In this document: piece after piece, positions 1-64,000 of the stretch
Position numbering within the stretch: the stretch's first letter is position 1
Layout: each line of letters begins with the position of its first letter
Assembly (NCBI GenBank): GCA_041665505.1
Contig: JBAYIR010000003.1
Location: 45,363 to 109,362, forward strand
DNA from: Patescibacteria group bacterium
GTDB lineage: Bacteria > Patescibacteriota > Patescibacteriia > UBA1558 > GWA2-36-10
DNA length: 64,000 nucleotides
Direction of reading: 5' to 3'
Made by a program: the position numbers and the translations under genes
The notes under the pieces: model-generated
The model's input: only the letters and a program-made list of their open reading frames with translations
Databases searched by the model: none
Told to the model about the DNA's origin: nothing

Positions 1-710
1 CCATATTAGCCAAGGCATCTACAGCTAATTCGGGTCTAGAGGTCCAAACTCATAATCCTTACCTAATGTTGGCTATTGGTGTAATTGTGTTTTTGGTAGC
101 CACCTATGTGCTTTGGAACATGGGTATAGCTGATAAGATAGCTTCTTATTTAAATAAATGGTATCTAACAAGTAGTACGGGAATATATACTAGATTTTTC
201 TTTGGTATGTTGATGTTGGGAGCTTCTGTCACTGCTCTTTTGGGTTTAGAACCAGTTTTGGGAGCTTTTGGTATCGGAGTAGTACTTTCTAAAGTAGACG
301 ACAAAATCAAACACGAAGCTTGGGAAAAAATTGAGGGCTTTATGCATATTTTCGTCGGTGCTTTTTTGGTCAGTATTGGTACAATGTTACCTCGTGCCTC
401 TTTGGTAAATTTTAAAGTTTGGTTGTGGGCAATATTATTTACGGTTTTAGCTTTTGTTGGTAAATATTTGGTTAAATATTTATTTAAAAATAAGCAAGAT
501 GGTAACTTAGTTGGTTTGGCTATGACTATTCGTGGTGAAGTTGGTTTGGTATTTGTGGCGGTAGCTTTGGCTAATAAGGCCTTAGATGAGACCATGGCTG
601 CTGCTGCACTACTGGCAGTAATTTTGGTGACAGTAGCTGGGGCTATAATTTTTGAAAAAGCAGTGATGAGAGAAACAAAATTGGAGAAAACGCAGAATAT
701 TGAAGCTTAG
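1..710 (+). CDS. Cation:proton antiporter (Na+/H+ exchanger family), C-terminal part. The reading frame is open back to the window edge, so the gene is probably 5'-truncated; first in-frame ATG is at 66.
   Basis: The frame carries no stop from position 3 to 710. The translation is polytopic membrane protein with a GLAMTIRGEVGLVFVAVALA motif typical of the second half of CPA1/CPA2 exchangers. 214 aa is only about half of a normal exchanger. Confidence 0.6.
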   Translation, partial: ILAKASTANSGLEVQTHNPYLMLAIGVIVFLVATYVLWNMGIADKIASYLNKWYLTSSTGIYTRFFFGMLMLGASVTALLGLEPVLGAFGIGVVLSKVDDKIKHEAWEKIEGFMHIFVGAFLVSIGTMLPRASLVNFKVWLWAILFTVLAFVGKYLVKYLFKNKQDGNLVGLAMTIRGEVGLVFVAVALANKALDETMAAAALLAVILVTVAGAIIFEKAVMRETKLEKTQNIEA

Positions 711-737
711 TTTAAAGTGTAAATAAAATTTTAATTC

Positions 738-772
738 TCAGCCCTGAGTCTATTCAAGGGGCTGAGTTTTTT
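738..772 (+). terminator. Rho-independent terminator
   Basis: 8-bp stem ctcagccc/gggctgag with a 13-nt loop, followed by a T-run, directly after the antiporter stop. Confidence 0.6.
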
Positions 773-785
773 ATTTTATGTATTT

Positions 786-1769
786 GTGTTAAAATATGAT
801 TATAATATAAAAATATTTATGCTTACTTATACATTATTTATTGCTGGTTTTTATTTCTTGATTAAGGGTGCTAGCTATTTGGTGGACGGTGCTTCTTCTA
901 TTGCCAAAAAATTTAAAGTTTCTAATCTGATGATTGGATTGACCATTGTGGCTTTTGGCACTTCAGCTCCAGAATTGATTGTTAATTTATTTGCCTCTTT
1001 CAGAGGTAGTAGTGATTTGGCTATTACCAATATTGTTGGCTCAAATATTGCTAATATTTTACTTATTTTAGGTATATCGGCCATTATATTTCCTTTAGCT
1101 GTAAAAAAAGGTACAGTAATTAAGGAAATACCCCTTAGTTTTTTAGCGGTGTTGGTGTTATGGTTTTTGGTCAATGACATGATGATTGATCATTTGAGTT
1201 TTTCAGCTTTAACTAGAATAGATGGGGCTATTTTGATAGCTTTTTTTATAATATTTATATATTATACTTTTGGTTTATCTAAAGCTGAAGGCGATGGGGA
1301 AGATATAAAAGAATATAAAACTTGGCAGTCTATCATTATGGTTATAGCTGGAGTAGTGGCTTTGACTCTAGGTGGTCAGTGGATAGTAGATGGGGCTACT
1401 AAAATTGCTTTAAAATTTGGGATGAGTGAATCACTAATCGGCTTGACTATAGTGGCAGTTGGCACTTCATTACCAGAATTAGCCGCCAGTGCTGTAGCGG
1501 CTTATAAACATAAAGCTGATATCGCTATTGGTAATGTGGTGGGGTCAAATATTTTTAATATATTTTGGATTTTGGGCATTAGTGCTTTGGTTCGTCCTTT
1601 AGTTTTTTCACCTATTTTAAATATCGATATTTATTTTATGGCTTTGGTGACACTAATATTATTTTTGTTTATGTTTATTGGTAAAAAAGGTATTTTACAA
1701 AAATGGCAAGGTATTAGTATGATTAGTATTTATATAATTTATATAGTTTATCTAATTAATAGGGGATAA
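786..1769 (+). CDS. CaCA-family Ca2+/Na+ antiporter (YrbG-like)
   Basis: Two alpha-repeat motifs (GTSAPELIVNLFA and GTSLPELAASAVAA) and a polytopic architecture, 327 aa. Confidence 0.85.
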   Translation: MLKYDYNIKIFMLTYTLFIAGFYFLIKGASYLVDGASSIAKKFKVSNLMIGLTIVAFGTSAPELIVNLFASFRGSSDLAITNIVGSNIANILLILGISAIIFPLAVKKGTVIKEIPLSFLAVLVLWFLVNDMMIDHLSFSALTRIDGAILIAFFIIFIYYTFGLSKAEGDGEDIKEYKTWQSIIMVIAGVVALTLGGQWIVDGATKIALKFGMSESLIGLTIVAVGTSLPELAASAVAAYKHKADIAIGNVVGSNIFNIFWILGISALVRPLVFSPILNIDIYFMALVTLILFLFMFIGKKGILQKWQGISMISIYIIYIVYLINRG

Positions 1770-1773
1770 TATT

Positions 1774-3405
1774 ATGGAAAATTTGGAAAATAATAATCAA
1801 GTCAGTAATACTTCAGAAAGTCAAATTAAGGCAGTTGATCCACAACAAAATATTCCTATACCTCAAGCTTTAGAGGAGAGGATAGCTCAACAAGCCACTA
1901 AAGGCAATCATTCTAGAGCTAGAATATGGTTGCTGGTTTCAGTAGTGGTTTTATTTGTTTTAGTCGGTGTAGGAGGTTTTTGGTATTATGCCCAAGGTCA
2001 AGCTTGGTTATTGCTCAGACAAGCCAAATGGTCTTGGGGTGATAGTACTTTAGAAAATTATCAGCAAGATACTAATTTATCATTGGCTATTAGTACTAGT
2101 GGTAATAGTGATCAACCGGCTGCAGCCAGCACACTCTTAGGTGGTAAAAAATTTGACATAGATATCACTACTCAGCAAAAAAATATAGCCACTAATATGG
2201 AGGCAGATATAAATCTTAAAGCTAAATCAGATAATGTAAATTTTGATATTAAACTTAAGACCAAAAAAATAGATGATAAACTTTATTTATTTATTGATGT
2301 GGGTGATATTAAAGATTTGTTGGGCGGTTTAGTACCAGTACCAGATTTTGGTGACACTTGGTTAGCAACTGATATTAAAAATTCTTATAATATTAGTTTA
2401 GATAAAGCCAAAGAAACTAAAGTCAATACAAAATTTAATGAATTTTTGGATAAATTAATAACGGAGAGAGTTTTTGATATCAAGGACCTTAAAAAAGATC
2501 AAAATGGCTTTAGAAAAATACAATTAAATGTTAAAGCCAATAAAATTGATAATTTTATATTATCGACTATCAACTACGGAGCAGATATTTATGAAATAGT
2601 TTCGGAAGTAGATGAAGTAGATAAAGATTCTTTAACTTACAAGAATTATAGAGAAGAAAATATCAAGAATTTTGAAAAAATGAAAACAGACAAGCCAGCT
2701 GAATGGGAAAAAATGAAAACAGCCTTGGTTAGTATAGATTTTATGATTTTATTGGATGAAGACACCAAAATAATTCATGGTCTAGAGCTATATTTAAATA
2801 ATGTAGTTTTTGATTCAGCTGGTGTTTCCACTACTGTTTTAGGCAATATAAAATATTTGATTAAACCTATTGAGGCTTATCAGATAATCAAGCCTACTAA
2901 TGTCAAAGAGATTGGTGACTGGCAAGAAATTTTTACTCCGACTCTAGTTGAACCAAATGAGACAAGCTATTTTTCTGATGATGTTGACAGTGACCAAGAT
3001 GGTTTGAGTGATTTGGCAGAATCTCTTTATGGTACCCAGATAGATAATTCTGATAGTGATGGTGATGGTTATTTAGACGGTCAAGAAGTGGATAATGGTT
3101 ATAATCCCATGGGGGAGGGCTCTTTGGATAAAGAAAAATTAATTGATAAAAATTATGCCTATCAGCAAGCCACTAAAGCTAGAAATATATGTGAAGAGGA
3201 TGGGGGTTTATGGAAATATGATTTCGATTTTAATACCATAGATAATATTATAGCTATAGATGATAAATGTTATGAGTATAAGGATGCCTTATCTTGCCAA
3301 AGTGATAGTAATTGTGTTTTTAACGGGGGAGAATGTTTTATGAATATTTGCCAGTGCCCAGTTGGTAAAATATTTGATCTGCGTGAACTGAGTGGTTGTA
3401 AATAA
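1774..3405 (+). CDS. Membrane-anchored secreted protein with thrombospondin type-3-like Ca-binding Asp-rich repeats and a Cys-rich C-terminal module
   Basis: Single N-terminal TM (IWLLVSVVVLFVLVGVGGFWYYA). DxDxDG motifs (DSDQDGLSD, DSDGDGYLDGQEVDNGYNP). Nine Cys in the last ~80 aa. Confidence 0.6.
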   Translation: MENLENNNQVSNTSESQIKAVDPQQNIPIPQALEERIAQQATKGNHSRARIWLLVSVVVLFVLVGVGGFWYYAQGQAWLLLRQAKWSWGDSTLENYQQDTNLSLAISTSGNSDQPAAASTLLGGKKFDIDITTQQKNIATNMEADINLKAKSDNVNFDIKLKTKKIDDKLYLFIDVGDIKDLLGGLVPVPDFGDTWLATDIKNSYNISLDKAKETKVNTKFNEFLDKLITERVFDIKDLKKDQNGFRKIQLNVKANKIDNFILSTINYGADIYEIVSEVDEVDKDSLTYKNYREENIKNFEKMKTDKPAEWEKMKTALVSIDFMILLDEDTKIIHGLELYLNNVVFDSAGVSTTVLGNIKYLIKPIEAYQIIKPTNVKEIGDWQEIFTPTLVEPNETSYFSDDVDSDQDGLSDLAESLYGTQIDNSDSDGDGYLDGQEVDNGYNPMGEGSLDKEKLIDKNYAYQQATKARNICEEDGGLWKYDFDFNTIDNIIAIDDKCYEYKDALSCQSDSNCVFNGGECFMNICQCPVGKIFDLRELSGCK

Positions 3406-3422
3406 TATTTAAGATATTTTAA

Positions 3423-3460
3423 TCCATCCAGCCCCTCGCGAAGGGCTGGATGGATTTTTG
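3423..3460. terminator. Bidirectional rho-independent terminator between convergent genes
   Basis: 12-bp GC-rich stem tccatccagccc/gggctggatgga with loop ctcgcgaa, flanked by T-run and A-run. Confidence 0.8.
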
Positions 3461-3488
3461 TTTTAACAATTTTTGTAGAGTTGGAGAA

Positions 3489-4817
3489 TTATTTAATATA
3501 GTTTAGAGGATTTTTCTTTGCTTCATTAACTCGTACTTCAAAGTGAAGATGTGGTCCAGTAGACCGACCAGTTGATCCTACCAAGGCAATAGTTTGACCA
3601 CGCGAAACTGAATCACCAGCTGATACTAATACTTTGCTAGCATGCCCATAAAGAGTTTTCAGGCCATTACCATGATTTATTATTACATAATTTCCATAAC
3701 CACCACTATTCCAGCCAGCTTTTTCTACTTTACCAGCCTCAGCTGCATAGATTGGATTGCCAGTTTTGTCACCAACATCTAAACCAGAATGACCCCAGTG
3801 GTAGTATTGAGTAATTTTATGACTAAGCAAAGGCCAGAGTAGCTTGGTACCAGTATTTACATCATCAGCATCGGGCGGTATGACATTGGAGCTACTGTTG
3901 GAGCTACTATTTGATTTAGGAGGAGTATATGAGGATACTATTTTAGTCGGAGGTACACCATCAGGAATAAATAACATATCACCAATACTAATATCAGATG
4001 AATCAGCTAGTTTATTAGCGGCTACAATTTTTTCTGCTTCAGTTTGATATTTTTTGGCTATAGCCAAAATTGTGTCACCTGATTTTACTTTATGATTAAT
4101 ACCAGAATCTTGTAAGATATTTAATTTTTGACCGGCACGAATAGTGCTATTCCAAGTCAAATCATTTTCCCATAAAATAGTATTGGCTGATACACCAAAT
4201 TTTTCGGCAATACTACCTATGACATCGCCTGCTTGGACAGTATATTCAACTAATTTGGTTCTAGATATTTCATTTGGTGTTTCACTAGAGTCAAGGGTGT
4301 CTTCTGGACTAAGTAGTACCAAGCTAGATGAATCTGGTGACACCCCAGCTCCCAAATCTTCTTCTTCTGCAAAAGGAGTGGCTACCACCAATTGTTGTAA
4401 GGCCCCTTGTTCATCTAGATAATTTACTACTGGAGCTTGATTTATAGCCGGACCAGTTTCTTCTATTAATTCACTCCAAGAAGCTGTTTCATCTTCACTA
4501 GCGGGTATGATATTGGATAAGAGAGTGCGATTGGCGTATTCGTCAGTACTATAATTTTGAGCAAATATATTATTGGTAGTGACTGATATAATGATAATAA
4601 CAATAATGGCACTCGGTAAATATTTTTTAACCAGTATAATATAGTTTATATTGTCAAATTTTATATTTTTGGATTTTATCCTTATTTTTAGGATATTTCT
4701 ATAAACTAGTAGTATACTAGGTAAAAATGTATATTTACCTAGCCAAAGTAAAGATAAACCAAAAAAGGCACCTAATTTTAGCGATTTATTGTATAAATAA
4801 ACCAAGGTGTCGGCCAA
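3489..4817 (-). CDS. M23-family metallopeptidase with two LysM domains (cell-wall hydrolase). The N-terminus or start codon is uncertain.
   Basis: C-terminal M23 signature (GLDVGDKTGNPIYAAEAGKV ... GYGNYVIINHGNGLKTLYGH ... GSTGRSTGPHLHFEV). Two LysM-like segments (YTVQAGDVIGSIAEKFGV and HKVKSGDTILAIAKKY). Hydrophobic signal-like segment SAIIVIIIISV. Confidence 0.85.
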   Translation of the reverse strand: MADTLVYLYNKSLKLGAFFGLSLLWLGKYTFLPSILLVYRNILKIRIKSKNIKFDNINYIILVKKYLPSAIIVIIIISVTTNNIFAQNYSTDEYANRTLLSNIIPASEDETASWSELIEETGPAINQAPVVNYLDEQGALQQLVVATPFAEEEDLGAGVSPDSSSLVLLSPEDTLDSSETPNEISRTKLVEYTVQAGDVIGSIAEKFGVSANTILWENDLTWNSTIRAGQKLNILQDSGINHKVKSGDTILAIAKKYQTEAEKIVAANKLADSSDISIGDMLFIPDGVPPTKIVSSYTPPKSNSSSNSSSNVIPPDADDVNTGTKLLWPLLSHKITQYYHWGHSGLDVGDKTGNPIYAAEAGKVEKAGWNSGGYGNYVIINHGNGLKTLYGHASKVLVSAGDSVSRGQTIALVGSTGRSTGPHLHFEVRVNEAKKNPLNYIK

Positions 4818-5057
4818 GCGGATAGCTAGTTTATTAAATATTTTTTTGATAAAAAGACTAATATAGTTAGCTTAATATTTAAATATTTTCATAGTATAAA
4901 TGATAACATATCAGAACATATTTTAACAGTCAAGCTCTATTTTGTTAGATTAAACATTTTTGTCAGCAGTTGTTTTTAAATTAAAATCCTTGTGGGTTTT
5001 AATTTGATTTTTTAGCTAGCAAATGATAAAATTTGACTACGATTTTGTAAAATCTAT

Positions 5058-7481
5058 ATGAAATATCAACCGAGTAAAATTGAAAAAAAATGGCAAAAGT
5101 ATTGGGAAGATAATAATACTTTTGTCACTAAAGATAATGCCGAGGCGGCCAAATTTTACGCTTTGGTAGAATTTCCTTACCCTTCCGGTGAAGGTTTGCA
5201 CACGGGGCATCTTAGATCTTATACAGCTTTAGATATTATTTGCCGTAAAAAAAGAATGGAAGGCAAAAATACTTTATTTCCCATGGGTATGGATGCTTTT
5301 GGTTTACCAGCCGAAAATTATGCTATCAAGACCAATACTCATCCACAGATTACTACTCGTAAAAATATAGATAATTTTGTTCGTCAGCTCAAGGGCACAG
5401 GTTTGGCTTTTGACTGGTCTCGCTTTATAGAAACTACTGATCCAAAATATTACAAATGGACACAGTGGATTTTTATCCAGATGTTTAAAAAGGGCTTGGC
5501 TTATAAAGCTAGTGAAAATATTAATTGGTGTATTTCTTGTAAGATTGGTTTGGCCAATGAAGAAGTAGTGGGTGGGGTTTGTGAAAGATGTGGGGGAGAG
5601 GTAATCAAAAAACAAAAAGAACAATGGATGCTCAAAATCACAGATTATGCTGATCGTTTACTGGCTGGTTTAGACAAGGTAGATTTTTTGACCACTATCA
5701 AAAAACAACAAAGTGATTGGATTGGACAGAGTCATGGTGCAGAAATAGATTTTCCCATATTAGATAGCGATGAAAAATTAAAAGTTTTTACTACTCGTCC
5801 GGATACTTTATTTGGAGTAACTTTTATGGTTTTGGCTCCTGAACATCCTATACTGCAAAAGTTGGAAAAAAATATTAAAAATATTTCAGAGCTTAAAGAG
5901 TATATAGAGGCCGCTAGTAAAAAAACTGATCTAGAGCGAGCTAGTGAAGATAAAGCTAAAACAGGGATTAAACTACAGGGCCTTAAGGCTATTAATCCAG
6001 TCAATAATGAAGCTTTAGCTATTTTTGTGGCTGATTATGTAATGATGACTTATGGCACTGGAGCCATTATGGCTGTACCAGCCCATGACGAGCGTGATTG
6101 GGATTTTGCTAAAAAGTATAATTTAGAAATAAGGGAAGTCATTAGTGGTGGTGATGTCAGTCAGAGTGCTTATACTAATACACAAACAGGTCAGATGCTA
6201 AATTCTGGTGAATATAATGGTTTGCTGGTTAAAGATTTTCAAACTAAAATAGTAAAATATTTAGAAGATAAAAAATTTGGTCAAGCAGCCACACATTATA
6301 AATTACATGATTGGATTTTTTCTCGTCAGAGATATTGGGGAGAGCCAATTCCAATGGTCTATTGTCAAAACTGCGCTTGGCAGCCGCTGGATGAAAAAGA
6401 TTTGCCGCTGACGCTACCAGAGATAGATAATTTTAAACCTGGTGAAAATGGTGAGTCACCTTTGGCTGGTATAACTGATTGGGTAAATACTACTTGTCCA
6501 AAATGTGGTCAAGCGGCTAAACGTGAAACAGACGTGATGCCAAATTGGGCTGGCTCCAATTGGTATTTTATTCGTTATTTGGATCCACATAATGATACAG
6601 AATTAGTTAGCAGACAAAAAGCTGATTATTGGTTGCCAGTTGATTGGTATAATGGCGGTATGGAACATGTCACTCTTCATTTACTTTATTCTAGATTTGT
6701 TTACAAATTTTTGGCTGATATTGGTATTGTGCCAAAGAATAAAAATATTGGAGACGAGCCTTATACCAAGCGTACTGCTCAGGGCATGATACTAGGTGAA
6801 GGTGGCATCAAGATGTCTAAATCCAAAGGTAATGTCATAAATCCTGATGCTTATTTGGAGAAGTATGGGGCAGATACAGTTAGAACTTATGAAATGTTTA
6901 TGGGGCCTTTTGATCAATCAATAAGTTGGGATGACAAAGGTGTGATGGGTGTTTTTAGATTTTTAAATAAAGTTTGGGATTTACAAAACAAAGTTAGCGA
7001 GCTAGAAATAGATAAAGCCACTCAAATTTTACTTCACAAAAGTATCAAAAAAGTCGGTGAGGATATTGATAGCATGCGCTTTAATACAGCAGTGTCTCAA
7101 ATGATGATTTTGGTTAATTTTCTAGATAAACAAACATCTATAGCTAAAGACGTTTTTGCTGATTTTATACTAATATTAGCTCCTTTTGCTCCACATATGG
7201 CTGAGGAAATGTGGCAGATTCTTGGTCATCAGACCAGTTTAGCTGATTATGCTTGGCCAAAATATGATTCAAAATTGGCTCAAGACGAAAGAGTAATTAT
7301 TGGTATTCAAATCAATGGTAAAGTGCGTGATGAAATAGAATTGGATTTTGATACTGAACCATCAAAAGATTTGGAAAAAGAAATATTAGCTAGAGAAAAA
7401 GTAGCTAGAAATATTTTGGGTAAAGATATAGTAAAGTTTATACACATTAAAAATAAAATAATTAGCATTGTCGTTAAATAA
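5058..7481 (+). CDS. leuS: Leucyl-tRNA synthetase
   Basis: Class I HIGH-type motif (PYPSGEGLHTGHLRSY) and KMSKSKGN motif, with CP1 editing and Zn-knuckle cysteines. 807 aa, typical bacterial LeuS length. Confidence 0.95.
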   Translation: MKYQPSKIEKKWQKYWEDNNTFVTKDNAEAAKFYALVEFPYPSGEGLHTGHLRSYTALDIICRKKRMEGKNTLFPMGMDAFGLPAENYAIKTNTHPQITTRKNIDNFVRQLKGTGLAFDWSRFIETTDPKYYKWTQWIFIQMFKKGLAYKASENINWCISCKIGLANEEVVGGVCERCGGEVIKKQKEQWMLKITDYADRLLAGLDKVDFLTTIKKQQSDWIGQSHGAEIDFPILDSDEKLKVFTTRPDTLFGVTFMVLAPEHPILQKLEKNIKNISELKEYIEAASKKTDLERASEDKAKTGIKLQGLKAINPVNNEALAIFVADYVMMTYGTGAIMAVPAHDERDWDFAKKYNLEIREVISGGDVSQSAYTNTQTGQMLNSGEYNGLLVKDFQTKIVKYLEDKKFGQAATHYKLHDWIFSRQRYWGEPIPMVYCQNCAWQPLDEKDLPLTLPEIDNFKPGENGESPLAGITDWVNTTCPKCGQAAKRETDVMPNWAGSNWYFIRYLDPHNDTELVSRQKADYWLPVDWYNGGMEHVTLHLLYSRFVYKFLADIGIVPKNKNIGDEPYTKRTAQGMILGEGGIKMSKSKGNVINPDAYLEKYGADTVRTYEMFMGPFDQSISWDDKGVMGVFRFLNKVWDLQNKVSELEIDKATQILLHKSIKKVGEDIDSMRFNTAVSQMMILVNFLDKQTSIAKDVFADFILILAPFAPHMAEEMWQILGHQTSLADYAWPKYDSKLAQDERVIIGIQINGKVRDEIELDFDTEPSKDLEKEILAREKVARNILGKDIVKFIHIKNKIISIVVK

Positions 7482-7508
7482 TTATTATTTATGAGTTTAC
7501 TTAAATAG

Positions 7509-8144
7509 TTGCGACGGCTAAGTTTGAATATTATGATAGAGATAAAATTAACTAAAGATAATAAAGCACAAGTTTTACAAACAGCTATTGAAGTTTTAAA
7601 TAAGGGTGGAATAATAATTTATCCCACAGAGACTTCTTATGGTTTGGGTTGTGATTTTTATAATACCAAAGCCAACAATAAGATTTATAAAATAAAAGGA
7701 CGTGGTAAGAAAAAACCATTATCAGTTATTGTACCAGATGTTATAGCCGCTAGTTATCTAATTAATTTTTCTGACCAGTCTAGGCGTCTAGCTTTAGAAT
7801 ATTGGCCAGGACCTTTGACTTTAGTTTTGCCATATAAATATTGTAAATTACAAAACCATTGTGATGATTATTTGGCACTAAGAGTATCAAGTCATCCTTT
7901 TGCTAGCTATTTGTCTATTAATTTTGGTAAGCCGATAGTAGCTACTTCCGCCAATATAAGTGGTCAGTCAGATTGCTATACGCCAGAAGAAATTATGAAT
8001 CAATTTAAAGATTTAGAAACAAAAGCAGATTTATTTATTAATGCTGGCAACTTACCTAGAAAAGCTACTTCTACTATTATAAAATTCGTTGAAGATAGGG
8101 GAGAAATTCTTCGCCAAGGAGATATAAAAATATCTCTTATTTAA
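7509..8144 (+). CDS. tsaC: L-threonylcarbamoyladenylate synthase (YrdC/TsaC family)
   Basis: YrdC signature IIIYPTETSYGLGCD and later SANISG motif; 211 aa. Confidence 0.85.
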   Translation: MRRLSLNIMIEIKLTKDNKAQVLQTAIEVLNKGGIIIYPTETSYGLGCDFYNTKANNKIYKIKGRGKKKPLSVIVPDVIAASYLINFSDQSRRLALEYWPGPLTLVLPYKYCKLQNHCDDYLALRVSSHPFASYLSINFGKPIVATSANISGQSDCYTPEEIMNQFKDLETKADLFINAGNLPRKATSTIIKFVEDRGEILRQGDIKISLI

Positions 8145-8168
8145 ACTAGGCGATTAAAAATAAAAATT

Positions 8169-9344
8169 ATGATGCACTTTATTAGGAGTTTTTTGCCTCA
8201 TCATATGAGGCGTCAAGTTAAAGAGCTATTTATCTTTACTAGCTTGATAGATTTTGCTTTAGCTTTGGTGACAATTTTTGAACCAATTTATCTTTATAAG
8301 ATTGGCTATGGGCTAAGTGAGATAATGTTTTTTTATTTTGTAGTTTATATTTTATATTTTGTTATTGTGCCAGTCGGAGCCAAATTTGCTCATCGTTTTG
8401 GTTATGAATTAGGCATGTTTGTTGGTTCCGGCTTCTTCATCGCTTTTTATCTGTCTTTATTTTTTATAGATAAATACCCTATTTTATTTTTTATTACGCC
8501 TATAATCTTCGCTATTCAAAAAATGTTTTATTGGCCAGCTTATCATGCTAATTTTGCTAGATTTTCTGATAAGGAGGAGCAGGGCAAACAAATTAGCGTG
8601 GTCAATGTAGCCACTTCGGCAATTTTTATTATTGGTCCGGTCTTGGCTGGTTTTATTATTTCTCAGTGGGGTTATGGAGCTTTGTTTATTGTAGCTTCTA
8701 TTATATTTTTGTCTTCCAATATTCCTACTCTACTCACCAAAGAGAGTTTCAAACCCAGTAGTTTTTCTTATCGGAGAGCTTATCAGGATCTTTTTAGTAA
8801 AGAAAATCGTCAGAGTTTTTTGGGCTATGTTGGCTTTGGTGAAGAGCTAATTGCTGTTATCATTTGGCCGGTATTTATTTCTATTGTGATTGTCAATGTT
8901 TTTGATTTAGGTCTAGTAGTTACGCTAGCTACTTTTATTACTACTTTAGTGGTTTTTTATATTGGTAAATTGACGGATTCTAAAAACAAAAGAAAAATTT
9001 TATCTCTCGGTGCTTATATTTATGCGCTGGCTTGGTTTTTTAGAATATTTATTATAAATACTGCGGGAGTATTTTTTGTAGATACTCTTTCTAGATTAGG
9101 TAAAAATATAATTTCTGTGCCTTTGATAGCTTTGACTTATGAAAAAGCCAAAGAGCAAGAAGCTAATAAAGAAAGAGTAATAATGAGTCGAGTACTATTT
9201 TTTGAAATGGCTTTAATTGTTGGTAAACTTCTGGCTATTATAATTATTTTTATTTTGACTTATTTTATAGCTGATGAAGCCCTGGCTTTTAAAATAACTT
9301 TTATACTGGGCGGAGCCATGACTTTACTTTATATGTTGCTTTAA
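8169..9344 (+). CDS. Polytopic membrane transporter, likely MFS family
   Basis: About 12 predicted hydrophobic helices in two halves separated by a charged loop; 391 aa. Confidence 0.55.
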   Translation: MMHFIRSFLPHHMRRQVKELFIFTSLIDFALALVTIFEPIYLYKIGYGLSEIMFFYFVVYILYFVIVPVGAKFAHRFGYELGMFVGSGFFIAFYLSLFFIDKYPILFFITPIIFAIQKMFYWPAYHANFARFSDKEEQGKQISVVNVATSAIFIIGPVLAGFIISQWGYGALFIVASIIFLSSNIPTLLTKESFKPSSFSYRRAYQDLFSKENRQSFLGYVGFGEELIAVIIWPVFISIVIVNVFDLGLVVTLATFITTLVVFYIGKLTDSKNKRKILSLGAYIYALAWFFRIFIINTAGVFFVDTLSRLGKNIISVPLIALTYEKAKEQEANKERVIMSRVLFFEMALIVGKLLAIIIIFILTYFIADEALAFKITFILGGAMTLLYMLL

Positions 9345-9348
9345 TTTT

Positions 9349-10179
9349 ATGACCATAGAGCAATTAGAGTTTTTGTTAAAAACATATCATCTAACGCCCA
9401 ATAAAATACGGGGGCAGAATTTTTTGATTTCCGATGAAGTACTAGATGATATTGTGGCTAGCTCAAAAATTGATAAAGAAACACTAGTGCTAGAGGTAGG
9501 GCCAGGTTTGGGTGCTTTGACGCAAAGACTAATAGCTAGCGCCAAGCAAGTAGTGGCTTTGGAGATTGATCATAATTTTAAAATAGTGCTTGATAAATTG
9601 GTCAAGGTCAATAAAAATTTAGAAATTATTTGGCAAGATATCTTATCTTTAACAGACCAAAAGTGGCAAGCTATTTTGGATAGGTATAATTTTAGGGATT
9701 ATAAAATAGTAGCCAATATTCCATATTATCTGACTGGTAAGTTTATACAAAAATTTGTTTTGGCTGACAAAAAACCGCTTAGTATGACTTTGATGTTACA
9801 GAAAGAAGTAGCTCAAAGGGTGGTAGACAACAAAAAACAAAGCCTCTTGTCACTAGCAGTGGCTTTTTATGCTAAGAGCCAGCTAATTCGGATTGTGACT
9901 AGAAATAATTTTTATCCTCAACCCAAAGTAGATTCAGCTATACTCTATATATATGATATTCATAGTTGGAATTATGATGTGCCTGAGAAAAAAACTTGGC
10001 AGATTGTCAAACGGGGTTTTGCTTTTAAAAGAAAAAAACTTTTCAATAACCTATTGAGTGATCAGAATATAGATAAGGAAAAATTGCAGGCTATATTTAG
10101 CAAAATAGGCCTAGATCTTAATATCAGAGCGGAAAAATTGAGAGTAGATGATTGGTTAAATATAGTAAAATATTTATAA
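9349..10179 (+). CDS. rsmA: 16S rRNA (adenine1518/1519-N6)-dimethyltransferase
   Basis: KsgA/RsmA signature IRGQNFLISDEVLDDIV, SAM motif VLEVGPGLGALT, and NIPYYLT motif. Confidence 0.9.
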   Translation: MTIEQLEFLLKTYHLTPNKIRGQNFLISDEVLDDIVASSKIDKETLVLEVGPGLGALTQRLIASAKQVVALEIDHNFKIVLDKLVKVNKNLEIIWQDILSLTDQKWQAILDRYNFRDYKIVANIPYYLTGKFIQKFVLADKKPLSMTLMLQKEVAQRVVDNKKQSLLSLAVAFYAKSQLIRIVTRNNFYPQPKVDSAILYIYDIHSWNYDVPEKKTWQIVKRGFAFKRKKLFNNLLSDQNIDKEKLQAIFSKIGLDLNIRAEKLRVDDWLNIVKYL

Positions 10180-10239
10180 AAACTTCTGGGGATAAATTGG
10201 CTAGGAGTTTTTTTAAAACCCTTTGGTTATTTTATAATT

Positions 10240-11079
10240 TTGTGTTATAATATACACAAGTTAATAAATTGGATGACTGAAAAATTTGACAAAAATAATA
10301 ATCTGCAATCCCTAGATCAAGAAGCTCTAGTTGGCGACAATTATACCGCTAATTTAGACAAAGATAATCAGGCATTATACCCTACGCAAAAGAGCCATAA
10401 ACATCTAAAGTTTTGGTCTTTTTTAATTTTAGTAATTTTTATAATTTTTCTTAGTGGCTATCGTTTTTATAGTAATATTTTTGATCCTCTGAAGTATGAT
10501 GTACCAGATTGGCTAGCCAATCAAATAAGCTCAGAGGAGCAAGCAGCCAAAACCATTGCTGAGCTCAAAGAAAGTGACACTGATCAAGATGGTTTGACAG
10601 ATTATCAAGAAATTTATCAATACTACACTAGTATGTTTTTGCCAGATACTGATAGTGATGGTTTTACTGATGCCGAAGAGGTTAATCTTGGTCAAGATCC
10701 AGTTTGTCCAATTGGCGAGTCTTGTAATTTATTAAGATTGATTACTCCCAATACTAAATTATCTAGTATTATCCAAGATATTAATTTGGATGCTGATTTG
10801 ACTGTTCAAACAGCAGCGGTAGCAGAGTTTAGGAAATTTTTAGAAGCCAATGGTATGGATAAGGCGGAGTTAGACGCTCTGACAGATGAAGATCTTTTGG
10901 CCATTTTTAGGATAGTAGATGAAAGTAACATTTTAGATGGAGACCAGCTTAGTGCCAGTACTACGCCAGGTCAAATTAGGGAATTTTTATTGTTGTTACC
11001 CGGTGTTGATCCAGTAGAAATCAATGCCATGACTGATGAAGAATTAATAATTATTGCTGAGGATTTGATAGCCAAATAA
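10240..11079 (+). CDS. Membrane-anchored protein with thrombospondin type-3-like Ca-binding repeats and a tandem C-terminal repeat
   Basis: TM segment FWSFLILVIFIIFLSGY. Motifs DTDQDGLTDYQE and DTDSDGFTDAEEVNLGQDP. Repeated LTDEDLLAIF / MTDEELIIIA. Confidence 0.55.
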   Translation: MCYNIHKLINWMTEKFDKNNNLQSLDQEALVGDNYTANLDKDNQALYPTQKSHKHLKFWSFLILVIFIIFLSGYRFYSNIFDPLKYDVPDWLANQISSEEQAAKTIAELKESDTDQDGLTDYQEIYQYYTSMFLPDTDSDGFTDAEEVNLGQDPVCPIGESCNLLRLITPNTKLSSIIQDINLDADLTVQTAAVAEFRKFLEANGMDKAELDALTDEDLLAIFRIVDESNILDGDQLSASTTPGQIREFLLLLPGVDPVEINAMTDEELIIIAEDLIAK

Positions 11080-11099
11080 TAAAACAAGTAACATATAGT

Positions 11100-14000
11100 A
11101 TGAATAATTACAAAAAAATTATTTTAACCCTTTTTCTGGCCGGTTTTACTTTAATGGGAGTAGTCACCCCGCGGCCAGCTGATGCCCAATTTGCCGATGT
11201 TATTGGAGGACCAACCACCATCATCAAATATGTCTGGGAGAAAGTAGAAAAGGCTTATGATTTTGTCCAAGGTATAGTGGGAGCAGAACTTTCCAATAGG
11301 ACAGTGGGTATGTTTTTGGATTCCTTGGCTTATGATGTCGCCACTGAATTGGCTACTGGTGGACCAGGAGGTAAACCCCAATTTAGGACAATCTCTATAG
11401 AAAAAACTTTAGATAATGCTAGCCAAAAAGCCCTAGGAACATTTTTGGGAGAGTTGACCTCCAAGGGTTTTGATGAGTTGGGTCTTAATCTTTGTGATCC
11501 TTCTCTAGAATTAAAGTTAACTTTGACTTTAGGATTATTAGATGAAGATTCTCCTTCACCAAATACGCAACGAGGTTGCGAGTGGAGTAGTTTGCAAAAA
11601 AATTGGGCAGATTTTGGTGATAATGTCCAAGCTGATATTATAAAATTTCAATTAAATCCTGTGCAAAGTGGTGTAACTAGTACCTCACAGTATGCTAAGG
11701 GCATGTATTCTAGTATCTCTAATTTTTTCCGTGGTGTAGCTTCTCAGAAGGGCTCAGATTTAGGTATCGCTTTTGAATTGGATGCAGAATTAAATCAAAG
11801 AAAATTAGAAGCCGAAAAAGCTTTGGAATTATCTATTGAAGAGTGCCAAGGTTTTATTGACAAAAAAACAGCTGTGACTCAAGAGGTCATTACTCATTGT
11901 TCAGTTACTCATAGCATGGCAGAAAATTTGTTTGTCAATGCTACAGAAATAGAAGCAGCTAAACAGCTAGCTAGAAAAGAAGCTGCTTCCAATAAAAAAT
12001 TATCTGATATTTTGAAAGATGCTGGTAATAGATTCCTTAATACCTTTACTTCTAAGTTGATGAAAAACTGGATTAAAAAAGGTATGTGGTCTTTATTTGG
12101 TAATACAGAAAATGACATTTATCAGGATTATAGAAATACTTTGATTGATAGGCTAAGAGGTGGATCAGATGTCAGACAGCCTAGGGGAGCAGATATTTTC
12201 AAAGATATTAAAACAGTCAATATTGAGACATTGGAGTCTTTTGATTATTTAAATGACTTTACTATTTGTCCAAATGAATTTAGAAAACCAGACAATTGTG
12301 TCATGAGTCCAGCTTTTTTGACGGCTATAAATAATAAGATGAGCATCAAACAAGCCATTGAACAAGGCATCATTGATGGTCGAATATCTTTTGTTAGCCC
12401 CAATGATGCTATCAATCACACAGTTGATAAATGTTATCGAGATGGGCTTTGTTATTCTAATCTACTCAAATTAAGAAAGGCCAATATGATTCCAGTTGGT
12501 TGGGAGTTGGCTGCTTTGCGGGCTCCAGTATCATTACAGCAAGCGATTGATTGTTTTGAAGAAAATTCCAAGTGTGGTTTTGATCGTTTACCAGAATATG
12601 CAGTGGATGGTAACCCCCACAATCCATTTTATCATTTAGTAGATCCAAATTGGGTCTTAAAAGCACCTGATGTTCGTTGTGACGCTTATTCTTTTTCGGC
12701 TGTTTTGGAATCTCCGGAAAGTAGTAGTCGTCAACAATATTGTGCTGACCCAAAAATATGTTTGCGTGAAGATGCAGATGGTAATTGTTTAGATGACCAA
12801 TTTAATTATTGTACGCGTACTGAAAATAGCTGGAATTTTCAAGGTGATGCTTGCGGTGCGGGTGGAGTTTATGCTGGTTGTTTGACTTTTGCCAATGCGG
12901 ATTTTGGTAATAATTCTTATATTGAAGATAGTCTTGAATATTGTAATTCCAATCAAGCTGGTTGTCGTCGTTATTCTCAAGAAAAAGATGCTAATGGCAA
13001 TTGGGTTTTAGAGTCTATTAGTTCTGATCCTAATGATTTGTTTTTAAATAATCAAGCCACAGAGTGTATTGAAGAAAATGCTGGCTGTAGCGAATATATT
13101 GCTATGGCGGCTGATACAGGGACCAATTTAGTATCAAACGGTAGTTTTGATAATTTGGACGCTGATGTCAGCGCGGCTTTTCCTGATGGTCGGCCAGATG
13201 GTTGGATAAATGATATAACAACATTTGAGGGTGATGGTTATGATTATGATGGTGATTGGCTAGCCAATGGCTATCCTTGGGGTGGAGGAGCTGTTGGTAC
13301 AGAAGGGATTTATCAATTAGTACCTTTGGTGCCAAACACTAGTTATAGAATTACAGCTTCCGCTGCTCGTTATAATCCAGCTGTAGCTTCAGTCGGTAGA
13401 ATATCAATATTATTGTGTGACATTACAGGGGATTGTGGTAATAGTAGTGAATCTAAACCTTTGGCTTTAACTGGTCCAGGGTATTGTACTATACCAAATC
13501 CAGGTGATAACAATCCTAACCTGAATATTAATCCAACAGATGGAGAGATGCTTAAAGCGAGCTGTACATTTACTACTAATGGGGCAGCGATTGGAGAAGC
13601 TCGTTTACATGTGGTCTCTGACGGTACACATATCAGTTGGTTTGATGATATAAAAGTAGAAATGATAAGTGATGCTAGCCAGCATATAGATGGGCAGTAT
13701 TCTGATTATGGTGATGGTAGTCGTATTTATATGGACAATGCGGCAGTAATGTGTTCAGCTGATGAAGTAGGCTGTCAGGGTTATTTACCAGTAAGTGGCG
13801 ATCCGATGATCCCAGCGGTTATTAGTCAAGGTGATTTGTGTCCAGCTGAATGTCTAGGTTATGACACCTTTACTGAACAGCCAAATACATTTGATGTGAT
13901 AGAACATCCTACTCATAATCCTTTGGTTGAATATTATAATTTTATACCTGATACTACACAGCAGTGCCCTGACCAAGAAGTGGGTTGTGAAGAGTTTACT

Positions 14001-17000
14001 AATCTTGATGTGGTAGCTGAAGGTGGGGAAGGCAGAGAATATTTTACTTATCTAAGACAGTGTGTGGAGGAGAGCTTGGGAGAAATTTATTATACTTGGG
14101 AAGGTACAGAAGTGTCTGGTTATCAAATAAAGACTTGGTATGCTTTACCAAGTAGCATTAGCGATGCTCCTTGTACCAACATGGCTCCCGAAGGTAGTGC
14201 TTGTCAGGATACCGCTGCCAATGTAGCATCTTGTGGTCCGGACACAGCTGATATATCAGATGATCCAGAAAACAATCCAAATTGTCGAATGTTTTTTGAT
14301 GTCAATGACGCGGTGCATTATAGATTACAAGACAGAATTATTTTTGCTACTAGTAATTGTCATGATTATCGTCGAGCATTAACCAATCAAGTTTATAAAG
14401 CAGTGCCAGACGAGAGTATTCATTGTGCGGCCGCCAATAATGGTTGTCGGTCTTATTATGGTAATGATGCCAATAATATCCGTCTAGCCACCTCAGACAA
14501 TTTTGAGCAAGGTACTTATGAACCTTGGTTTGGTGTCGGTGGGGGCAGTCTAGTTGATTTGTCTAATATATCTTTGAATAATAATGGTCATTCTCTGAAA
14601 GCAGAAACAGGTGATGTTTTTGCTCGTGATATGAGAGAAGCATCTATACAAGATAATAAAGAGTATGTATTTTCTTGGTGGATGAAAAGTGATGCCTTGA
14701 TAGAAAATCTTTATATGCACATGCAAGGCAACGATAGCGGAGGAGGAGTTTATAATCAAGAATTTATAAATCCAGCCACCGATAGTAATTTTCAAAATAT
14801 TGAAGCCGGACGTTGGCATTATTATGTGACTTCAGTTTATATAGATAATTTGGATGCTTTGGATATGGATTTGATACAAGAACTTGAACTTCAAATCAGG
14901 ACAGAAAGTCCTTTAGCTAATTTGGGCTTGTATATAGATAATTTTATAATCAAAGAAGTAGCTAATAATTTCTCGGTAGTGAGAAATTCTTGGGAGACTC
15001 CAAGATCTTGTGATGATCCTTATAATGGCTATCATTTGGGTTGTCAGGCCTATACAGATCTTAATGGACGAAACTTTAATTTAAAATCATTTGATCATTT
15101 GTGTCGAGAAGAGGCTATTGGTTGTATGCCGGTTATTGGTACAAATAATTCTACTTATCCTTTTACAGAAACTTTCCATAGTGGTGATTATTCACAAATT
15201 ACTGTCGCTACCGATAATATGGCTTACTTGGTGCCAAATCCAAATAACTACTGCCCGCAAGAGTTCAAGGGCTGTACTGAACTTGGTACACCAGATAGAT
15301 TGGATGAGACAAAATTCTCAACAATTTATAAGATAAATGATCCAGATAAATATGCTTCTATATTATGTAGTGCAGAGGGTTTAAATTGTGCAGAGTATGA
15401 TACAGCCAAAGGCATGCTTTATTTTAAAGATCCAGGAGCCAATACCTGTACTTACCAACAAAATACTCTAATTGATAATAGTTTATTATCTGGGTGGTTT
15501 AAAACTAGTAGTTTAGGAGAAGTTGTGCCACTAGGTTGTGCTGATACCGACAATAATACCGATACCAATGGTGATGGTTTCTATGATGTGGAAGAATTGA
15601 TATTACCTAAAGATTATTGTAGCGTTTCAGCTAGCAATCCGACTCAATTACCTTTTTTCACTAGGGACGATTGTGAAAATAATAGTGGTTATTGGAATAA
15701 TTATTTAGCGGCTGCCCAGTGTCCAACTAATGAAAATCTATGTACTTCCTTTAGAGATCCAGCTGATCCCATAAATTGTGATGTTAAAGGTAAAAATTTA
15801 GACGTTGGCGATACTTGTAGCTCTAATTTGTATGATGATAGTGCATCTTGTACGGCAGCTGGTTTTGTCTGGACTATGGAAAGCCGAGATGGTTATTGCT
15901 ATGACGATGACTATAATGATAACGATAGCTATAATAATGAGAGAGACTGTCTAGCCGCTGGCCGTGTTTGGACACCATATTGTCGAGATTACTATTATTA
16001 TGATAATGAAGCTATAGATGAGAGCTCTTGTAATGGTTTAGCAGACAGAAATAATGGTTGTGTATTATTTTTTGATGCTAATAATTGGACAGGCGAACAC
16101 AATCAAGTGCGCACTATATATGATACCAATGAGACTTATGAAGATGTAGAAGTCTCCAATAGACCAGCCAGTCCAGTAGTTTGTGATCCTAGTTTTGACC
16201 CAGCTTGTAAATTGACGGCTAATAAATTAATCAAAGTAGTCAAAGACAGGCAATGTTCAGAATGGCTAGCTTGTAAATCTTCTACTGCTTCTTATGATTC
16301 AAAAACTGATGAGTATAAGATTATTTGTGATGAGTTGGATACTTGTCTAGAATTTCAATATGATCCAGATAGTAATACTACCAAGTGTAAAAAATGGGGT
16401 AGCTATGATGAAGATGTTGAGGCTTTGACTTTTGAGAAATATCAGTCTCGTAATACTGGTCTAAGAGACCATGTTTCCTGGAGTGATAAAGAATATACTG
16501 GATATTCAATACCAAATATGTTGCCAGTTAGTGAATTATCTGTTTATGATTTTGGTCAAGCTACAAACAAAACTACTCGTTTAGTTTACAATGTATCTGA
16601 TAGCGCTGATGCCGAGGGTGTATATTATTCAGGCTGTGTAGATGCAGCTGGAGATGCTATAGATGGGCAAGCTTGCACCGCCGTAATCAACACTGACGGA
16701 GTCTATAATTTTAGAGGTGAATGCCAACAGCGTATTTGTTGGGTCAGTCCAAAAGTCAATGATAATGCCACTACTACCTATGCTATAGAGTCTAGAGCTT
16801 ATGCTATTACTGATGCGCCATTCCCAGCCGCTATTGAATCCAATGGAGTAGATAGATTATCCAAGTACAAGATGGCTAATATTTGTAGTAATAATGCCAC
16901 TAGTCCAAATTCTTGTGAATTATCTTTCAAGCGAGTAACTTTTGGTTTTGGTGGACAAATATTTTATTATCCAGAAGAACTTTCTAGTGGAGAAATACCA

Positions 17001-19769
17001 ACTGGTATTTGTACAGCTGGTGTCACCACTGAGGGAGTAGAAAGAACCACCAAAACTTGTGTAAAAAATTCTGAATGTGATTCTAAAAATGATGATGGCA
17101 GCTCAAGAGGGGACGGTTCTTGTGCTTTGAGGACAGAGGAAATAGTCTTTAGAAATTGGCCAGGTATTTGTTTGGAATATGATTTAGATAATCCAGTGAC
17201 CAAAGATATAGCCAATTCATATTATTGTAATCAATGGTACCCAGCACAAAAAATAAAAGGTACGGCTAGTCTTTTTGATAATTATCGGGATGCTGGCTAT
17301 TATGATGTTTATGGACGGGATGCTTTATTTTGTGCCGTAGCTGAACCTTATGTCACCACTGAAGATAGATTTTATTGTGGTTACTTTACTACTTCTGGTG
17401 AAGCTGGACAGTGTAATGTTTTGATGAAGATACCAGCTGGTTCAAAGATTAATCTAGAAATGGCTTCTCAGTATATTGAATTGTTAGATGAAGGCTCTTG
17501 GTTAGAAGAGGGAGCTGGTTTTTCTATCTGGGCCGCGGCTAACAATAATGTACATAGAGATATTATTTTGCCACCAGGGGGAGGATTTGGAAATAAATTT
17601 AATAGGTTTGAGCATTTTGGTAATGTTTTACCAAACGTTACTGATTTTATGGGTATTATTAATCAGATGTTTGATGCTACCGAAGTTTATGTAATTCCTG
17701 GTAATGTTGCCTCAGGTCGGGTTAATGTGCATCGTTTTTATTATGATGATGATGTTACAGCTGGCGGTTCCACAAGCTACTCTTCATATTTGAATATTTC
17801 TGGAGCTACTACTTATCAGCAATCAGATCAGTGTCAAGATTGTCCAGCTCCAGCTTCTTGTGGTGCAAATGGTCATTTAGTTTATAATACTTGTTGGAAA
17901 AATACTCATTGCGGTTGGCATATGTGGCGTCATACTGGTACTTGGTGTAATCCTTATACTTATAATTATTATGTTGATTTAAATACTAGTGCTAGTGGCC
18001 CCATAGTACCAGAAGTACCAGCACCGGTATATGAAGGTAGTTGTTCGCCAGATTGTAAATTTATCAATAATACTATATTAGATTCCAATCATGGTCGAGG
18101 ATGCTTGCAAGCACCAGCTAATACCTTAGCTTATGAGCCAATGTTAGTAGCTTATGCTAGTTCTACTTTGCCAGGTGATTTTGATTTGGCCGCTTGCTTA
18201 GCTAACGCCACAACAGATCCAGAAGACTGTAATTTTATTAGTTGTGTGCAAAATTTAAATATTGCCAATCAAAATAATAGCCATCTTTGTGCTGATTACG
18301 GCCTTTGTTTGCAAAATACTATGGAAGCAAATGCCCCCTATACTTCTACAACTAGTGCTTGGATGCAGGAAGATATAAATAGATGTTTTTATACTGCTAA
18401 TGGTACTGAATTAGGGCCTTTATCAATGTATGATCCAGCTGAAGAGGAAATTTGTTTAGCACAAAATGAACGTGATTTTACCGACCGTTGGTCAGGCGAA
18501 TTAGATGAGGAGGGTTTAAATGCTTATTGTTCTAAGTGTGTCTATGTCCCTGCCCCAGTGACGCATTCTACTTTAGCTAGCGGAGTTAACTGCGCTTTTG
18601 ATGGTTTAGATTATGATCCTTTAAGATGTTATCAGCAGTGTCGTATAGTCACTCAATTGGATAGTGAAGGACTTTTGTCAGCAGTGCGAACTGATATTTG
18701 GTGGAGAAGTGATAAGACAAATACTAGAGTGCGACCAGCTTTTCCTTGGATCTCTTATTATTGGGCTCCCGGTAGAGGCTATGTGACCAATACACCAGCT
18801 ACTGTTGGTGATGACGAAGTGCTATTTCACAATATTGCTACTTTTCCAGCTCCAGAGGGAGATTATCCAAATAATTTTTCTCATTTTGGAGCCGGTTTAG
18901 ATGTGTTTGATATGGATAGAATAGTGTCTACCAGAGTGCCATATTATAGAGCTAGCCCAGACAATATTACGGCGGCTACTTTCTTTAGTAATTTAGAGGC
19001 ACCGCTGACTTTAGAGCAAGCTTTAGATAGAGCTAAATTGGAAATGCAAGATATATTTTTTAGAGTTTACAATTTGGATTGGGTAGCGGCTAGTAGCTCT
19101 TATGAACATTATGCGGAAGCTGATGTAAATACCAAATTATCTGGTGGCAATCATAGTAATACTTTTGCTGGCCCAGATTATGTGCCACGTATTTTTACTA
19201 CTTGTGGTGATAGACTTTGTGAAACATTGGACGTCGATGGTAATGTCATAGCAGTACAAGAAGGTGTTACAGTCAATGGTGTAACTGGTGGTACTTTGTT
19301 TGGTCAAAATTCTTCTTTATTCACTAGCGCTAAATTTTTCTATCATGCTCATCCAGATCACATGCCAGTTTATAGTATTGATGTAGATTGGGGAGATGGA
19401 GTGGTCAATAATTTTGCACTGAGCCCAGGTAAATATAAGAATTCATTACCAGCTGATTATTGTAATCCAGATTTGGATGTCCCCGGTGATGCCAACCCAG
19501 CTACCGCGGCTAGAGAACCTCAAAAACTTGGTTTTGGTGGGGAAGATGCCACTTGTCAGCCTGGCTATAAGATATTTTATCATGACTATATCTACGATGA
19601 GACTAGAGCCCATGATTGTAATGGTAGTGCTGGTGGTGCGGCTGGTACACCTCCTAAACCAATAATACTAAATGCTTCATGTTATCAACCTCGTGTCAGG
19701 GTGATGGACAATTGGGAATGGTTTAGTATGGAGCCTTTCAATGGTTGGTTGGTTGTTTATGATAGTTAA
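11100..19769 (+). CDS. Giant (2889 aa) secreted cysteine-rich surface protein; possible adhesin or T4SS-associated protein
   Basis: Uninterrupted 8.67-kb ORF. N-terminal signal peptide (MNNYKKIILTLFLAGFTLMGVVTPRPADAQ). Well over 100 Cys in recurring C..C modules. An internal TSP3-like DTDNNTDTNGDGFYD motif. Host-like composition. Confidence 0.8.
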   Translation: MNNYKKIILTLFLAGFTLMGVVTPRPADAQFADVIGGPTTIIKYVWEKVEKAYDFVQGIVGAELSNRTVGMFLDSLAYDVATELATGGPGGKPQFRTISIEKTLDNASQKALGTFLGELTSKGFDELGLNLCDPSLELKLTLTLGLLDEDSPSPNTQRGCEWSSLQKNWADFGDNVQADIIKFQLNPVQSGVTSTSQYAKGMYSSISNFFRGVASQKGSDLGIAFELDAELNQRKLEAEKALELSIEECQGFIDKKTAVTQEVITHCSVTHSMAENLFVNATEIEAAKQLARKEAASNKKLSDILKDAGNRFLNTFTSKLMKNWIKKGMWSLFGNTENDIYQDYRNTLIDRLRGGSDVRQPRGADIFKDIKTVNIETLESFDYLNDFTICPNEFRKPDNCVMSPAFLTAINNKMSIKQAIEQGIIDGRISFVSPNDAINHTVDKCYRDGLCYSNLLKLRKANMIPVGWELAALRAPVSLQQAIDCFEENSKCGFDRLPEYAVDGNPHNPFYHLVDPNWVLKAPDVRCDAYSFSAVLESPESSSRQQYCADPKICLREDADGNCLDDQFNYCTRTENSWNFQGDACGAGGVYAGCLTFANADFGNNSYIEDSLEYCNSNQAGCRRYSQEKDANGNWVLESISSDPNDLFLNNQATECIEENAGCSEYIAMAADTGTNLVSNGSFDNLDADVSAAFPDGRPDGWINDITTFEGDGYDYDGDWLANGYPWGGGAVGTEGIYQLVPLVPNTSYRITASAARYNPAVASVGRISILLCDITGDCGNSSESKPLALTGPGYCTIPNPGDNNPNLNINPTDGEMLKASCTFTTNGAAIGEARLHVVSDGTHISWFDDIKVEMISDASQHIDGQYSDYGDGSRIYMDNAAVMCSADEVGCQGYLPVSGDPMIPAVISQGDLCPAECLGYDTFTEQPNTFDVIEHPTHNPLVEYYNFIPDTTQQCPDQEVGCEEFTNLDVVAEGGEGREYFTYLRQCVEESLGEIYYTWEGTEVSGYQIKTWYALPSSISDAPCTNMAPEGSACQDTAANVASCGPDTADISDDPENNPNCRMFFDVNDAVHYRLQDRIIFATSNCHDYRRALTNQVYKAVPDESIHCAAANNGCRSYYGNDANNIRLATSDNFEQGTYEPWFGVGGGSLVDLSNISLNNNGHSLKAETGDVFARDMREASIQDNKEYVFSWWMKSDALIENLYMHMQGNDSGGGVYNQEFINPATDSNFQNIEAGRWHYYVTSVYIDNLDALDMDLIQELELQIRTESPLANLGLYIDNFIIKEVANNFSVVRNSWETPRSCDDPYNGYHLGCQAYTDLNGRNFNLKSFDHLCREEAIGCMPVIGTNNSTYPFTETFHSGDYSQITVATDNMAYLVPNPNNYCPQEFKGCTELGTPDRLDETKFSTIYKINDPDKYASILCSAEGLNCAEYDTAKGMLYFKDPGANTCTYQQNTLIDNSLLSGWFKTSSLGEVVPLGCADTDNNTDTNGDGFYDVEELILPKDYCSVSASNPTQLPFFTRDDCENNSGYWNNYLAAAQCPTNENLCTSFRDPADPINCDVKGKNLDVGDTCSSNLYDDSASCTAAGFVWTMESRDGYCYDDDYNDNDSYNNERDCLAAGRVWTPYCRDYYYYDNEAIDESSCNGLADRNNGCVLFFDANNWTGEHNQVRTIYDTNETYEDVEVSNRPASPVVCDPSFDPACKLTANKLIKVVKDRQCSEWLACKSSTASYDSKTDEYKIICDELDTCLEFQYDPDSNTTKCKKWGSYDEDVEALTFEKYQSRNTGLRDHVSWSDKEYTGYSIPNMLPVSELSVYDFGQATNKTTRLVYNVSDSADAEGVYYSGCVDAAGDAIDGQACTAVINTDGVYNFRGECQQRICWVSPKVNDNATTTYAIESRAYAITDAPFPAAIESNGVDRLSKYKMANICSNNATSPNSCELSFKRVTFGFGGQIFYYPEELSSGEIPTGICTAGVTTEGVERTTKTCVKNSECDSKNDDGSSRGDGSCALRTEEIVFRNWPGICLEYDLDNPVTKDIANSYYCNQWYPAQKIKGTASLFDNYRDAGYYDVYGRDALFCAVAEPYVTTEDRFYCGYFTTSGEAGQCNVLMKIPAGSKINLEMASQYIELLDEGSWLEEGAGFSIWAAANNNVHRDIILPPGGGFGNKFNRFEHFGNVLPNVTDFMGIINQMFDATEVYVIPGNVASGRVNVHRFYYDDDVTAGGSTSYSSYLNISGATTYQQSDQCQDCPAPASCGANGHLVYNTCWKNTHCGWHMWRHTGTWCNPYTYNYYVDLNTSASGPIVPEVPAPVYEGSCSPDCKFINNTILDSNHGRGCLQAPANTLAYEPMLVAYASSTLPGDFDLAACLANATTDPEDCNFISCVQNLNIANQNNSHLCADYGLCLQNTMEANAPYTSTTSAWMQEDINRCFYTANGTELGPLSMYDPAEEEICLAQNERDFTDRWSGELDEEGLNAYCSKCVYVPAPVTHSTLASGVNCAFDGLDYDPLRCYQQCRIVTQLDSEGLLSAVRTDIWWRSDKTNTRVRPAFPWISYYWAPGRGYVTNTPATVGDDEVLFHNIATFPAPEGDYPNNFSHFGAGLDVFDMDRIVSTRVPYYRASPDNITAATFFSNLEAPLTLEQALDRAKLEMQDIFFRVYNLDWVAASSSYEHYAEADVNTKLSGGNHSNTFAGPDYVPRIFTTCGDRLCETLDVDGNVIAVQEGVTVNGVTGGTLFGQNSSLFTSAKFFYHAHPDHMPVYSIDVDWGDGVVNNFALSPGKYKNSLPADYCNPDLDVPGDANPATAAREPQKLGFGGEDATCQPGYKIFYHDYIYDETRAHDCNGSAGGAAGTPPKPIILNASCYQPRVRVMDNWEWFSMEPFNGWLVVYDS

Positions 19770-19797
19770 TTTATAGATTAATTTTCAGTAAATATAT

Positions 19798-22700
19798 ATG
19801 AAGTTTAAAAATTATAAACTAGTGAGCAAATGGCCATATTTGGCAACAATTTTTGCTTTAATTGTTGTTGTACCAATGAAAATTTCAGCCATATCTCCCT
19901 TGGTCAAACTCTTGGTTCAACCAATTTGGAATTTCTTTGTCTGGCCACTGACTTGGACCATTCAATTGGAGATGGAGCTTTTGCGTTTGGTAGCTAGGTA
20001 TAATAATTTTACTAACGAAGGAGGAGTAATGCTTGGTTGGATAGCACTTAGAGATTTATCCAATATGTTTTTTATTCTGATATTACTAGTTATTGCTTTT
20101 GCTACCATACTGAGAATTTCCAATTATGGTTACCAACAACTTTTGAAGAAAACTTTTATTATTGCTATTTTGATAAATTTTTCCAAGACCATTGTCGGTT
20201 TTATGATTGATGTGGTTCAAGTAGTGATGTTGACTTTTATCTCAGCTATAGATGAAGTGATGGCTGGGGGAGTAGTAGTAGCTATTGGTTTACATAAATT
20301 AACTCAAATTCAATTACCGGGAGACGGTGTACCGATGGAGGATTATGTTTTAGCTTTGGTTATGGGGGCAGTTTTTTTGGCTATTTTGGTGGTAGTGATG
20401 GGAGTGATGGTGATGATGCTAATGATGAGGATTGTGGCTTTGTGGGTAGCCATTGTTTTGGCTCCCTTGGCTTTTGTGGCTAGCATTTTTCCAGCTACCA
20501 AGTCTTTTTATTCTAGATGGATAAAAGAACTAGGCACCAATTTGGTAACTGGTCCGATGTTGGCGTTTTTTATGTGGCTGACTTTTACTATTGTCGGAAA
20601 TGGTGAGGCCTATCGTACTTTTTTAAATGATAATCCATCCATGCCAGGGCCAACAGAATTTTTGGGTACAGCCAATATGGTCAATTATGTAGTGGCTATT
20701 TCTTTGCTACTAATGGGTATCAAGATGGCTTCGGCTTCTGGAGCAGCAGGAGCTAGTTTTGCCGCCAAAGGCATGGGTATGATCAATAATACGGCTAGTA
20801 AATTGGCTAGGCGTTATCCAATGGCTGTTGGTAAGAGATTAGCTAACTGGGCTGCCGGCGGGGTGGTAGATAAAGATGGCAAGGCTAGGCCTTTATTACA
20901 GATGGGTGCAAATAGAATTATTAATAGTCGTTTGGGTAAAAGAATGAATTTAACTGAACGTGCTACAGATTTTAGTGAACGAGCGGATAGTTTACGGGCT
21001 TCAAATAATATATTGGCTCAGGCAGCTGGTAGAACTATGACTGGAGCAAGGGATTTCCAATGGAATAGAATTCCATTTTATGGTGGCAGAGTTCAACGTG
21101 GAGCTATGAAGGCTCAAGGTAAATATAGTGCTATGGTTGATGAATTTCAAGCTGAAGATGAGAAATTTATTAATCCAAAACAAAGAGAACAATTTGAAGC
21201 ATCTCAAGATAATGTTAAAGGCGGACCAAAATTTTTGTCCAGAGTGCCAATATTAAATCGGTCCAGACGTTTACGAGAGCTAGGTTTGGGTGATGCGGCT
21301 GGCAATGTTACTTCTTTAGGTGGAAATGCTGATAGGCGGGTGATGCAATCTAAAACTAAATTAGATAGAGGTGATATAGCAGATCAGGCAGAGGCAGATT
21401 TTGTTGCTGAAAATTTAGAAAGAGTTAATGATCAGTCAAGACTTGATAAATTGCATAAACAATGGGGTAGTACTTATAGGGATAAGGCAGATGTTGATAA
21501 GGATATAAATCAAGATGGTATTCAATCATTACTACGTGATCAAAAAGCTGATGCAGCTATTGATCCAGAGACTGGCTTGCCATATGAAGGAAGTAGATTA
21601 TTAATAGAAGGAGCTTTTCGTGATACTGACTCCGTAGGTTTGGATATTGGTAAAGCAATTTTATCAAAATTTAAAACAGCTAGAGTAGCCTGGTCAAAAG
21701 CTTTGGCACATGTTGCTCAAACTATGGGACACACCATGGAGCGAACAGAAGAGAATTTAAAAAATTATGGCACAGTGGCTGCTACAGAAATAAACCCAGC
21801 TACTGGCATGAGGGAAATTGGTTTTAATAATAAAAGTGTAGTAGAATTAAATGCTTATCATCCTATGGTTAAAGCTGTAGGATCAACTACTCAAGTTTAT
21901 CCTCAACAGGCAGTCAATCCATATAATGAGGCTATGGACCATCTAGAGCAAGGGGTAATTGATGGTTTTTATAATTTTGATGCCGCGTCTATAAATTATT
22001 TAAAACAAAGGTCTAAAGAGCCTGATAAGGATTTTGAAGTTAGAAAAAAAGCGGCTACAGATTCTTGGGAGCAAAATACAGCTTCTTTTGAGGCTGGGCA
22101 TATTACTGCAGAAGAGATGTATAAACACAGACGTCAAACCCTTGGTGTTTATACACCAGAGGAGATAGAAACTGAAGCTGCACCAATTAGAGCTAGAATG
22201 CAAAATTTAGAGGCCGGTCGAGCTAGTGGTAGTATTAGTGAAGAGCAATATAATGATGATTTAGAAATAGAGAAAAAAGCTTTGAAAGACTTATATGATT
22301 CTCCTATAGCACGTATAGCTGGAAATTCAGATGATATTGAATTAGCTATGCAAATTAGTAGCCGTTTGCCAGATAAACCAATTAGAGGCACAGCTCAATT
22401 AGAAAAGGTTGAAGATGCAGAAATTGAAGAAAAGACTAAGAAAAAGGTATCAGAAATATCCGAAACAGAGATAACTAAGAGAGTGAAAGCTAGCGGACAA
22501 ACATTCACTGATCCTGTAAATGAGAAACAGGCCAGAGCACGAGTCCGTCAGGATATGGAAGAAGAGATAAGAGGAAAAACACGTGATAGTTTGGTTCAAG
22601 AAAAAGGCACTAAGAGAGATGAAGAGCAAAAAAAGATAGATGATAAATATAATAAAGATTTAGCTAATTATAATACTGAAAGAGATGCTCTGAGACGCAC

Positions 22701-23274
22701 GATTGGAGAAGCTTTAACTAGTATAGCCAAAGATAAAGATGCTACTAGATTAGGTAATATACAAGTAGAAATTGATGGGGCTAGAAGTAGTAATGATACT
22801 GACAGATTGGCTAAATTATTAGCTGAACAAAATACCTTAACTAGATTACAAAATACTAAACGTCGAGAAGCTTTAGGTTTGGCTACGCCTAATACTAAAA
22901 ATATTTTTTCTCGAGCTTTATTAAAAGATGCTACAGACGGGGCAGATTATTCTAGGCTACAGGAGATGGATATTAATGTTGAATCGGAAAGACATTTATT
23001 TATAGAGTTAGCCAAAGTAGCTACTCCAGATCAACAAAGGCAGTTATTTCAAGAGGCTAACCCGGATCAACTTAAACTATTTGCTGAAGTTTTAGCTAGC
23101 ACCGGGCAAAAGTTGAATAAAGTTATTGTCGATAATTTAACTCCAGCGGTGAAGAAGGAGATATTTAGAATGATGCATACAATTAAGCTTACACAAGAAG
23201 GAGTTATGTCAGCGATAGAGATTAAGGAGTTTGTAGCTAAGATGACAGATGAACAATTAGCTAAGATCAAATAA
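19798..23274 (+). CDS. VirB6/TrbL-like polytopic membrane protein with a ~800-aa charged, coiled-coil-like C-terminal tail
   Basis: N-terminal ~330 aa contain 7 or more hydrophobic helices, including a Met/Val-rich helix (GVMVMMLMMRIVALWVAIVLAPLAF) reminiscent of VirB6/TrbL/PrgH. The remainder is K/E/R/D/Q-rich and low in hydrophobics. Confidence 0.5.
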   Translation: MKFKNYKLVSKWPYLATIFALIVVVPMKISAISPLVKLLVQPIWNFFVWPLTWTIQLEMELLRLVARYNNFTNEGGVMLGWIALRDLSNMFFILILLVIAFATILRISNYGYQQLLKKTFIIAILINFSKTIVGFMIDVVQVVMLTFISAIDEVMAGGVVVAIGLHKLTQIQLPGDGVPMEDYVLALVMGAVFLAILVVVMGVMVMMLMMRIVALWVAIVLAPLAFVASIFPATKSFYSRWIKELGTNLVTGPMLAFFMWLTFTIVGNGEAYRTFLNDNPSMPGPTEFLGTANMVNYVVAISLLLMGIKMASASGAAGASFAAKGMGMINNTASKLARRYPMAVGKRLANWAAGGVVDKDGKARPLLQMGANRIINSRLGKRMNLTERATDFSERADSLRASNNILAQAAGRTMTGARDFQWNRIPFYGGRVQRGAMKAQGKYSAMVDEFQAEDEKFINPKQREQFEASQDNVKGGPKFLSRVPILNRSRRLRELGLGDAAGNVTSLGGNADRRVMQSKTKLDRGDIADQAEADFVAENLERVNDQSRLDKLHKQWGSTYRDKADVDKDINQDGIQSLLRDQKADAAIDPETGLPYEGSRLLIEGAFRDTDSVGLDIGKAILSKFKTARVAWSKALAHVAQTMGHTMERTEENLKNYGTVAATEINPATGMREIGFNNKSVVELNAYHPMVKAVGSTTQVYPQQAVNPYNEAMDHLEQGVIDGFYNFDAASINYLKQRSKEPDKDFEVRKKAATDSWEQNTASFEAGHITAEEMYKHRRQTLGVYTPEEIETEAAPIRARMQNLEAGRASGSISEEQYNDDLEIEKKALKDLYDSPIARIAGNSDDIELAMQISSRLPDKPIRGTAQLEKVEDAEIEEKTKKKVSEISETEITKRVKASGQTFTDPVNEKQARARVRQDMEEEIRGKTRDSLVQEKGTKRDEEQKKIDDKYNKDLANYNTERDALRRTIGEALTSIAKDKDATRLGNIQVEIDGARSSNDTDRLAKLLAEQNTLTRLQNTKRREALGLATPNTKNIFSRALLKDATDGADYSRLQEMDINVESERHLFIELAKVATPDQQRQLFQEANPDQLKLFAEVLASTGQKLNKVIVDNLTPAVKKEIFRMMHTIKLTQEGVMSAIEIKEFVAKMTDEQLAKIK

Positions 23275-23284
23275 TTTATTTTAA

Positions 23285-24544
23285 ATGTTAATCAATGATT
23301 TAAAAACTCTACCCGAAGAAGTACAGGATTTTATTTGGGAAACTATGTCAGATGTAAATTATACTATATTTGATAAGTTTTCTTTTGATTTTGCGCAATT
23401 TGAATTTTTTAATAAATTGGAAGATGATATTTTATTGAAGAAAAAAAATATCATTGATTTGCCCAAAGATTTAGAAAAAATGCCTGGTCAGTTCAAAGGG
23501 GACTTTAGGGAGCTGGCTTTACAAATGGCTACAGAAATATTTTGGCCCTTACAGGAATATCTAGGCGGAGTAGATCGTCTCATTTTACGCTTAGGTGCCA
23601 AAGTGCCTAGGGCAGTTTTTTTGAAGAAAAAAAATACTACGGTAGTTGATAATCAACTACCAGAAGTTTTTCAAGGTAGGGTCAAAGACTTAATGGAAAA
23701 GTATGAAGAATTTAAAGACCTGCGTTTAACACCCAATAAATTGGTCAATGAAAAAGGCCTAATGGTCAATGCTAGCGTGCAAAATTGGATTAATGATTAT
23801 ATTCATTTTTTGGGAGCTGGTCAGCATAATTCTTTAGAAAGAGCAGTTTATCTTTCTAAAAGTCCAAATGTTTTGGAGTTGACTGATAAATATAGAGATA
23901 GTTTGCGTTATTTATTATTATCTTATGATGAGGGAGTAGAACTTTATTTTAATTATTCACAGGGCTTTTTGTTTATAGAGGAACAGCCAACCAAAAAATC
24001 CACAGATAAAGAAGCTATTTCCAATAAAATGGATTTCGATAAATTTTTAGGAGCTTTTAAAAATAAATTAACAACTTTTCAAAAACAACTTTTGCCTAGT
24101 GACATGATAATATCTGAATCCCAAGGAGATATTAATAAAGTTAGAGATATTCTTTGGCAGGCGATTGGTATTTCTGACAAAGACAAAGCAATTAGTTGTT
24201 TAAAACTCTTGGTGGAGAGGAAAACTCTTGATTTGATGATTAAAGAGGATAATAGGTTTAAAAATACTTTAAAGAGGTTTATTGGTATTAAATATGGTCA
24301 AAACATGGAAAGGTCTTTGGCTGAAAATATAGACCAATTGATAATTAGGCGTCTTTTTTTGGAAATGATTTTGTCTGATAAGTTGAGATTATCTGAAGAA
24401 GAACTTTATGTCACTGTTTTTTATCTGACTAATATTTTGCCAAATTCAGGACAGCTAATATATCTAGATGAAAAAGATCAAAAATTCAAATGGCGAGCTG
24501 TTCAAGTCAGTGGTAATAAATTTGCTTGGGTAGATAAAATATAA
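23285..24544 (+). CDS. Hypothetical protein (419 aa), co-oriented with the giant protein and VirB6-like genes
   Basis: Long ORF with host-like composition, 10-nt gap from the upstream gene; no motif recognised. Confidence 0.55.
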   Translation: MLINDLKTLPEEVQDFIWETMSDVNYTIFDKFSFDFAQFEFFNKLEDDILLKKKNIIDLPKDLEKMPGQFKGDFRELALQMATEIFWPLQEYLGGVDRLILRLGAKVPRAVFLKKKNTTVVDNQLPEVFQGRVKDLMEKYEEFKDLRLTPNKLVNEKGLMVNASVQNWINDYIHFLGAGQHNSLERAVYLSKSPNVLELTDKYRDSLRYLLLSYDEGVELYFNYSQGFLFIEEQPTKKSTDKEAISNKMDFDKFLGAFKNKLTTFQKQLLPSDMIISESQGDINKVRDILWQAIGISDKDKAISCLKLLVERKTLDLMIKEDNRFKNTLKRFIGIKYGQNMERSLAENIDQLIIRRLFLEMILSDKLRLSEEELYVTVFYLTNILPNSGQLIYLDEKDQKFKWRAVQVSGNKFAWVDKI

Positions 24545-24555
24545 TTTATTTTTTA

Positions 24556-24588
24556 ATATCCCGCGGCCTATGGCCGCGGGATATTTTA
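24556..24588. terminator. Bidirectional terminator between convergent genes
   Basis: Perfect 12-13-bp GC-rich palindrome atatcccgcggcc-tatg-gccgcgggatat followed by a T-run. Confidence 0.8.
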
Positions 24589-25761
24589 GTTGACTGCTTT
24601 TATTTTCCAGAGAGTGATTTGTCTTTTTACTTTTTGCTCCGGACGGCTATAGATTATATCTTTGTCTAGCAGATATTCAAAACCTAGTTGGGAGATTATT
24701 TTTTTATCTAGGGTATAAATATCGCTATTATCCAGATGAAAAATTGGAAAAACAAAAATTACCAAGCCTTCTGGGCTTAATATTTTTTTAAATTGGCTAA
24801 AAGCGGCTAGATATAACTCTTGCAATTCATTTTTTATCTCAGTGATGTCACTAGCTTTATTTTGTCTGGCAATTAGACGGGCATCACCCATAAATGGCTC
24901 AGTCACTATAGTATTTATACTATTTTTTTCAAAATATTTGTCTAGATTTTTTATATCAGCTTGGTTTATTTTTATATCAGCTTGAATTTTAAAATTTTTA
25001 GCCAGCCAAGCTAGATTAGCTTTGCTTTCTTCAACTGCTTTATCACTAAGATCACTGCCATATATTTTTTGCCATCCCAAAAGCATTGCTTCTTGCAAAA
25101 CAGTGCCAGAGCCACAAAAAGGGTCTAAAATATTTTTATCTTTATTAGAGCCACTTAAGTTGACTAACATTTGGGCTACTTTGGGTGGGAGCATACCGCT
25201 TTTGTTGTCACGATGAGGACGCTCTATATCTCTAAAGCCATAACTGACAAAATCTTGTACAGCTTTAGTCAGACCCAGTAAATATTTTTCTTGGTGTTTT
25301 ATTATTAAGAGTTCATTACCTAACAATTTATTTTTGGCGACTATGACAGAGGATAGCTCTGCCTCTTGGCCAGTGACTAAACGGCTTTTATATTTATATT
25401 CTTTTAGTAATTTTTTTAATCCCAAAGCCACTCTTTTTATAGTGTCATAATTTTTGGCGTCACCATGATACAGGCTAAAGCCAAAATTATTTTTAGATTC
25501 AGTTTGTAGCTTGGTTTTTAGTAGTTCATACCAAGTATCAACATCCAAATCACTGAGTTTATCAATAGTTTTGATATAACTAGCGATTTTGATTGTGCCA
25601 CCCAAAATATTGATCAAATCAGCTGCTTCTTTGTCAGTATTAGCTAATACAAAATCAGGACCTAAGAGTTCTAATTGGTCATTTTTGTCGCTTAAAACTG
25701 TTTTTAATTCTGCTTGGGCTAAGTCCGGAGATTGTCCAAGCATAAATAAGTATTTATTCAT
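24586..25761 (-). CDS. Putative SAM-dependent RNA (guanine-N2) methyltransferase, UPF0020/Trm11/RlmL-like
   Basis: Motif I LDPFCGSGTVLQEA and motif IV-like TEPFMGD, with an N-terminal THUMP-like region; 391 aa. Confidence 0.55.
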   Translation of the reverse strand: MNKYLFMLGQSPDLAQAELKTVLSDKNDQLELLGPDFVLANTDKEAADLINILGGTIKIASYIKTIDKLSDLDVDTWYELLKTKLQTESKNNFGFSLYHGDAKNYDTIKRVALGLKKLLKEYKYKSRLVTGQEAELSSVIVAKNKLLGNELLIIKHQEKYLLGLTKAVQDFVSYGFRDIERPHRDNKSGMLPPKVAQMLVNLSGSNKDKNILDPFCGSGTVLQEAMLLGWQKIYGSDLSDKAVEESKANLAWLAKNFKIQADIKINQADIKNLDKYFEKNSINTIVTEPFMGDARLIARQNKASDITEIKNELQELYLAAFSQFKKILSPEGLVIFVFPIFHLDNSDIYTLDKKIISQLGFEYLLDKDIIYSRPEQKVKRQITLWKIKAVN

Positions 25762-25807
25762 TACTATATAATAGTTTAAATAATATTTTTACGCAATATA
25801 TTAAGTA

Positions 25808-25836
25808 TTGACTTATGCCTATGATTATGGTAAATT
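25808..25836 (+). promoter_or_regulatory. Candidate sigma70-type promoter for the rpsF-ssb-rpsR-efp cluster
   Basis: TTGACT, 17-nt spacer, TAAATT, about 90 nt upstream of rpsF. The leader beyond it contains small inverted repeats. Confidence 0.3.
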
Positions 25837-25924
25837 GCGTGCAGTTAATATATCTTAATTAACCACGCCTCTGTATTAACTGTAGGGGCCCTTGGTGTAA
25901 AAATCAAGGTAATTAGATAGAAAA

Positions 25925-26428
25925 ATGAAATACGAACTATCTTTTATTATTAGTCCAGCTATTCCTGAAACAGATCATTTATCTGTTAATCAGCAAGTTT
26001 TGGACTATCTCAAAGGCATCGAAGCTAATGTTACTCGAGCGCCTTACTTTATGGGCCGTAGAAAATTGGCTTATCCAATTGCCAAACAAAAACACGGTTT
26101 TTATGTTTGTCTAGAATTTACTACAGAGGATAAGGCTTCTCTGAAGGAATTAGACATTAAATTGAAGCACAACAATAGTTTGCTTCGTCATTTGATTATC
26201 AAATTGGAAAACCGTTCAGAGAGTGCAGCAGTTGATTTTTCTAAAATGGAAGAAAGAGATACTGATAAAGCCAAGGGTCGTCCGGTCAGAAAAGCTAGAG
26301 TGTCAGCCCCAAAAAGTTTTTCTAAAAAATCAGAACCTAGAAGTCGACAGGAAAGTAAAGTCAAAGTAAATTTAGATGATATTGATAAACAGCTAGATAG
26401 AATTTTGGATGAGCCAAAAGTTGATTAA
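25925..26428 (+). CDS. rpsF: 30S ribosomal protein S6 (with C-terminal extension)
   Basis: N-terminal MKYELSFIISP ... YFMGRRKLAYPI matches S6. Classic rpsF-ssb-rpsR synteny. Confidence 0.9.
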   Translation: MKYELSFIISPAIPETDHLSVNQQVLDYLKGIEANVTRAPYFMGRRKLAYPIAKQKHGFYVCLEFTTEDKASLKELDIKLKHNNSLLRHLIIKLENRSESAAVDFSKMEERDTDKAKGRPVRKARVSAPKSFSKKSEPRSRQESKVKVNLDDIDKQLDRILDEPKVD

Positions 26429-26446
26429 TTTTCTTAACATAATTAT

Positions 26447-26929
26447 ATGAATCTAAACAAAGCTATGATCATTGGTAATATAGTGCGCGATCCAGAAATG
26501 CGTACTACTCCCAGTGGTCAAAATGTCACTTCTTTTTCCATAGCTACCAATCGTGTTTGGAACGACACCAACGGTCAAAAGCAGGAAAGAGCCGAGTTTC
26601 ACAATATTGTCGCTTGGCGTAGATTAGCTGAAATTGCTAGTCAATATCTCAAAAAAGGAGCTAAAGTGTATATTGAAGGCAGACTACAAACCAGATCTTG
26701 GGATGATCCAAATGGTGTTAAAAGATATCGTACAGAAATTATTGCTGAAAATATGATCATGCTCGATAGGGCTGGTAATATGCCCAGCGGTGGTGGCGGT
26801 GGAGATTACAATACCGAGCAACCATCAATGGATCAAACTCCCACAGTAGATGTTAATCGCTCCAGCTCTTCAAATATTCCATCAAATGATGGAGAAGAAG
26901 AAATTAGCATTGAAGATATTCCATTTTAA
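26447..26929 (+). CDS. ssb: Single-stranded DNA-binding protein
   Basis: OB-fold signature (MIIGNIVRDPEMRTTPSGQNVTSFSIATNR ... FHNIVAWRRLAEI ... VYIEGRLQTRSWDD) and Gly-rich tail ending in the acidic DIPF. Confidence 0.95.
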   Translation: MNLNKAMIIGNIVRDPEMRTTPSGQNVTSFSIATNRVWNDTNGQKQERAEFHNIVAWRRLAEIASQYLKKGAKVYIEGRLQTRSWDDPNGVKRYRTEIIAENMIMLDRAGNMPSGGGGGDYNTEQPSMDQTPTVDVNRSSSSNIPSNDGEEEISIEDIPF

Positions 26930-26954
26930 AGATTAATTAAATTCAAATTTTAAT

Positions 26955-27173
26955 ATGCATACCAAACAAACTAGTAAATATTGCCACTTTTGTGTAAACA
27001 ATATGTCAGATATTGATTATAAGAATTGGCAACAATTAAAACGCTTTACTTCTTCTTATGGCAAGATTGTGCCAAAAAGAAGAAGTGGTGCTTGTTCCAA
27101 ACACCAAAGAAGCTTAGCCCAGGCTATCAAACGTGCTCGTTTTATGGCTTTACTTCCTTATGTAGCCAAATAA
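26955..27173 (+). CDS. rpsR: 30S ribosomal protein S18
   Basis: CHFC ... [51 protein letters not shown] is the S18 signature. Confidence 0.95.
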
Positions 27174-27177
27174 AATT

Positions 27178-27735
27178 ATGTTGTCACTCAGCGATTTAAA
27201 ATTGGGTAAAGTCATATCGGTTAATGACGAACCATATCAGATTGTGTTTAATCAACACATCAAAGTAGCTAGAGGTGGAGCAGTGGTAAAAACCAAGCTC
27301 AAGAATTTGATTTCTGGAAATACTTTAGAAAAAACATTTTCTGGTTCAGATAGTATAGCCGAAGCAGATATTACTCGTCGTAAAGCGAATTTTCTTTACC
27401 AGCAAGAAGAGGATTTTCATTTTATGGACAATGAAAGTTTTGAACAATTTCAATTTCCTAAAAATGATTTAGGAGATTTAGTAAAATATCTTATTGATGG
27501 TCAAGAGGTTGATGTCTTGGTTTTCAACGATGTGCCAGTGTCAATTGCTTTGCCTACCAAAATTACCCTAGAAGTCAAATCAGCTCCAGAAGGAGTAAAA
27601 GGTAATAGTGCTGGGGCTATTACTAAGACAGTAATTTTAGAAAACGATTTAGAAGTGAGAACTCCTTTATTTATTAAGTCAGGTGAAAAGATAGTTATCA
27701 ATACAGAAACAGGGGAATATGTAGGTCGGGCTTAA
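27178..27735 (+). CDS. efp: Elongation factor P
   Basis: LSDLKLGKVISVNDEPYQIV ... KVARGGAVVKTKLKNLISGN (KOW-like N-domain) plus two OB domains; 185 aa. Confidence 0.9.
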   Translation: MLSLSDLKLGKVISVNDEPYQIVFNQHIKVARGGAVVKTKLKNLISGNTLEKTFSGSDSIAEADITRRKANFLYQQEEDFHFMDNESFEQFQFPKNDLGDLVKYLIDGQEVDVLVFNDVPVSIALPTKITLEVKSAPEGVKGNSAGAITKTVILENDLEVRTPLFIKSGEKIVINTETGEYVGRA

Positions 27736-27756
27736 TTTTTTATTATATTTTTTAAA

Positions 27757-27789
27757 ATTACCTCTCAGTTTATCTGGGGGTAATTTTTT
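27757..27789 (+). terminator. Possible terminator after efp
   Basis: Imperfect hairpin (tacc...ggta, cag/ctg) followed by a T-run. Confidence 0.35.
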
Positions 27790-27801
27790 GTTTAATTATG
27801 G

Positions 27802-27836
27802 TTGGCTATATACATATAAATATGTTATAATATAAT
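27802..27836 (+). promoter_or_regulatory. Candidate promoter of the T4SS-like operon
   Basis: TTGGCT, 18 nt, TATAAT (twice, overlapping), about 55 nt upstream of the 27888 start. Confidence 0.3.
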
Positions 27837-27887
27837 TAAATATTTACCCTTTGGTAGCTAAGAAATAAACATAGACATAAATAATTC

Positions 27888-29294
27888 ATGGATTCTTCAA
27901 ATAATAAAGTAAATGATATTTTAGACACTGCTAATTGGTCTGATGCTCTTTTAGTTAAAGATGCCAAAGGCAATTTAGGGTCTTTAAAACTGGTTCTAAA
28001 AGATAATTCTCCTAAAATTTCACCCTCAATTAATGCTGTTTCTGAAGGTAGTTTGGCTCCTAAAGACGCTAGTTTCGCTCCTTCACAAAATATTATTGGT
28101 AATTCTCAGACTAAATCAGAGCTGGTTTTTCACCCAGATGATAAAGAAGAACTAGATTTTTTTGCTCAAAATATAGTCAAAGATGATAGTAAAAAATATA
28201 GTGTTGAGAAAATAGTAGACCGTATTATTGCCAAACAATCTTTGGATTTGGATGAGAAAAATAAAAAGATTTTCGTTAATATTTTGTACAATTTTTTTAG
28301 AAATAGAAAAAGTACAATTATTACCAGAGAGCTTTTGACAAATAGTGTCTTGATAAAAAACAAAAAAATAGATACTGAAGTAATTGATATCATTTTGTCT
28401 GTTATCAAAGGTATTAAAAATAAAATTGATGCTGTTGGTGGTTTGGTGGTCAATCAAACTGAGCTAAAAATTGAGCAAAATTTATCAAGCGCCAAAGAAA
28501 AAAAACATCTTTTACAGACTCCACCAGTTTTAGTCAAGCCGTTTAGCCAAGAAGAAAAGATTTTAGATTTGGAAGATTCAAAAGACAGCTCATTATCAGC
28601 TCAAGATGAAGTCAAAATGGCGCTCGGTCAGTTACAGCCAACAGTAGTAAAGGAAAGCAAGGTAGAAACCAAAGCGCCAGTTGTCAAAGCGCCAGCCGCT
28701 GGATTTTCTATTCCGGCTCCTCTTGAAAAGTTATCTAAACCAGATAAACCTGAGCTAAAAGAAGAAATTATAAAACCAGTTGCTCAGCCAGAAATTAAAG
28801 CTAGCTTAGTAGTGCAACAAGATGAGCCAGAGCTAGCCAAAGTGGAAACATCGCTACCAAAAGTATTAAGATCAAACCTAAATCAAACGCCCAAAAAACC
28901 AATTAGCGACGTAGTCAGCCCCATCAAAGAAGTCAAAAAACCAAACATCCCAGTAGGAGCAAAAAATGTTTTAATGGGGGCAGTACAAGAATTACAATCA
29001 TTTGATTTAGTTGGTTTTCGTCGTTTGGGTAGTACAGCCAATGAGCGTGTTCAGAAAATATTTGATAAAATAAATTTATTAGAACAAGAATCATATACTA
29101 AAAAAGCTCAAGGTATTGCTGCTTGGAGAGATAGTGAAGTCTATAAATTATATTTACAATTAGGCACGGAGAGTATGATAGCTGGCCAAGAAGTAGCCAA
29201 TTTTATACTGGAGCGCCAAAGTAAAAATCAAAATACACTTAGTATAGAAGAGTTTTCAGCTATCTCGGATTTAAACAAACAATTAAGATTTTAG
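27888..29294 (+). CDS. Hypothetical soluble protein with Lys/Pro-rich low-complexity central region; first gene of the T4SS-like operon
   Basis: 468-aa ORF, no TM. Central PKVLRSNLNQTPKKP / KEVKKPNIP region. A 3-nt gap to the next gene suggests co-transcription. Confidence 0.6.
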   Translation: MDSSNNKVNDILDTANWSDALLVKDAKGNLGSLKLVLKDNSPKISPSINAVSEGSLAPKDASFAPSQNIIGNSQTKSELVFHPDDKEELDFFAQNIVKDDSKKYSVEKIVDRIIAKQSLDLDEKNKKIFVNILYNFFRNRKSTIITRELLTNSVLIKNKKIDTEVIDIILSVIKGIKNKIDAVGGLVVNQTELKIEQNLSSAKEKKHLLQTPPVLVKPFSQEEKILDLEDSKDSSLSAQDEVKMALGQLQPTVVKESKVETKAPVVKAPAAGFSIPAPLEKLSKPDKPELKEEIIKPVAQPEIKASLVVQQDEPELAKVETSLPKVLRSNLNQTPKKPISDVVSPIKEVKKPNIPVGAKNVLMGAVQELQSFDLVGFRRLGSTANERVQKIFDKINLLEQESYTKKAQGIAAWRDSEVYKLYLQLGTESMIAGQEVANFILERQSKNQNTLSIEEFSAISDLNKQLRF

Positions 29295-29297
29295 TTT

Positions 29298-29774
29298 ATG
29301 CCAGAAAGGTTTATAGTGCCACAATTTATAGATGCCGAAGATAAAATCTGGGGACCAATTACTGTTCGTCAATTTGTGATTATATTGGTTGGTTTACTTT
29401 TTGGATTTATTGCTTATAAACTTTCAGATTTAACTTTGTTTATTTTCTGGATGGTGATCATTGTGATTTTTGTAGTGTTATTTGCTTTTTATAAAATCAA
29501 TGGAGCACCTTTCCATATTTTTGCTATCAATTTTATTGAAACCACTTTTAAGAAACCGGCTCTTCGTGTTTGGCATAAACAATATGTTAAAGTAGAAAAA
29601 GTTAAATCAAAAGATGAAATGCAAGTCAAAGAAGGTCCAGTGGCCCCCAAAAAGATTGCCTCTAGTCGGAAATTATCAGAGCTTTCTTTGATTATTGATA
29701 CCGGAGGGGTATATAAAGGAGAAAGACGAGCTAATGAAGAAAATAACGTTAGTTTTTCAGATAAAAATATTTGA
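29298..29774 (+). CDS. PrgI/VirB3-like small two-TM T4SS protein
   Basis: N-terminus FIVPQFIDAEDKIWGPITVRQFVIILVGLLFGFIAY matches the PrgI-family pattern (..P.d.d..edki.g.lt.RQ..yl). Two adjacent TM helices. It sits immediately upstream of VirB4, as in Gram-positive T4SS. Confidence 0.6.
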   Translation: MPERFIVPQFIDAEDKIWGPITVRQFVIILVGLLFGFIAYKLSDLTLFIFWMVIIVIFVVLFAFYKINGAPFHIFAINFIETTFKKPALRVWHKQYVKVEKVKSKDEMQVKEGPVAPKKIASSRKLSELSLIIDTGGVYKGERRANEENNVSFSDKNI

Positions 29775-29809
29775 TATTTTAGTGAACTCAATATAAATTA
29801 TAAATTACT

Positions 29810-30490
29810 ATGAAAAGTAAAAAATTAACTGGTAACCAAGCAGCTACAGCCACTCAAAAATATTTAGATATTGCTGAGATTAGAGATGATTTGGTAGTTT
29901 TAAATGACGGCACAGTCCGAGGAGTTTTATTGGTGGCCTCTATAAATTTTGATTTGAAATCAGAAGATGAACAAAGGGCTATTATTGGTAATTATGTTAA
30001 TTTTTTAAACACCCTAGATTATCCATTGCAAGTTATTATACAATCTCGCCCTTTAAATATTGATGACTATCTTGTTAGATTAAAAAAGATGGAAAGGGAG
30101 CAAACTAATGAATTATTGCGCATGCAGACCGCTGATTATAGAGGTTTTGTGGAAGAACTACTAACTTTAGAAAAGATAATGAGTAAGAAATTTTATGTAG
30201 TAGTCCCTTATAGTGCGCTCAGTGATAAAAGAATAAACTTTAAAAGTCGTTTTGCCTCTGTTTTTTCTCCTGCTAAAATAGTTAGTTTGAGTCGCAAACG
30301 TTTGGAAGAATTTAGTGATCAATTAGAAAAGAGATGCAATTTTATTGGAGCGGGTTTGGGTAGTTTGGGCTTAAGGAGCCAGCGTCTTAGCACTCAAGCT
30401 TTGATTGAGCTATATTATAATAGTTATAATCCAGAGTTATTTCAAAAACAACCAATGGATGATATAAATAAATTAACCATCGAAACATAA
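29810..30490 (+). CDS. VirB4/TraC-family N-terminal domain encoded as a separate ORF (split VirB4, part 1)
   Basis: LVVLNDGTVRGVLLVASINFDLKSEDEQRAIIGNYVNFLNTLDYPLQVIIQSRPLNIDDY is the conserved VirB4/PrgJ/TcpF N-terminal block. Its stop TAA overlaps the next ATG (TAATG at 30488-30492). Confidence 0.7.
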   Translation: MKSKKLTGNQAATATQKYLDIAEIRDDLVVLNDGTVRGVLLVASINFDLKSEDEQRAIIGNYVNFLNTLDYPLQVIIQSRPLNIDDYLVRLKKMEREQTNELLRMQTADYRGFVEELLTLEKIMSKKFYVVVPYSALSDKRINFKSRFASVFSPAKIVSLSRKRLEEFSDQLEKRCNFIGAGLGSLGLRSQRLSTQALIELYYNSYNPELFQKQPMDDINKLTIET

Positions 30491-32415
30491 TGTTTGGTTT
30501 TAACAAAATAAAACAAGCGCAAAAAGTTTCCAAAATTGACAAAGACTTAGAAAGATTGTCAGGTAATTCTCGACCGCAGATATCTCCTCAGGAACAAGTC
30601 ACTAAAGAAAAGAAACTGATTGAAGCGGAAAGAGTCTTTAGAGAGGGGATTGTCTCAGTTAGAGATATTGTGGCTCCAGCCGCTTTAAAGATTGATCCAC
30701 AATATTTGCAACTAAATAATCTTTTTGTCCGGACTTTATTTGTCATGACTTATCCACGTTATGTAACTATTGGTTGGTTTGCTCCGATTATCAACGAAAG
30801 TTTGACTTTGGATATTTCTATGTTTTTTTATCCTTTGGATATCCAAATGGTCCTTAAACAATTGAAAAATAAAGTCGGTACTATGGAAGCTCAGATTATA
30901 TCTGATCATGAAAAAGGAGCACCTCGTGATCCTATTTCGGAGACCGCTTTGCAAGATATAGAAGGTTTACGAGACGGCCTGAGTCAGGGGACGGAAAAGT
31001 TTTTTCAATTTGCTCTTTATGTCACTATTTATGCTAAAGATAAAAATGAACTTGATTTAGCTAGCGACAGAATAGAAAATCTTTTGGGTATGCAGTTGAT
31101 TTATTCTCGTCGGGCCTTATTTCAAGCCGAGCAAGGTTTTAATTCTACTTTACCTTTAGGTAATGATGAATTGGGCATTGCTACCAATATGAATAGTTCT
31201 CCTATTGCTTCATCATTTCCTTTTGTTTCCTCTGAGCTGACTTCTGATGATGGTATTTTATATGGTATTAATCGACACAATAACAGTTTGATATTATTTG
31301 ATAGATTTTCTTTACAAAATGCCAATATGGTGGTTTTTGCTACTTCTGGGGCTGGTAAAAGTTATGCTATCAAATTGGAAGTTTTACGTTCTATGATGCT
31401 GGGATCGGATGTTATTATTATTGACCCAGAAAATGAGTATCAGCATCTTTCTGAAGCGGTTGGTGGCGCTTATATCAATGTATCTTTAAATTCGGAAAGC
31501 AAACTAAATCCTTTTGATCTGCCTAGAGGTGTAGGAGGGGACAGTAAGCCAGAAGACATCATTAGAAGTGCTATTATTACCCTTAAGGGCTTAATACGTC
31601 TAATGATTGGTGATATTACCAATGGTGAAGATTCACTCTTGGATAGGGCTATACTAGAAACTTATGCCAAAAAAGATATTACGCCGGCTAGTGATTTGGC
31701 CAATATCGAAGCACCTATTATGTCTGATTTGGAAGAAATATTACTTAGTATGGAGGGTGGTGAAGATATGGCTCTACGTATTAAAAAATATACCGAAGGT
31801 ACTTTTTCCGGCTTGTTTAATAGTCCAACCAATATCAAAGTAGATAATCAATTGGTAGTATTTTGTATTAGAGATTTAGAAGATGAGCTTCGTCCGATAG
31901 CTATGTATATGATTATGACTCACATCTGGAATATTATCAGGAGTGAGCTCAAGCGTAGAATGTTGGTAGTAGATGAAGCTTGGATCATGATGAGGCATGA
32001 AGATAGTGCCAAATTTATGTATGCTTTGGTCAAACGCTGTCGTAAATATTATTTGGGAGTGACGACTATTACCCAAGATGTCAACGACTTTTTGACTTCT
32101 ACTTATGGTAACGCCATTGTTAATAACTGTGCTCTGCAGTTACTGCTCAAACAAACTCCAGCCGCAGTCAATTTGGTTCAACAAACCTTTATGTTGACCG
32201 AAGGAGAAAAATATCTTTTACTAGAAGCTGGCTTGGGAGAGGGTATATTTTTTGCTGGGGCCAAACACGCTGCTATAAAAATTCAAGCTTCCTATGCTGA
32301 ACACCAAATCATTACTTCTGATCCAAGACAGCTGATAGAGATAGAAGAAGCAAAAAAGGAATTTGAAGAGCAGATGATGGCCGAAGCAGAAGAGAATCCC
32401 AATCAAAAAAAATAG
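30490..32415 (+). CDS. VirB4/TraC-family T4SS ATPase, C-terminal ATPase domain (split VirB4, part 2)
   Basis: Walker A FATSGAGKSYAIK, Walker B MLVVDEAW, and later ITQDVNDF motif; 641 aa. Confidence 0.85.
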   Translation: MFGFNKIKQAQKVSKIDKDLERLSGNSRPQISPQEQVTKEKKLIEAERVFREGIVSVRDIVAPAALKIDPQYLQLNNLFVRTLFVMTYPRYVTIGWFAPIINESLTLDISMFFYPLDIQMVLKQLKNKVGTMEAQIISDHEKGAPRDPISETALQDIEGLRDGLSQGTEKFFQFALYVTIYAKDKNELDLASDRIENLLGMQLIYSRRALFQAEQGFNSTLPLGNDELGIATNMNSSPIASSFPFVSSELTSDDGILYGINRHNNSLILFDRFSLQNANMVVFATSGAGKSYAIKLEVLRSMMLGSDVIIIDPENEYQHLSEAVGGAYINVSLNSESKLNPFDLPRGVGGDSKPEDIIRSAIITLKGLIRLMIGDITNGEDSLLDRAILETYAKKDITPASDLANIEAPIMSDLEEILLSMEGGEDMALRIKKYTEGTFSGLFNSPTNIKVDNQLVVFCIRDLEDELRPIAMYMIMTHIWNIIRSELKRRMLVVDEAWIMMRHEDSAKFMYALVKRCRKYYLGVTTITQDVNDFLTSTYGNAIVNNCALQLLLKQTPAAVNLVQQTFMLTEGEKYLLLEAGLGEGIFFAGAKHAAIKIQASYAEHQIITSDPRQLIEIEEAKKEFEEQMMAEAEENPNQKK

Positions 32416-32471
32416 ATTTAATATTATTTATATAAATTATATTTTATTCCAGCATAAATTAATAAAAAAAT

Positions 32472-33023
32472 ATGGATAAAGACAAAAGAAAAAAAATATT
32501 ATGGGCCGTAGCAATTGTGATATTACTTTTGGCTCTTTTACTTTGGGTACTGAGAACCTCAGATAAAAATCCTAATGTTAATGAAAATAATAATACACCA
32601 CCAGTTTTTGTCCCACCTAGCACCAATATAGAGTATGATCCTTTGGCAGTACCAAAACAAAATTCTACAGAATTTTCGGCTATCAATTTAGCTAAATCTT
32701 ATATTGCTAGATTTGGTTCTTGGTCTACTGATAATCAAGGAGCCAATCTTAAGGAATTATTGCCTCTAAGTAGCCCCAAAATGCAGGAATATTTGGCTAG
32801 TATTGAATTGAATTTTGCCAAACAGGAGTTTAGCGGCAATACTACGAAGAGTCTGAGTGCTAAGATTATTAATATTAATGATAATGAGGCGGAAATATTG
32901 GTTAATACTCAAAAAATTAATACTAAGGCCAATTTAGAGCAGGAAGTTTATTATCAAGAAGCTTTAGTCAAATTAATTAAATCAGGAGAAACGTGGTTAG
33001 TAGATCAAGTTGAGTGGAAATAA
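32472..33023 (+). CDS. VirB8/PrgL-like bitopic protein (N-terminal TM plus NTF2-like domain)
   Basis: TM helix ILWAVAIVILLLALLLWVL, then a ~150-aa domain with NTF2-like features (AKSYIARFGSWSTDN ... ETWLVDQVEWK). Confidence 0.4.
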   Translation: MDKDKRKKILWAVAIVILLLALLLWVLRTSDKNPNVNENNNTPPVFVPPSTNIEYDPLAVPKQNSTEFSAINLAKSYIARFGSWSTDNQGANLKELLPLSSPKMQEYLASIELNFAKQEFSGNTTKSLSAKIININDNEAEILVNTQKINTKANLEQEVYYQEALVKLIKSGETWLVDQVEWK

Positions 33024-33036
33024 TTTTATTTAATTT

Positions 33037-33522
33037 ATGCCAGGAGGTTTTGATACGCCATTTGAACAGACCAGAGTCCAATTGCAGTTAGATGAGGAGG
33101 AACAAGCTCAAAATCCTGCCACCAAAGCTACGCAGGAAGCTTTTAGAAGGCGCTTGTTAGCCGAAAAAAAAGCTTTGAAAGAAAAAGCCACTGATGCAAT
33201 TAAAAAGAAATTAGCTCAGAAAGTAGGCACGCGTTTAGTTTTGCGGGTAGTAGGGGCAGCTTGTGCATCTTCCATAATATTTCTTATTGTTACTTGGCTT
33301 ATTTGGACAGTTCAAGCTTTGGCTGGTAATTTGATGGGTTCCAAGTGGATACCAGAATTGGAATGGTGGGAAATTATCCTTTGGGGCATATTGACCATTA
33401 TAATATTAGCCATTGTAATAATACTAATAACATTATCGTCAATAGCTATAGTATTTTCCAATCCACTTTTGGCTATTAGTATCTTGGGAACAATAATTTT
33501 TGAGGCGGTCACAGGTTCATAA
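33037..33522 (+). CDS. Small membrane protein (hydrophilic N-terminus plus 3 TM) in the T4SS-like operon
   Basis: 161 aa with a charged coiled N-terminus, then three hydrophobic helices. Confidence 0.5.
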   Translation: MPGGFDTPFEQTRVQLQLDEEEQAQNPATKATQEAFRRRLLAEKKALKEKATDAIKKKLAQKVGTRLVLRVVGAACASSIIFLIVTWLIWTVQALAGNLMGSKWIPELEWWEIILWGILTIIILAIVIILITLSSIAIVFSNPLLAISILGTIIFEAVTGS

Positions 33523-33537
33523 AATAAATTAAGCGTT

Positions 33538-34758
33538 ATGGATAAGAAAAAAATTTTAATGGTAGTGGCTTTTATTCTCCTAGTGTTGGGCTTAAGCTTT
33601 GCTTTGTATTGGGTATTTTTTAGATCCACTCCACCAGTGACACCTCCAGACGATTTTAATGCTGGTAATTTACCAGGTATTGGTGATGGTAATGTTACTA
33701 TTGTCAATCAAAATACCAATACTAATAATAATGGTTTACCTTGGCAAATATATGTTCCAGATAAAGTTTCAGATGTGGCTAGTGGAGGACTAACCAAAGT
33801 TGATGAATTGGTAAACAATGAAGTGAAAGGTTTGACTACTAGCCCCAATGGCTTACAATATTATGATACCAATACTCAAAAATTTTATCGTATCAATGAA
33901 AATGGACAGATTGAAGAATTGAGTAATAAGGCATTCTATAAAGTAGATACTGTGACTTGGGCTGGTAATGGTGATAAGGCTATTTTGGAGTACCCAGATG
34001 GGTCAAATATTTTATATAATTTTAGCACTGGTAAACAAGTAACTTTACCAGCCGAAATGGAAGATTTTTCTTTTGATGCTTCTAATAGCAAAATTGCTGC
34101 CAAATGGATTGGTCCTAGTGAAGATGACAATTGGCTAGTAGTCTCCAATGATGATGGTTCAGGTATGGCTTTGATTGAGCCTTTAGGAGATCAAACACAC
34201 ACTACTTTTGTTGGCTTTTCTCCTGATAATCAAGTAGCGGTGATGCATAGTAAATATGTTGATGCCCAAAGGCAAGAGGTCTATCCGCTTGGCTTAAATG
34301 GCGAATCATTTAAGTCTTTTATAGTCAATGGAGCTGGTTTTGATTATGATTGGTCTCCAGAAGGTAATAGTATGATTTATAGTGTTTATAATGGAGACAC
34401 AAACTATAATCCTAATCTTTGGGTGACCAACGGTCAGACCAGTGAATTGGGTGACATCAAAGTATCTCTCAATATAGCTACTTGGCCAGACAAATGCACT
34501 TTTGCTGGAGAGGACGCTATGTATTGTGCAGTACCACAAGGGCTACCTCGCGGAGCAGGACTCTATCCAGAAATAGCTGATCGTTATCCAGATAATTTTT
34601 ATTATATAAATTTGAATTCCGGCACCAAAAATTTGATTGCCTCTCCAATAGGAGCTAGCGGTAGTTATACTGCCCATAATCTTTTTAGATCACCAGATGG
34701 ATCCTTATTATATTTTACTGATGGCAGTGGAAATTTACAAAGTATTAGATTAAAATAA
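33538..34758 (+). CDS. Membrane-anchored beta-propeller (TolB/PD40-like) protein
   Basis: N-terminal TM, then repeated WSPEGNSMIYSV / FSPDNQVAVMHS / WAGNGDKAILEY blades typical of PD40/TolB propellers. Confidence 0.5.
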   Translation: MDKKKILMVVAFILLVLGLSFALYWVFFRSTPPVTPPDDFNAGNLPGIGDGNVTIVNQNTNTNNNGLPWQIYVPDKVSDVASGGLTKVDELVNNEVKGLTTSPNGLQYYDTNTQKFYRINENGQIEELSNKAFYKVDTVTWAGNGDKAILEYPDGSNILYNFSTGKQVTLPAEMEDFSFDASNSKIAAKWIGPSEDDNWLVVSNDDGSGMALIEPLGDQTHTTFVGFSPDNQVAVMHSKYVDAQRQEVYPLGLNGESFKSFIVNGAGFDYDWSPEGNSMIYSVYNGDTNYNPNLWVTNGQTSELGDIKVSLNIATWPDKCTFAGEDAMYCAVPQGLPRGAGLYPEIADRYPDNFYYINLNSGTKNLIASPIGASGSYTAHNLFRSPDGSLLYFTDGSGNLQSIRLK

Positions 34759-34761
34759 ATT

Positions 34762-35553
34762 ATGTTTATGAAAAACAAAAATTTAATTATTTTAGGATTT
34801 CTGATAGTTTCTTTCTCAATATTCTTATCTAGCATCAATGTTCAAGCAGCTGGATCGGCCACAGATTTGACCTATAGACCCAATGTGCCATTACCTATTA
34901 CTATTGGGGGCATCAATTTTGCCGGCACCAATGTGATCACTGGCGGAGATTTTTTAGCCAAATATATTGTGGCTATTTATAGCTATGGAGCAGGCTTTGC
35001 CGGAATTATAGCGATGTTTATGCTAGTTATTGCTGGTTGGAAATGGCTAATGGCTGCTGGTAATGCTCAAAAAATCAGCGGCGCCAAGGATATTATAAAT
35101 GGCGTGCTAATTGGTTTGGCTTTACTTTTCGGTGGACAATTACTACTAAGACAAATTAGTCAAAATTTTAGTTCCGTGCAGAGCTTGAGTGTCAAATTAC
35201 CAGAAGCAGCTCTAAGAGCTATCTCAGCTAACCAGGCCACTGTAGACTGGTGTCAGGAAAAGAAAGGAGCTGATGGAGATGGTGGTGAGTGCTCTGATTA
35301 TGTCACGGAAGCAAATTGTGCAAATGATGTTTGTGTTTTTTTAGAAAATCCAAGAGATTTTGATAATCGTTGTATACCAGATTTTGATAGAGCTGGGATT
35401 TTTGAAAGATGTAGTGATTGTCCTAATCGCTGTGATTGTGAGGATAATTATTCCTCGATTTTTTATAGGAATATAGATGCTTGTGATTGTGATGAGGATG
35501 GTTTATGGCCAGACACAAATGGCTGTGATGGCATTGTAGAAATACCTACTTAG
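34762..35553 (+). CDS. VirB2/TrbC-like pilin with a Cys-rich C-terminal extension
   Basis: Signal peptide ending VQAAGS. Two hydrophobic helices separated by a short polar loop (YIVAIYSYGAGFAGIIAMFMLVIAGWKWLMAAGNAQKISGAKDIINGVLIGLALLFGG), which is VirB2 topology. A ~110-aa tail follows with 14 Cys and a DGDGGEC motif. Confidence 0.5.
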   Translation: MFMKNKNLIILGFLIVSFSIFLSSINVQAAGSATDLTYRPNVPLPITIGGINFAGTNVITGGDFLAKYIVAIYSYGAGFAGIIAMFMLVIAGWKWLMAAGNAQKISGAKDIINGVLIGLALLFGGQLLLRQISQNFSSVQSLSVKLPEAALRAISANQATVDWCQEKKGADGDGGECSDYVTEANCANDVCVFLENPRDFDNRCIPDFDRAGIFERCSDCPNRCDCEDNYSSIFYRNIDACDCDEDGLWPDTNGCDGIVEIPT

Positions 35554-37632
35554 TTATTCCAAATGAGTTTCGGTTTTTAGAGTATTGATAGTTTTTTGGA
35601 GATCTTGTCGCTCTATATATTTTTGATCAGTCAATATTTCCTGAGCCCATAATTGGGCTTTTTTGATTAGGTTGACATCTGATAATTTGGCTATTTTTAG
35701 CTTGATTAAGCCCGTTTGTTTATTACCGAATATTTCACCACTACCGCGCAGTTCTAGGTCCAAATCAGCCAATTTAAAGCCATCATTGCTTTGACACAGT
35801 GCCTTAAGCCTCTTGGTATTTAGTTGAGAATGATCGCTAGTAAATAGCATACAAAAACTGGCCAAGTTATTCCTGCCAATACGACCTCGGAATTGGTGTA
35901 ATTGGCTCAGTCCAAATCTTTCAGCACTTTCAATAATCATAATAGTAGCTCCAGGAATGTCTACCCCTACTTCAATTACCGAAGTAGCTACCAAAATGGG
36001 AAATTTATTATTTTTAAAATCTTCCATTATTTTTTCTTTGGTTTCAGATGGTAATTTACCATGTAGCATCCGGATATCTAAGTTCGGGAAAATTTCTTGA
36101 CTGAGCTTTTGGTATTCAGCTGTGACTGATTTGACACCCAATTTGTCGCTGTCATCTATCAAAGGACAAATAACAAAAACTTGTTCTTGTTTTTGTATTT
36201 TTTCCAATATAAATTTATAAGCGTCAGACCGTTTACTATCAGGCACCAAAAAAGTTTTTATATCTTGCCGACCGGCTGGTTTTTCTTGAATCAGGGATAT
36301 GTCCAAATCTCCATAAAGAGTCAGAGCTAGAGTGCGAGGAATAGGAGTGGCCGTCATAGATAAAAGGTGTGGTGCTTTATTATCTATATTTTTATCTTTG
36401 AGAGCTTTTCTTTGTCTGACACCAAAGCGGTGTTGCTCATCTATAATGACTAGGGCCAGGTGCTTAAAATTTACTTTTTCTTGAATCAAACTGTGCGTGC
36501 CAACGACAAATTTTATACTAGCTTGGGCTATTTTTTGACTTAGTATCTTTTTGCTGATTTCTTTATCATCACCCAATTTTTGGCTGCTGCTAGTCAGTAG
36601 TGCTAAGTGGGGGAGATATTGATTTGGTAATAGTTTTTTGATACTAGTAAAATGCTGTTTGGCTAGTATTTCAGTGGGAGCCATTAGAGCTACTTGCAGT
36701 CCGCTAGCTATGACACTTAAAGCGGCCAAAATAGCTACTATAGTCTTACCAGAGCCAACATCTCCTTCTACTAGTCTATTCATTGGTACGGCCTTGTTTA
36801 AATCAGCCAAGATATCATAGAGGCTTTTTTGCTGATCCAAGGTCAATTGCCAAGGCAAATCTTTTATGATTTGGTTGGTCAATTTATTGTCTAGTGGTAT
36901 TTGGTAAGTAGCTTGTGATTGATAATTTTTCTTGGCCAATTGGTATTTTATTTGTAAATAAAATAATTCTTGGAATTTTAATCTATTGCTAGCTTTATTT
37001 AGAGCCTTTTGGTCAAGAGGGAAATGAATCGTCTTAAGGGATTCTTCTAGCCAAGGGTATTTTTCTTTGTTTAATATTTCTACTGGCAGAGGATCATCTA
37101 AACTAGGTAGTTCTTTGATAGCTTTGTTTATCAAAAAACGTAGTTGTTTTTGGGTGATTTTGCCACTCAAATGATAAATTGGCACCAAGCGGCCGCTATG
37201 GATAGGGTCTATTTTTGTTTTTTCATAATTGGGGCTGACAAATTGCCAAAGAGATTTTTTGGCTTTTACTTTACCACTCAAATAGACCTCATCACCTACT
37301 TTTAGTATTTGAGAAATAAATTTTTGTCTAAACCAAATAGCTTCCACTTGACCGCTGGCGTCTTCAGCCAATATTTCTGTTATCATCATTTTGGCTCGCC
37401 AAGCACGATAAGTTTTTATTTTTATTATTTTGACAAAGACACTATTTACTTCTTCTGGATCAATGTCTTTGATTTGTTTTATTTCAGAGAGGTCAGCATA
37501 GCGGTAGGGGAAATACCAAAGAAGATCGCCGATAGTGTGGATGTCCATTTTTTTTAAATCACTAGCAAGATTGGCTGCTATAGCATGCAGATTTTTTATA
37601 TCCAAGTTCCAATTTAAAATCGCCTTGCTCAT
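35554..37632 (-). CDS. recG: ATP-dependent DNA helicase RecG
   Basis: N-terminal wedge/OB region. Helicase motif I VEGDVGSGKTIVAILAAL, DEQHRFG (motif II), and C-terminal helicase motifs; 692 aa. Confidence 0.9.
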   Translation of the reverse strand: MSKAILNWNLDIKNLHAIAANLASDLKKMDIHTIGDLLWYFPYRYADLSEIKQIKDIDPEEVNSVFVKIIKIKTYRAWRAKMMITEILAEDASGQVEAIWFRQKFISQILKVGDEVYLSGKVKAKKSLWQFVSPNYEKTKIDPIHSGRLVPIYHLSGKITQKQLRFLINKAIKELPSLDDPLPVEILNKEKYPWLEESLKTIHFPLDQKALNKASNRLKFQELFYLQIKYQLAKKNYQSQATYQIPLDNKLTNQIIKDLPWQLTLDQQKSLYDILADLNKAVPMNRLVEGDVGSGKTIVAILAALSVIASGLQVALMAPTEILAKQHFTSIKKLLPNQYLPHLALLTSSSQKLGDDKEISKKILSQKIAQASIKFVVGTHSLIQEKVNFKHLALVIIDEQHRFGVRQRKALKDKNIDNKAPHLLSMTATPIPRTLALTLYGDLDISLIQEKPAGRQDIKTFLVPDSKRSDAYKFILEKIQKQEQVFVICPLIDDSDKLGVKSVTAEYQKLSQEIFPNLDIRMLHGKLPSETKEKIMEDFKNNKFPILVATSVIEVGVDIPGATIMIIESAERFGLSQLHQFRGRIGRNNLASFCMLFTSDHSQLNTKRLKALCQSNDGFKLADLDLELRGSGEIFGNKQTGLIKLKIAKLSDVNLIKKAQLWAQEILTDQKYIERQDLQKTINTLKTETHLE

Positions 37633-37693
37633 TTGTGATGTTTTAATAAGCTGGACATGTATTGCCCAGCTTAGTTTTTTGCTTTTTTATATT

Positions 37694-38263
37694 TTATAAT
37701 TTTAGGATTTTTGTAATGCTTTCGCTAGTCGGAATTTCTTCTTTTTTTGTGTCTTCCTCTAGATACTGGAGTAGTATTTGGCGGATATAGACTGGGTTTT
37801 CATTTTCCAAAGGAATTACTATTCTTTGTTTGAAGAAACTTTTTGTTTCTAGATATAGATTTTTTATTTCTGGGGGGTAATATATTATGTAGAAAGCACG
37901 AAAATCTTCATAAGGGATAAATTTACTGCCAATAAATATACCGTCTTCGGTGATTGCTGTTTCTACAGTGACGGGCTCAGCTTTAGCTGAGCTTAGGTAA
38001 ATTATAGCAAAGATAGCCAGGATAATAGCAAAGAGTAGATTATTAGAAAAATAAGAATAAATTAATAGAGCTAAAAATATAACAATAAAACCTATATACC
38101 ATAATTTACTTCTTTCATATTTTATGAATTCAGGAAAATCCCAAAGGGCCAAAATTCTTCCATAGTCACTTTCTAGAGGGTCTAAAGTTTCTGCTTCTTC
38201 AATTTTTTCCTCTATTTTTGGCTCTTGGCTAGTGTTTTTTTTAGCTTTAGTACTTTTTGGCAT
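37694..38263 (-). CDS. Hypothetical membrane protein. The start is likely the internal MPKSTKAKK rather than the 38335 ATG.
   Basis: Two TM helices and a charged N-terminus. Bounded by recG and the tRNA cluster. Confidence 0.45.
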   Translation of the reverse strand: MPKSTKAKKNTSQEPKIEEKIEEAETLDPLESDYGRILALWDFPEFIKYERSKLWYIGFIVIFLALLIYSYFSNNLLFAIILAIFAIIYLSSAKAEPVTVETAITEDGIFIGSKFIPYEDFRAFYIIYYPPEIKNLYLETKSFFKQRIVIPLENENPVYIRQILLQYLEEDTKKEEIPTSESITKILKL

Positions 38264-38387
38264 ATTTTTTATTATATATATAAGTTTATTATAACATATT
38301 CGTTGCATTTCTACCATTGTTGTAGCTCTTGTCAAAAATGATATAATATACTATTATATACCAGTCTTTTATCTTATGGAGAGTTGG

Positions 38388-38444
38388 CAGATCCCGCAGG
38401 GCGGGACCCCGCTACGCGGGGGCGGCTTAAAAAGTTCTTGAGTC
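38388..38444 (+). repeat. Miniature copy of the tRNA-Ser-targeting element: a 14-nt duplicate of the tRNA-Ser(TGA) 5' end plus a 43-nt GC-rich double hairpin
   Basis: ggagagttggcaga is identical to nt 1-14 of the downstream tRNA. It is followed by tcccgc-agg-gcggga and ccccgc-tac-gcgggg hairpins. About 90% identical to the copy at 38847-38903. Confidence 0.6.
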
Positions 38445-38470
38445 TTTGGAAAGAATAATTTATTTTATAT

Positions 38471-38558
38471 GGAGAGTTGGCAGAGCGGTCGAATGCGGCG
38501 GTCTTGAAAACCGTTGAGCCGAAAGGTTCCGAGGGTTCGAATCCTTCACTCTCCGCCA
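38471..38558 (+). tRNA. tRNA-Ser (anticodon TGA), long variable arm, encoded CCA
   Basis: Manual cloverleaf: 7-bp acceptor GGAGAGT/ACTCTCC, anticodon loop CTTGAAA, long extra arm, T-arm GAGGG-TTCGAAT-CCTTC. Confidence 0.9.
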
Positions 38559-38692
38559 TTCGATTCCGTCGCGTATGACGCGACTTCACTCATGGCCTTC
38601 GGCCACTTATTTGGTATATAAAGTGATAAGTTGTCGAATGTCCTGAGCGATCCCGAGCATAGCGAGGGAGAGTCGAAGGGCAGGAGTATATT
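38553..38692 (+). repeat. Repeat R1 copy 1 (~95-nt well-conserved core within a ~140-nt span), immediately 3' of tRNA-Ser(TGA); second copy at 62189-62320
   Basis: About 93% identity over attccgtcgcgtatgacgcga ... ggccttcggccacttatttggtatataaagtgataagtt.tcgaatgtcctgagcga. Contains a gtcgcgt-atg-acgcgac hairpin and a ggcc-ttc-ggcc hairpin. Confidence 0.7.
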
Positions 38693-38727
38693 ACCGATAG
38701 GCAGTAGTTACTTTGTTTTTTTATCAT

Positions 38728-38803
38728 GTCCTCGTAGCTCAATGGATAGAGCGTTTGGTTGCGGTCCAAAAGGCTGCAGGTTCGATTCCTGCCGGGGACA
38801 CCA
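38728..38803 (+). tRNA. tRNA-Arg (anticodon reads GCG), encoded CCA
   Basis: Manual cloverleaf: acceptor GTCCTCG/CGGGGAC, D-stem GCTC/GAGC, anticodon stem TTTGG/CCAAA with loop TTGCGGT, T-arm GCAGG-TTCGATT-CCTGC. Confidence 0.8.
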
Positions 38804-38846
38804 CACTTCGCTAAAGTAAGGTTGTTTATTAAAATTTATTTATTTA

Positions 38847-39186
38847 GGAGAGGTGGCAGATCCCGCAAGGCGGGACCCCGCTACGCGGGGGTGGCTTAAA
38901 AAGCTTACTGTTATGTATAAAGTTTATATTTTACAAAGTATTAAATATAAAATATATTATATAGGGCATACTAAAGATATAAATGATAGAATGAGCAGAC
39001 ATAATAGTGGGGGATCGTCTTATTCAAAAAAATTTATGCCTTGGAAATTGATTTATACTGAATTTTATAATACTAAATCGGAAGCTTATAAAAGAGAGTT
39101 AGAAATTAAAAGTTATAAAGGTGGTATAAAATTTAAAAAGTTGATAGGAGTTTGGGAAAAATAGTTTATTAAAATTTATTTATCAT
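38847..39186 (+). mobile_element. GIY-YIG nuclease cassette inserted into the 5' region of tRNA-Ser(GCT), duplicating ~35 nt of target
   Basis: attaaaatttatttat plus ggagaggtggcaga occurs both at 38825-38860 and at 39168-39200 (the true tRNA start). Between the two copies lie the conserved GC-rich double hairpin and an 83-aa GIY-YIG ORF. Confidence 0.45.
38913..39164 (+). CDS. Small GIY-YIG (URI-domain) nuclease, UPF0213/COG2827-like
   Basis: YKVYILQSIKYKIYYIGHTKDINDRMSRHN ... YKRELEIKSYKGG shows the GIY-(x10)-YIG and R..HN motifs. The upstream in-frame ATG at 38853 lies in the GC hairpin, so it is unlikely to be the start. Confidence 0.75.
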   Translation: MYKVYILQSIKYKIYYIGHTKDINDRMSRHNSGGSSYSKKFMPWKLIYTEFYNTKSEAYKRELEIKSYKGGIKFKKLIGVWEK

Positions 39187-39276
39187 GGAGAGGTGGCAGA
39201 GTGGTCGAATGCGGCACCCTGCTAAGGTGTTATCCGGGAAACCGGATCGAGGGTTCGAATCCCTCCCTCTCCGCCA
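39187..39276 (+). tRNA. tRNA-Ser (anticodon GCT), long variable arm, encoded CCA
   Basis: Manual cloverleaf: acceptor GGAGAGG/CCTCTCC, anticodon stem GCACC/GGTGT with loop CTGCTAA, long extra arm, T-arm GAGGG-TTCGAAT-CCCTC. Confidence 0.9.
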
Positions 39277-39365
39277 CATCGAGCTAGCACGAGGATCTAG
39301 AGAGACTCGAGCGCTCGAGGATGTAAAAAACAACTTCTTTATGAAGCTGTTTTTTTGTTTAATAA
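39277..39365 (+). repeat. att-like segment plus terminator directly 3' of tRNA-Ser(GCT); related copies at 41860-41975 and 62315-62375
   Basis: Shared agctagcacgagga core and a conserved aaaaaacaacttctt..gaag..gttttttgtt hairpin/T-run terminator module. Confidence 0.55.
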
Positions 39366-39369
39366 ATTA

Positions 39370-40044
39370 TTAAGTATTTTCTGGTTTTATCACACCATCT
39401 TTAAGCCAAATGACTCTGTCTACGTGTTTTCTATCATCTAATTCATGAGTGACCATGATGATAGTCTGACCAATTTCTTTATTAAGTTTTTTGAATAATT
39501 TTAAAATTGTTTCTGATGATTCACTATCCAGATTTGCTGTCGGTTCATCGGCAAATAAAATAGCCGGATCGTTTACTAAGGCCCTGGCAATAGCTACTCT
39601 TTGTTGTTCTCCACCAGACATTTCTTTTGGCAGATGATATATACGTTCACCAAGCCCAACTTTTTCTAACATTTCAGTGGCTTTCTTAATGTATTGGCTC
39701 TTGGATGCACCAGTGAGCATAAGTGGTAAATAGACTGACTCAAGAGCGTTTAATTCTGGTAATAAAGCATAAGACTGAAAAACGTAGCCTAATTTTTTTA
39801 AACGAAATTCACTTTTTTGCTTTTCCGTAAATGATACTATATTTGTACCATCAATAATAATCTGACCTGCCGTAGGAGAATCCAAAAGACCAAGTTGGTG
39901 AAGAAGTGTAGATTTACCAGAACCACTTCGTCCCATAAGAGCAATAAATTCACCTTTTTTTACGCCAAAACTGACCTCTTTAAGTGCATAAGTTGGAACT
40001 TTTCCTTCGTATGTTTTTTTTAATTTTTTTACTTCAATAATCAT
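39370..40044 (-). CDS. ABC transporter ATP-binding protein (MacB/FtsE/LolD-like). The start is taken at the internal MIIEVKKLKK; the 40128 ATG would overlap the permease.
   Basis: Walker A GRSGSGKST, Q-loop, signature LSGGEQQRVAIARAL, Walker B ILFADEPT, and H-loop. Confidence 0.85.
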   Translation of the reverse strand: MIIEVKKLKKTYEGKVPTYALKEVSFGVKKGEFIALMGRSGSGKSTLLHQLGLLDSPTAGQIIIDGTNIVSFTEKQKSEFRLKKLGYVFQSYALLPELNALESVYLPLMLTGASKSQYIKKATEMLEKVGLGERIYHLPKEMSGGEQQRVAIARALVNDPAILFADEPTANLDSESSETILKLFKKLNKEIGQTIIMVTHELDDRKHVDRVIWLKDGVIKPENT

Positions 40045-40063
40045 TTGTGTTTTATTATTAGGT

Positions 40064-41278
40064 TTAGCCCCATATTGAATCAAGGATACTTTCTTTTGTA
40101 CCTCGAAATGCTGGTATAAAACCACCAATTAAAGCTGCTACCATAAGACTAATATTACTTATTCTAATTATATTAAAGGTGATTTTTAGTGATACCCAAC
40201 CGACTGGAAAATCCAAAGGATTATCTATAAAAAATGGCCGAACAAGAAATAATATTATACTGACACCAAGAATAATTCCAATAATGGCATAAAATATAGC
40301 TTGCATAACAAAAGATAAAATTATAGTATTTTCTTTCATTCCGATAGCTTTTAGTATTCCAATTTGTCGTCTTTTGTTTACAATACTAACAAAAATAATA
40401 ATAAATATGGTAATTCCTGCCACAACAGTACCAATTGCTCCTAAGATAATACTAATCATAGTAAAGCTCTTGCTGGCGCTAGAAGTAAAGCCAGTTAGTT
40501 GTTTCCAAGTCTTTATATCTTCATCGTGTAAGCCTGCTTGTCTTATTTGTTCTATATATTTTTCTTCTTGCCCTTTTTCGTCAATTTTTACTATTATTTC
40601 TGAAGCTAAATTATAGACATGGAGAACTGACTCCATTTCTTTTGTAGTAATAAAAGCCATTTGATCTGCTTGGCTATTTTTTGTAGAAAAAATACCTTTG
40701 ATAGTATAAGTTCTTTTTATACCATTGCTAAATTTAACATCAATTTGATCACCAACATACACACCTCCTAAGCTAAGATAATCTAGATCTCCACCATGGC
40801 TGCCAGCAATTTCTTTTCCGATAACTATCTTATCTCTATCGTTGTCTTCTAAATATTCACCCTCAATTATAGAATCACTAATTTTGGTTACCTGTGTTTC
40901 ATCGGCTACATCCACTGATTTTATGAGCCATTTTCCTTGCTGAACATCACGACCATCATGATTTTCATCATAGCTAATAGCAGTATTATTTATATAGTGA
41001 GCAGAACTAGCGACTATTCCAGGTATTGTGTCTATAGAATTCATAGCATCTTTATTTTCTATATAAATTTCATCATCAGCTGGAGCTATTACAATGTTAC
41101 TATATAGATTATTTATTGATTGTTCATTAATAGCTTCAACAATTCCACCAAAGACAGATGAAATAAAAATTAAATTAACATAAGCCAAGGTCATGATAAG
41201 TATGGTCATAGCTAGAGTACCTTTGTTGCCCCGAATAATTGATGTTCGAGCTAGAAAAAAAGAAGCTTTAATATTCAT
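40064..41278 (-). CDS. ABC transporter permease, FtsX/MacB-like
   Basis: N-terminal TM, a large extracytoplasmic domain, and three C-terminal TMs (FtsX-fold topology). Immediately upstream of the ATPase. Confidence 0.75.
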   Translation of the reverse strand: MNIKASFFLARTSIIRGNKGTLAMTILIMTLAYVNLIFISSVFGGIVEAINEQSINNLYSNIVIAPADDEIYIENKDAMNSIDTIPGIVASSAHYINNTAISYDENHDGRDVQQGKWLIKSVDVADETQVTKISDSIIEGEYLEDNDRDKIVIGKEIAGSHGGDLDYLSLGGVYVGDQIDVKFSNGIKRTYTIKGIFSTKNSQADQMAFITTKEMESVLHVYNLASEIIVKIDEKGQEEKYIEQIRQAGLHDEDIKTWKQLTGFTSSASKSFTMISIILGAIGTVVAGITIFIIIFVSIVNKRRQIGILKAIGMKENTIILSFVMQAIFYAIIGIILGVSIILFLVRPFFIDNPLDFPVGWVSLKITFNIIRISNISLMVAALIGGFIPAFRGTKESILDSIWG

Positions 41279-41280
41279 TA

Positions 41281-41700
41281 TTATTTGTTATTAACCAATA
41301 AAGATAGTTTTTTTAAGATTAATATAAAATCTCGACGTTCTTTGGCTGATAAAAGAGACAACCTCTTATGTAAATGTTTTTTTGATTTCGCAAAACCTGC
41401 CTGTAATTCCTTTTTACCTTTATTACTAATACCCAAACGAACTATTCGTTTATCATCAGCATCATAAACACGCTTAACTAGCCCTAATTTTATTAGGTTG
41501 TTTACCAAGAAGGTAGCAGATGGTGGAGTGATATTTAGATACTCAGCGACATTTTTCATTATTGGATTTTTTTGATGTAAAATAAAAGACAAGGCTTGTA
41601 ATTGAATATAAGATGGGGAACCCTTTTCATGTTCCATACCTTCTTTGGTTAATCTATTCATTGTAAATACCAAGTCAATTAGTTCGTCTATGTCGGGCAT
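41281..41700 (-). CDS. MarR-family transcriptional regulator
   Basis: Winged-helix region LSFILHQKNPIMKNVAEYLNITPPSATFLVNNLIKLGLVKRVYDADDKRIVRLGIS; 139 aa. Confidence 0.8.
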   Translation of the reverse strand: MPDIDELIDLVFTMNRLTKEGMEHEKGSPSYIQLQALSFILHQKNPIMKNVAEYLNITPPSATFLVNNLIKLGLVKRVYDADDKRIVRLGISNKGKKELQAGFAKSKKHLHKRLSLLSAKERRDFILILKKLSLLVNNK

Positions 41701-41859
41701 GTTTATTAAATAATAATTGTTAGATAATCTAAGTATATATTATTATATTTATAATATCAAGTATATTGATAACTTTATTGATTTTTTAAAGTTTGTGTAT
41801 TGTTAGTATAATATTAATAGTAAGAGCACTAATATTAGCCACGTAGGTGGTTAAAAACA

Positions 41860-41975
41860 TTAACATCTTAGAGCTAGCACGAGGATGTTCGAATCCCTTT
41901 GTGTCCGCCACTTCGTGCTAGCACGAGGGACTTAAAAAACAACTTCTTGAAGAAGGTGTTTTTTGTTTTAACTTA
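41860..41975 (+). repeat. Degenerate tRNA-Ser 3' fragment with att-like core and terminator module (island junction)
   Basis: gaggatgttcgaatccctttgtgtccgcca resembles the T-arm and acceptor 3' end of tRNA-Ser(GCT), flanked by agctagcacgagga / cttcgtgctagcacgaggg repeats and the conserved terminator hairpin. Confidence 0.55.
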
Positions 41976-42032
41976 GCTTGATTTTAGTAGTTTGTAGGTG
42001 TAAAGTGTAAATATTATTAACTCTTATGTAAT

Positions 42033-42818
42033 ATGATAGAGTTGTTATATAAATGGCAAACATTAATTGGGTCTTTTTTGGGTCCTTTTTTGGCAGTAGC
42101 ATTTTCAGTTATTGGTTATTTCTTTATAGAGTCTCGGAAGAGAAAAGAATCCATGAGGATAATTGAAGTTTCTTTAACACAAACTCTAAATGATTTGTTT
42201 GTAGCCAGAAAGACAGCAGAACAATTTTTAAAAAGAGTGGAGATAATAATGGAGGAAATACAAACTGATATGGATAAAGATAAATATGTTTTAACAGAAA
42301 CTAACTTACCGCCGATTAATATTTATTTAGATGAAGAATTACCAAAAATAAAAACTAAATCTTATTATGTACATAATAAACTTTTAATAATAACTGGGAC
42401 CTTAAAAAATATAAATACAAATTTGAAAGAATTAAAAAATAATTTTAGTAGTCTAGCTAAAAAAAATGAATTTTTAATTCATGTTGAAGCCACACATAAA
42501 GAACAAAAACAAACATATTTAGCAAATTTAAAAGATTTTTATCGTATTGTAGAAGAAGATTTAATTAAAAAAAATTTAAATAGAGGAACTGAAGTACTTG
42601 TACAAACAAAAATTTACAATCAAAAATTAATGAAAAGGTGGAGTTTTATTATAAAATGGAAATATGAAGGAGTGTCTTTTAAATATTTTAAAAATAATGG
42701 TGGTATATTAAAAGATAATAGACATATGAGCGCTCTTGACAGAATAGATGAAATGTTAAAACAAGAGGTTGAATGTCAAATAAAAGAAGCTGAAGACAGA
42801 CAAAAACAGTTCAATTAA
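42033..42818 (+). CDS. Hypothetical N-terminally membrane-anchored, coiled-coil-rich protein (partner of the DUF4238 gene)
   Basis: 261 aa with TM segment LIGSFLGPFLAVAFSVIGYFFI and a K/E-rich helical remainder. 7-nt gap to the next gene. Confidence 0.55.
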   Translation: MIELLYKWQTLIGSFLGPFLAVAFSVIGYFFIESRKRKESMRIIEVSLTQTLNDLFVARKTAEQFLKRVEIIMEEIQTDMDKDKYVLTETNLPPINIYLDEELPKIKTKSYYVHNKLLIITGTLKNINTNLKELKNNFSSLAKKNEFLIHVEATHKEQKQTYLANLKDFYRIVEEDLIKKNLNRGTEVLVQTKIYNQKLMKRWSFIIKWKYEGVSFKYFKNNGGILKDNRHMSALDRIDEMLKQEVECQIKEAEDRQKQFN

Positions 42819-42825
42819 TATAATT

Positions 42826-43827
42826 ATGTCTATAAAAACTGCAACACATCATTATGTGCCCAGGTGTTACCTAGAGAATTTTTTATGTGAAAAATCTAAT
42901 AATCAAATTTACGGGTATAAAAAGAGTGGTGAAATAATTAAATCAAATATAAAAAATATAGCTGCAAAGAATAATTTATATACATTTACTGATAAAACAA
43001 CAGGTAAAAAAACTAATATTGTTGAGAAAATGTTTGGAATAATAGAGTCAGCAGCCTGTCCGGTTATAAAAAATGTTATAGTTAATAAAGATATAAATTT
43101 AACAGATGCAGATAGAGGTGCTATAGCACAGTTTACAGCTTTTTTAGTAACTAGAAATTTATATTATGATACTCAGCAGAAGCACATGACTGCTGAACTT
43201 ATTAAACAAATGTCGATTGAAAGAGCCAAACATAAAGAATCTTTCAAGCATAGTTTTAAAGATGCTGGAATTACATTTGACAGCGATAAAGAATTTGAAG
43301 ATTTAAGAGATGCAGTATTAGATTTTGACAATCATTTTAAAGTTGATATAAGTGGGGGCGAGGGACATTTTATGAAAGTGGCAACTGACATAGCCATGGA
43401 ATTAACCAATATATTATATTTTAAAGAGTGGCACTTACTTATTAACGATGGTTCTCGTGTTTTTATCACCTCGGATAATCCTGTTACTCTCTGGGGTTTG
43501 AAAAGTACACCTAAGCAATTTAGATTGGGGTTTGCATTTGCATCTATTCTTTTAACTCTATCACCAGATGTATTACTTTTAATGCGTGATAGATTACTTA
43601 GTAAAACAATAATTAAATTAAATAGGGAAAAAATAGATTATGTAAATAAATCAATTATGAAAGGATCTGATAAATTTATTTATTCAAATTTAAAGTCTAA
43701 AGATTTATATAATAAATATTCGGAGTTATCTCAACACTCAAATCAAGTAAAAGTTCATAATATAAAATGGGCACCATATATTATTACACAGCAACCTGAA
43801 GCAGATATTGAGCCATCATTAGTCTAA
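42826..43827 (+). CDS. DUF4238-family protein (a family reported as a stand-alone anti-phage defence gene)
   Basis: N-terminal HHYVPRCYLENF matches the hallmark HhYvPqfYLrnF start of DUF4238; 333 aa. Confidence 0.65.
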   Translation: MSIKTATHHYVPRCYLENFLCEKSNNQIYGYKKSGEIIKSNIKNIAAKNNLYTFTDKTTGKKTNIVEKMFGIIESAACPVIKNVIVNKDINLTDADRGAIAQFTAFLVTRNLYYDTQQKHMTAELIKQMSIERAKHKESFKHSFKDAGITFDSDKEFEDLRDAVLDFDNHFKVDISGGEGHFMKVATDIAMELTNILYFKEWHLLINDGSRVFITSDNPVTLWGLKSTPKQFRLGFAFASILLTLSPDVLLLMRDRLLSKTIIKLNREKIDYVNKSIMKGSDKFIYSNLKSKDLYNKYSELSQHSNQVKVHNIKWAPYIITQQPEADIEPSLV

Positions 43828-43892
43828 AATAAAAAAAACAGTTCTTGCAGACTGTTTTTTTATTAAAATTTAAATTATATAGGTGCCTTTCT

Positions 43893-44615
43893 CTATAGTT
43901 TCTTTTGTATATGTCTTTCTATTATCTTATTTACATATTTATTTTTTAACCTGAAAGCCCTAATTTCAGCTGGTTGATTACTAAATGGTTGAACTGTTTT
44001 TGATTTATTACAATTTGGATCTTTAAATTTACCATTATGCTTGGGGCAGATAGTTAAATATTCATGCTGACCCTGATGTATATCGTGAGCCCGGCCCTCT
44101 TTTATTTTGGAAATAATTAAATTATAATCAGGCCGAAGTTCATTTAAAACTTTATTATCCATTTCCCATAAAAAAACATATTTTATAGTATATTCTGACC
44201 TAGACTTACTTTTCAAGTGTATATAAAAAATAAACAATATCTTTTTATTTTTTTTATAAAGTTCTGATTCCGTAATATCATTACATAAAGCTTCTTTACT
44301 ATAATTTATTATATTAAGCGATAATGGCTCTTTCACTCTTAAGGTCTTGTTATCAGATAAATATTTAAGCGGACATGTTTTTATTTCTATCCCCAGATGA
44401 TTTATATCTGGTAAAGCAGAGCTGTTCATATTTATTCCAAAGAAACCTTTTTCTATTAAGTAGCCAACATTGCCTTTAGTTGTGACCCTTGATTCTTCAT
44501 CTGATGTTTTTATAGATTTATGAATCTGATTCAAAGTTTTGCCTTCTAGCCACTTTGCTTCTTTTAATAAGGCTTCTTCGTTTGGTATGTCTTCAATTTT
44601 TTTATAGTTTATCAT
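43893..44615 (-). CDS. MutH/Sau3AI-family GATC-type endonuclease (restriction component)
   Basis: TKGNVGYLIEKGFFGINMNSSALPDINHLGIEIKTCPL aligns with the MutH block KGWIGVLLEIWLG ... PEQDFAALGVELKTIPV. Divergently paired with a C5-MTase. Confidence 0.75.
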   Translation of the reverse strand: MINYKKIEDIPNEEALLKEAKWLEGKTLNQIHKSIKTSDEESRVTTKGNVGYLIEKGFFGINMNSSALPDINHLGIEIKTCPLKYLSDNKTLRVKEPLSLNIINYSKEALCNDITESELYKKNKKILFIFYIHLKSKSRSEYTIKYVFLWEMDNKVLNELRPDYNLIISKIKEGRAHDIHQGQHEYLTICPKHNGKFKDPNCNKSKTVQPFSNQPAEIRAFRLKNKYVNKIIERHIQKKL

Positions 44616-44707
44616 ATTTTGTTAATATATTTTATGTAAAATAATGAAATTTGATCAATTTTAATCTTTATGTTATAATAGCAATAAATATATAAGTCAG
44701 CAAACTT

Positions 44708-45982
44708 ATGCCAAATAATAAAAAGAAAAAAACAATTAAAGTTATAGACCTTTTTGCCGGTGTCGGAGGCTTTCGTGTTGGGTTAGATAGAGCAAGTAAT
44801 ACAAAATATGGCTCTTTTGAGACCATCTGGAGCAATCAATGGGAGCCAGCTACCAAGAAACAACATGCTTCCGAAGTATATGTAGCTCGTTTTGGTAATA
44901 AAAACCACTCTAATGAAGATATAGCTAAAGAAGTGCAAAAGAATAACGTACCTGACCACGATCTTTTGGTTGGTGGTTTTCCCTGCCAAGATTATTCTGT
45001 AGCTAGGACTCTTAGCCAATCTGCTGGCATTGAAGGAAAAAAAGGAGTGTTGTGGTGGGAAATATATAAGATATTAAAAAACAAAGGAGCTAAGGCACCA
45101 AAATATTTATTTCTTGAAAATGTTGATAGATTATTAAAATCACCAGCCAACCAAAGAGGAAGAGATTTCGCAATTATACTAGGTTGTCTGGCAGAGCTTG
45201 GTTATGCTGTTGAGTGGCGTGTTATAAATGCTGCTGAGTATGGTTTTGCTCAAAGAAGAAGACGAGTCTATATATTAGGCTTTAAAAAAGGAACTAAGCA
45301 CTATAAAAAAATTGAAACTTTGCATAAAGAAAATAAGATACTAGATATAATAGAAAAAACTGGAATATTTGCCAAAGCTTTCCCTATAGAAAAAAATGAT
45401 ACTCCCATACCAGACATTAAACTTGATAAAAATATCAAAAAAATATCTGATAATTTTAATAAAGAGAAAGCTGGCTCCCGTAGCCTATTCAATAATTCTG
45501 GCGTCATGTTTAATAATGAAATATTTACATTACAAGTAAAAGAAGATTACACTGGCCCAAAGAAAACCATAGGTGACATAATATTACCTCTCAATAAAAT
45601 ACCAAAAGAATTTTTCATAGATAAAAATAGTTTAAAGAAATGGAAATATTTAAAAGGTGCAAAAAAAGAGCCTAGAAAAGGAAAGGATGGTCATGAGTTT
45701 TTCTATACTGAAGGTGGTATGGTTTTCCCTGATGCACTTGATAAACCATCCAGGACTATTATAACTGGTGAGGGTGGAGCATCTCCATCTAGATTTAAAC
45801 ACGTAATTGAACAAGATGGACAACTAAGAAGACTAACTCCTCTAGAGTTAGAACGTTTATGTGGTTTTGATGACCACCATACAGAAGGAGCAGCTGATGT
45901 AAAAAGAGCCTTCTTTATGGGTAATGCTCTCGTGGTTGGTGTTATAGAAAAAATAGGTAGAGAACTAATTAAGCGTGTTTAA
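44708..45982 (+). CDS. DNA (cytosine-5) methyltransferase
   Basis: Motif I IDLFAGVGGFRVGL, motif IV GGFPCQDYSVA, motif VI LFLENV, and C-terminal motifs; 424 aa. Confidence 0.9.
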   Translation: MPNNKKKKTIKVIDLFAGVGGFRVGLDRASNTKYGSFETIWSNQWEPATKKQHASEVYVARFGNKNHSNEDIAKEVQKNNVPDHDLLVGGFPCQDYSVARTLSQSAGIEGKKGVLWWEIYKILKNKGAKAPKYLFLENVDRLLKSPANQRGRDFAIILGCLAELGYAVEWRVINAAEYGFAQRRRRVYILGFKKGTKHYKKIETLHKENKILDIIEKTGIFAKAFPIEKNDTPIPDIKLDKNIKKISDNFNKEKAGSRSLFNNSGVMFNNEIFTLQVKEDYTGPKKTIGDIILPLNKIPKEFFIDKNSLKKWKYLKGAKKEPRKGKDGHEFFYTEGGMVFPDALDKPSRTIITGEGGASPSRFKHVIEQDGQLRRLTPLELERLCGFDDHHTEGAADVKRAFFMGNALVVGVIEKIGRELIKRV

Positions 45983-46011
45983 TTTAATATAATCTTACTT
46001 TCAAAATAAAA

Positions 46012-46039
46012 AGACCGAGAAATATTTACGGTCTTTTTG
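46012..46039. terminator. Bidirectional terminator between methylase and recombinase
   Basis: agaccg-agaaatattta-cggtct hairpin with an A-run upstream and a T-run downstream. Confidence 0.6.
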
Positions 46040-46076
46040 TTATTCAAGGAAATATTTTGTTTTTCAGGTATAATTA

Positions 46077-47387
46077 CTATACCAGCTTAATTTTTTTATT
46101 CATATAAATTAACTTGCTTTCTAGATTAGTTAGTAATTCTCTTTTTTCTAAAATTGAACCTTCTTTGAGTAAATATTTAGTATAATTTTTAATATCGATG
46201 TCGTCTACGTTAATGTCTTTAGTTTCTCCAGTTACCATACTTTGGAATTCTTTAAATCGTTTAATTTCATATTTTAATTTATTTTGTATAGGTAACTTTT
46301 TAATATCCAGCTTATCTACCAACTTTTGTAATTGTTTAATCAAATCTACTTCATTTATATACCCACACTTACAATGTTTATCTTTTGCTTTAGTACACCC
46401 ATAATAAATATGTTTGTTAGTATCTCCATTTTTTAATTTCTTGAATTTTTCAGTTGCAGATATACCAGAACCACAAAGTCCACATTTCATTATTTTAGTA
46501 AAAGCAAATTCAATATTTTCTTTTCTAACAAGTTGTGAATTTTTCATCTGATCTTGAACCATATCAAATAATTCTTTTGTTATTATCGGTTCATGCTTAC
46601 CTTGATACCAATTACCACTACCCCGTGGATATTCAAAAGGGCCATAGTAGAAAGTATTTTCAAGTAAGCGATAAATATTACCAAGACTCAAATGTTTTTT
46701 GCCCAAATGTGTTCTGAAGTTTAAATCAAATTTAAGCCAGTGATATATTTTTCTGCCCGACCATTTCTCATAAGCAACTTTTTCAAACATTTGTTTTATA
46801 ATATGGCCTCTATCTGGATCAACTAGACATTCTCCTTTGTGATCTATTCGTTTTTCTTTGAAATATCCAGTTGGCGGACAAGTTGGCCACAAACCCATTT
46901 CACATCTTGTCCTTAAACCACGTTTAACATTTATGCCTCTGTTATCATTTTCCAGTTTAGCTTGAGAACATAGAATCATTAATAAGAATTTTTCGTTTGG
47001 TGAATTACTAAACGTTTGTCCGTAGGTACGAATACCAAGAAGTTTTTTAGCATCCATCAGATCCACCAAAGACCCCAGATCTCCTGCGTTTCTAGATAGT
47101 CTATCTGGCGCCCAAGTTAAGATAGCATTAAATCTTTCTTCTGATATATCATGAATTAATTCTTTAAACACAGGACGATTACCAGAATCTTTAGCTGATT
47201 TGGATTCTCTTCTGATATCAATAATTTCAAGGTTTTCACGTTCTGCAATTTGAAGCATTTCTTTAACTTGAGAATCAATTGATAGAGCTTGTCGTTCATC
47301 TGATTCAGTACTTTTTCGGGCGTATAGGCAATACTTCAATTTAATGTCTGGGGTTAGCCCAAATTTGGTTTGTTGTGATATATTCAT
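46077..47387 (-). CDS. Large serine recombinase (resolvase N-domain, recombinase domain, zinc ribbon)
   Basis: N-terminal YARKSTESDERQALSIDSQ (catalytic Ser region), R..G motif, recombinase domain, and a C-terminal Cys cluster (CGLCGS ... YYGCTKAKDKHCKCG); 436 aa. Confidence 0.85.
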   Translation of the reverse strand: MNISQQTKFGLTPDIKLKYCLYARKSTESDERQALSIDSQVKEMLQIAERENLEIIDIRRESKSAKDSGNRPVFKELIHDISEERFNAILTWAPDRLSRNAGDLGSLVDLMDAKKLLGIRTYGQTFSNSPNEKFLLMILCSQAKLENDNRGINVKRGLRTRCEMGLWPTCPPTGYFKEKRIDHKGECLVDPDRGHIIKQMFEKVAYEKWSGRKIYHWLKFDLNFRTHLGKKHLSLGNIYRLLENTFYYGPFEYPRGSGNWYQGKHEPIITKELFDMVQDQMKNSQLVRKENIEFAFTKIMKCGLCGSGISATEKFKKLKNGDTNKHIYYGCTKAKDKHCKCGYINEVDLIKQLQKLVDKLDIKKLPIQNKLKYEIKRFKEFQSMVTGETKDINVDDIDIKNYTKYLLKEGSILEKRELLTNLESKLIYMNKKIKLV

Positions 47388-47401
47388 ACCCCATTAATGA
47401 C

Positions 47402-47466
47402 ACATTTTATAGCTTTTGCTAAGCTTTTAGCTGTCGACAACTTGTTGGCAAGTTTCCTTAGCAAAA
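47402..47466 (+). repeat. Direct repeat A (~65 nt, internal 10-bp dyad ttttgctaag/cttagcaaaa); partner B at 52165-52230
   Basis: acattttatagcttttgctaagc ... tgtcgacaacttgttggcaa.tttccttagcaaaa is shared by both copies (~88% identity) with a divergent 7-nt central block. Confidence 0.7.
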
Positions 47467-47684
47467 TCGTCAAAAAGCTTTATAATATGGACCTATATGT
47501 CATTTGCTAATATTAGCTATAAATTTGACATTACATCAGTTTAGTAGTATAAATTTATTGCTTGTCAGAGTTGGTACTTTGACAAATTTCGCTTTAAAAC
47601 GTAGAGTGTTATTGATAAAGCTTATTTATTGGTCATTTATCAATAATTTGATATACTTTATTAGTAAATAATTAATTTAAAACA

Positions 47685-48320
47685 ATGAAAAAACAAGGAG
47701 TAATAATTGTAGTGTTTATAATCCTAATAGTATTAGGTGGTTTGGCTTATTGGCAATCTGGCCAAAAACCAGTGGTTAATAATGAAAATAATAATCAAAA
47801 TACTACTAATCAAAATACGAACATTGACAACTCAAATGGGCAAAACACAGAAGAAGTAGACATGGGTGATTGGCTTATTTATACGAATGATGAATACAGG
47901 TTTAGTTTTAGATATCCTAAGGATTGGACTATTTATAATCAAAGTGATAAATACGTATCTTTTAACTACAGCCAAACTTATCTTTCTACAGAGTTGACTC
48001 TTTTTGTATTTCAAAACCCAAATAAAGAGTCTATTCATGATTTCTACAATAATATAGATGAAAATAAAAAAATAGCAGGTAATGATAGCCTAATGTATAA
48101 TTGGTATGCATCAACTGAAGACTATGGATCTCAAAAAAATATTGTAGTTGATGGCATTGAAGCAGTTAATTTTGTATCTCCTATGGGTATAATGGAAAAT
48201 ACTACTGTTTCCATACCAAAAGATAGTTTAATAGTAGAAATCCAAATTAGAGGTGTTGAAGAAATTTTGAAGGATAGTGAATATGAGGCAATTTTGAATA
48301 GTTTTGAATTTACAAATTAA
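47685..48320 (+). CDS. Hypothetical N-anchored secreted protein with an Asn/Gln-rich linker
   Basis: TM or signal anchor VIIVVFIILIVLGGLAYW, NNENNNQNTTNQNTN linker, and a ~150-aa globular part. AT-rich, host-like. Confidence 0.55.
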   Translation: MKKQGVIIVVFIILIVLGGLAYWQSGQKPVVNNENNNQNTTNQNTNIDNSNGQNTEEVDMGDWLIYTNDEYRFSFRYPKDWTIYNQSDKYVSFNYSQTYLSTELTLFVFQNPNKESIHDFYNNIDENKKIAGNDSLMYNWYASTEDYGSQKNIVVDGIEAVNFVSPMGIMENTTVSIPKDSLIVEIQIRGVEEILKDSEYEAILNSFEFTN

Positions 48321-48552
48321 ATAAAGTTTTATAAGAAAAGCGAAATTGAGAGTCACTTACAATGGTTAGTCTTTTTGTATCTAGAAAATAATAAATTATT
48401 ATAGTTTATTATTTTCTGGCTATAATAGTGTAGCCAGAAATAGTTCATTACAACTTAAAACAACAAAACGAGAGGAGTAAAAACAGATTAATTTACTAAT
48501 CCAATGCGGGATTAGTAGACCAGTCATAAAGAATTCTGAAAGAAGGTTCACC

Positions 48553-51500
48553 ATGAGAAAGAGTCTGCTCTTCGCAATGGCAATTGTGATGCTTATGGCA
48601 TCGTCAATTGCCTACGGACAAGGTCCAATCAGCGGGTTTTATTACCCTGCAGACGAGATGCTCAACAGTTGGCAATACTACAATAACCGAAGCTTTTATA
48701 TTTATAATGGTACTTATAACAACCATCTTGGAGCTGATATTGATCTAGCCGAAGGCACGGCCATAAAGGCCATAGCCAAAGGCAAGATAGTAGAGTACAG
48801 CTCACTATATGATGGCTATGGTGAATTGGTAGTAGCGATTGAGCATGAGTTGCCAGAGGATATCACTTTTTTGAATGCTGATGGCAATCCACAAACAACT
48901 AGATATATCCTGTCAATCTATGGCCACCTGCGCAAGAGCCAAGAAAGAGGTGGCACAGCATTGACTTGGTCTATCGGTCAGACCGTTCAGCAAGGGAGTG
49001 TTATTGGCTACATAAACAACAGTAGCCATCCAGATGGTGGTAGCCCAGACCCAAATGGTGATGGACTTGAGCATTTGCACCTAGGGATTCGCTTGTCGAA
49101 CGAAGCAACCGCTAAAGCTCAAGATGGTGGCTTTTGGCTACGCGGATATAATAGTGGATCGGGCATGCAAATTCACTTTGCAAATCCGATGCCCCTTATA
49201 GCCGGACTGGCGCAATTTGCCCAGTCACCTTCCTGGAGGACTGCCAATGGTGTATCATCAGCTTTTATGAACAGGTATAATGATTTCGCCACAAATGGTC
49301 ATCGCCTTGGCTTTCCCTGGCAAAACACTCAGTACGGTTCTACTTATGTCCACGAAGTCAACGGCATGTTGATCCAGGATTTCAAAGATCGCCGCGATGA
49401 TGAGGGGCCTAGTAATGGGTATTATCATCCTTATACAACCGTTATTTACTATAATGATCCTTGGATGAGTAGAGAACCTCATCTCGTCAAGGAGGGATTT
49501 TGGGATGAGTATATGACTCGTTTTGGCTGGCTCAAGTTTGGTGCACCAGTCACTGATGAGTATCCAAATAGTAGTGAAGTGTGGCAGAGTTTTAACCTTT
49601 TTGGTTCAAACTATGCCACCAATCCAAATGATTATGAGCGTTTTTATTTCACTTGGGATGAAGGTTCTCAAACTCTGGAGGTACTTGATAGTAATTATCA
49701 AGTAGTGCCTCGTGCCAATTTGACAGTAACCAACGGAGGAACAAACAAAGCCAACAAAGCGCTCACTGACGGTGTCTATCATTCTGGACTCAAGGTGTCA
49801 AACTTTGACCAGGCCTTTGAACTGATAGATGGAAATAATTATCAGAATTTCTATGCCTCCATTAATGGAGTGGAGATCCTCATGGATCCATTTGTCATGA
49901 ATGGTGATATGACTATAGTTGTTAGTGATGTGGATGTGCCAGTTGCCAACTTCAGTGCAACTCCAATGTCTGGAAATACCCCGCTTACCGTGCAGTTTAC
50001 CGACCTTTCAAGTGGTAACACCACTTCTTGGTTGTGGAACTTCGGTGATGGGGGTACTTCAACCAATCAGAACCCCAACCACACGTATACTACCCCTGGT
50101 AGTTATACTGTCAGCCTAACTGCTACCAATAGTGGTGGGAGTGACACGGTTGTTGGTGGCAGTCCAATTGTCGTTAACAACGTTGCTGCTCCTGTGGCAA
50201 ATTTCAGTGCAACTCCAATGTCTGGATATGCACCACTTACCGTTCAATTCACCGACCTTTCAAGTGGAGGTGCCACTTCTTGGTTGTGGGACTTTGGTGA
50301 CGGTAGTACGTCTACTAGCCAGAATCCTAGTCACACTTACAACATTGTGGGTAGCTACACAGTTTCTCTTACTGCCAGTAATAATGGCGGTAGTGATACT
50401 GTGCTTGGAGGTGCTCCTGTTATAGTAGGTAACCCACCAGCTCCAATAGCTGGTTATACTGTTTCGCCGACTTCTGGCGTTGTCCCTTTGACGGTGCAAT
50501 GTACAGATACATCGGTTGGGACAGTAACCTCGTGGTTGTGGGACTTCGGTGACGGTAGTACGTCTACTAGCCAGAACCCTAGTCACATTTACAACGTTGT
50601 GGGTGTCTACACTATCACCTTGACGGTGTCCAATGCCGGAGGCTGGGACTCTTTACAGTTTATTGACGGTATAACCACTACCAGTGTGTCTAATCTGGCA
50701 CCATGTGTTGTAAGTGACCTAAGCGTAGATAACGTCACAGTTATCTTCGTCTCTGGTAACTACGCCTACGTGGCAGATGGTAGTGCTGGTCTGAAGATCA
50801 TCGACGTTTCTGTTCCTGCAACGCCGACCATAGTTGGTTCGGCTAGTATGGATCACGTCATGGATGTGTTTGTTTCCGGGGACTACGCCTACGTGGCAGA
50901 TGGTAGTGATGGATTGAAGGTGGTCAACATCTCCAATCCGGCGACGCCAGTCATCGTTGGATCGGTAGTCACTGAAGGTGCTGAAGGCCTCTTCGTCTCT
51001 GGTAACTACGCCTACGTAGCTGATCTCTGGACACTAAAGGTCATCAACATCTCCAATCCTGCAACTCCGACAGTAGTTGGTTCGTTGAGCATGGATTGGG
51101 TTGTGGATGTGTTTGTTTCCGGTGACTACGCCTACGTGGCTGATAATGATGTAGGCTTGAAGGTGGTCAACATCTCCAATCCTGCGACGCCAGTCATCGT
51201 TGGATCGGTAGTCACGGACAGTGCTAGGGATGTCTGGATTTCTGGTGACTACGCCTACGTGGCTGATGGTAGTACTGGCTTGAAGGTGGTCAACATCTCC
51301 AATCCTGCGACGCCAGTCATCGTTGGTTCGGTAGTTACGAATGGAGCTATTGGCGTTTCTGTTTCCGGTGACTATGCCTATGTGGCAGACGTTAGCGCTG
51401 GCTTGAAGATCATTGATGTTTCTGATTCTACAACACCAACCATTGTTGGTGCGGTAGAGGCAGGTGGTTATATTAAAGACGTCTTCGTACTAGGAGACTA

Positions 51501-52080
51501 TATTTATTTGACAGAGTTCCATGAAGCAATGAAAATAGTCCAAAAAGATTGTGGGCTATTCCTGTCTGCAGACTTCACCGCTAACCCAACCAGCGTCTAT
51601 ACTGGTAACCCTGTTCAGTTCACTGACCAATCAACTGGAAACCCTAGTTCTTGGTCATGGAATTTCGGTAACGGCGTTACCTCAACTGCACAAAATCCGA
51701 TCTACGCTTACCCAGTTCACGGCACCTACACGGTGTCATTGACAGTAGGGGATGGAGTTACTTCAGACACTTTGGTGCGTACTGGCTACATTACGTCGTC
51801 AAGACCACCTATTGGTGAAGATCCTCCTTATCCCTACTGTGAACCCAACCCCTCTAACCCTGTTTCTGTCATCAAGTTCAAGGTCAATCAACCTGGCTAT
51901 GTCAACCTGTCCATTTTTGATGTACAGGGTCGACGCGTTCAGGTTTTGGTTGATCAGGTTCTTGATACTGGTGTGCATCAAGCGACTTTTAATGGCGAAA
52001 GTTTTGCCTCCGGCATCTACTTCTACATGATACGTAGTGCCGAGGGGACTGACGTCCGAAAGATCACACTGGTGAAGTAG
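48553..52080 (+). CDS. Secreted multidomain protein of foreign origin: M23 peptidase-like domain, four PKD domains, LVIVD beta-propeller repeats, a further PKD domain and a T9SS (Por) C-terminal sorting domain
   Basis: Signal peptide MRKSLLFAMAIVMLMASSIAYGQG. M23-like HLGADIDLAEGTAIKAIAKGKIV ... EHLHLGIR. PKD consensus repeated (FSATPMSG.TPLTVQFTDLS ... W.FGDG.TST.QNP.HTY ... GSYTVSLTA.N). Seven GDYAYVADG.GLKVVNISNPATP LVIVD units. C-terminal VNLSIFDVQGRRV ... GIYFYMIRS Por-tail. GC about 48% against ~31% for the flanks, and no SD upstream. Confidence 0.85.
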   Translation: MRKSLLFAMAIVMLMASSIAYGQGPISGFYYPADEMLNSWQYYNNRSFYIYNGTYNNHLGADIDLAEGTAIKAIAKGKIVEYSSLYDGYGELVVAIEHELPEDITFLNADGNPQTTRYILSIYGHLRKSQERGGTALTWSIGQTVQQGSVIGYINNSSHPDGGSPDPNGDGLEHLHLGIRLSNEATAKAQDGGFWLRGYNSGSGMQIHFANPMPLIAGLAQFAQSPSWRTANGVSSAFMNRYNDFATNGHRLGFPWQNTQYGSTYVHEVNGMLIQDFKDRRDDEGPSNGYYHPYTTVIYYNDPWMSREPHLVKEGFWDEYMTRFGWLKFGAPVTDEYPNSSEVWQSFNLFGSNYATNPNDYERFYFTWDEGSQTLEVLDSNYQVVPRANLTVTNGGTNKANKALTDGVYHSGLKVSNFDQAFELIDGNNYQNFYASINGVEILMDPFVMNGDMTIVVSDVDVPVANFSATPMSGNTPLTVQFTDLSSGNTTSWLWNFGDGGTSTNQNPNHTYTTPGSYTVSLTATNSGGSDTVVGGSPIVVNNVAAPVANFSATPMSGYAPLTVQFTDLSSGGATSWLWDFGDGSTSTSQNPSHTYNIVGSYTVSLTASNNGGSDTVLGGAPVIVGNPPAPIAGYTVSPTSGVVPLTVQCTDTSVGTVTSWLWDFGDGSTSTSQNPSHIYNVVGVYTITLTVSNAGGWDSLQFIDGITTTSVSNLAPCVVSDLSVDNVTVIFVSGNYAYVADGSAGLKIIDVSVPATPTIVGSASMDHVMDVFVSGDYAYVADGSDGLKVVNISNPATPVIVGSVVTEGAEGLFVSGNYAYVADLWTLKVINISNPATPTVVGSLSMDWVVDVFVSGDYAYVADNDVGLKVVNISNPATPVIVGSVVTDSARDVWISGDYAYVADGSTGLKVVNISNPATPVIVGSVVTNGAIGVSVSGDYAYVADVSAGLKIIDVSDSTTPTIVGAVEAGGYIKDVFVLGDYIYLTEFHEAMKIVQKDCGLFLSADFTANPTSVYTGNPVQFTDQSTGNPSSWSWNFGNGVTSTAQNPIYAYPVHGTYTVSLTVGDGVTSDTLVRTGYITSSRPPIGEDPPYPYCEPNPSNPVSVIKFKVNQPGYVNLSIFDVQGRRVQVLVDQVLDTGVHQATFNGESFASGIYFYMIRSAEGTDVRKITLVK

Positions 52081-52109
52081 CTCCGTTTGTTGTTTTGAAA
52101 CCCTAACCG

Positions 52110-52155
52110 AGCCCTACTTGTTGCACGCAGTGCAGCGGGTAGGGCTTATTTTTTT
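52110..52155 (+). terminator. Rho-independent terminator after the foreign gene
   Basis: agccctac ... gtagggct stem with an internal GC-rich hairpin, followed by TTTTTTT. Confidence 0.65.
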
Positions 52156-52164
52156 ATATAAATA

Positions 52165-52230
52165 ACATTTATATAGCTTTTGCTAAGCCTCGCTATGTCG
52201 ACAACTTGTTGGCAACTTTCCTTAGCAAAA
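52165..52230 (+). repeat. Direct repeat B (partner of A at 47402-47466)
   Basis: See repeat A; the same orientation on the + strand. Confidence 0.7.
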
Positions 52231-52488
52231 CTATAAAATTGCGTTATGATAATATAGACATTTGGCTAGTTTTGAGCTAAAATGTTATTGACAATTAGGT
52301 GTAAAAACCGATGCCTAAACCCTAGAAATTCTAGGGCATGGTATAAAAAACTCGTTGAAAATATTGAACTCCGCGTTCAGTGACTTTTCAACGAGTCATA
52401 TCGGGAAACTGGTATGGGGCCGTAAGGCCTAGCTGGCGCGGGGTTTTATGTTTGCGTCAGCTGATAATTAATAAGTAAGTAAAATATT

Positions 52489-52989
52489 ATGAAAAAAGCA
52501 CTATTTTTACTTTTGATGACCGTAGTAGTTACAACTGGTTGTACAACCCAGTCAAATACTATCCAATCATCTACAGATTCATCAAGCCAGAAAAGCGTGA
52601 GTACTAATGTACAAAAACTAAATTTAACAGACAAGGTCGATGTTAAATTAATAGATAAAGGTTTTCAGGCAGCTGATATCTACAAAGGTACTTATCAAGA
52701 TTATATTACTATGAAGTTTGAATTAACCAATAAGACTGATAAGGATGTCAAAGGTGTCCAAGGAAATACTATTTTCTATGATATATTTGATAATCAAATA
52801 TATCAGTCTACCTTCAGTTATGATCAAGGAATATTAGCTAGTGGCACAGCCACTTGGGACGCCACTATAGAATATAATGAATTTATGGATGATCATCAGA
52901 AGTTGAAAACTACTAATCTAGAAAATATAAGATTAGAATGGGTGCCAGAGGTTATTATCTATAGCGATGGTACTAAAGAACAAGTCTAA
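52489..52989 (+). CDS. Lipoprotein (166 aa)
   Basis: Signal peptide with lipobox LMTVVVTTGC, a Ser/Thr-rich linker, and a small beta-rich domain. Confidence 0.6.
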   Translation: MKKALFLLLMTVVVTTGCTTQSNTIQSSTDSSSQKSVSTNVQKLNLTDKVDVKLIDKGFQAADIYKGTYQDYITMKFELTNKTDKDVKGVQGNTIFYDIFDNQIYQSTFSYDQGILASGTATWDATIEYNEFMDDHQKLKTTNLENIRLEWVPEVIIYSDGTKEQV

Positions 52990-53009
52990 TTATTATTAAA
53001 TAAATATTT

Positions 53010-53435
53010 ATGAAAAAGTACAGAGCTTTAAAAATTCTCTTAACACTTTTGCCAGCTTTGGTGTTTACTCAAAACTGGGCTTGGATGAGTGCTAACAAAA
53101 TACTAGGTATTGCTTTTATAGTAATATGGGCACTTATGATTTGGTCAGTTTGGAAAATAGACAATAAGTACAAAATATTACAAAAAATATTTAGAGCCAC
53201 AGAAATAGGTTTTTTCCTATTACCTATTTCAGCTATAATTCTTACCTTTGTCATAGGTGCCCAAGCAGTTAACTCAACTAACGATGAATTTGCTCAGGCT
53301 GGCGCCGCTATAGGTACAGCTATTGGTGGCACCTTTATTGTAGTCTTAGCTTTTATCTTTGGATTATCAGGAGGCATAATCTTGCACTTGATAGCCAACA
53401 AGTATGAGAAAAAGGCAGAGCAAAATAGTAAATAG
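53010..53435 (+). CDS. Small integral membrane protein (4 TM)
   Basis: 141 aa with four hydrophobic helices. Confidence 0.5.
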   Translation: MKKYRALKILLTLLPALVFTQNWAWMSANKILGIAFIVIWALMIWSVWKIDNKYKILQKIFRATEIGFFLLPISAIILTFVIGAQAVNSTNDEFAQAGAAIGTAIGGTFIVVLAFIFGLSGGIILHLIANKYEKKAEQNSK

Positions 53436-53438
53436 AAA

Positions 53439-54902
53439 TTAAGCAAAATAAATTCTATAAGTTTTTGGTCTATGTTCTGATAAGCTATGGACCAGATTGG
53501 CAAAGGCATCAGCTAAGTCGTCATGTTTTTCTACCCCAAAATGAATAATCTGTTGTATCAATTGTTCAGCTCCTTGTTTAGGAAATAGTATCTGTCCATT
53601 TTTGATCATGTTAGCTGTCAGGACAAGGCGACTACGCTTGTCCTGATTACCTGGCCTTGTTGTCATGACGTTCAAAATACCCTCACTTTCTAATTGTTGC
53701 GGCAAAGCTTTTTGATAAGCTACATCTTCAATAACAAAGGTAGGATGAATTTCGTCCTTTTCGTAGCTTTTGTCCAATATTTTGCAGGTATCAACGGTTT
53801 CCGGAAAGCTCAAACGTTTATTTATTATCTTTGGCAAAATATAAATCTGATAACCAGTTTTGGTTTCATATAGAAGTCCGGGAACCATAGCCGTATAATC
53901 AGCCACATTACTTTTTGAAATAGCTGGATCTATACCTATTCTTATTTCAATATGAGAAGAATAAGCACTGTCTATTTTTATAGGAGCTGGTATCTCATCA
54001 TAGTATTGAATCCATTCTGGATATATAACTTGATCTTCATCTGGAACTATATTAAGCATATATTCTCGTTGCCAAGCAATTTCATTGCCTGTTTTTTTTC
54101 GTTCTGTTTGTACGTCTTGCTCTGTAGGATATTTACCAGGCCAGAGACATTTTCCTTTACTATCAATAATTGGAAAATAAAGAAATTTTCCATCAATAAA
54201 ATCATTATCAATTTCACTTTTAAGTCGCATGAGAAGTGAATCTTCGTGTAATAAATTACCAACTATAACTAACCGTGTATTTTTATCTCCTGCTGGGATT
54301 AATTCTCCTTTTAACCATTGATAAGTCTTATTTCTTCCTTCTCTTGTTTTTGTAGAAGCAATATTTTCAACATCGTCACAGATTATCAAATCTGGTCTAT
54401 GCTCATGATGTCTTAAACCGCGAATACTTTGTTCTGAAGAAGCTACTGTAATACGAGCGTCTGTATTAGAAAATACCAATGACTGTGAACCCCACTCATC
54501 GCTATCTTCACGAAATGGGCCGAGGTCTTTTTTAAGTAATTCGTTGTCCTCAAGTTCACGGCGTAAATTCATCATATGCTGTTTGGCCTGGGCTTGTGTC
54601 TGACAAAATATAACGACGAATCTCTTTTGCTGTTTACCTAAAATAGCCCAAATAGGATAGGCGGTTGTAACCATTGTCGATTTTCCACTTCCCCTGAAGG
54701 CGACCACAAATAGATTGTCTCGGTCACTTATTTCTATTAAATGGATAATCTCTTTTTGGAAATCAGCTGTAGCGTATTTTACATAGTGAGCGTAATAAAA
54801 ATGGAAAAAATATGAAAAACTTTCTTTAGTTATTGTCGTCCTTACTTTCCTGTCCTTGGTCATCTGGTCTACCAGATCCTGTGGTATCATTTTGTTTGTC
54901 AT
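53439..54902 (-). CDS. Phage terminase large subunit
   Basis: N-terminal ATPase Walker A VAFRGSGKSTMVT and Walker B LIICDDVEN. C-terminal RNaseH-like nuclease region with acidic residues; 487 aa. Confidence 0.75.
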   Translation of the reverse strand: MTNKMIPQDLVDQMTKDRKVRTTITKESFSYFFHFYYAHYVKYATADFQKEIIHLIEISDRDNLFVVAFRGSGKSTMVTTAYPIWAILGKQQKRFVVIFCQTQAQAKQHMMNLRRELEDNELLKKDLGPFREDSDEWGSQSLVFSNTDARITVASSEQSIRGLRHHEHRPDLIICDDVENIASTKTREGRNKTYQWLKGELIPAGDKNTRLVIVGNLLHEDSLLMRLKSEIDNDFIDGKFLYFPIIDSKGKCLWPGKYPTEQDVQTERKKTGNEIAWQREYMLNIVPDEDQVIYPEWIQYYDEIPAPIKIDSAYSSHIEIRIGIDPAISKSNVADYTAMVPGLLYETKTGYQIYILPKIINKRLSFPETVDTCKILDKSYEKDEIHPTFVIEDVAYQKALPQQLESEGILNVMTTRPGNQDKRSRLVLTANMIKNGQILFPKQGAEQLIQQIIHFGVEKHDDLADAFANLVHSLSEHRPKTYRIYFA

Positions 54903-55296
54903 CTGATTTATTATTTAATGGTAAAATCTCCGCCAGTTGCAAAGCTTTGCGTACAATCTCTGCTTGTGACGGTGTAAGTTCTCCTGAGTCTTCAAATTTA
55001 GAAGTAACTTCCACTTTATCTCTAAATTTTGGATTTCTATGATTAAGCCAAAATCTTATAGCCGAAAAGTTTTTTTCTTTTATAAGGGTAAGTAATTGGC
55101 TTTCACTCATATCATTGACCAATGCCTCACCTTCGGTTAATGCCTCATCCATAGCTTTAGAGAAATTTTTATCATCTCGTTTCCAACGATAGATACTATT
55201 TCTTGAGATACCTGTTTTTTCACAGGCTATCTGTACGATTGGAATTTTCTTTAGTTCCTCTAGGAATATATTTTTGATTTTATTTTTCTTAGACAT
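54826..55296 (-). CDS. HTH DNA-binding protein, probable phage terminase small subunit
   Basis: IVQIACEKTGISRNSIYRWKRDD helix-turn-helix, acidic C-terminal tail, positioned immediately upstream of and overlapping the large terminase. Confidence 0.5.
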   Translation of the reverse strand: MSKKNKIKNIFLEELKKIPIVQIACEKTGISRNSIYRWKRDDKNFSKAMDEALTEGEALVNDMSESQLLTLIKEKNFSAIRFWLNHRNPKFRDKVEVTSKFEDSGELTPSQAEIVRKALQLAEILPLNNKSDDKQNDTTGSGRPDDQGQESKDDNN

Positions 55297-56563
55297 GATC
55301 CACCTTTGCCTTTCTGCCAGTTAACTTCTCATATCTTCTAATTGTTAGGTCACAAAATATAGGCTCTAACTCAAGGGCATATACTTTTCGTTTTAATTGT
55401 TCCCCAGCTGAAATGGTGCTACCTAACCCAGAGAAGGAATCTAAAATGATGTCGCCAGGCTTAGTACAACGGCGAATAGCCTTCTCGTGTAGCTTTGGTG
55501 GTTTGCTGGTCGCGTGTTCGTATTTTTGACCAGATAAGCGTTTTACCAACCATATATCAAGCTCATCAGAAGCTTCACTAAGTAGATTATTGCCAGTTGT
55601 TATTTCTTTATTCAATACCTCATTTAAGTTTTGAATTGATGGTGCAATATATGGTTTTCCTATAACCCCATATACTGTTGGCTCATAACATTTATTAAAA
55701 GCCACTTTTGGTGTCGGGTTTTGAGAGTTTTTGAGCCATAGGCAAACTCGCTTGTTTACTATGCCAAGCTCTCGATATAATTCTTGAATTAATCCTATGT
55801 AGGTTTGGTCACACCAGTAGAAAATATGGCAATTTGATTTAGTAATTGATAGTGCTACCACCAGAGTTTCTTTTATGAAGTTTCTATATTCCTCATAGGT
55901 ACGGCTATCATTTACATTACCGCCGTAGTCATTTTTACCTCCAATACCTTTTGAGTAATTAAGATTGATGTTATATGGGGGATCGGAATAAATCATTGAA
56001 GCTTTTTCATTCCCAAACAATCTTTTTAGATTTTTCGTATCGCTAGAGCTACCACATAACAACTTATGTGGTCCCAGATGAATTAAATCACCTAGTTTAG
56101 TTTTAGGCTCTTTAATCTTTTTAATTTCTTCATCAACGTCAAAGTCTTCATCTTTAACCTCTAGATTATTATCCCATAGGTGTGATAGATCAACTTGATC
56201 GAATCCTATGTCGACCAATAGGTCTAAATCAAAAGATTTGAGTTTTTCGAAATCCCATTCACCACCTAGAGCGTTGCTGGCTATAAGGTAGCTATCTGAT
56301 TCCTTTTTGGTTAAAGGTCTGTTGGGGATGCGGATATCAATTAACTCTTCTCCTCGACCTAGTAGCTGAAGAGCTTTAATTCTTTGATGTCCTGCGAGTA
56401 TCTTGCCGTCTAGGTCAATTGCTGGTATCTCTACCAAATTGTATCTTTTCAGGCTTTTTTTGAGATCCGACATTTGCTTGTCGGAAATAGTTCGTGGGTT
56501 AATATCTTGGGGGACAAGATCATTAACCCGTTTCGGCACGGTGTGCCATTTTAATTTTTCCAT
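55289..56563 (-). CDS. Phage-type DNA methyltransferase with an N-terminal ParB-like nuclease domain (N6-adenine or N4-cytosine class)
   Basis: ParB-N-like VEIPAIDLDGKILAGHQRIKAL, motif IV SDPPY, and a SAM-binding region FSGLGSTISAGE; 424 aa. Confidence 0.8.
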   Translation of the reverse strand: MEKLKWHTVPKRVNDLVPQDINPRTISDKQMSDLKKSLKRYNLVEIPAIDLDGKILAGHQRIKALQLLGRGEELIDIRIPNRPLTKKESDSYLIASNALGGEWDFEKLKSFDLDLLVDIGFDQVDLSHLWDNNLEVKDEDFDVDEEIKKIKEPKTKLGDLIHLGPHKLLCGSSSDTKNLKRLFGNEKASMIYSDPPYNINLNYSKGIGGKNDYGGNVNDSRTYEEYRNFIKETLVVALSITKSNCHIFYWCDQTYIGLIQELYRELGIVNKRVCLWLKNSQNPTPKVAFNKCYEPTVYGVIGKPYIAPSIQNLNEVLNKEITTGNNLLSEASDELDIWLVKRLSGQKYEHATSKPPKLHEKAIRRCTKPGDIILDSFSGLGSTISAGEQLKRKVYALELEPIFCDLTIRRYEKLTGRKAKVDHV

Positions 56564-56734
56564 AACATTTTATGGTTAGTTGGTTAAAAAATGTATGGAT
56601 AAGAAAAAACCTATTCCACACACGAAATAGATGAAGTCCTAAAACCTCAAAGCTATTTCTTGCGCGGAACAGGCATGGCTTTTTCAGCGATACGCTATTC
56701 TACTTTTTACTACGCATTAAATTGTACTTATATT

Positions 56735-57142
56735 TTAATCCACATTTTTATTTTTTGCAAGTTTGCGGATAATCCTTTGACCATTTTTACTTTTTATAAA
56801 ATTTTCGGTATCTTTGCCTATGGCTATTGGCAGGCCATCTTTGGGTATGGAAATTAGCACTTTGTAGCCTTTTTTCTCTTCTTTTTGTAATAATTTAATA
56901 AAAGAGGGATCTTTATACAGATTTTCCAAAAACCAATCAGCACTAGGAGTATGACCATTGTTTATAATAGGACCATAAACTCGGTCTGGCCTGTTTTGGT
57001 CAAAAGCATGTTTTACTTTCTTACCTATATATTTCGTCGGCTGTTTGTCACTGGTATGCAGAGCAAAATCAGTCAATTGAATAACCTTGTATTTGACCCC
57101 ATCTTGCCTTTTAAATGGTTTTACCTCTAGTTTGTAGTCCAT
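56735..57142 (-). CDS. Hypothetical protein (135 aa)
   Basis: ORF with host-like composition in the phage-derived module; no motif recognised. Confidence 0.4.
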   Translation of the reverse strand: MDYKLEVKPFKRQDGVKYKVIQLTDFALHTSDKQPTKYIGKKVKHAFDQNRPDRVYGPIINNGHTPSADWFLENLYKDPSFIKLLQKEEKKGYKVLISIPKDGLPIAIGKDTENFIKSKNGQRIIRKLAKNKNVD

Positions 57143-57151
57143 AGTTATTTT

Positions 57152-57397
57152 TTAGCCTTTAGATTTAGTTGGATCAGCGCTCTTGGGATAGGTTCGTTCT
57201 TCTTCATAGGTTCCATCCATTTTTTTAATTTTTACAGATCCGCCTTCATTACCTACGGCTTTTCTTAAAATTCCGCCAGCTGTGGCCTCTTCTTTAGTTT
57301 CGAAAGTTTTAACGATTTTATCTGTTTTGTCATTTTCTAGTTCCCAACGATCTTTTTTTGCGTTGTAATCGAGGGTAAATTTTGGTAATTTTGCCAT
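57152..57397 (-). CDS. DUF2188-like small protein
   Basis: W.L ... KTFETKEEATAGG ... GSVKIKKMDGTYEEERTY fits the DUF2188 pattern common on phages and mobile elements. Confidence 0.45.
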   Translation of the reverse strand: MAKLPKFTLDYNAKKDRWELENDKTDKIVKTFETKEEATAGGILRKAVGNEGGSVKIKKMDGTYEEERTYPKSADPTKSKG

Positions 57398-57416
57398 AAA
57401 TTTGTAGTTTATTTAA

Positions 57417-57689
57417 TTATAAGTTATTTTTAATCCAGGTACTTACATTTACCCCCAAATTTTTCCAGGCAGCGGCTCTATCCGTAACATCAATGATCAA
57501 TATTTTGTCATTGGCATCAAGATATTGTTGTACTGTATTTCTTAGCTGTTCTGCTGTGAGTGACGACTTAATTAACCATAACGATTCTAGGGGTTTTGCC
57601 CAGTTACTGTAGCTTTTTAAATGATGGTGCAAGGTAGAGTAATCCTTGCCAGGCCTAATAAGGTCATAAGATACTAAAAATGTGTTCAT
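57417..57689 (-). CDS. Hypothetical small alpha/beta protein (90 aa)
   Basis: ORF. The pattern V.YDL ... hydrophobic beta strand ... DKILIIDVTD loosely recalls the Cas2/VapD fold, but no array or cas genes are nearby. Confidence 0.4.
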   Translation of the reverse strand: MNTFLVSYDLIRPGKDYSTLHHHLKSYSNWAKPLESLWLIKSSLTAEQLRNTVQQYLDANDKILIIDVTDRAAAWKNLGVNVSTWIKNNL

Positions 57690-57784
57690 TTGATTATAAA
57701 TTAATTATTTTTCAATTCGGCAAAGTAAGTTTAACAAAATGATGAAGACTTGTCAAATCGTATTGAAAAGTCTATACTATCAGT

Positions 57785-58123
57785 ATGATAAATAAACAAA
57801 CCCCAGAACAATTTATTGGTTCCCGTATTAAAGCGGCGCGTGAAAAAAAACGATTTTCTCAGCTAGATTTGGCGAAGCTTCTTGGTTTTCAGTCAGCCAC
57901 CGCTATTTCATTAATAGAAGCTGGTGAAAGAGGTGTCCCAGCTATAATTTTAGAGAAGCTCGGTAAAGTGTTAGATCGTGATATTATGTATTTTTTAGGT
58001 AAAGAAAATACTACTCCAGATATCAAAGTAGCTTTAAGAGCCGACAAAGATCTGTCCGACGAAGACAAGGATGCTTTAAATTTATTTATTGACCTAGCTA
58101 AAAACAGAAAGAAACGTAAATGA
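57785..58123 (+). CDS. XRE-family HTH transcriptional regulator
   Basis: FSQLDLAKLLGFQSATAISLIEAGERGVP is a canonical XRE helix-turn-helix. Confidence 0.85.
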   Translation: MINKQTPEQFIGSRIKAAREKKRFSQLDLAKLLGFQSATAISLIEAGERGVPAIILEKLGKVLDRDIMYFLGKENTTPDIKVALRADKDLSDEDKDALNLFIDLAKNRKKRK

Positions 58124-58620
58124 ATGGAGAAATCACGGATTTAGGTCCACGTAAAAAAAGTGCAAAAATTATTGCCCAAAAACTTATAAAAGAAGCCGGA
58201 GTAAAAGCTGCTCCGGTTTCTTTACAATGTATTATAGAGCATCTTCAGTTAACACATGATCTTGAGGTTCGTCGAATTTTTACTAGTAAAAAGGTTTCTG
58301 GATTGCTTGTAGTCTGCAGTGAAATGGACAAAGAGTATTCAACTATAGGATTCAATGCTAATGATTCTTGGTATCGTAGGAGATTTACAATAGCACATGA
58401 AATTGGTCATCTTCTTTTTGGTCACGCCTGTACTAAGGGCCAAGGTAATGGTTCGCACAACGAAAGAGAGGCCGATGTTTTTGCTGCAGAATTACTTATA
58501 CCCACAAAACTTATAAAGATGGATTTTAAACAATTACCCAATTTACAGCAACTTTCTAATCTTTATAGAGTAAGCCAGCAAGCACTTACTATAAAGTTAA
58601 TAGAATGTCGGTTGGTGTGA
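58120..58620 (+). CDS. ImmA/IrrE-family metallopeptidase
   Basis: HEIGHLLFGH (HEXXH) preceded by RRRFTIA. A 4-nt overlap with the XRE gene, the classic XRE/ImmA pair. Confidence 0.8.
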   Translation: MNGEITDLGPRKKSAKIIAQKLIKEAGVKAAPVSLQCIIEHLQLTHDLEVRRIFTSKKVSGLLVVCSEMDKEYSTIGFNANDSWYRRRFTIAHEIGHLLFGHACTKGQGNGSHNEREADVFAAELLIPTKLIKMDFKQLPNLQQLSNLYRVSQQALTIKLIECRLV

Positions 58621-58647
58621 AGTTAAAAAATTAAAGTTTTTAATATA

Positions 58648-59313
58648 ATGGGTTTGTCTCAGGATAGAATTAAAGAATTTAAAGAACTTCTTGAAAAAAA
58701 GACAAAAAAAGAGGTTTCTTGGGCTGAAGCAGAAGAAGGGGCTAATAATTTAGCTAATTTTTTCAAACTTCTTTATGATCAGGAAGTAATAGAGAAAAAA
58801 CGTCAAATAAGGCTAGAAAAGGAGCCAAAAGGCTTTCATTTAGAGGGTAAAGGTTACACTTGTGCTATTTGTAAAAGGCCTATATCAGACGAAGAAACTT
58901 GGTATGATAAATGGGGTATTAAATGCCCAATATGCCAAAAAGCTATAAATAAAAGGATTATCCCTGGATCTGTGGCTAAAAATGATAATAGTTGGTACTC
59001 AAAATATGATTTAGAAAGTCGTTTTAATATAGATAGATATGCTATAAAACGATTTATTAAAGAGGGTGTTTTAAAACCTCGAATTGTCCCTAGCACATCA
59101 GGAAGACCACATGTATATCTATTTTTGATTAAGGACAACAAAGAAGTGCTACCACCTAAAAAATTAACAGAATCTCAACTAGTAAAAGAAATTAAAGAGG
59201 ATGGTAAAGAATGGCTTCGCTTAGAGCCGTGGTATAGGTTTGTTGATCCTTTTAAACATTTAGAGGGGTATAAAATTATGGAGTATTTAAAGTTTACAAA
59301 AGATAAGGCATGA
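58648..59313 (+). CDS. Hypothetical zinc-ribbon protein
   Basis: CAICKRP ... CPICQK pairs (CxxC ... CxxC); 221 aa; overlaps the next gene by 4 nt. Confidence 0.5.
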   Translation: MGLSQDRIKEFKELLEKKTKKEVSWAEAEEGANNLANFFKLLYDQEVIEKKRQIRLEKEPKGFHLEGKGYTCAICKRPISDEETWYDKWGIKCPICQKAINKRIIPGSVAKNDNSWYSKYDLESRFNIDRYAIKRFIKEGVLKPRIVPSTSGRPHVYLFLIKDNKEVLPPKKLTESQLVKEIKEDGKEWLRLEPWYRFVDPFKHLEGYKIMEYLKFTKDKA

Positions 59314-62015
59314 ATAAAATTGATACTAAAATTTTAGATATTGATAAAGTAATATGTAAAAATATTGATAGATTTGATGACTCTGAAAGAGGTTTACTAT
59401 CTCAAAATATCTTATCTCAACTTAGAAATTTTGTTGAGCATATTTCGTTAAAAGTACACAGTAATGGGAAAGATATTGAAAATACATATGAAAATATTCA
59501 GATAGCTAATGCTTATGTAAGAACAAGGGGTGAATTAAAATTTTTAAGTAAATTTCATAAACTTCTACAAATCACAGCCTCTCATTACACACTTGATACA
59601 GAAAACTCTGAAAGACTGATGTTAAAATATTATGAATACTTGCTTAAAATAAAGTTATATCTCAAGGATAATCACAATTTGGAGGTTCTGAAAAACATTG
59701 ATTCTTTTCCCATCAACACAGATACTGTGTTGCAAGAATACTATAAAAAAATAGTTGAAAAGATTAATCAATCAAAATCAACAAAGGCAGAAAATGATTA
59801 TGATAGATATTATATTCAGAAAATAAAACCATTTTTTGTTGAGTATAAAGTATATTATGAAGTTACTTTTACAGCAGCTAATGATAAGGCAAGTAAATTC
59901 GATAGAGTTATCGCATTCACGAAATTTGATATTTCACACAACTATGCTGTAAAACTTTCTGTAAGTAATGATACTATACAAATTTTAGATAAAAATATGC
60001 CCATTCAAATTATTGATGATTGGGAGGTGTCAATTCGTCCATGCGAGCTAAATAATTTTGCCAGCATATTTTTAGGAAATCGTTCAGGCATACAAAGCAA
60101 CTACAGTGAATACCGTAATCTAATGACATTTTTAACTAAAACGGGGTTAAATCTAGTTGAATTTATTGACTCCGCAGACGATTATTATAAAAAAATAAGA
60201 AGTCTTATAATTAAGGAAGCTAAAGCCGTTTATTTGTTTAATATTTTGGATAAGTGTCGCGAGTTAACACAAAGCAATAAATCAGGAAACAATGTTATTA
60301 GGTATTTATTATATAATTTGAATAATAAAATAATAAAACAACAACATAAATTTGGAGGTTGCCACCTATTATCAGATTTACATCTTGAATATGGATGTAT
60401 ACCTTTTGATAAAATGCCATTTAACACTTCCTTAATAGAACATAATCCAAAAATTTCTGATTTATTCGATTGTCTAGATTCAAGTAATAGAGAACATGAG
60501 ATATTTGCTAGGTTTATAAAAAATAATACTGAAACAAAGGGGCAGTTGTATACTCCTAAAAAAAATATCACTAGCTTTGAAAATATAGACAATCTTATGC
60601 AGTTATATAATGATAGTCTATATTATAAACATGCCCATCGTAAACTCGAAGAATATAAAAATCATATTTATATAAAGGGTTATGAAGAAGGCGCCTTCCA
60701 TATTATTAAAAATTTAAAAGACCTATCTTCTACGGGGATCAAAAATTATAAAAATTCTGTAAATTCTTGGTTAAAAACATCTGCATATGAAATTGATTGT
60801 GACGATAAAAAAGAAGCCTTAAGAAACATGTTTGAAAAATCAAGAGTAGCTTTAATATATGGTCCTGCTGGAACAGGAAAATCAACTATGATAAATCACG
60901 TATCTAACTTTCTCAATAATTACAGAAAACTATATTTGGCTAATACTAACCCGGCAGTCGAAAATCTAAAAAGAAGAGTTAACGCTTCTAACAGCACTAT
61001 TAAAACTATTACTAAATTTTTATCTGCTAGAAATGAAGATGTTGAATTTGATGTATTAATAATTGATGAATGTAGTACGGTTAGCAATTCTGATATGCAT
61101 AAAATTTTGGATAAAGCATCATTCGAATTATTAGTCTTAGTAGGAGATGTTTTTCAAATAGAGTCTATACTTTTCGGAAATTGGTTTAATATAGTACAGT
61201 CTTTCGTTCCAGAAACTTCAATATTTGAATTAACTAAACCATATCGTAGCAAAAATCCTAAGTTACTTAATCTATGGGATAAAGTCAGAAATATAGATGA
61301 TGATATAGATGAACAAATTACAAAACATAATTATTCAGCTACTTTAAATGAATCTTTTTTTACTAGTTCTGATGAAGATGAGATAATCCTGTGTCTTAAC
61401 TATGATGGACTTTATGGCATAAATAATATAAATAAATTTTTACAAAGTGATAATAAGAATAAACCAATAAATTGGGGTGTTCATACATATAAAGTTAATG
61501 ATCCTATATTATTTAATGAGTCAGAAAGATTTACACCTTTGATTTATAATAACTTAAAAGGAAAAATAGTCGGCATAAAAAAATTTAGTGACAAAATACA
61601 ATTTGATATTGAGATAGATAAGGCCATAAACCAGTTTGAAGCCGATAGATATGATTTTGAATTAATTGGTGATTCTAATAATGGTAACTCAATAATCCGT
61701 TTTTTTGTTAATAAGCATGGAAGTACGGATGAAGATGATGATTCATATTCAAATACTATAGTCCCTTTTCAAGTCGCTTATGCCGTATCAATACATAAAG
61801 CTCAAGGTTTAGAGTACAATTCAGTTAAAATTGTTATTATAGACGAAACGGAAGAAATGATTACCCATAATATTTTTTATACTGCTATAACAAGAGCTAG
61901 GGAAAAGTTAAAAATATACTGGACACCGGAAACTGGGCAAAAGATATTAAGCAATCTTGAGAGGAGAAATAACGGGAAAGATGCTAAATTATTAGCATTA
62001 AAATTTAATCTTTAA
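59310..62015 (+). CDS. SF1 DNA helicase (RecD/Pif1-like AAA_30 plus UvrD_C_2) with an uncharacterised ~480-aa N-terminal domain
   Basis: Walker A ALIYGPAGTGKST, Walker B VLIIDECSTVS, and C-terminal AYAVSIHKAQGLEYNSVKIV ... YTAITRAREKL typical of RecD/TraA-like SF1 helicases. Confidence 0.75.
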   Translation: MNKIDTKILDIDKVICKNIDRFDDSERGLLSQNILSQLRNFVEHISLKVHSNGKDIENTYENIQIANAYVRTRGELKFLSKFHKLLQITASHYTLDTENSERLMLKYYEYLLKIKLYLKDNHNLEVLKNIDSFPINTDTVLQEYYKKIVEKINQSKSTKAENDYDRYYIQKIKPFFVEYKVYYEVTFTAANDKASKFDRVIAFTKFDISHNYAVKLSVSNDTIQILDKNMPIQIIDDWEVSIRPCELNNFASIFLGNRSGIQSNYSEYRNLMTFLTKTGLNLVEFIDSADDYYKKIRSLIIKEAKAVYLFNILDKCRELTQSNKSGNNVIRYLLYNLNNKIIKQQHKFGGCHLLSDLHLEYGCIPFDKMPFNTSLIEHNPKISDLFDCLDSSNREHEIFARFIKNNTETKGQLYTPKKNITSFENIDNLMQLYNDSLYYKHAHRKLEEYKNHIYIKGYEEGAFHIIKNLKDLSSTGIKNYKNSVNSWLKTSAYEIDCDDKKEALRNMFEKSRVALIYGPAGTGKSTMINHVSNFLNNYRKLYLANTNPAVENLKRRVNASNSTIKTITKFLSARNEDVEFDVLIIDECSTVSNSDMHKILDKASFELLVLVGDVFQIESILFGNWFNIVQSFVPETSIFELTKPYRSKNPKLLNLWDKVRNIDDDIDEQITKHNYSATLNESFFTSSDEDEIILCLNYDGLYGINNINKFLQSDNKNKPINWGVHTYKVNDPILFNESERFTPLIYNNLKGKIVGIKKFSDKIQFDIEIDKAINQFEADRYDFELIGDSNNGNSIIRFFVNKHGSTDEDDDSYSNTIVPFQVAYAVSIHKAQGLEYNSVKIVIIDETEEMITHNIFYTAITRAREKLKIYWTPETGQKILSNLERRNNGKDAKLLALKFNL

Positions 62016-62188
62016 GCCCTATATTTATAAAAATTACAGCTAAATGTAACTTTATACTGGCTTGCCGTGTCACTTTTGTCACTTTTTTATAAAAATAAGG
62101 CGCACGAGGATCTATTGATTTGTAAAATTATAATATAGTAAAATAACCTTACTGGGCTTATTCGGAATACGGTTCCAGCCCGAAGTAG

Positions 62189-62320
62189 CCCGCCATTCAA
62201 TTCCGTCGCGTATGACGCGATTCCACTCATGGCCTTCGGCCACTTATTTGGTATATAAAGTGATAAGTTATCGAATGTCCTGAGCGAGTGAACAAAGTGA
62301 ACGAGTCGAAGGGCACTCGT
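62189..62320 (+). repeat. Repeat R1 copy 2, preceded by a degenerate tRNA-Ser(TGA)-like 3' half; right junction of the accessory region
   Basis: 62150-62197 cggaatacggttccagcccgaagtagcccgcca resembles the variable/T/acceptor 3' part of tRNA-Ser. A 95-nt segment ~93% identical to 38556-38650 follows, then the att/terminator module (62315-62375). Confidence 0.6.
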
Positions 62321-62404
62321 GCTAACACGAAGTACTTAAGAAAACAGCTTCTCAGGTAAGCCGTTTTTTGTTATTATAAAGATAATTAATATTTAGATTA
62401 TTGT

Positions 62405-63004
62405 ATGTCAGATATCCCAATAAAATTAGATTTTTTTAGAAAATTAGAGCTATTTCAACAATTGATAGTTCTAAATAGAAGATCTAAAAATGGTAATGAT
62501 TATGTTAAAAAAAATTGGAGAATGGAGAAGAAAATTCTCAGATGGGCTAGTAAAAATTCTCATATATTGTCAATACCATTTGATATGGATCATATTTATT
62601 TTGAATTTTATCAAGAAGAATATGATGACACTAAGACACGCTTACTTAGAAAATTTGTTAATGAGAATAAGCTGGATTCTTATGATATTACAGAAGAACA
62701 TGAACAAATAATAGAAAAGCAAACTAAAAATTATTTTGAAGAAAAGTATGGTGAGTTTAAATATATTTTTGGTAATCTGGTACATAGGGGTTTTGCAGAA
62801 TATTCCTCTAAAAAATTTAATAATTATGAAATATTTATAACACAAACAGGTCTTTTGATGGGCAACGTAATAGATGATTATGAAGGTTCTATTTTCTGGT
62901 TAAAATATCCCTTGTTTATAATAATAGTTTGGATTTTTGTTATATCAGTGATTATTATAACCATATCACAAGCAATTAGTGTTTTTTTGTTTGATCTTAG
63001 ATAA
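62405..63004 (+). CDS. Hypothetical protein with a C-terminal TM helix
   Basis: 199-aa ORF with C-terminal LFIIIVWIFVISVIIITISQAISVFLF. Confidence 0.45.
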   Translation: MSDIPIKLDFFRKLELFQQLIVLNRRSKNGNDYVKKNWRMEKKILRWASKNSHILSIPFDMDHIYFEFYQEEYDDTKTRLLRKFVNENKLDSYDITEEHEQIIEKQTKNYFEEKYGEFKYIFGNLVHRGFAEYSSKKFNNYEIFITQTGLLMGNVIDDYEGSIFWLKYPLFIIIVWIFVISVIIITISQAISVFLFDLR

Positions 63005-63028
63005 AAATAAATGAATATTTAACTATTA

Positions 63029-63057
63029 TTGACAAAATCATTACAAAATAATATACT
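63029..63057 (+). promoter_or_regulatory. Near-consensus sigma70 promoter
   Basis: TTGACA, 17-nt spacer, TATACT, followed by a tctgg..ccaga hairpin and a GGGAGA RBS 7 nt before the ATG at 63118. Confidence 0.5.
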
Positions 63058-63117
63058 GTTTTGATTCTGGTAATCCTGCCAGAATGTTTGTACACACTCG
63101 TGATAGGGAGATCCATC

Positions 63118-63351
63118 ATGGACGACCAAGCACCAGATACCACCCCGGGCACCACCACTCCTGGAACTCCGCCCACGGACAGTGAGAACAGCACCTACCT
63201 TCGGGACCTCCTGGACGATCCCGAGCACTTCAAGCTGACGGCTCAGGTGACCAGGCGTCACTACGAGGCGCTCTGCGAGGTCGGCTTCACGCCGGATCAG
63301 GCCGTCAAGATCGTGTCTCACAACATGATGATGTTGCCCTGTTCCTGTTGA
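63118..63351 (+). CDS. Small (77 aa) protein encoded in a ~60% GC segment; function unknown
   Basis: ATG with a good RBS. GC-rich third codon positions (gac/acc/ccg/ggc ...). Thr/Pro-rich N-terminus then HYEALCEVGFTPDQAVKIV. Followed by a 13-bp GC hairpin (ccggaccgccaac ... gttggcggtccgg) and an AT-rich terminator at 63404-63433. Confidence 0.45.
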   Translation: MDDQAPDTTPGTTTPGTPPTDSENSTYLRDLLDDPEHFKLTAQVTRRHYEALCEVGFTPDQAVKIVSHNMMMLPCSC

Positions 63352-63403
63352 TCGACGTGCGTACCCGGACCGCCAACATAGTTAGTTGGCGGTCCGGGGC
63401 ACT

Positions 63404-63433
63404 TTACACAGCCAATACTGTTTTTAACAGTAT
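63404..63433 (+). terminator. Rho-independent terminator
   Basis: aatactgtt-ttt-aacagtatt 9-bp stem followed by a T-run. Confidence 0.55.
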
Positions 63434-63545
63434 TTTTTGTTTTTATTTTAGCTTGATTTAATGTATAATTAAGCTTAATATATACTAAGATACATCAGAA
63501 TAGCTTATCTATTATACTACTAAAATTTGAAACAAAAATATTGTT

Positions 63546-64000
63546 ATGAGAATTGGTTTTTTTACGGAGATATATCTACCACATCTTAATGGAATTACCA
63601 TTAGTTTAATTTTTGCTAAAAAAGAATTAGAAAAAAGAGGCCATCAAGTATATATTTTTACTCCAAAAATAGCTGGTTATAAAGATAAAGAAAATAATAT
63701 CATCCGCCTACGTTCTATAGCCATCCTTAATCCAGAACTAGAACTAAAACTTCCTATATCAGCCATTGATGTTCGTAAAATTCTTAAACTAAAATTAGAT
63801 GTTGTCCATGGTCATGGCTGTGGGCTAGTGAGTATCCTTGGTTATGAGTTAGCTCTGACCAAAGGATATCCTTATGTTTTTACTTATCACACCTATTTAG
63901 AAAAATATACCCACTACTTTTTTTTAAAAAATAAAAAAATAACTAATAAAATAGCCAAAAATAGCAGCCGTTTTATCTGTAATGTCAGCGATCTAGTAAT
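63546..64000 (+). CDS. Glycosyltransferase family 4 (N-terminal part; gene continues beyond the window)
   Basis: MRIGFFTEIYLPHLNGITISLIFAKKELEKRGHQVYIFTPK is the typical GT4 N-terminal domain. The frame is open to the window end. Confidence 0.7.
   Translation, partial: MRIGFFTEIYLPHLNGITISLIFAKKELEKRGHQVYIFTPKIAGYKDKENNIIRLRSIAILNPELELKLPISAIDVRKILKLKLDVVHGHGCGLVSILGYELALTKGYPYVFTYHTYLEKYTHYFFLKNKKITNKIAKNSSRFICNVSDLV

Follow-up and report, generated by a model that had tools for sequence, protein, structure and literature searches.

A two-gene surface-enzyme cassette between two copies of a recombinase-linked control region in a phage-derived island of Patescibacteria

A cassette of two genes in a Patescibacteria genome was probably inserted by reciprocal crossover into the control region between a large serine recombinase (LSR) gene and a divergent LOOT RNA of a phage-derived island. 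In the stretch of DNA analysed here (the window, 64,000 nucleotides of contig JBAYIR010000003.1, assembly GCA_041665505.1), a 211-aa gene and a 1175-aa gene lie between direct copies of one site, A and B, at a spacing of 4764 nt, and the LSR gene adjoins them. We regard the insertion, the duplication of the site and the empty site in relatives as established. The case is a clean natural example of streamlined CPR genomes gaining surface-enzyme genes, because a whole, expression-ready two-gene module has been placed at a fixed recombinase-linked site of which relatives keep the unoccupied state; moreover, it exposes a conserved island family of Patescibacteria.

Site copy A (47393–47530) has a central unit at 47412–47466 that consists of the arm TTTTGCTAAG, an 8-nt spacer, the core TGTCGACA-ACT-TGTTGGCA and the arm CTTAGCAAAA, and in site copy B (52155–52300) the central unit is at 52176–52230. 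A 55-nt pattern with 8 free positions matched only copies A and B, with 0 matches expected in shuffles. In an ungapped comparison of 83 nt (47405–47487 and 52169–52251), the two halves of the direct repeat share 81% of their positions, among them blocks of 16, 20 and 14 nt that are identical between A and B, and similarity between the copies spans about 105–135 nt. Hence the repeat described in the initial annotation is real, and its extent and identity need correction, as the 65 nt that were put at ∼88% agree at 54/65 positions (83%, ungapped). The 10-bp inverted arms TTTTGCTAAG and CTTAGCAAAA were likewise found in both copies, but the centre of the repeat is not divergent as had been proposed: the true centre is the 20-mer TGTCGACAACTTGTTGGCAA, which is the same in both, and the 7-nt block that differs fully (TTTTAGC vs CTCGCTA) is the spacer to the left of it. 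This spacer is hypervariable among lineages. An outward sigma-70-like promoter at 47458–47486 on the forward strand (TTAGCA-17-TATAAT, 10/12 matches) faces the cassette genes, and its −35 box is the right arm of the site; in copy B, promoters are predicted at 52222–52250 and 52255–52283. Moreover, the right arm is missing from compact loci and is kept beside a different left motif in type-2 sites. Thus the 10-bp dyad is not clearly a pair of recombinase half-sites.

The two copies differ on the side of the recombinase, where the LSR-proximal halves are identical at only 31/56 positions while the flanking blocks are perfect. The left half of copy A is native and matches the site of the closest relative, L014, at 52/54 positions. 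The left half of copy B matches that site at 33/56 positions, with a wholly different spacer and an intact arm and core, so it is not a recent copy of the left half of A and comes from the site of another lineage. No LSR gene is attached to this foreign-lineage half, in which the arm and core are perfectly kept beside a decayed LSR-proximal box (ATAAATAACA against ATTAATGACA); the other half of copy B leads into the LOOT RNA. The foreign LSR-side half of copy B implies that the resident site and another one, of foreign origin, underwent a reciprocal crossover. The crossover point could not be mapped, because the part on the right side of the core shows no clear difference between A and B in closeness to the relatives.

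The site is kept at the 5′-end of LSR family genes in ∼100 related loci, one copy in each, and no second copy was found by nhmmer and self-BLAST in the 83 LSR loci and 17 IMG/VR loci searched, so that the window is the only locus with two. When the intervals from TerL to the LSR in relatives were searched with high sensitivity, again no second site was found. Two Komeilibacteria MAGs carry the 20-mer core, in each case precisely at the 5′-end of an LSR homologue (84% and 67% identity). The closest relative has the LSR, site and LOOT without the cassette (identities 98% aa for TerL, 98% for the 141-aa protein, 86% for the 166-aa protein and 88% for the LSR), and one 105-nt stretch of its sequence aligns to both A and B; L013 and L017 have the same one-site layout of LSR, site and LOOT. 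The repeat is the conserved intergenic control region that lies between a gene of this LSR family and a divergent LOOT RNA. These and other relatives supply the empty site that the initial annotation had asked for, and with the site present in ∼100 loci they uphold its link between the insertion site and the adjoining serine recombinase. A circular form or an empty-site variant of the window's own population was searched for and none was found. On chromosome-sized contigs the site lies unbroken between TerL and the LSR, and hence it was not divided when the island integrated.

The LSR gene (46077–47387, reverse strand, 436 aa) does not belong to the interval that the repeats enclose. Its start codon is 6–18 nt from copy A, which thus abuts the recombinase gene as first noted. 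Matches to the Pfam families Resolvase (PF00239, 72 bits), Recombinase (PF07508, 48 bits) and Zn_ribbon_recom (PF13408, 32 bits), a YARKST serine motif that is invariant across the LSR alignment (A4), and relatives in the PDB that include the SPbeta YokA and TP901-1 integrases indicate that the protein is a bona fide integrase-type enzyme. The LOOT RNA (RF03000; 52312–52430, forward strand) scored 89.4 bits against a gathering threshold of 46.4 over model positions 1–121. In 31/35 other LOOT matches the RNA is divergent from an LSR gene and ≤461 nt away; normally its immediate divergent neighbour, it is displaced by 4.76 kb here by the cassette. In the literature that we found mentioning LOOT, it is described only as a metagenome-based or bacterial RNA (Rfam 14, PMC7779021; PMC7657543). 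The full-length match here agrees with that motif and adds to the published description a definite group of hosts and a constant genomic neighbour, the LSR, and with these the function of an orphan RNA is now testable.

Between the LSR site and TerL there are two resident genes (52489–53435, forward strand), for a 166-aa lipoprotein-like protein and a 141-aa membrane protein. They are followed by a phage-derived module co-oriented with the LSR (53439–56563, reverse strand), which comprises TerL (53439–54902), a TerS-like HTH protein (54826–55296) and a ParB-methyltransferase (55289–56563), all on the reverse strand; PHROGs matches for the ParB-methyltransferase/TerS/TerL module were phrog_38 (274 bits), phrog_4044/309 and phrog_498 (259 bits). 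By tblastn, homologues of TerL, the TerS-like HTH protein and the ParB-methyltransferase were found in 49, 48 and 43 of the 83 loci, respectively, and TerL is upstream of the LSR in the same orientation in the relatives' loci. Other phage-type genes are an XRE and ImmA-like pair and a Dda-like helicase, and no capsid, portal or tail genes were seen. In the window, a direct repeat of ∼130 nt at 38553 and 62190 brackets 23.6 kb. The island family (ParB-methylase, TerS, TerL, site and LSR) is highly conserved and widespread in Patescibacteria, with >430 relatives in one metagenome scan, and has two variable intervals, one on either side of the LSR, with R-M-like cargo.

We consider it probable that one reciprocal crossover of the Campbell type brought in the cassette, with the resident site as one partner and, as the other, a homologous site on the incoming DNA, which would have been circular. 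One hybrid copy of the site would then flank each side of the cassette: copy A would have retained the native LSR-proximal half and given its outward promoter to the cassette, and copy B would have received the foreign LSR-proximal half and retained the LOOT promoter. The positions of promoters and terminator fit this layout. Among ∼100 relatives no further locus with two sites was found, so the case documents one event and does not demonstrate an activity. Catalysis of the exchange by the adjacent LSR is a tentative proposal, plausible but unproven, and its main alternative is RecA-type exchange through the short identical blocks.

An origin in which the recombinase had no part is rather unlikely. 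In one version, RecA would use the short identical blocks to recombine a homologous DNA that was circular or integrated in tandem; the other version starts from a tandem pair of related islands, in which a later deletion would have removed the stretch that begins with the donor TerL and ends with the resident LSR. Both routes would leave two control-region copies around donor cargo, and the 16-, 20- and 14-nt blocks shared by the copies, the position of the LSR gene outside the bracketed segment and the difference of the sites from canonical attL/attR all agree with them. Moreover, in other loci the cargo in the interval from TerL to the LSR site varies and lacks a site copy at its distal end (c22-c16 in L093, L040 and L096 are examples), which indicates that cargo turnover there does not in general require the core. 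Identical stretches of ≤20 nt broken by fully mismatched blocks are, however, poor substrates for RecA, and the tandem version needs two events whose endpoints coincide exactly with a terminator and with the first codon of the LSR gene. The survival of the arm and core in copy B beside the decayed LSR-proximal box also speaks against both, and suggests that the arm and core may have a function of their own. Duplication of the control region in place, as a long target-site or local tandem duplication into which the genes were inserted later, would neatly account for a duplicated unit that is the whole LSR-LOOT intergenic region. We consider it very improbable, because a 7-nt spacer that differs everywhere and is hypervariable between lineages, together with 31/56 identity in the LSR-proximal half beside perfect flanking blocks, indicates two site lineages and not drift after a local duplication.

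The cargo of the presumed crossover is co-oriented on the forward strand. The large gene (ORF call, 48553–52080) encodes a secreted protein of 1175 aa with, in order, a signal peptide, an M23 domain, an unknown domain, three PKD domains, six LVIVD repeats, one PKD domain and a T9SS type-A C-terminal domain. Pfam searches gave the four PKD domains, the six LVIVD repeats and Peptidase_M23 at residues 57–184 (PF01551, 35.5 bits against a cutoff of 28.7), in which the zinc-binding motifs HxxxD/HxH are present as HLGAD at residue 58 and HLH at 174. Por_Secre_tail (PF18962; residues 1098–1171, 32.7 bits against a cutoff of 27) and TIGR04183 (extreme C-terminus, 34.7 bits against 23) bear out the Por/T9SS domain first assigned to this ORF. 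The PKD and LVIVD domains are of an adhesin-like kind, and the T9SS-type tail is a beta-sandwich. Judged from these domains, the protein may serve in cell-wall attack or remodelling at the surface of the episymbiont cell. The GC content of the ORF (46.7%, earlier given as ∼48%) is indeed far above that of the left (34.4%) and right (33.0%) flanks, and its GC3 of 0.44 exceeds the 0.20–0.32 of neighbouring genes, so the excess is not only due to amino-acid composition. A Shine-Dalgarno sequence, thought to be lacking, is partially present as GAAGG 7 nt upstream of the ATG, and an intrinsic terminator with an 18-bp stem and T-run follows the gene at 52109–52147 (forward strand). The small gene (47685–48320, GC 28.9%) encodes an N-terminally anchored PsbP_2-like protein of 211 aa (Pfam PsbP_2, E=4e-5) that is named ‘PsbP-related protein [Patescibacteria group bacterium]’ in NCBI. 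Between the two genes is a structured intergenic region (48321–48552, forward strand; MFE −51.5 kcal/mol, z=−4.8), and 48311–48476 matches two places in the Patescibacteria module L001 at 73–74% nucleotide identity.

By homology, the cassette is a two-gene module native to CPR, and we count its CPR origin as settled. The pair of small and large genes recurs in at least four other genomes (L001, L004-7, L008 and L009), one of which is a named Patescibacteria MAG and the others CPR-like, and the 211-aa protein is 50% identical to a 193-aa protein of L004 and 30–31% identical to both L001 partners; the small gene is thus a conserved partner of the large one and not an unrelated host-like neighbour, as had been supposed. 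The N-terminal 470 aa of the large protein are 64, 63 and 60% identical to homologues in the CPR-like contexts L008, L004 and P0121, and named matches of this part are from Patescibacteria or Moraniibacteriota. Over the last PKD domain and the T9SS-type tail, a protein from Patescibacteria shares 64% of the residues, including all of the final 14; these 14 residues, and 47 synonymous against 61 non-synonymous codon differences, indicate that the tail is conserved and not decaying. Moreover, nucleotide homology to L001 passes the terminator and reaches ∼52160, the edge of copy B.

The initial annotation favoured a recent cross-phylum transfer of a Bacteroidota gene whose T9SS sorting domain would be useless in CPR, and expected the nearest relatives in Bacteroidota. 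In favour of this, the T9SS type-A domain is real, the host values of GC and GC3 are far exceeded, and many LVIVD relatives bear Por_Secre_tail or FlgD_ig tails, which are typical of the FCB group. This reading is nevertheless largely refuted already, and we hold it to be most unlikely, because the nearest relatives of the N-terminal half, the partner and the PKD-plus-tail part are all Patescibacteria or CPR-like at 50–64% aa identity and the tail is conserved against its Patescibacteria homologue. In the homologue search, the LVIVD part had no relative above 52% identity and none named Bacteroidota. In each of the five genomes examined the large gene has a raised GC3, and this holds also for syntenic orthologues that lie between uvrC and uvrA; raised GC3 is hence a trait of the whole M23-PKD gene family, and a GC island alone is no proof of recent foreign origin. 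In its large secreted multidomain architecture with PKD repeats and a terminal TIGR04183/PF18962 domain, the protein resembles the T9SS type-A cargo of Bacteroidota/FCB, and it differs in that the host is a Patescibacteria MAG. To our knowledge, Patescibacteria have no outer membrane and no known T9SS, and no T9SS machinery components were found among the subset of window ORFs scanned. Since homologues in CPR conserve the tail, it presumably has a different role in these bacteria, and calls of T9SS secretion from the domain alone are unsafe.

A chimeric or contaminant assembly, in which a higher-GC fragment was joined to a CPR contig at the repeat, was suggested by a GC step inside a region with repeats at both ends, and can be dismissed almost entirely: the ENA MEGAHIT contig ERZ27249449 (129 kb) is 100% identical over 20.6 kb with both junctions, the Logan contig SRR6484324 matches the window through junction A at 100% identity so that three assemblies agree, a low-GC partner gene sits within the repeat-bounded unit, and the GC step separates the small cassette gene from the large one instead of falling at the repeats, as in four other genomes.

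The attL and attR sites of serine integrases are hybrids (B/P′ and P/B′) that share a short crossover core and have unrelated outer arms, and canonical LSRs do not recombine two like sites. An unoccupied site is found in relatives (L013, L014 and L017), but A and B are homologous over their ∼105–135 nt including both arms and are not P/B hybrids, and the LSR gene (46077–47387) is outside the A–B interval (47393–52300), whereas an integrated element of this kind carries its recombinase gene within, beside one att site. Hence, of the comparison with att sites in the initial annotation, the recombinase-linked insertion site stands, and the attL/attR reading is doubtful given copies homologous throughout, an outside LSR and an arm that is a −35 box. 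Serine-integrase prophages and islands (phiC31, Bxb1, A118, TP901-1 and SPbeta SprA) share with this locus the LSR domain architecture, a site directly 5′ of the integrase gene, where attP often is, and neighbours such as TerS, TerL, ParB-methylase, XRE, ImmA-like and Dda-like helicase genes; unlike in these elements, the site here is unsplit between TerL and LSR, the two copies are not hybrids and capsid, portal and tail genes were not seen. With its LSR, XRE/ImmA-like pair, TerS, TerL and Dda-like helicase and no structural genes seen, the island is a candidate for a phage satellite or PICI-like island.

Staphylococcal SCC elements (CcrA/B, CcrC) likewise occupy one fixed chromosomal site with direct repeats at their ends, and Ccr enzymes are permissive about site combinations. 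CcrB is the best NCBIfam model for the LSR, with a score of 115 bits that is far under the equivalog cutoff of 900, and is followed by XisF with 72 bits. However, ccr genes are inside SCC whereas the LSR is outside the cassette, and SCC repeats are ∼15–18 bp at the end of rlmH, compared with a 105–135-nt promoter region here.

Integrons (IntI, attI, Pc, attC) resemble the locus in a recombinase gene that adjoins its own site, in an outward promoter within the site that reads co-oriented cargo, a layout conserved in this family, and in a new unit that is recombinase-proximal and followed by a second site copy. They differ in that IntI is a tyrosine and not a serine recombinase, and in that here one cassette is known, with two genes and its own terminator, no attC-like folded sites are present, and recurrent cassette arrays are absent, as the 83 LSR and 17 IMG/VR loci have no second site. 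An integron-like platform is thus not supported beyond this single case, and we regard as improbable the idea that the LSR, the site with its outward promoter and LOOT form a serine-recombinase gene-capture platform, an integron analogue, in phage-derived islands of CPR. If it were true, circular cassettes bearing the site would be inserted beside the recombinase and expressed from the site promoter, with LOOT taking part in controlling or targeting the reaction, and an intermediate in which both site copies persist would have been captured for the first time in the window.

The 1175-aa gene (48553-52080, +) and the 211-aa gene upstream of it are enclosed by a direct repeat, whose copies A (47393-47530) and B (52155-52300) lie 4764 nt apart and share 81% identity across an ungapped 83 nt, with similarity extending over about 105-135 nt when gaps are allowed. 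The initial annotation was right that repeats bracket both genes, but its figure of ~88% identity over 65 nt becomes 54/65, within a longer region of similarity. A 55-nt pattern taken from the repeat matched at these two places alone and gave 0 matches in shuffles. As had also been described, copy A abuts the recombinase gene: the start codon of this gene, which encodes a 436-aa large serine recombinase (LSR; 46077-47387, -), is 6-18 nt away from the beginning of the copy. The LSR has Resolvase, Recombinase and zinc-ribbon domains and is related to the SPbeta YokA and TP901-1 integrases and, by model, to CcrB and XisF. The central unit of the site consists of a left arm TTTTGCTAAG, an 8-nt spacer, a core TGTCGACAACTTGTTGGCA, ~7 nt and a right arm CTTAGCAAAA. 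The core, a 20-mer TGTCGACAACTTGTTGGCAA readable as two 11-nt direct units or two 8-nt near-palindromes, was also found in two Candidatus Komeilibacteria MAGs, in each case precisely at the 5′ end of an LSR homologue (84% and 67% identical). The right arm is the -35 box of an outward promoter, TTAGCA-17-TATAAT in copy A (47458-47486) and TTAGCA-17-TATGAT in copy B (52222-52250), the latter followed by TAGACA-17-TAAAAT. We also considered whether the left arm serves as an LSR promoter's -35 box, and rejected this because a consensus scan gave no acceptable -10 box.

The same site recurs in relatives of this recombinase. A metagenome scan returned >430 LSR relatives from many environments, the best 80 of which are 66-92% identical. 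By nhmmer at E<=1e-3 the site was detected in 33/83 non-window loci, always directly upstream of the LSR gene, and manual alignment of 72 distinct upstream regions showed that most loci carry the motif family, which comes in two sequence types. Left arm and core are always kept where a type-1 LSR is present, and the spacer between them is hypervariable among lineages; the right arm is absent from compact loci without a divergent gene, and is retained in type-2 sites next to a different left motif. Just after copy B lies a LOOT RNA (RF03000; 52312-52430, +). Searches with Rfam and with a model built from five hits found LOOT in 36/84 sources, among them the LSR loci L013 (5995-6122) and L014 (7095-7210), and 31 of the 35 non-window matches are divergent from the LSR and lie <=461 nt from it, usually at 70-166 nt. 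This position indicates that the repeat is the whole LSR-LOOT intergenic control region. No degenerate LOOT copy was detected after copy A by Rfam at E<=10 or by local alignment against shuffles. Beyond the end of the LOOT model, the window and L013 share a conserved 3′ extension, AGCTGGCNCGGGG..TTTT. The papers found to mention LOOT (PMC7779021, PMC7657543) describe it just as a metagenome-based or bacterial RNA. Our literature search returned nothing on LOOT function or on serine recombinases with terminases in Patescibacteria (CPR); here LOOT is linked to a CPR LSR family as its divergent neighbour.

Related loci also show the site in its empty form. On the side of the terminase large subunit (TerL) the closest relative is L014, with identities of 98% for TerL, 98% for a 141-aa protein, 86% for a 166-aa protein and 88% for the LSR; its order is TerL, 141, 166, LOOT, site, LSR, and the cassette is absent. 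One 105-nt stretch of L014 aligns to the window up to 47497 and again from 52158 onward. Two further LSR loci, L013 and L017, have the same empty arrangement, so that the view of the cassette as lying at a recombinase-linked site is borne out, and the empty site that the initial annotation had proposed to look for exists as a single copy in three relatives. An exact-protein look-up for cassette-free variants in the same population gave none, save a 2-kb contig ending short of the site.

The two copies differ in a patterned way. The arm of copy B, inside a 16-nt identical block ATAGCTTTTGCTAAGC, and its 20-nt core are the same as in copy A, the spacer has no matching position, and copy B has a decayed LSR-proximal box (ATAAATAACA against ATTAATGACA). 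To the left, copy B matches L014 at 33/56 positions and copy A at 52/54. Judged by this comparison, the left half of copy B is the LSR-side half of another lineage's site, now without its LSR gene, and no recent copy of the left half of A. The spacer sets the left limit of the exchange; the right limit is not mappable, since both copies stand at about the same distance from relatives to the right of the core. We tried to map the crossover from the A/B hybrid character, which was clear for the left half and ambiguous for the right, where the counts are 32/38 against 30/41 with L014 and 28/40 against 33/41 with L013; a description of L013 as left like A and right like B was dropped on account of these ambiguous counts.

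An insertion with duplication of the site is, in our judgement, highly probable. The simplest history would be that a circular molecule of ~4.76 kb with a complete foreign site underwent a single reciprocal crossover with the resident site. This molecule would have carried, in order, the promoter half, the 211-aa gene, a structured spacer, the 1175-aa gene and a terminator. Such a crossover would yield LSR, A, cassette, B and LOOT, with one copy of the outward promoter facing the cassette and another facing LOOT, and excision would be expected to give an empty site ...GCTAAGCTTTTAGCTGTCGACAACTTGTTGGCAACTTTCC... and a circle junction ...GCTAAGCCTCGCTATGTCGACAACTTGTTGGCAAGTTTCC....

That the LSR itself catalysed the exchange is a tentative and somewhat doubtful reading. 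It is favoured because the exchange lies within the LSR's own conserved upstream site, because the identical blocks are short and interrupted, and because arm and core are kept in copy B, which has no LSR gene under its control. Most of the remaining probability belongs to a RecA-type exchange, or to tandem islands followed by deletion, either of them without LSR catalysis; the event is seen once among about 100 loci, cargo present elsewhere in the TerL-to-site interval comes without a distal site copy, the sites are similar from end to end and do not look like P/B hybrids, the cassette does not include the LSR gene, and a promoter role can explain the dyad arms, all of which disfavour catalysis by the LSR. 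No second site copy was found in other LSR loci by nhmmer, self-BLAST and a relaxed search of the TerL-to-LSR intervals, and a search of IMG/VR for the circle junction or additional sites gave no matches.

A transfer of the large gene from Bacteroidota, as first proposed, is not supported. The domains reported for it were all recovered, and the protein consists of a signal-peptide-like N-terminus, a Peptidase_M23 domain with intact motifs HLGAD (residue 58) and HLH (residue 174), an unassigned domain of ~280 aa, three PKD domains, six LVIVD repeats, a fourth PKD and a C-terminal Por_Secre_tail/TIGR04183, the T9SS sorting domain. However, the host genome is listed in NCBI as a 'Patescibacteria group bacterium' MAG, and the small and large genes form a conserved module in other CPR genomes, lying between dprA and ileS on a 1.03-Mb Patescibacteria contig (L001) and between uvrC and uvrA in L004-L007 and L008, with a further pair in L009. 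Over its N-terminal 470 aa the large protein shares 63-64% identity with L004 and L008 and 60% with a paralogue on the L001 contig; between the 211-aa protein and its L004 counterpart, identity is 50%. The last PKD and tail are 64% identical to the Patescibacteria protein P0112, with 47 synonymous and 61 non-synonymous codon differences. The final 14 residues are identical; the tail, a genuine T9SS-type one, is thus kept in CPR homologues and is no decaying relic. For the LVIVD block, no relative was >52% identical, and the named matches are spread over many phyla with none in Bacteroidota, where the nearest relatives had been expected. Nucleotide homology to L001 extends past the terminator to ~52160, the edge of copy B; no flanking repeats, site or LOOT were found around the homologous pairs in L001, L004, L008 and L009.

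The unusual base composition of the gene is confirmed: GC is 46.7% in the 1175-aa ORF against 34.4% and 33.0% on its two sides, and GC3 is 0.44 against 0.20-0.32 in adjoining genes, so that the excess involves codon choice and goes beyond amino-acid content. GC3 of the large gene exceeded that of its neighbours and of its own small partner in 5/5 genomes examined, at 0.44 vs about 0.25 in the window (48553-52080), 0.44 vs 0.31 in L001 (8001-11345), 0.32 vs 0.26 in L004 (8001-11081), 0.45 vs 0.29 in L008 (8001-13682) and 0.62 vs 0.3-0.5 in L009 (2582-6556). The L004 and L008 genes, between uvrC and uvrA, look like vertically inherited orthologues (identities: UvrA 86%, UvrC 64%, large-gene N-termini 73%). 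Because GC3 is raised in all five genomes, these two included, the anomaly is a trait of the M23-PKD family and does not signal a recent acquisition from Bacteroidota; our guesses at its cause are GC-biased gene conversion and repeated transfer between lineages of CPR. A chimeric assembly is contradicted by a 129-kb ENA MEGAHIT contig (100% identity to the window over 20.6 kb, both junctions covered), a Logan contig (100% identity across junction A) and a JGI contig as third assembly, and the step in GC separates one cassette gene from the other and does not coincide with the repeats.

From its domains, the large protein is probably a secreted M23 peptidoglycan endopeptidase whose PKD and beta-propeller (LVIVD) domains form a stalk. 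Such a protein would fit a role in attacking or remodelling cell wall where an episymbiotic CPR cell meets its surroundings, at the cell surface; its 211-aa PsbP-like partner is predicted to be membrane-anchored. Patescibacteria are not known to have an outer membrane, and hence the T9SS-type tail presumably acts in another way in CPR. The spacer between the cassette genes (48321-48552) folds far better than shuffles (z=-4.8, three hairpins), and 48311-48476 has 73-74% identity to the sequence that follows each of the two small-gene paralogues in L001; the spacer may function as a terminator/antiterminator or as a conserved regulatory RNA.

The LSR and its site belong to a conserved CPR island family with ParB-methyltransferase, TerS-like HTH, TerL, site and LSR (window 53439-62015; loci L014-L100). 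By tblastn over 83 loci, TerL was found in 49, the TerS-like HTH in 48 and the ParB-methyltransferase in 43, upstream of the LSR and co-oriented with it. The TerL stop lies from about 50-170 nt up to 4.7 kb from the LSR start, and up to 8 kb in IMG/VR contigs with the same island type; some islands of the family are listed there as viral contigs. XRE and ImmA-like proteins and a Dda-like helicase lie near the island core, and no capsid, portal or tail genes were seen in the family. Cargo intervals on both sides of the LSR hold large R-M-like gene sets; the genes downstream of it are variable among loci and often large, and we read these as R-M-like from size and order only. One two-gene set, made up of clusters c22 (about 780 aa) and c16 (about 580 aa), occupies the TerL-LSR interval in some loci and is found downstream of the LSR elsewhere (L093 5661-9697 and L040 5300-9374 versus L042 and L038), which suggests that cargo, or the LSR gene itself, changes sides. 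In the window, a type II R-M pair (MutH/Sau3AI-like endonuclease and C5 cytosine methyltransferase) and a DUF4238 protein, at 43893-45982 and 42826-43827 in all, lie directly downstream of the LSR; none of the three is conserved beside the LSR in other loci. A 4.2-kb contig (L011, CAZXZY010000046.1) binned as 'uncultured Gammaproteobacteria' encodes a CPR LSR (83% identity) and part of TerL and also has the site; its label is probably a binning error.

At larger scale, a ~130-nt direct repeat (38553-38682 and 62190-62315; 88% by BLAST, 96% over a 98-nt stretch), with no Rfam family match, starts at the 3′ end of tRNA-Ser(tga) and encloses 23.6 kb with tRNA-Arg, a GIY-YIG ORF, tRNA-Ser(gct), ABC/FtsX/MarR genes, an R-M system, the LSR, the cassette, TerL and a Dda-like helicase. 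In L015 and L013, homologues of 62034-62195 adjoin tRNA-Arg or the end of tRNA-Ser(gct). These repeats may be the island ends. Elsewhere in the window (11100-23274 and 30490-32415), two very large ORFs of 2889 aa and 1158 aa, the 1158-aa one with no Pfam match, and a VirB4/TraG-like ATPase are typical CPR surface and type IV-like machinery.

The main value of the locus lies in the LSR-LOOT-terminase island family, in a preserved insertion intermediate with empty-site relatives, and in a GC-rich gene family with T9SS-type tails in CPR bacteria. Copies A and B, first likened to att sites, are not a canonical serine-integrase attL/attR pair. The arrangement departs from Ccr/SCC insertion and from the integron first cassette in the defining features of both, and shares with them a recombinase beside a fixed site, direct repeats around cargo and an outward promoter. 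The island as a whole is like a phage satellite in having TerS, TerL, XRE/ImmA-like proteins and a Dda-like helicase without structural genes.

Follow-up and report, generated by a model that had tools for sequence, protein, structure and literature searches.

The prophage morons of lambdoid phages are autonomous extra genes that carry their own promoter and terminator and have an atypical base composition. Here, we describe a cassette of comparable design in a 64,000-nucleotide stretch of Patescibacteria DNA (hereafter called the window). A single small gene is equipped with a sigma-70 promoter, recognized by its match to the consensus, and with a factor-independent terminator; its base composition is sharply unlike that of its neighbours, and mobile and defence genes are adjacent to it. 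The cassette departs from the moron pattern in that it lies just outside an att-like repeat and apparently not between phage genes, in that its relatives at two other loci (L005 and L007) have housekeeping neighbours, and in that the same type of cassette recurs across several Patescibacteria. Because the composition is foreign and the protein family is found mostly in phage genomes, we read the island as moron-like. Thus, it is probably an acquired cassette of phage derivation, which has been retained or has spread within Patescibacteria and which stands here beside a mobile and defence island.

At the level of the protein, the first comparison to be made is with PHROG 26408, a family of phage proteins, which has the core K(K/R)xYDALxxxGFTP(D/E)QA in common with the window protein. 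The latter differs in that a disordered, Thr/Pro-rich segment is added at its N-terminus and a Met/Cys tail at its C-terminus, and in that it belongs to a subclade (KRHYDAL...KIVxH) that is found mainly in Patescibacteria chromosomes. A second resemblance, ...ALxxxGFTP(D/E)QVVxIxSH... over nearly the whole of a repeat unit, is to TALEs, RipTALs, Bats, MOrTLs and the arrays of Gammaproteobacteria (P0002-P0005 and P0009). These TALE-like proteins are built as tandem arrays of 33-35-residue repeats, whereas the window protein has one unit, is acidic and gave no structural match. Finally, UBA-like modules, domain III of RuvA and the N-terminal module of EF-Ts share with the window protein a short three-helix unit and a 'GF' turn, and the matches to RuvA domain 3, EF-Ts and UBA_DHX29 were all non-significant (Foldseek E of at least 1.6 and Pfam E of at least 0.03).

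The island itself is defined by its composition, at approximately 60% GC between about 63090 and 63400 in a setting of 25-35% GC. When GC content was calculated in intervals of 100 nt, values of 0.19-0.25 at 62950-63099 gave way to 0.57-0.64 at 63100-63399 and to 0.20-0.23 from 63400 onwards, and steps of 20 nt placed the borders near 63090 and 63400. Across the entire 64-kb window, the island is the only place where a 234-nt interval reaches at least 55% GC. It contains an open reading frame of 77 codons plus TGA on the forward strand (63118-63351), with an overall GC content of 0.60 compared with 0.34 +/- 0.04 for the genes of the window. The GC content at codon positions 1, 2 and 3 is 0.56, 0.47 and 0.77, and the order GC3 > GC1 > GC2 is seen in the frame of this ORF only. 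The mean GC3 for 47 other window genes is 0.25 (sd 0.05), which puts the ORF at z = 10.7. The GC-rich block of approximately 63090-63400, comprising the Shine-Dalgarno (SD) sequence, the ORF and a GC-rich hairpin, is compositionally foreign to its Patescibacteria host.

Upstream of the ORF, on the forward strand, lies a sigma-70-type promoter (63029-63057), in which TTGACA (63029-63034) and TATACT (63052-63057) are separated by a 17-nt spacer. With a consensus score of 11/12, it is the top-scoring site of a consensus scan of 62000-64000 and one of three sites scoring at least 11/12 on both strands of the 64-kb window. A hairpin with a 4-nt loop (AUUCUGGUA / UGCCAGAAU; 63064-63085, forward strand) is located where the transcript is predicted to start, and it appears in both the MFE and the centroid folds, of the window as well as of the L008 cassette. 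The cassette at L008 (position 9912) has a -35 element, a spacer length and a -10 element identical to those of the window. Furthermore, the promoter and the 5'-terminal hairpin of the two cassettes are near-identical base for base, while their proteins are 49% identical in the core; a single U-A to U-G change in the hairpin preserves the pairing. The first-pass annotation had made no mention of this 5' hairpin, which is kept in the homologous cassette elsewhere. A 28-nt motif, TTGATTCTGGTAATNCNGCCNGAATGTT, occurs once in the window and, among the loci that were fetched, only in L001-L003, L008 and L023; it was absent from the viral contigs searched. The 5' hairpin may well act as an mRNA stabilizer. 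The SD sequence, GGGAGA (63106-63111, forward strand), was read directly from the sequence 6 nt 5' of the ATG and is unpaired in the centroid fold. A 4-mer SD core was found upstream of just one of the 49 window genes, namely the cassette gene.

The 3' end of the unit is also elaborate. Twelve nucleotides after the stop codon, a perfect 14-bp GC-rich stem begins (CCCGGACCGCCAAC / GTTGGCGGTCCGGG; 63364-63377 / 63385-63398, forward strand), which has a 7-nt loop and is without a U tract; as this hairpin lies within the GC-rich block, its acquisition probably coincided with that of the ORF. It is followed on the same strand by an AT-rich intrinsic terminator (63414-63444), which is made up of a 9-bp stem (AAUACUGUU / AACAGUAUU; 63414-63422 / 63426-63434), a 3-nt loop and a run of T. 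The consensus scan had missed this terminator because its stem contains fewer than three G-C pairs. Compared with shuffled sequences, the 3' region with both hairpins folds with z = -7.6. Most of this anatomy had been proposed in the first-pass annotation, and the abrupt jump and return in GC, the promoter, the ribosome-binding site, the 77-codon frame with its high-GC codons and the AT-rich terminator are all borne out, as is its view that they make up a small protein-coding gene with signals of its own. The GC-rich hairpin 3' of the ORF is likewise present, but its stem is of 14 bp and not of 13 bp as had been stated. If these elements work as their sequences suggest, the strong, AT-rich promoter of host type would produce a predicted transcript of approximately 375 nt, the 5' end of which would fold into the conserved hairpin and may in this way protect the mRNA. 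The exposed strong SD would then allow translation of the 77-residue acidic protein, and the transcript would end after the GC-rich hairpin, at the U-tract terminator.

The surroundings of the cassette are those of a mobile and defence island. A 98-nt direct repeat of 96% identity is found at 38553-38650, where it spans the 3' terminus of tRNA-Ser(tga) and the spacer that follows it, and again at 62190-62287; this tRNA-Ser-linked repeat accounts for the second GC bump of the window. Between the two copies are restriction-modification genes, a large serine recombinase and terminase-like genes, together with a surface protein gene (PKD/LVIVD) of 47% GC followed by a LOOT RNA, and, upstream of the cassette, a CapH/CapP-like pair and a full-length PDC-S53 helicase. 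The right-hand att-like repeat ends 0.8 kb upstream of the cassette, so that the cassette and its upstream neighbour stand just outside it. This neighbour (62405-63004, forward strand) is an AT-rich gene for a 199-aa protein with a hydrophobic C-terminal segment; it accompanies the cassette in L001-L003, and it received no family assignment in Pfam or PADLOC. The cassette itself has no mobility gene inside it. A diversity-generating retroelement or template repeat was also considered and was rejected, the window having no second copy of the island. Elsewhere, the window carries a Por_Secre_tail domain, which would suggest a Bacteroidota host; that host was rejected, as the sources recorded for ten of the window's proteins point to a Patescibacteria MAG, and its VirB4 clusters with Candidatus Komeilibacteria.

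What kind of protein is encoded? The first-pass annotation had called the product unfamiliar, and simple searches gave the same impression: an exact-sequence look-up of the 77-aa product returned no record, a word-indexed search with this single protein recovered only the copy on a JGI contig, and a first metagenome scan for protein relatives gave no match. The one match from a scan of a genome collection (L004) lies antisense within a gene for a CpaF-type ATPase and was put down to chance. When 1.8 billion cluster representatives were scanned exhaustively with HMMER, 26 matches were obtained in two classes, one of multi-repeat proteins and the other of small single-domain proteins (53-70 residues) whose alignment covers query residues 18-72. 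With profile searches, the number of matches rose to 32 and then to 45, and the product now has a place in a small family of approximately 45 members, 44-111 residues in length, with the core K(K/R)xYDALxxxGFTP(D/E)QAxxI. Thirty of the 33 aligned members match phrog_26408 at E <= 0.001 (best, 6.9e-11), and this was also the single match of the 77-aa protein in PHROG, a weak one (E = 0.003, 19 bits). A literature search found no mention of the GFTPDQA motif or of phrog_26408.

The predicted architecture of the product is simple. A disordered Thr/Pro-rich N-terminus (residues 1-20) is followed by helices at 21-32, 35-55 and 59-68 and by a Met/Cys-rich tail, and AlphaFold2, run on the family alignment, predicted a three-helix core (pLDDT of 85-97 in the core; mean, 72.7). 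The protein is acidic (pI 4.5, net charge -7). The peptides HYEALCEVGFTPDQAVK and YLRDLLDDPEHFK are contained within it. Foldseek searches of PDB and BFVD with the predicted structure returned nothing significant, and the family profile found no PDB chain at E <= 1.

The family is associated with phages. It is distributed mostly over phage genomes and occurs sporadically in bacterial chromosomes, and 14 viral loci in IMG/VR encode relatives. One annotated phage homologue is gp129 of Rhodobacter phage RcZahn, and homologues in the Xanthomonas phages Pfeifenkraut and Langgrundblatt lie shortly before a gene for a VRR-NUC nuclease. P0036 is found in a contig of 59% GC made up of small phage-like genes. 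Natively GC-rich contigs with GC-rich relatives are L031 (59% GC, composed of small genes of phage-like character) and L035 (57% GC). The island encodes a member of a phage-associated family of three-helix small proteins. As one possible origin, the first-pass annotation had suggested the very recent horizontal transfer of a small gene, and the transfer itself appears broadly right, given the foreign composition and the GC-rich relatives in these GC-rich, phage-like contigs. No donor was found. A blastn search of the island against phages and plasmids returned no nucleotide relative, and the UTR and codon patterns of the cassette were sought in viral contigs and not found there. The product is acidic and fast-evolving, and some of its phage homologues are early or DNA-metabolism genes; on these grounds we would tentatively propose that it is a protein-binding module acting in phage-host conflict.

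The timing of the transfer has to be viewed differently from the first-pass suggestion. The nearest relatives of the window protein, which make up the KRHYDAL...KIVxH subclade, are found in three other Patescibacteria loci: L005 (GCA_964443785.1; gene GC3 0.62), L007 (a Logan contig syntenic with L005; GC3 0.69) and L008/L023 (GCA_018819405.1; GC3 0.82), the flanks of which have 35-39% GC. At L005, L007 and L008 alike, there is a TTGACA-17-TATnnT promoter, a leader of 55-110 nt, a strong SD and a terminator. In these hosts, too, 4-mer SD cores are rare (3/13, 1/14 and 2/21 genes). In other subfamilies, the GC content of the gene equals that of its flanks. With the same odd composition, SD and promoter in relatives from other Patescibacteria, and with a syntenic pair already at dS 0.58, the cassette does not look like the result of a one-off, very recent transfer. 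The window locus is not syntenic with L005, L007 or L008. Comparison with L005/L007 shows a Na+/H+ exchanger of 72-77% identity to that of the window, but a different position for the cassette, and in L008 the cassette occupies a third, distinct locus. These three different chromosomal positions favour movement of the cassette.

Comparison of the syntenic pair gives an indication of how the gene evolves once it is resident. Between L005 and L007, the neighbouring genes have 76-99% amino-acid identity and the small gene 67%; its dS of 0.58 falls inside the range of the neighbours (0.44-1.5), and its dN/dS is 0.33 compared with 0.02-0.19 for them. The gene was thus inherited together with its surroundings, and it evolves fast. 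Between the window and L008, the dN/dS of the core is 0.76; both have kept a GC3 near 0.8 despite a core identity of just 49%, which speaks against simple recent acquisition. The GC3 values of 0.62-0.69 in L005 and L007 would be roughly in line with partial amelioration from approximately 0.8 at a dS of 0.58. The GC-richness of this vertically inherited gene fits slow amelioration, and it fits selection for GC or for the SD equally well; selection is not required by the L005/L007 data.

Selection is at the centre of the alternative that survives best. According to this reading, the cassette is an old resident of Patescibacteria in which selection keeps the GC-rich codons, the long leader and the strong SD against AT mutation pressure. 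The benefit might be, for example, exceptional stability of the mRNA, or its translation by an anti-SD-using state of the ribosome in genomes whose remaining genes are largely SD-free or leaderless. We take this to be a serious though minority candidate. All three anomalies are found in four lineages, they have been retained vertically over a dS of 0.58, and, when the window is compared with L008, the protein is less well conserved than the promoter and 5' hairpin. In addition, the housekeeping neighbours of the cassette in L005 and L007 include ribosomal-protein genes with an ordinary GC3 of 0.31-0.37, which means that the codon usage is not simply the generic bias of highly expressed genes. 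However, the cassettes differ freely at synonymous sites, and the folding energy of the coding region does not stand out for its codon content when compared with synonymous-codon shuffles (z = -0.3 in the window and -0.4 to -1.8 in the other cassettes). Also against it are the apparent partial amelioration in L005 and L007, the non-syntenic positions of the cassette in related genomes and the GC-rich relatives in GC-rich contigs.

The resemblance to TALE repeats deserves separate consideration. De Lange et al. [quoted passage not shown] In the window protein, the Pfam family TAL_effector matches residues 47-68 with E = 9.5e-5, and its 23.1 bits are below the threshold of 28. TAL_effector is also the Pfam family most frequently matched among the members (6/33). 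When the family profile was aligned by hhalign with a TALE-like repeat profile, the probability was 97.2-97.6% (E = 4e-11 to 4e-12 over 26-27 columns), for a repeat profile in which 16 of the 20 units came from proteins retrieved with the same query and four were canonical units. Four of the five multi-repeat proteins that were scanned (P0002, P0003, P0005 and P0017) pass the Pfam TAL_effector threshold; the fifth, P0004, reaches 33.5 bits overall without any single repeat match passing alone. Those with a named source come from Gammaproteobacteria MAGs. The E-values obtained with TALE proteins (1e-20 to 1e-10) were rejected as evidence because they are sums of many weak hits to successive repeats, none above 6.5 bits.

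From this resemblance, it could be proposed that the product is a free-standing TALE-like DNA-binding unit with His-Asn at the base-specifying residues, and the Pfam and hhalign matches give that proposal its substance. We think it very unlikely. No tandem repeats are visible in the ORF, where one unit occurs in 77 residues and no array is formed; with a single unit and a sub-threshold Pfam score, the product is by definition not a TALE-like protein. The family profile found no TALE in the PDB at E <= 1, nor did Foldseek find one, the net charge of -7 argues against DNA binding, and, over the family as a whole, the base-specifying ('RVD') position shows no conservation of the His. A common origin of the family core and the TALE repeat unit is a different matter, and, judged from sequence similarity, it is possible. 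A wider reading would combine such an origin with selection, so that the cassette would be a selection-kept Patescibacteria feature with special mRNA stabilization or translation and the members of PHROG 26408 would be single TALE-like units, candidates for a 'TALE repeat progenitor'. This combination we regard as rather doubtful.

Similarly, the position of the gene beside a defence island could suggest a component of a toxin-antitoxin system, or a RiPP precursor in which the leader is conserved and the Cys/Met-rich tail varies. The C-terminal tails do indeed vary widely (MMMLPCSC, TPMTMMNI and ASPLILDF) next to a conserved core. Nevertheless, neither an adjacent partner nor a maturation enzyme was found in the four Patescibacteria loci, and no NHLP, Nif11 or toxin-antitoxin family was matched in Pfam or NCBIfam. 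PADLOC had no match for the 77-aa or the 199-aa protein, and the product, being soluble and acidic, is unlike type I toxins. The first-pass suggestion of a toxin, antitoxin or regulator likewise found no backing, as the 77-aa product was assigned to no family in NCBIfam, in PADLOC or, at threshold, in Pfam, and we consider both a toxin-antitoxin role and a RiPP role improbable.

Another way to view the island is as a structured non-coding or dual-function RNA in which the ORF is incidental. GC-rich islands in AT-rich genomes are frequently RNA genes, a strong promoter and a terminator are present, and the entire unit folds with z = -4.3 on the plus strand. Yet the minus strand folds comparably (z = -4.1), and the extra stability of the whole unit comes from the three terminal hairpins and not from the coding region, which is ordinary. 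A search of the island against Rfam 15 gave no match at the gathering threshold, relaxing it to E <= 10 brought up nothing relevant, and ARAGORN found no tmRNA in the island. As protein-level homologues with ordinary GC content are known as well, an RNA gene is a highly improbable reading.

The locus is real and is not an artefact. An exact-sequence look-up of the 199-aa neighbour was used to retrieve three records. L001, which is the window's own 129-kb contig in an ENA assembly, and L002, a Logan assembly of another run, have an identical island with the same AT-rich flanks, and L003, a JGI metagenome contig, has the island with two synonymous substitutions and one non-synonymous substitution (Thr to Ala). 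The flank of L003 departs from the window just 3' of the terminator, at approximately 63443, and its divergent tail, which was sought in the window as the other end of a mobile element, had no match there. The first-pass idea of a chimera, contaminant or deliberately engineered insert, for which only the abruptness of the change in composition speaks, is thus contradicted by the identical junctions in the independent ENA and Logan assemblies, by the three SNPs of the JGI copy, and by the homology of the AT-rich promoter and 5' hairpin flanking the GC block to those of L008/L023, and its probability is negligible.

In summary, we have described a compositionally foreign, self-contained gene cassette that recurs in Patescibacteria and that is probably a moron-like acquisition from phages. 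Should none of the readings discussed here hold, it would be an ordinary acquired hypothetical gene. A called gene for the 77-aa product is on record in just one of the three assemblies that were looked up (the JGI contig), and the cassette illustrates how small genes can go unannotated in genomes of the candidate phyla radiation despite a strong promoter match and the sole SD in 64 kb. If common descent with the TALE-like repeat were true, the family would provide a single-unit outgroup for the origin of TALE repeats. Finally, a GC-rich, SD-led design that recurs in AT-rich, SD-poor Patescibacteria offers a natural experiment in which amelioration can be set against selection.

The window contains a direct repeat of 98 nt (96% identity), with one copy at 38553-38650 and the other at 62190-62287, where weaker similarity extends to about 62325. 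The first copy comprises the 3' end of tRNA-Ser(tga) and the spacer downstream of the tRNA; the second falls in the second GC bump of the window (62100-62350), where a degenerate 3' half of a tRNA is present as well. The pair looks like the attL and attR sites of an integrated island of roughly 23.6 kb. Within this putative island (46077-47387 and 53439-55296 regions) we found a large serine recombinase gene, with Resolvase, Recombinase and Zn_ribbon_recom domains, a terminase-large-like gene, with a weak match to Terminase_6N, and a possible gene for a small terminase subunit, whose product has an HTH_Tnp_1_2 domain.

Two groups of putative defence-type genes were also identified. The first, at 57785-62015, starts with matches to the PADLOC models CapH (an HTH_3 gene) and CapP (a Peptidase_M78 gene). 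Next come an ORF of 221 aa and an SF1 helicase of 901 aa, the latter with a full-length match to PDC-S53, a candidate defence gene (1350 bits, PADLOC). At 42826-45982, a DUF4238 protein (PADLOC DUF4238-Pers) is grouped with a MutH-like endonuclease and a protein named DNA (cytosine-5-)-methyltransferase by its source record; these genes probably form a restriction-modification or defence cluster. Furthermore, the region 48553-52430 encodes a surface-type protein of 1175 aa with M23, PKD, LVIVD and Por_Secre_tail domains, the gene for which has 47% GC and a GC3 of 0.44, with the host average well below, and which is directly followed by a LOOT RNA (RF03000, 89 bits; 52312-52430).

In L003, the JGI metagenome contig that carries the cassette, the sequence downstream of the terminator (1071-1213) is unrelated to the glycosyltransferase flank found from 63444 onward in the window, and no match to it was found in the rest of the window. 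Thus, what lies to the right of the cassette and the 199-aa gene differs in the population sampled by L003.

Searches with the 77-aa product also retrieved six uncharacterised TALE-like arrays (P0002-P0005, P0009 and P0017), all from outside the window, with 33-residue repeats of the pattern ...SKNLEAV..ALK.LGFT.EQ.VK..SHxGG. Of the five arrays scanned (P0002-P0005 and P0017), four (P0002, P0003, P0005 and P0017) passed the Pfam TAL_effector threshold; two arrays carry the source names of gammaproteobacterial MAGs. Among the small relatives, the tails of the cassette product (63319-63348), P0006 and P0027, which belong to one subclade, have a high content of His, Met and Cys (SHNMMMLPCSC, AHSTPMTMMNI and AHGTPMTMMTI) and are reminiscent of soft-metal-binding motifs; P0011 does not share this property. 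In another subfamily ('IVAGQGxG(V/F)K'), genes of 56-57 residues lie directly upstream of an SMC-like gene on two GC-richer metagenome contigs (L024, 331-2792; L027, 2651-6420), preceded in L027 by an RNase III-like gene, both labels having been assigned by reading translations rather than by family search.

Finally, an upstream Shine-Dalgarno core is almost absent from the Patescibacteria loci, being found before 1 of 49 genes in the window, and before 3/13, 1/14 and 2/21 in the related-cassette loci L005, L007 and L008. In these loci a TATAAT-like box stands a few bases before many gene starts, suggesting that mRNAs in these Patescibacteria are mostly leaderless or short-leader.
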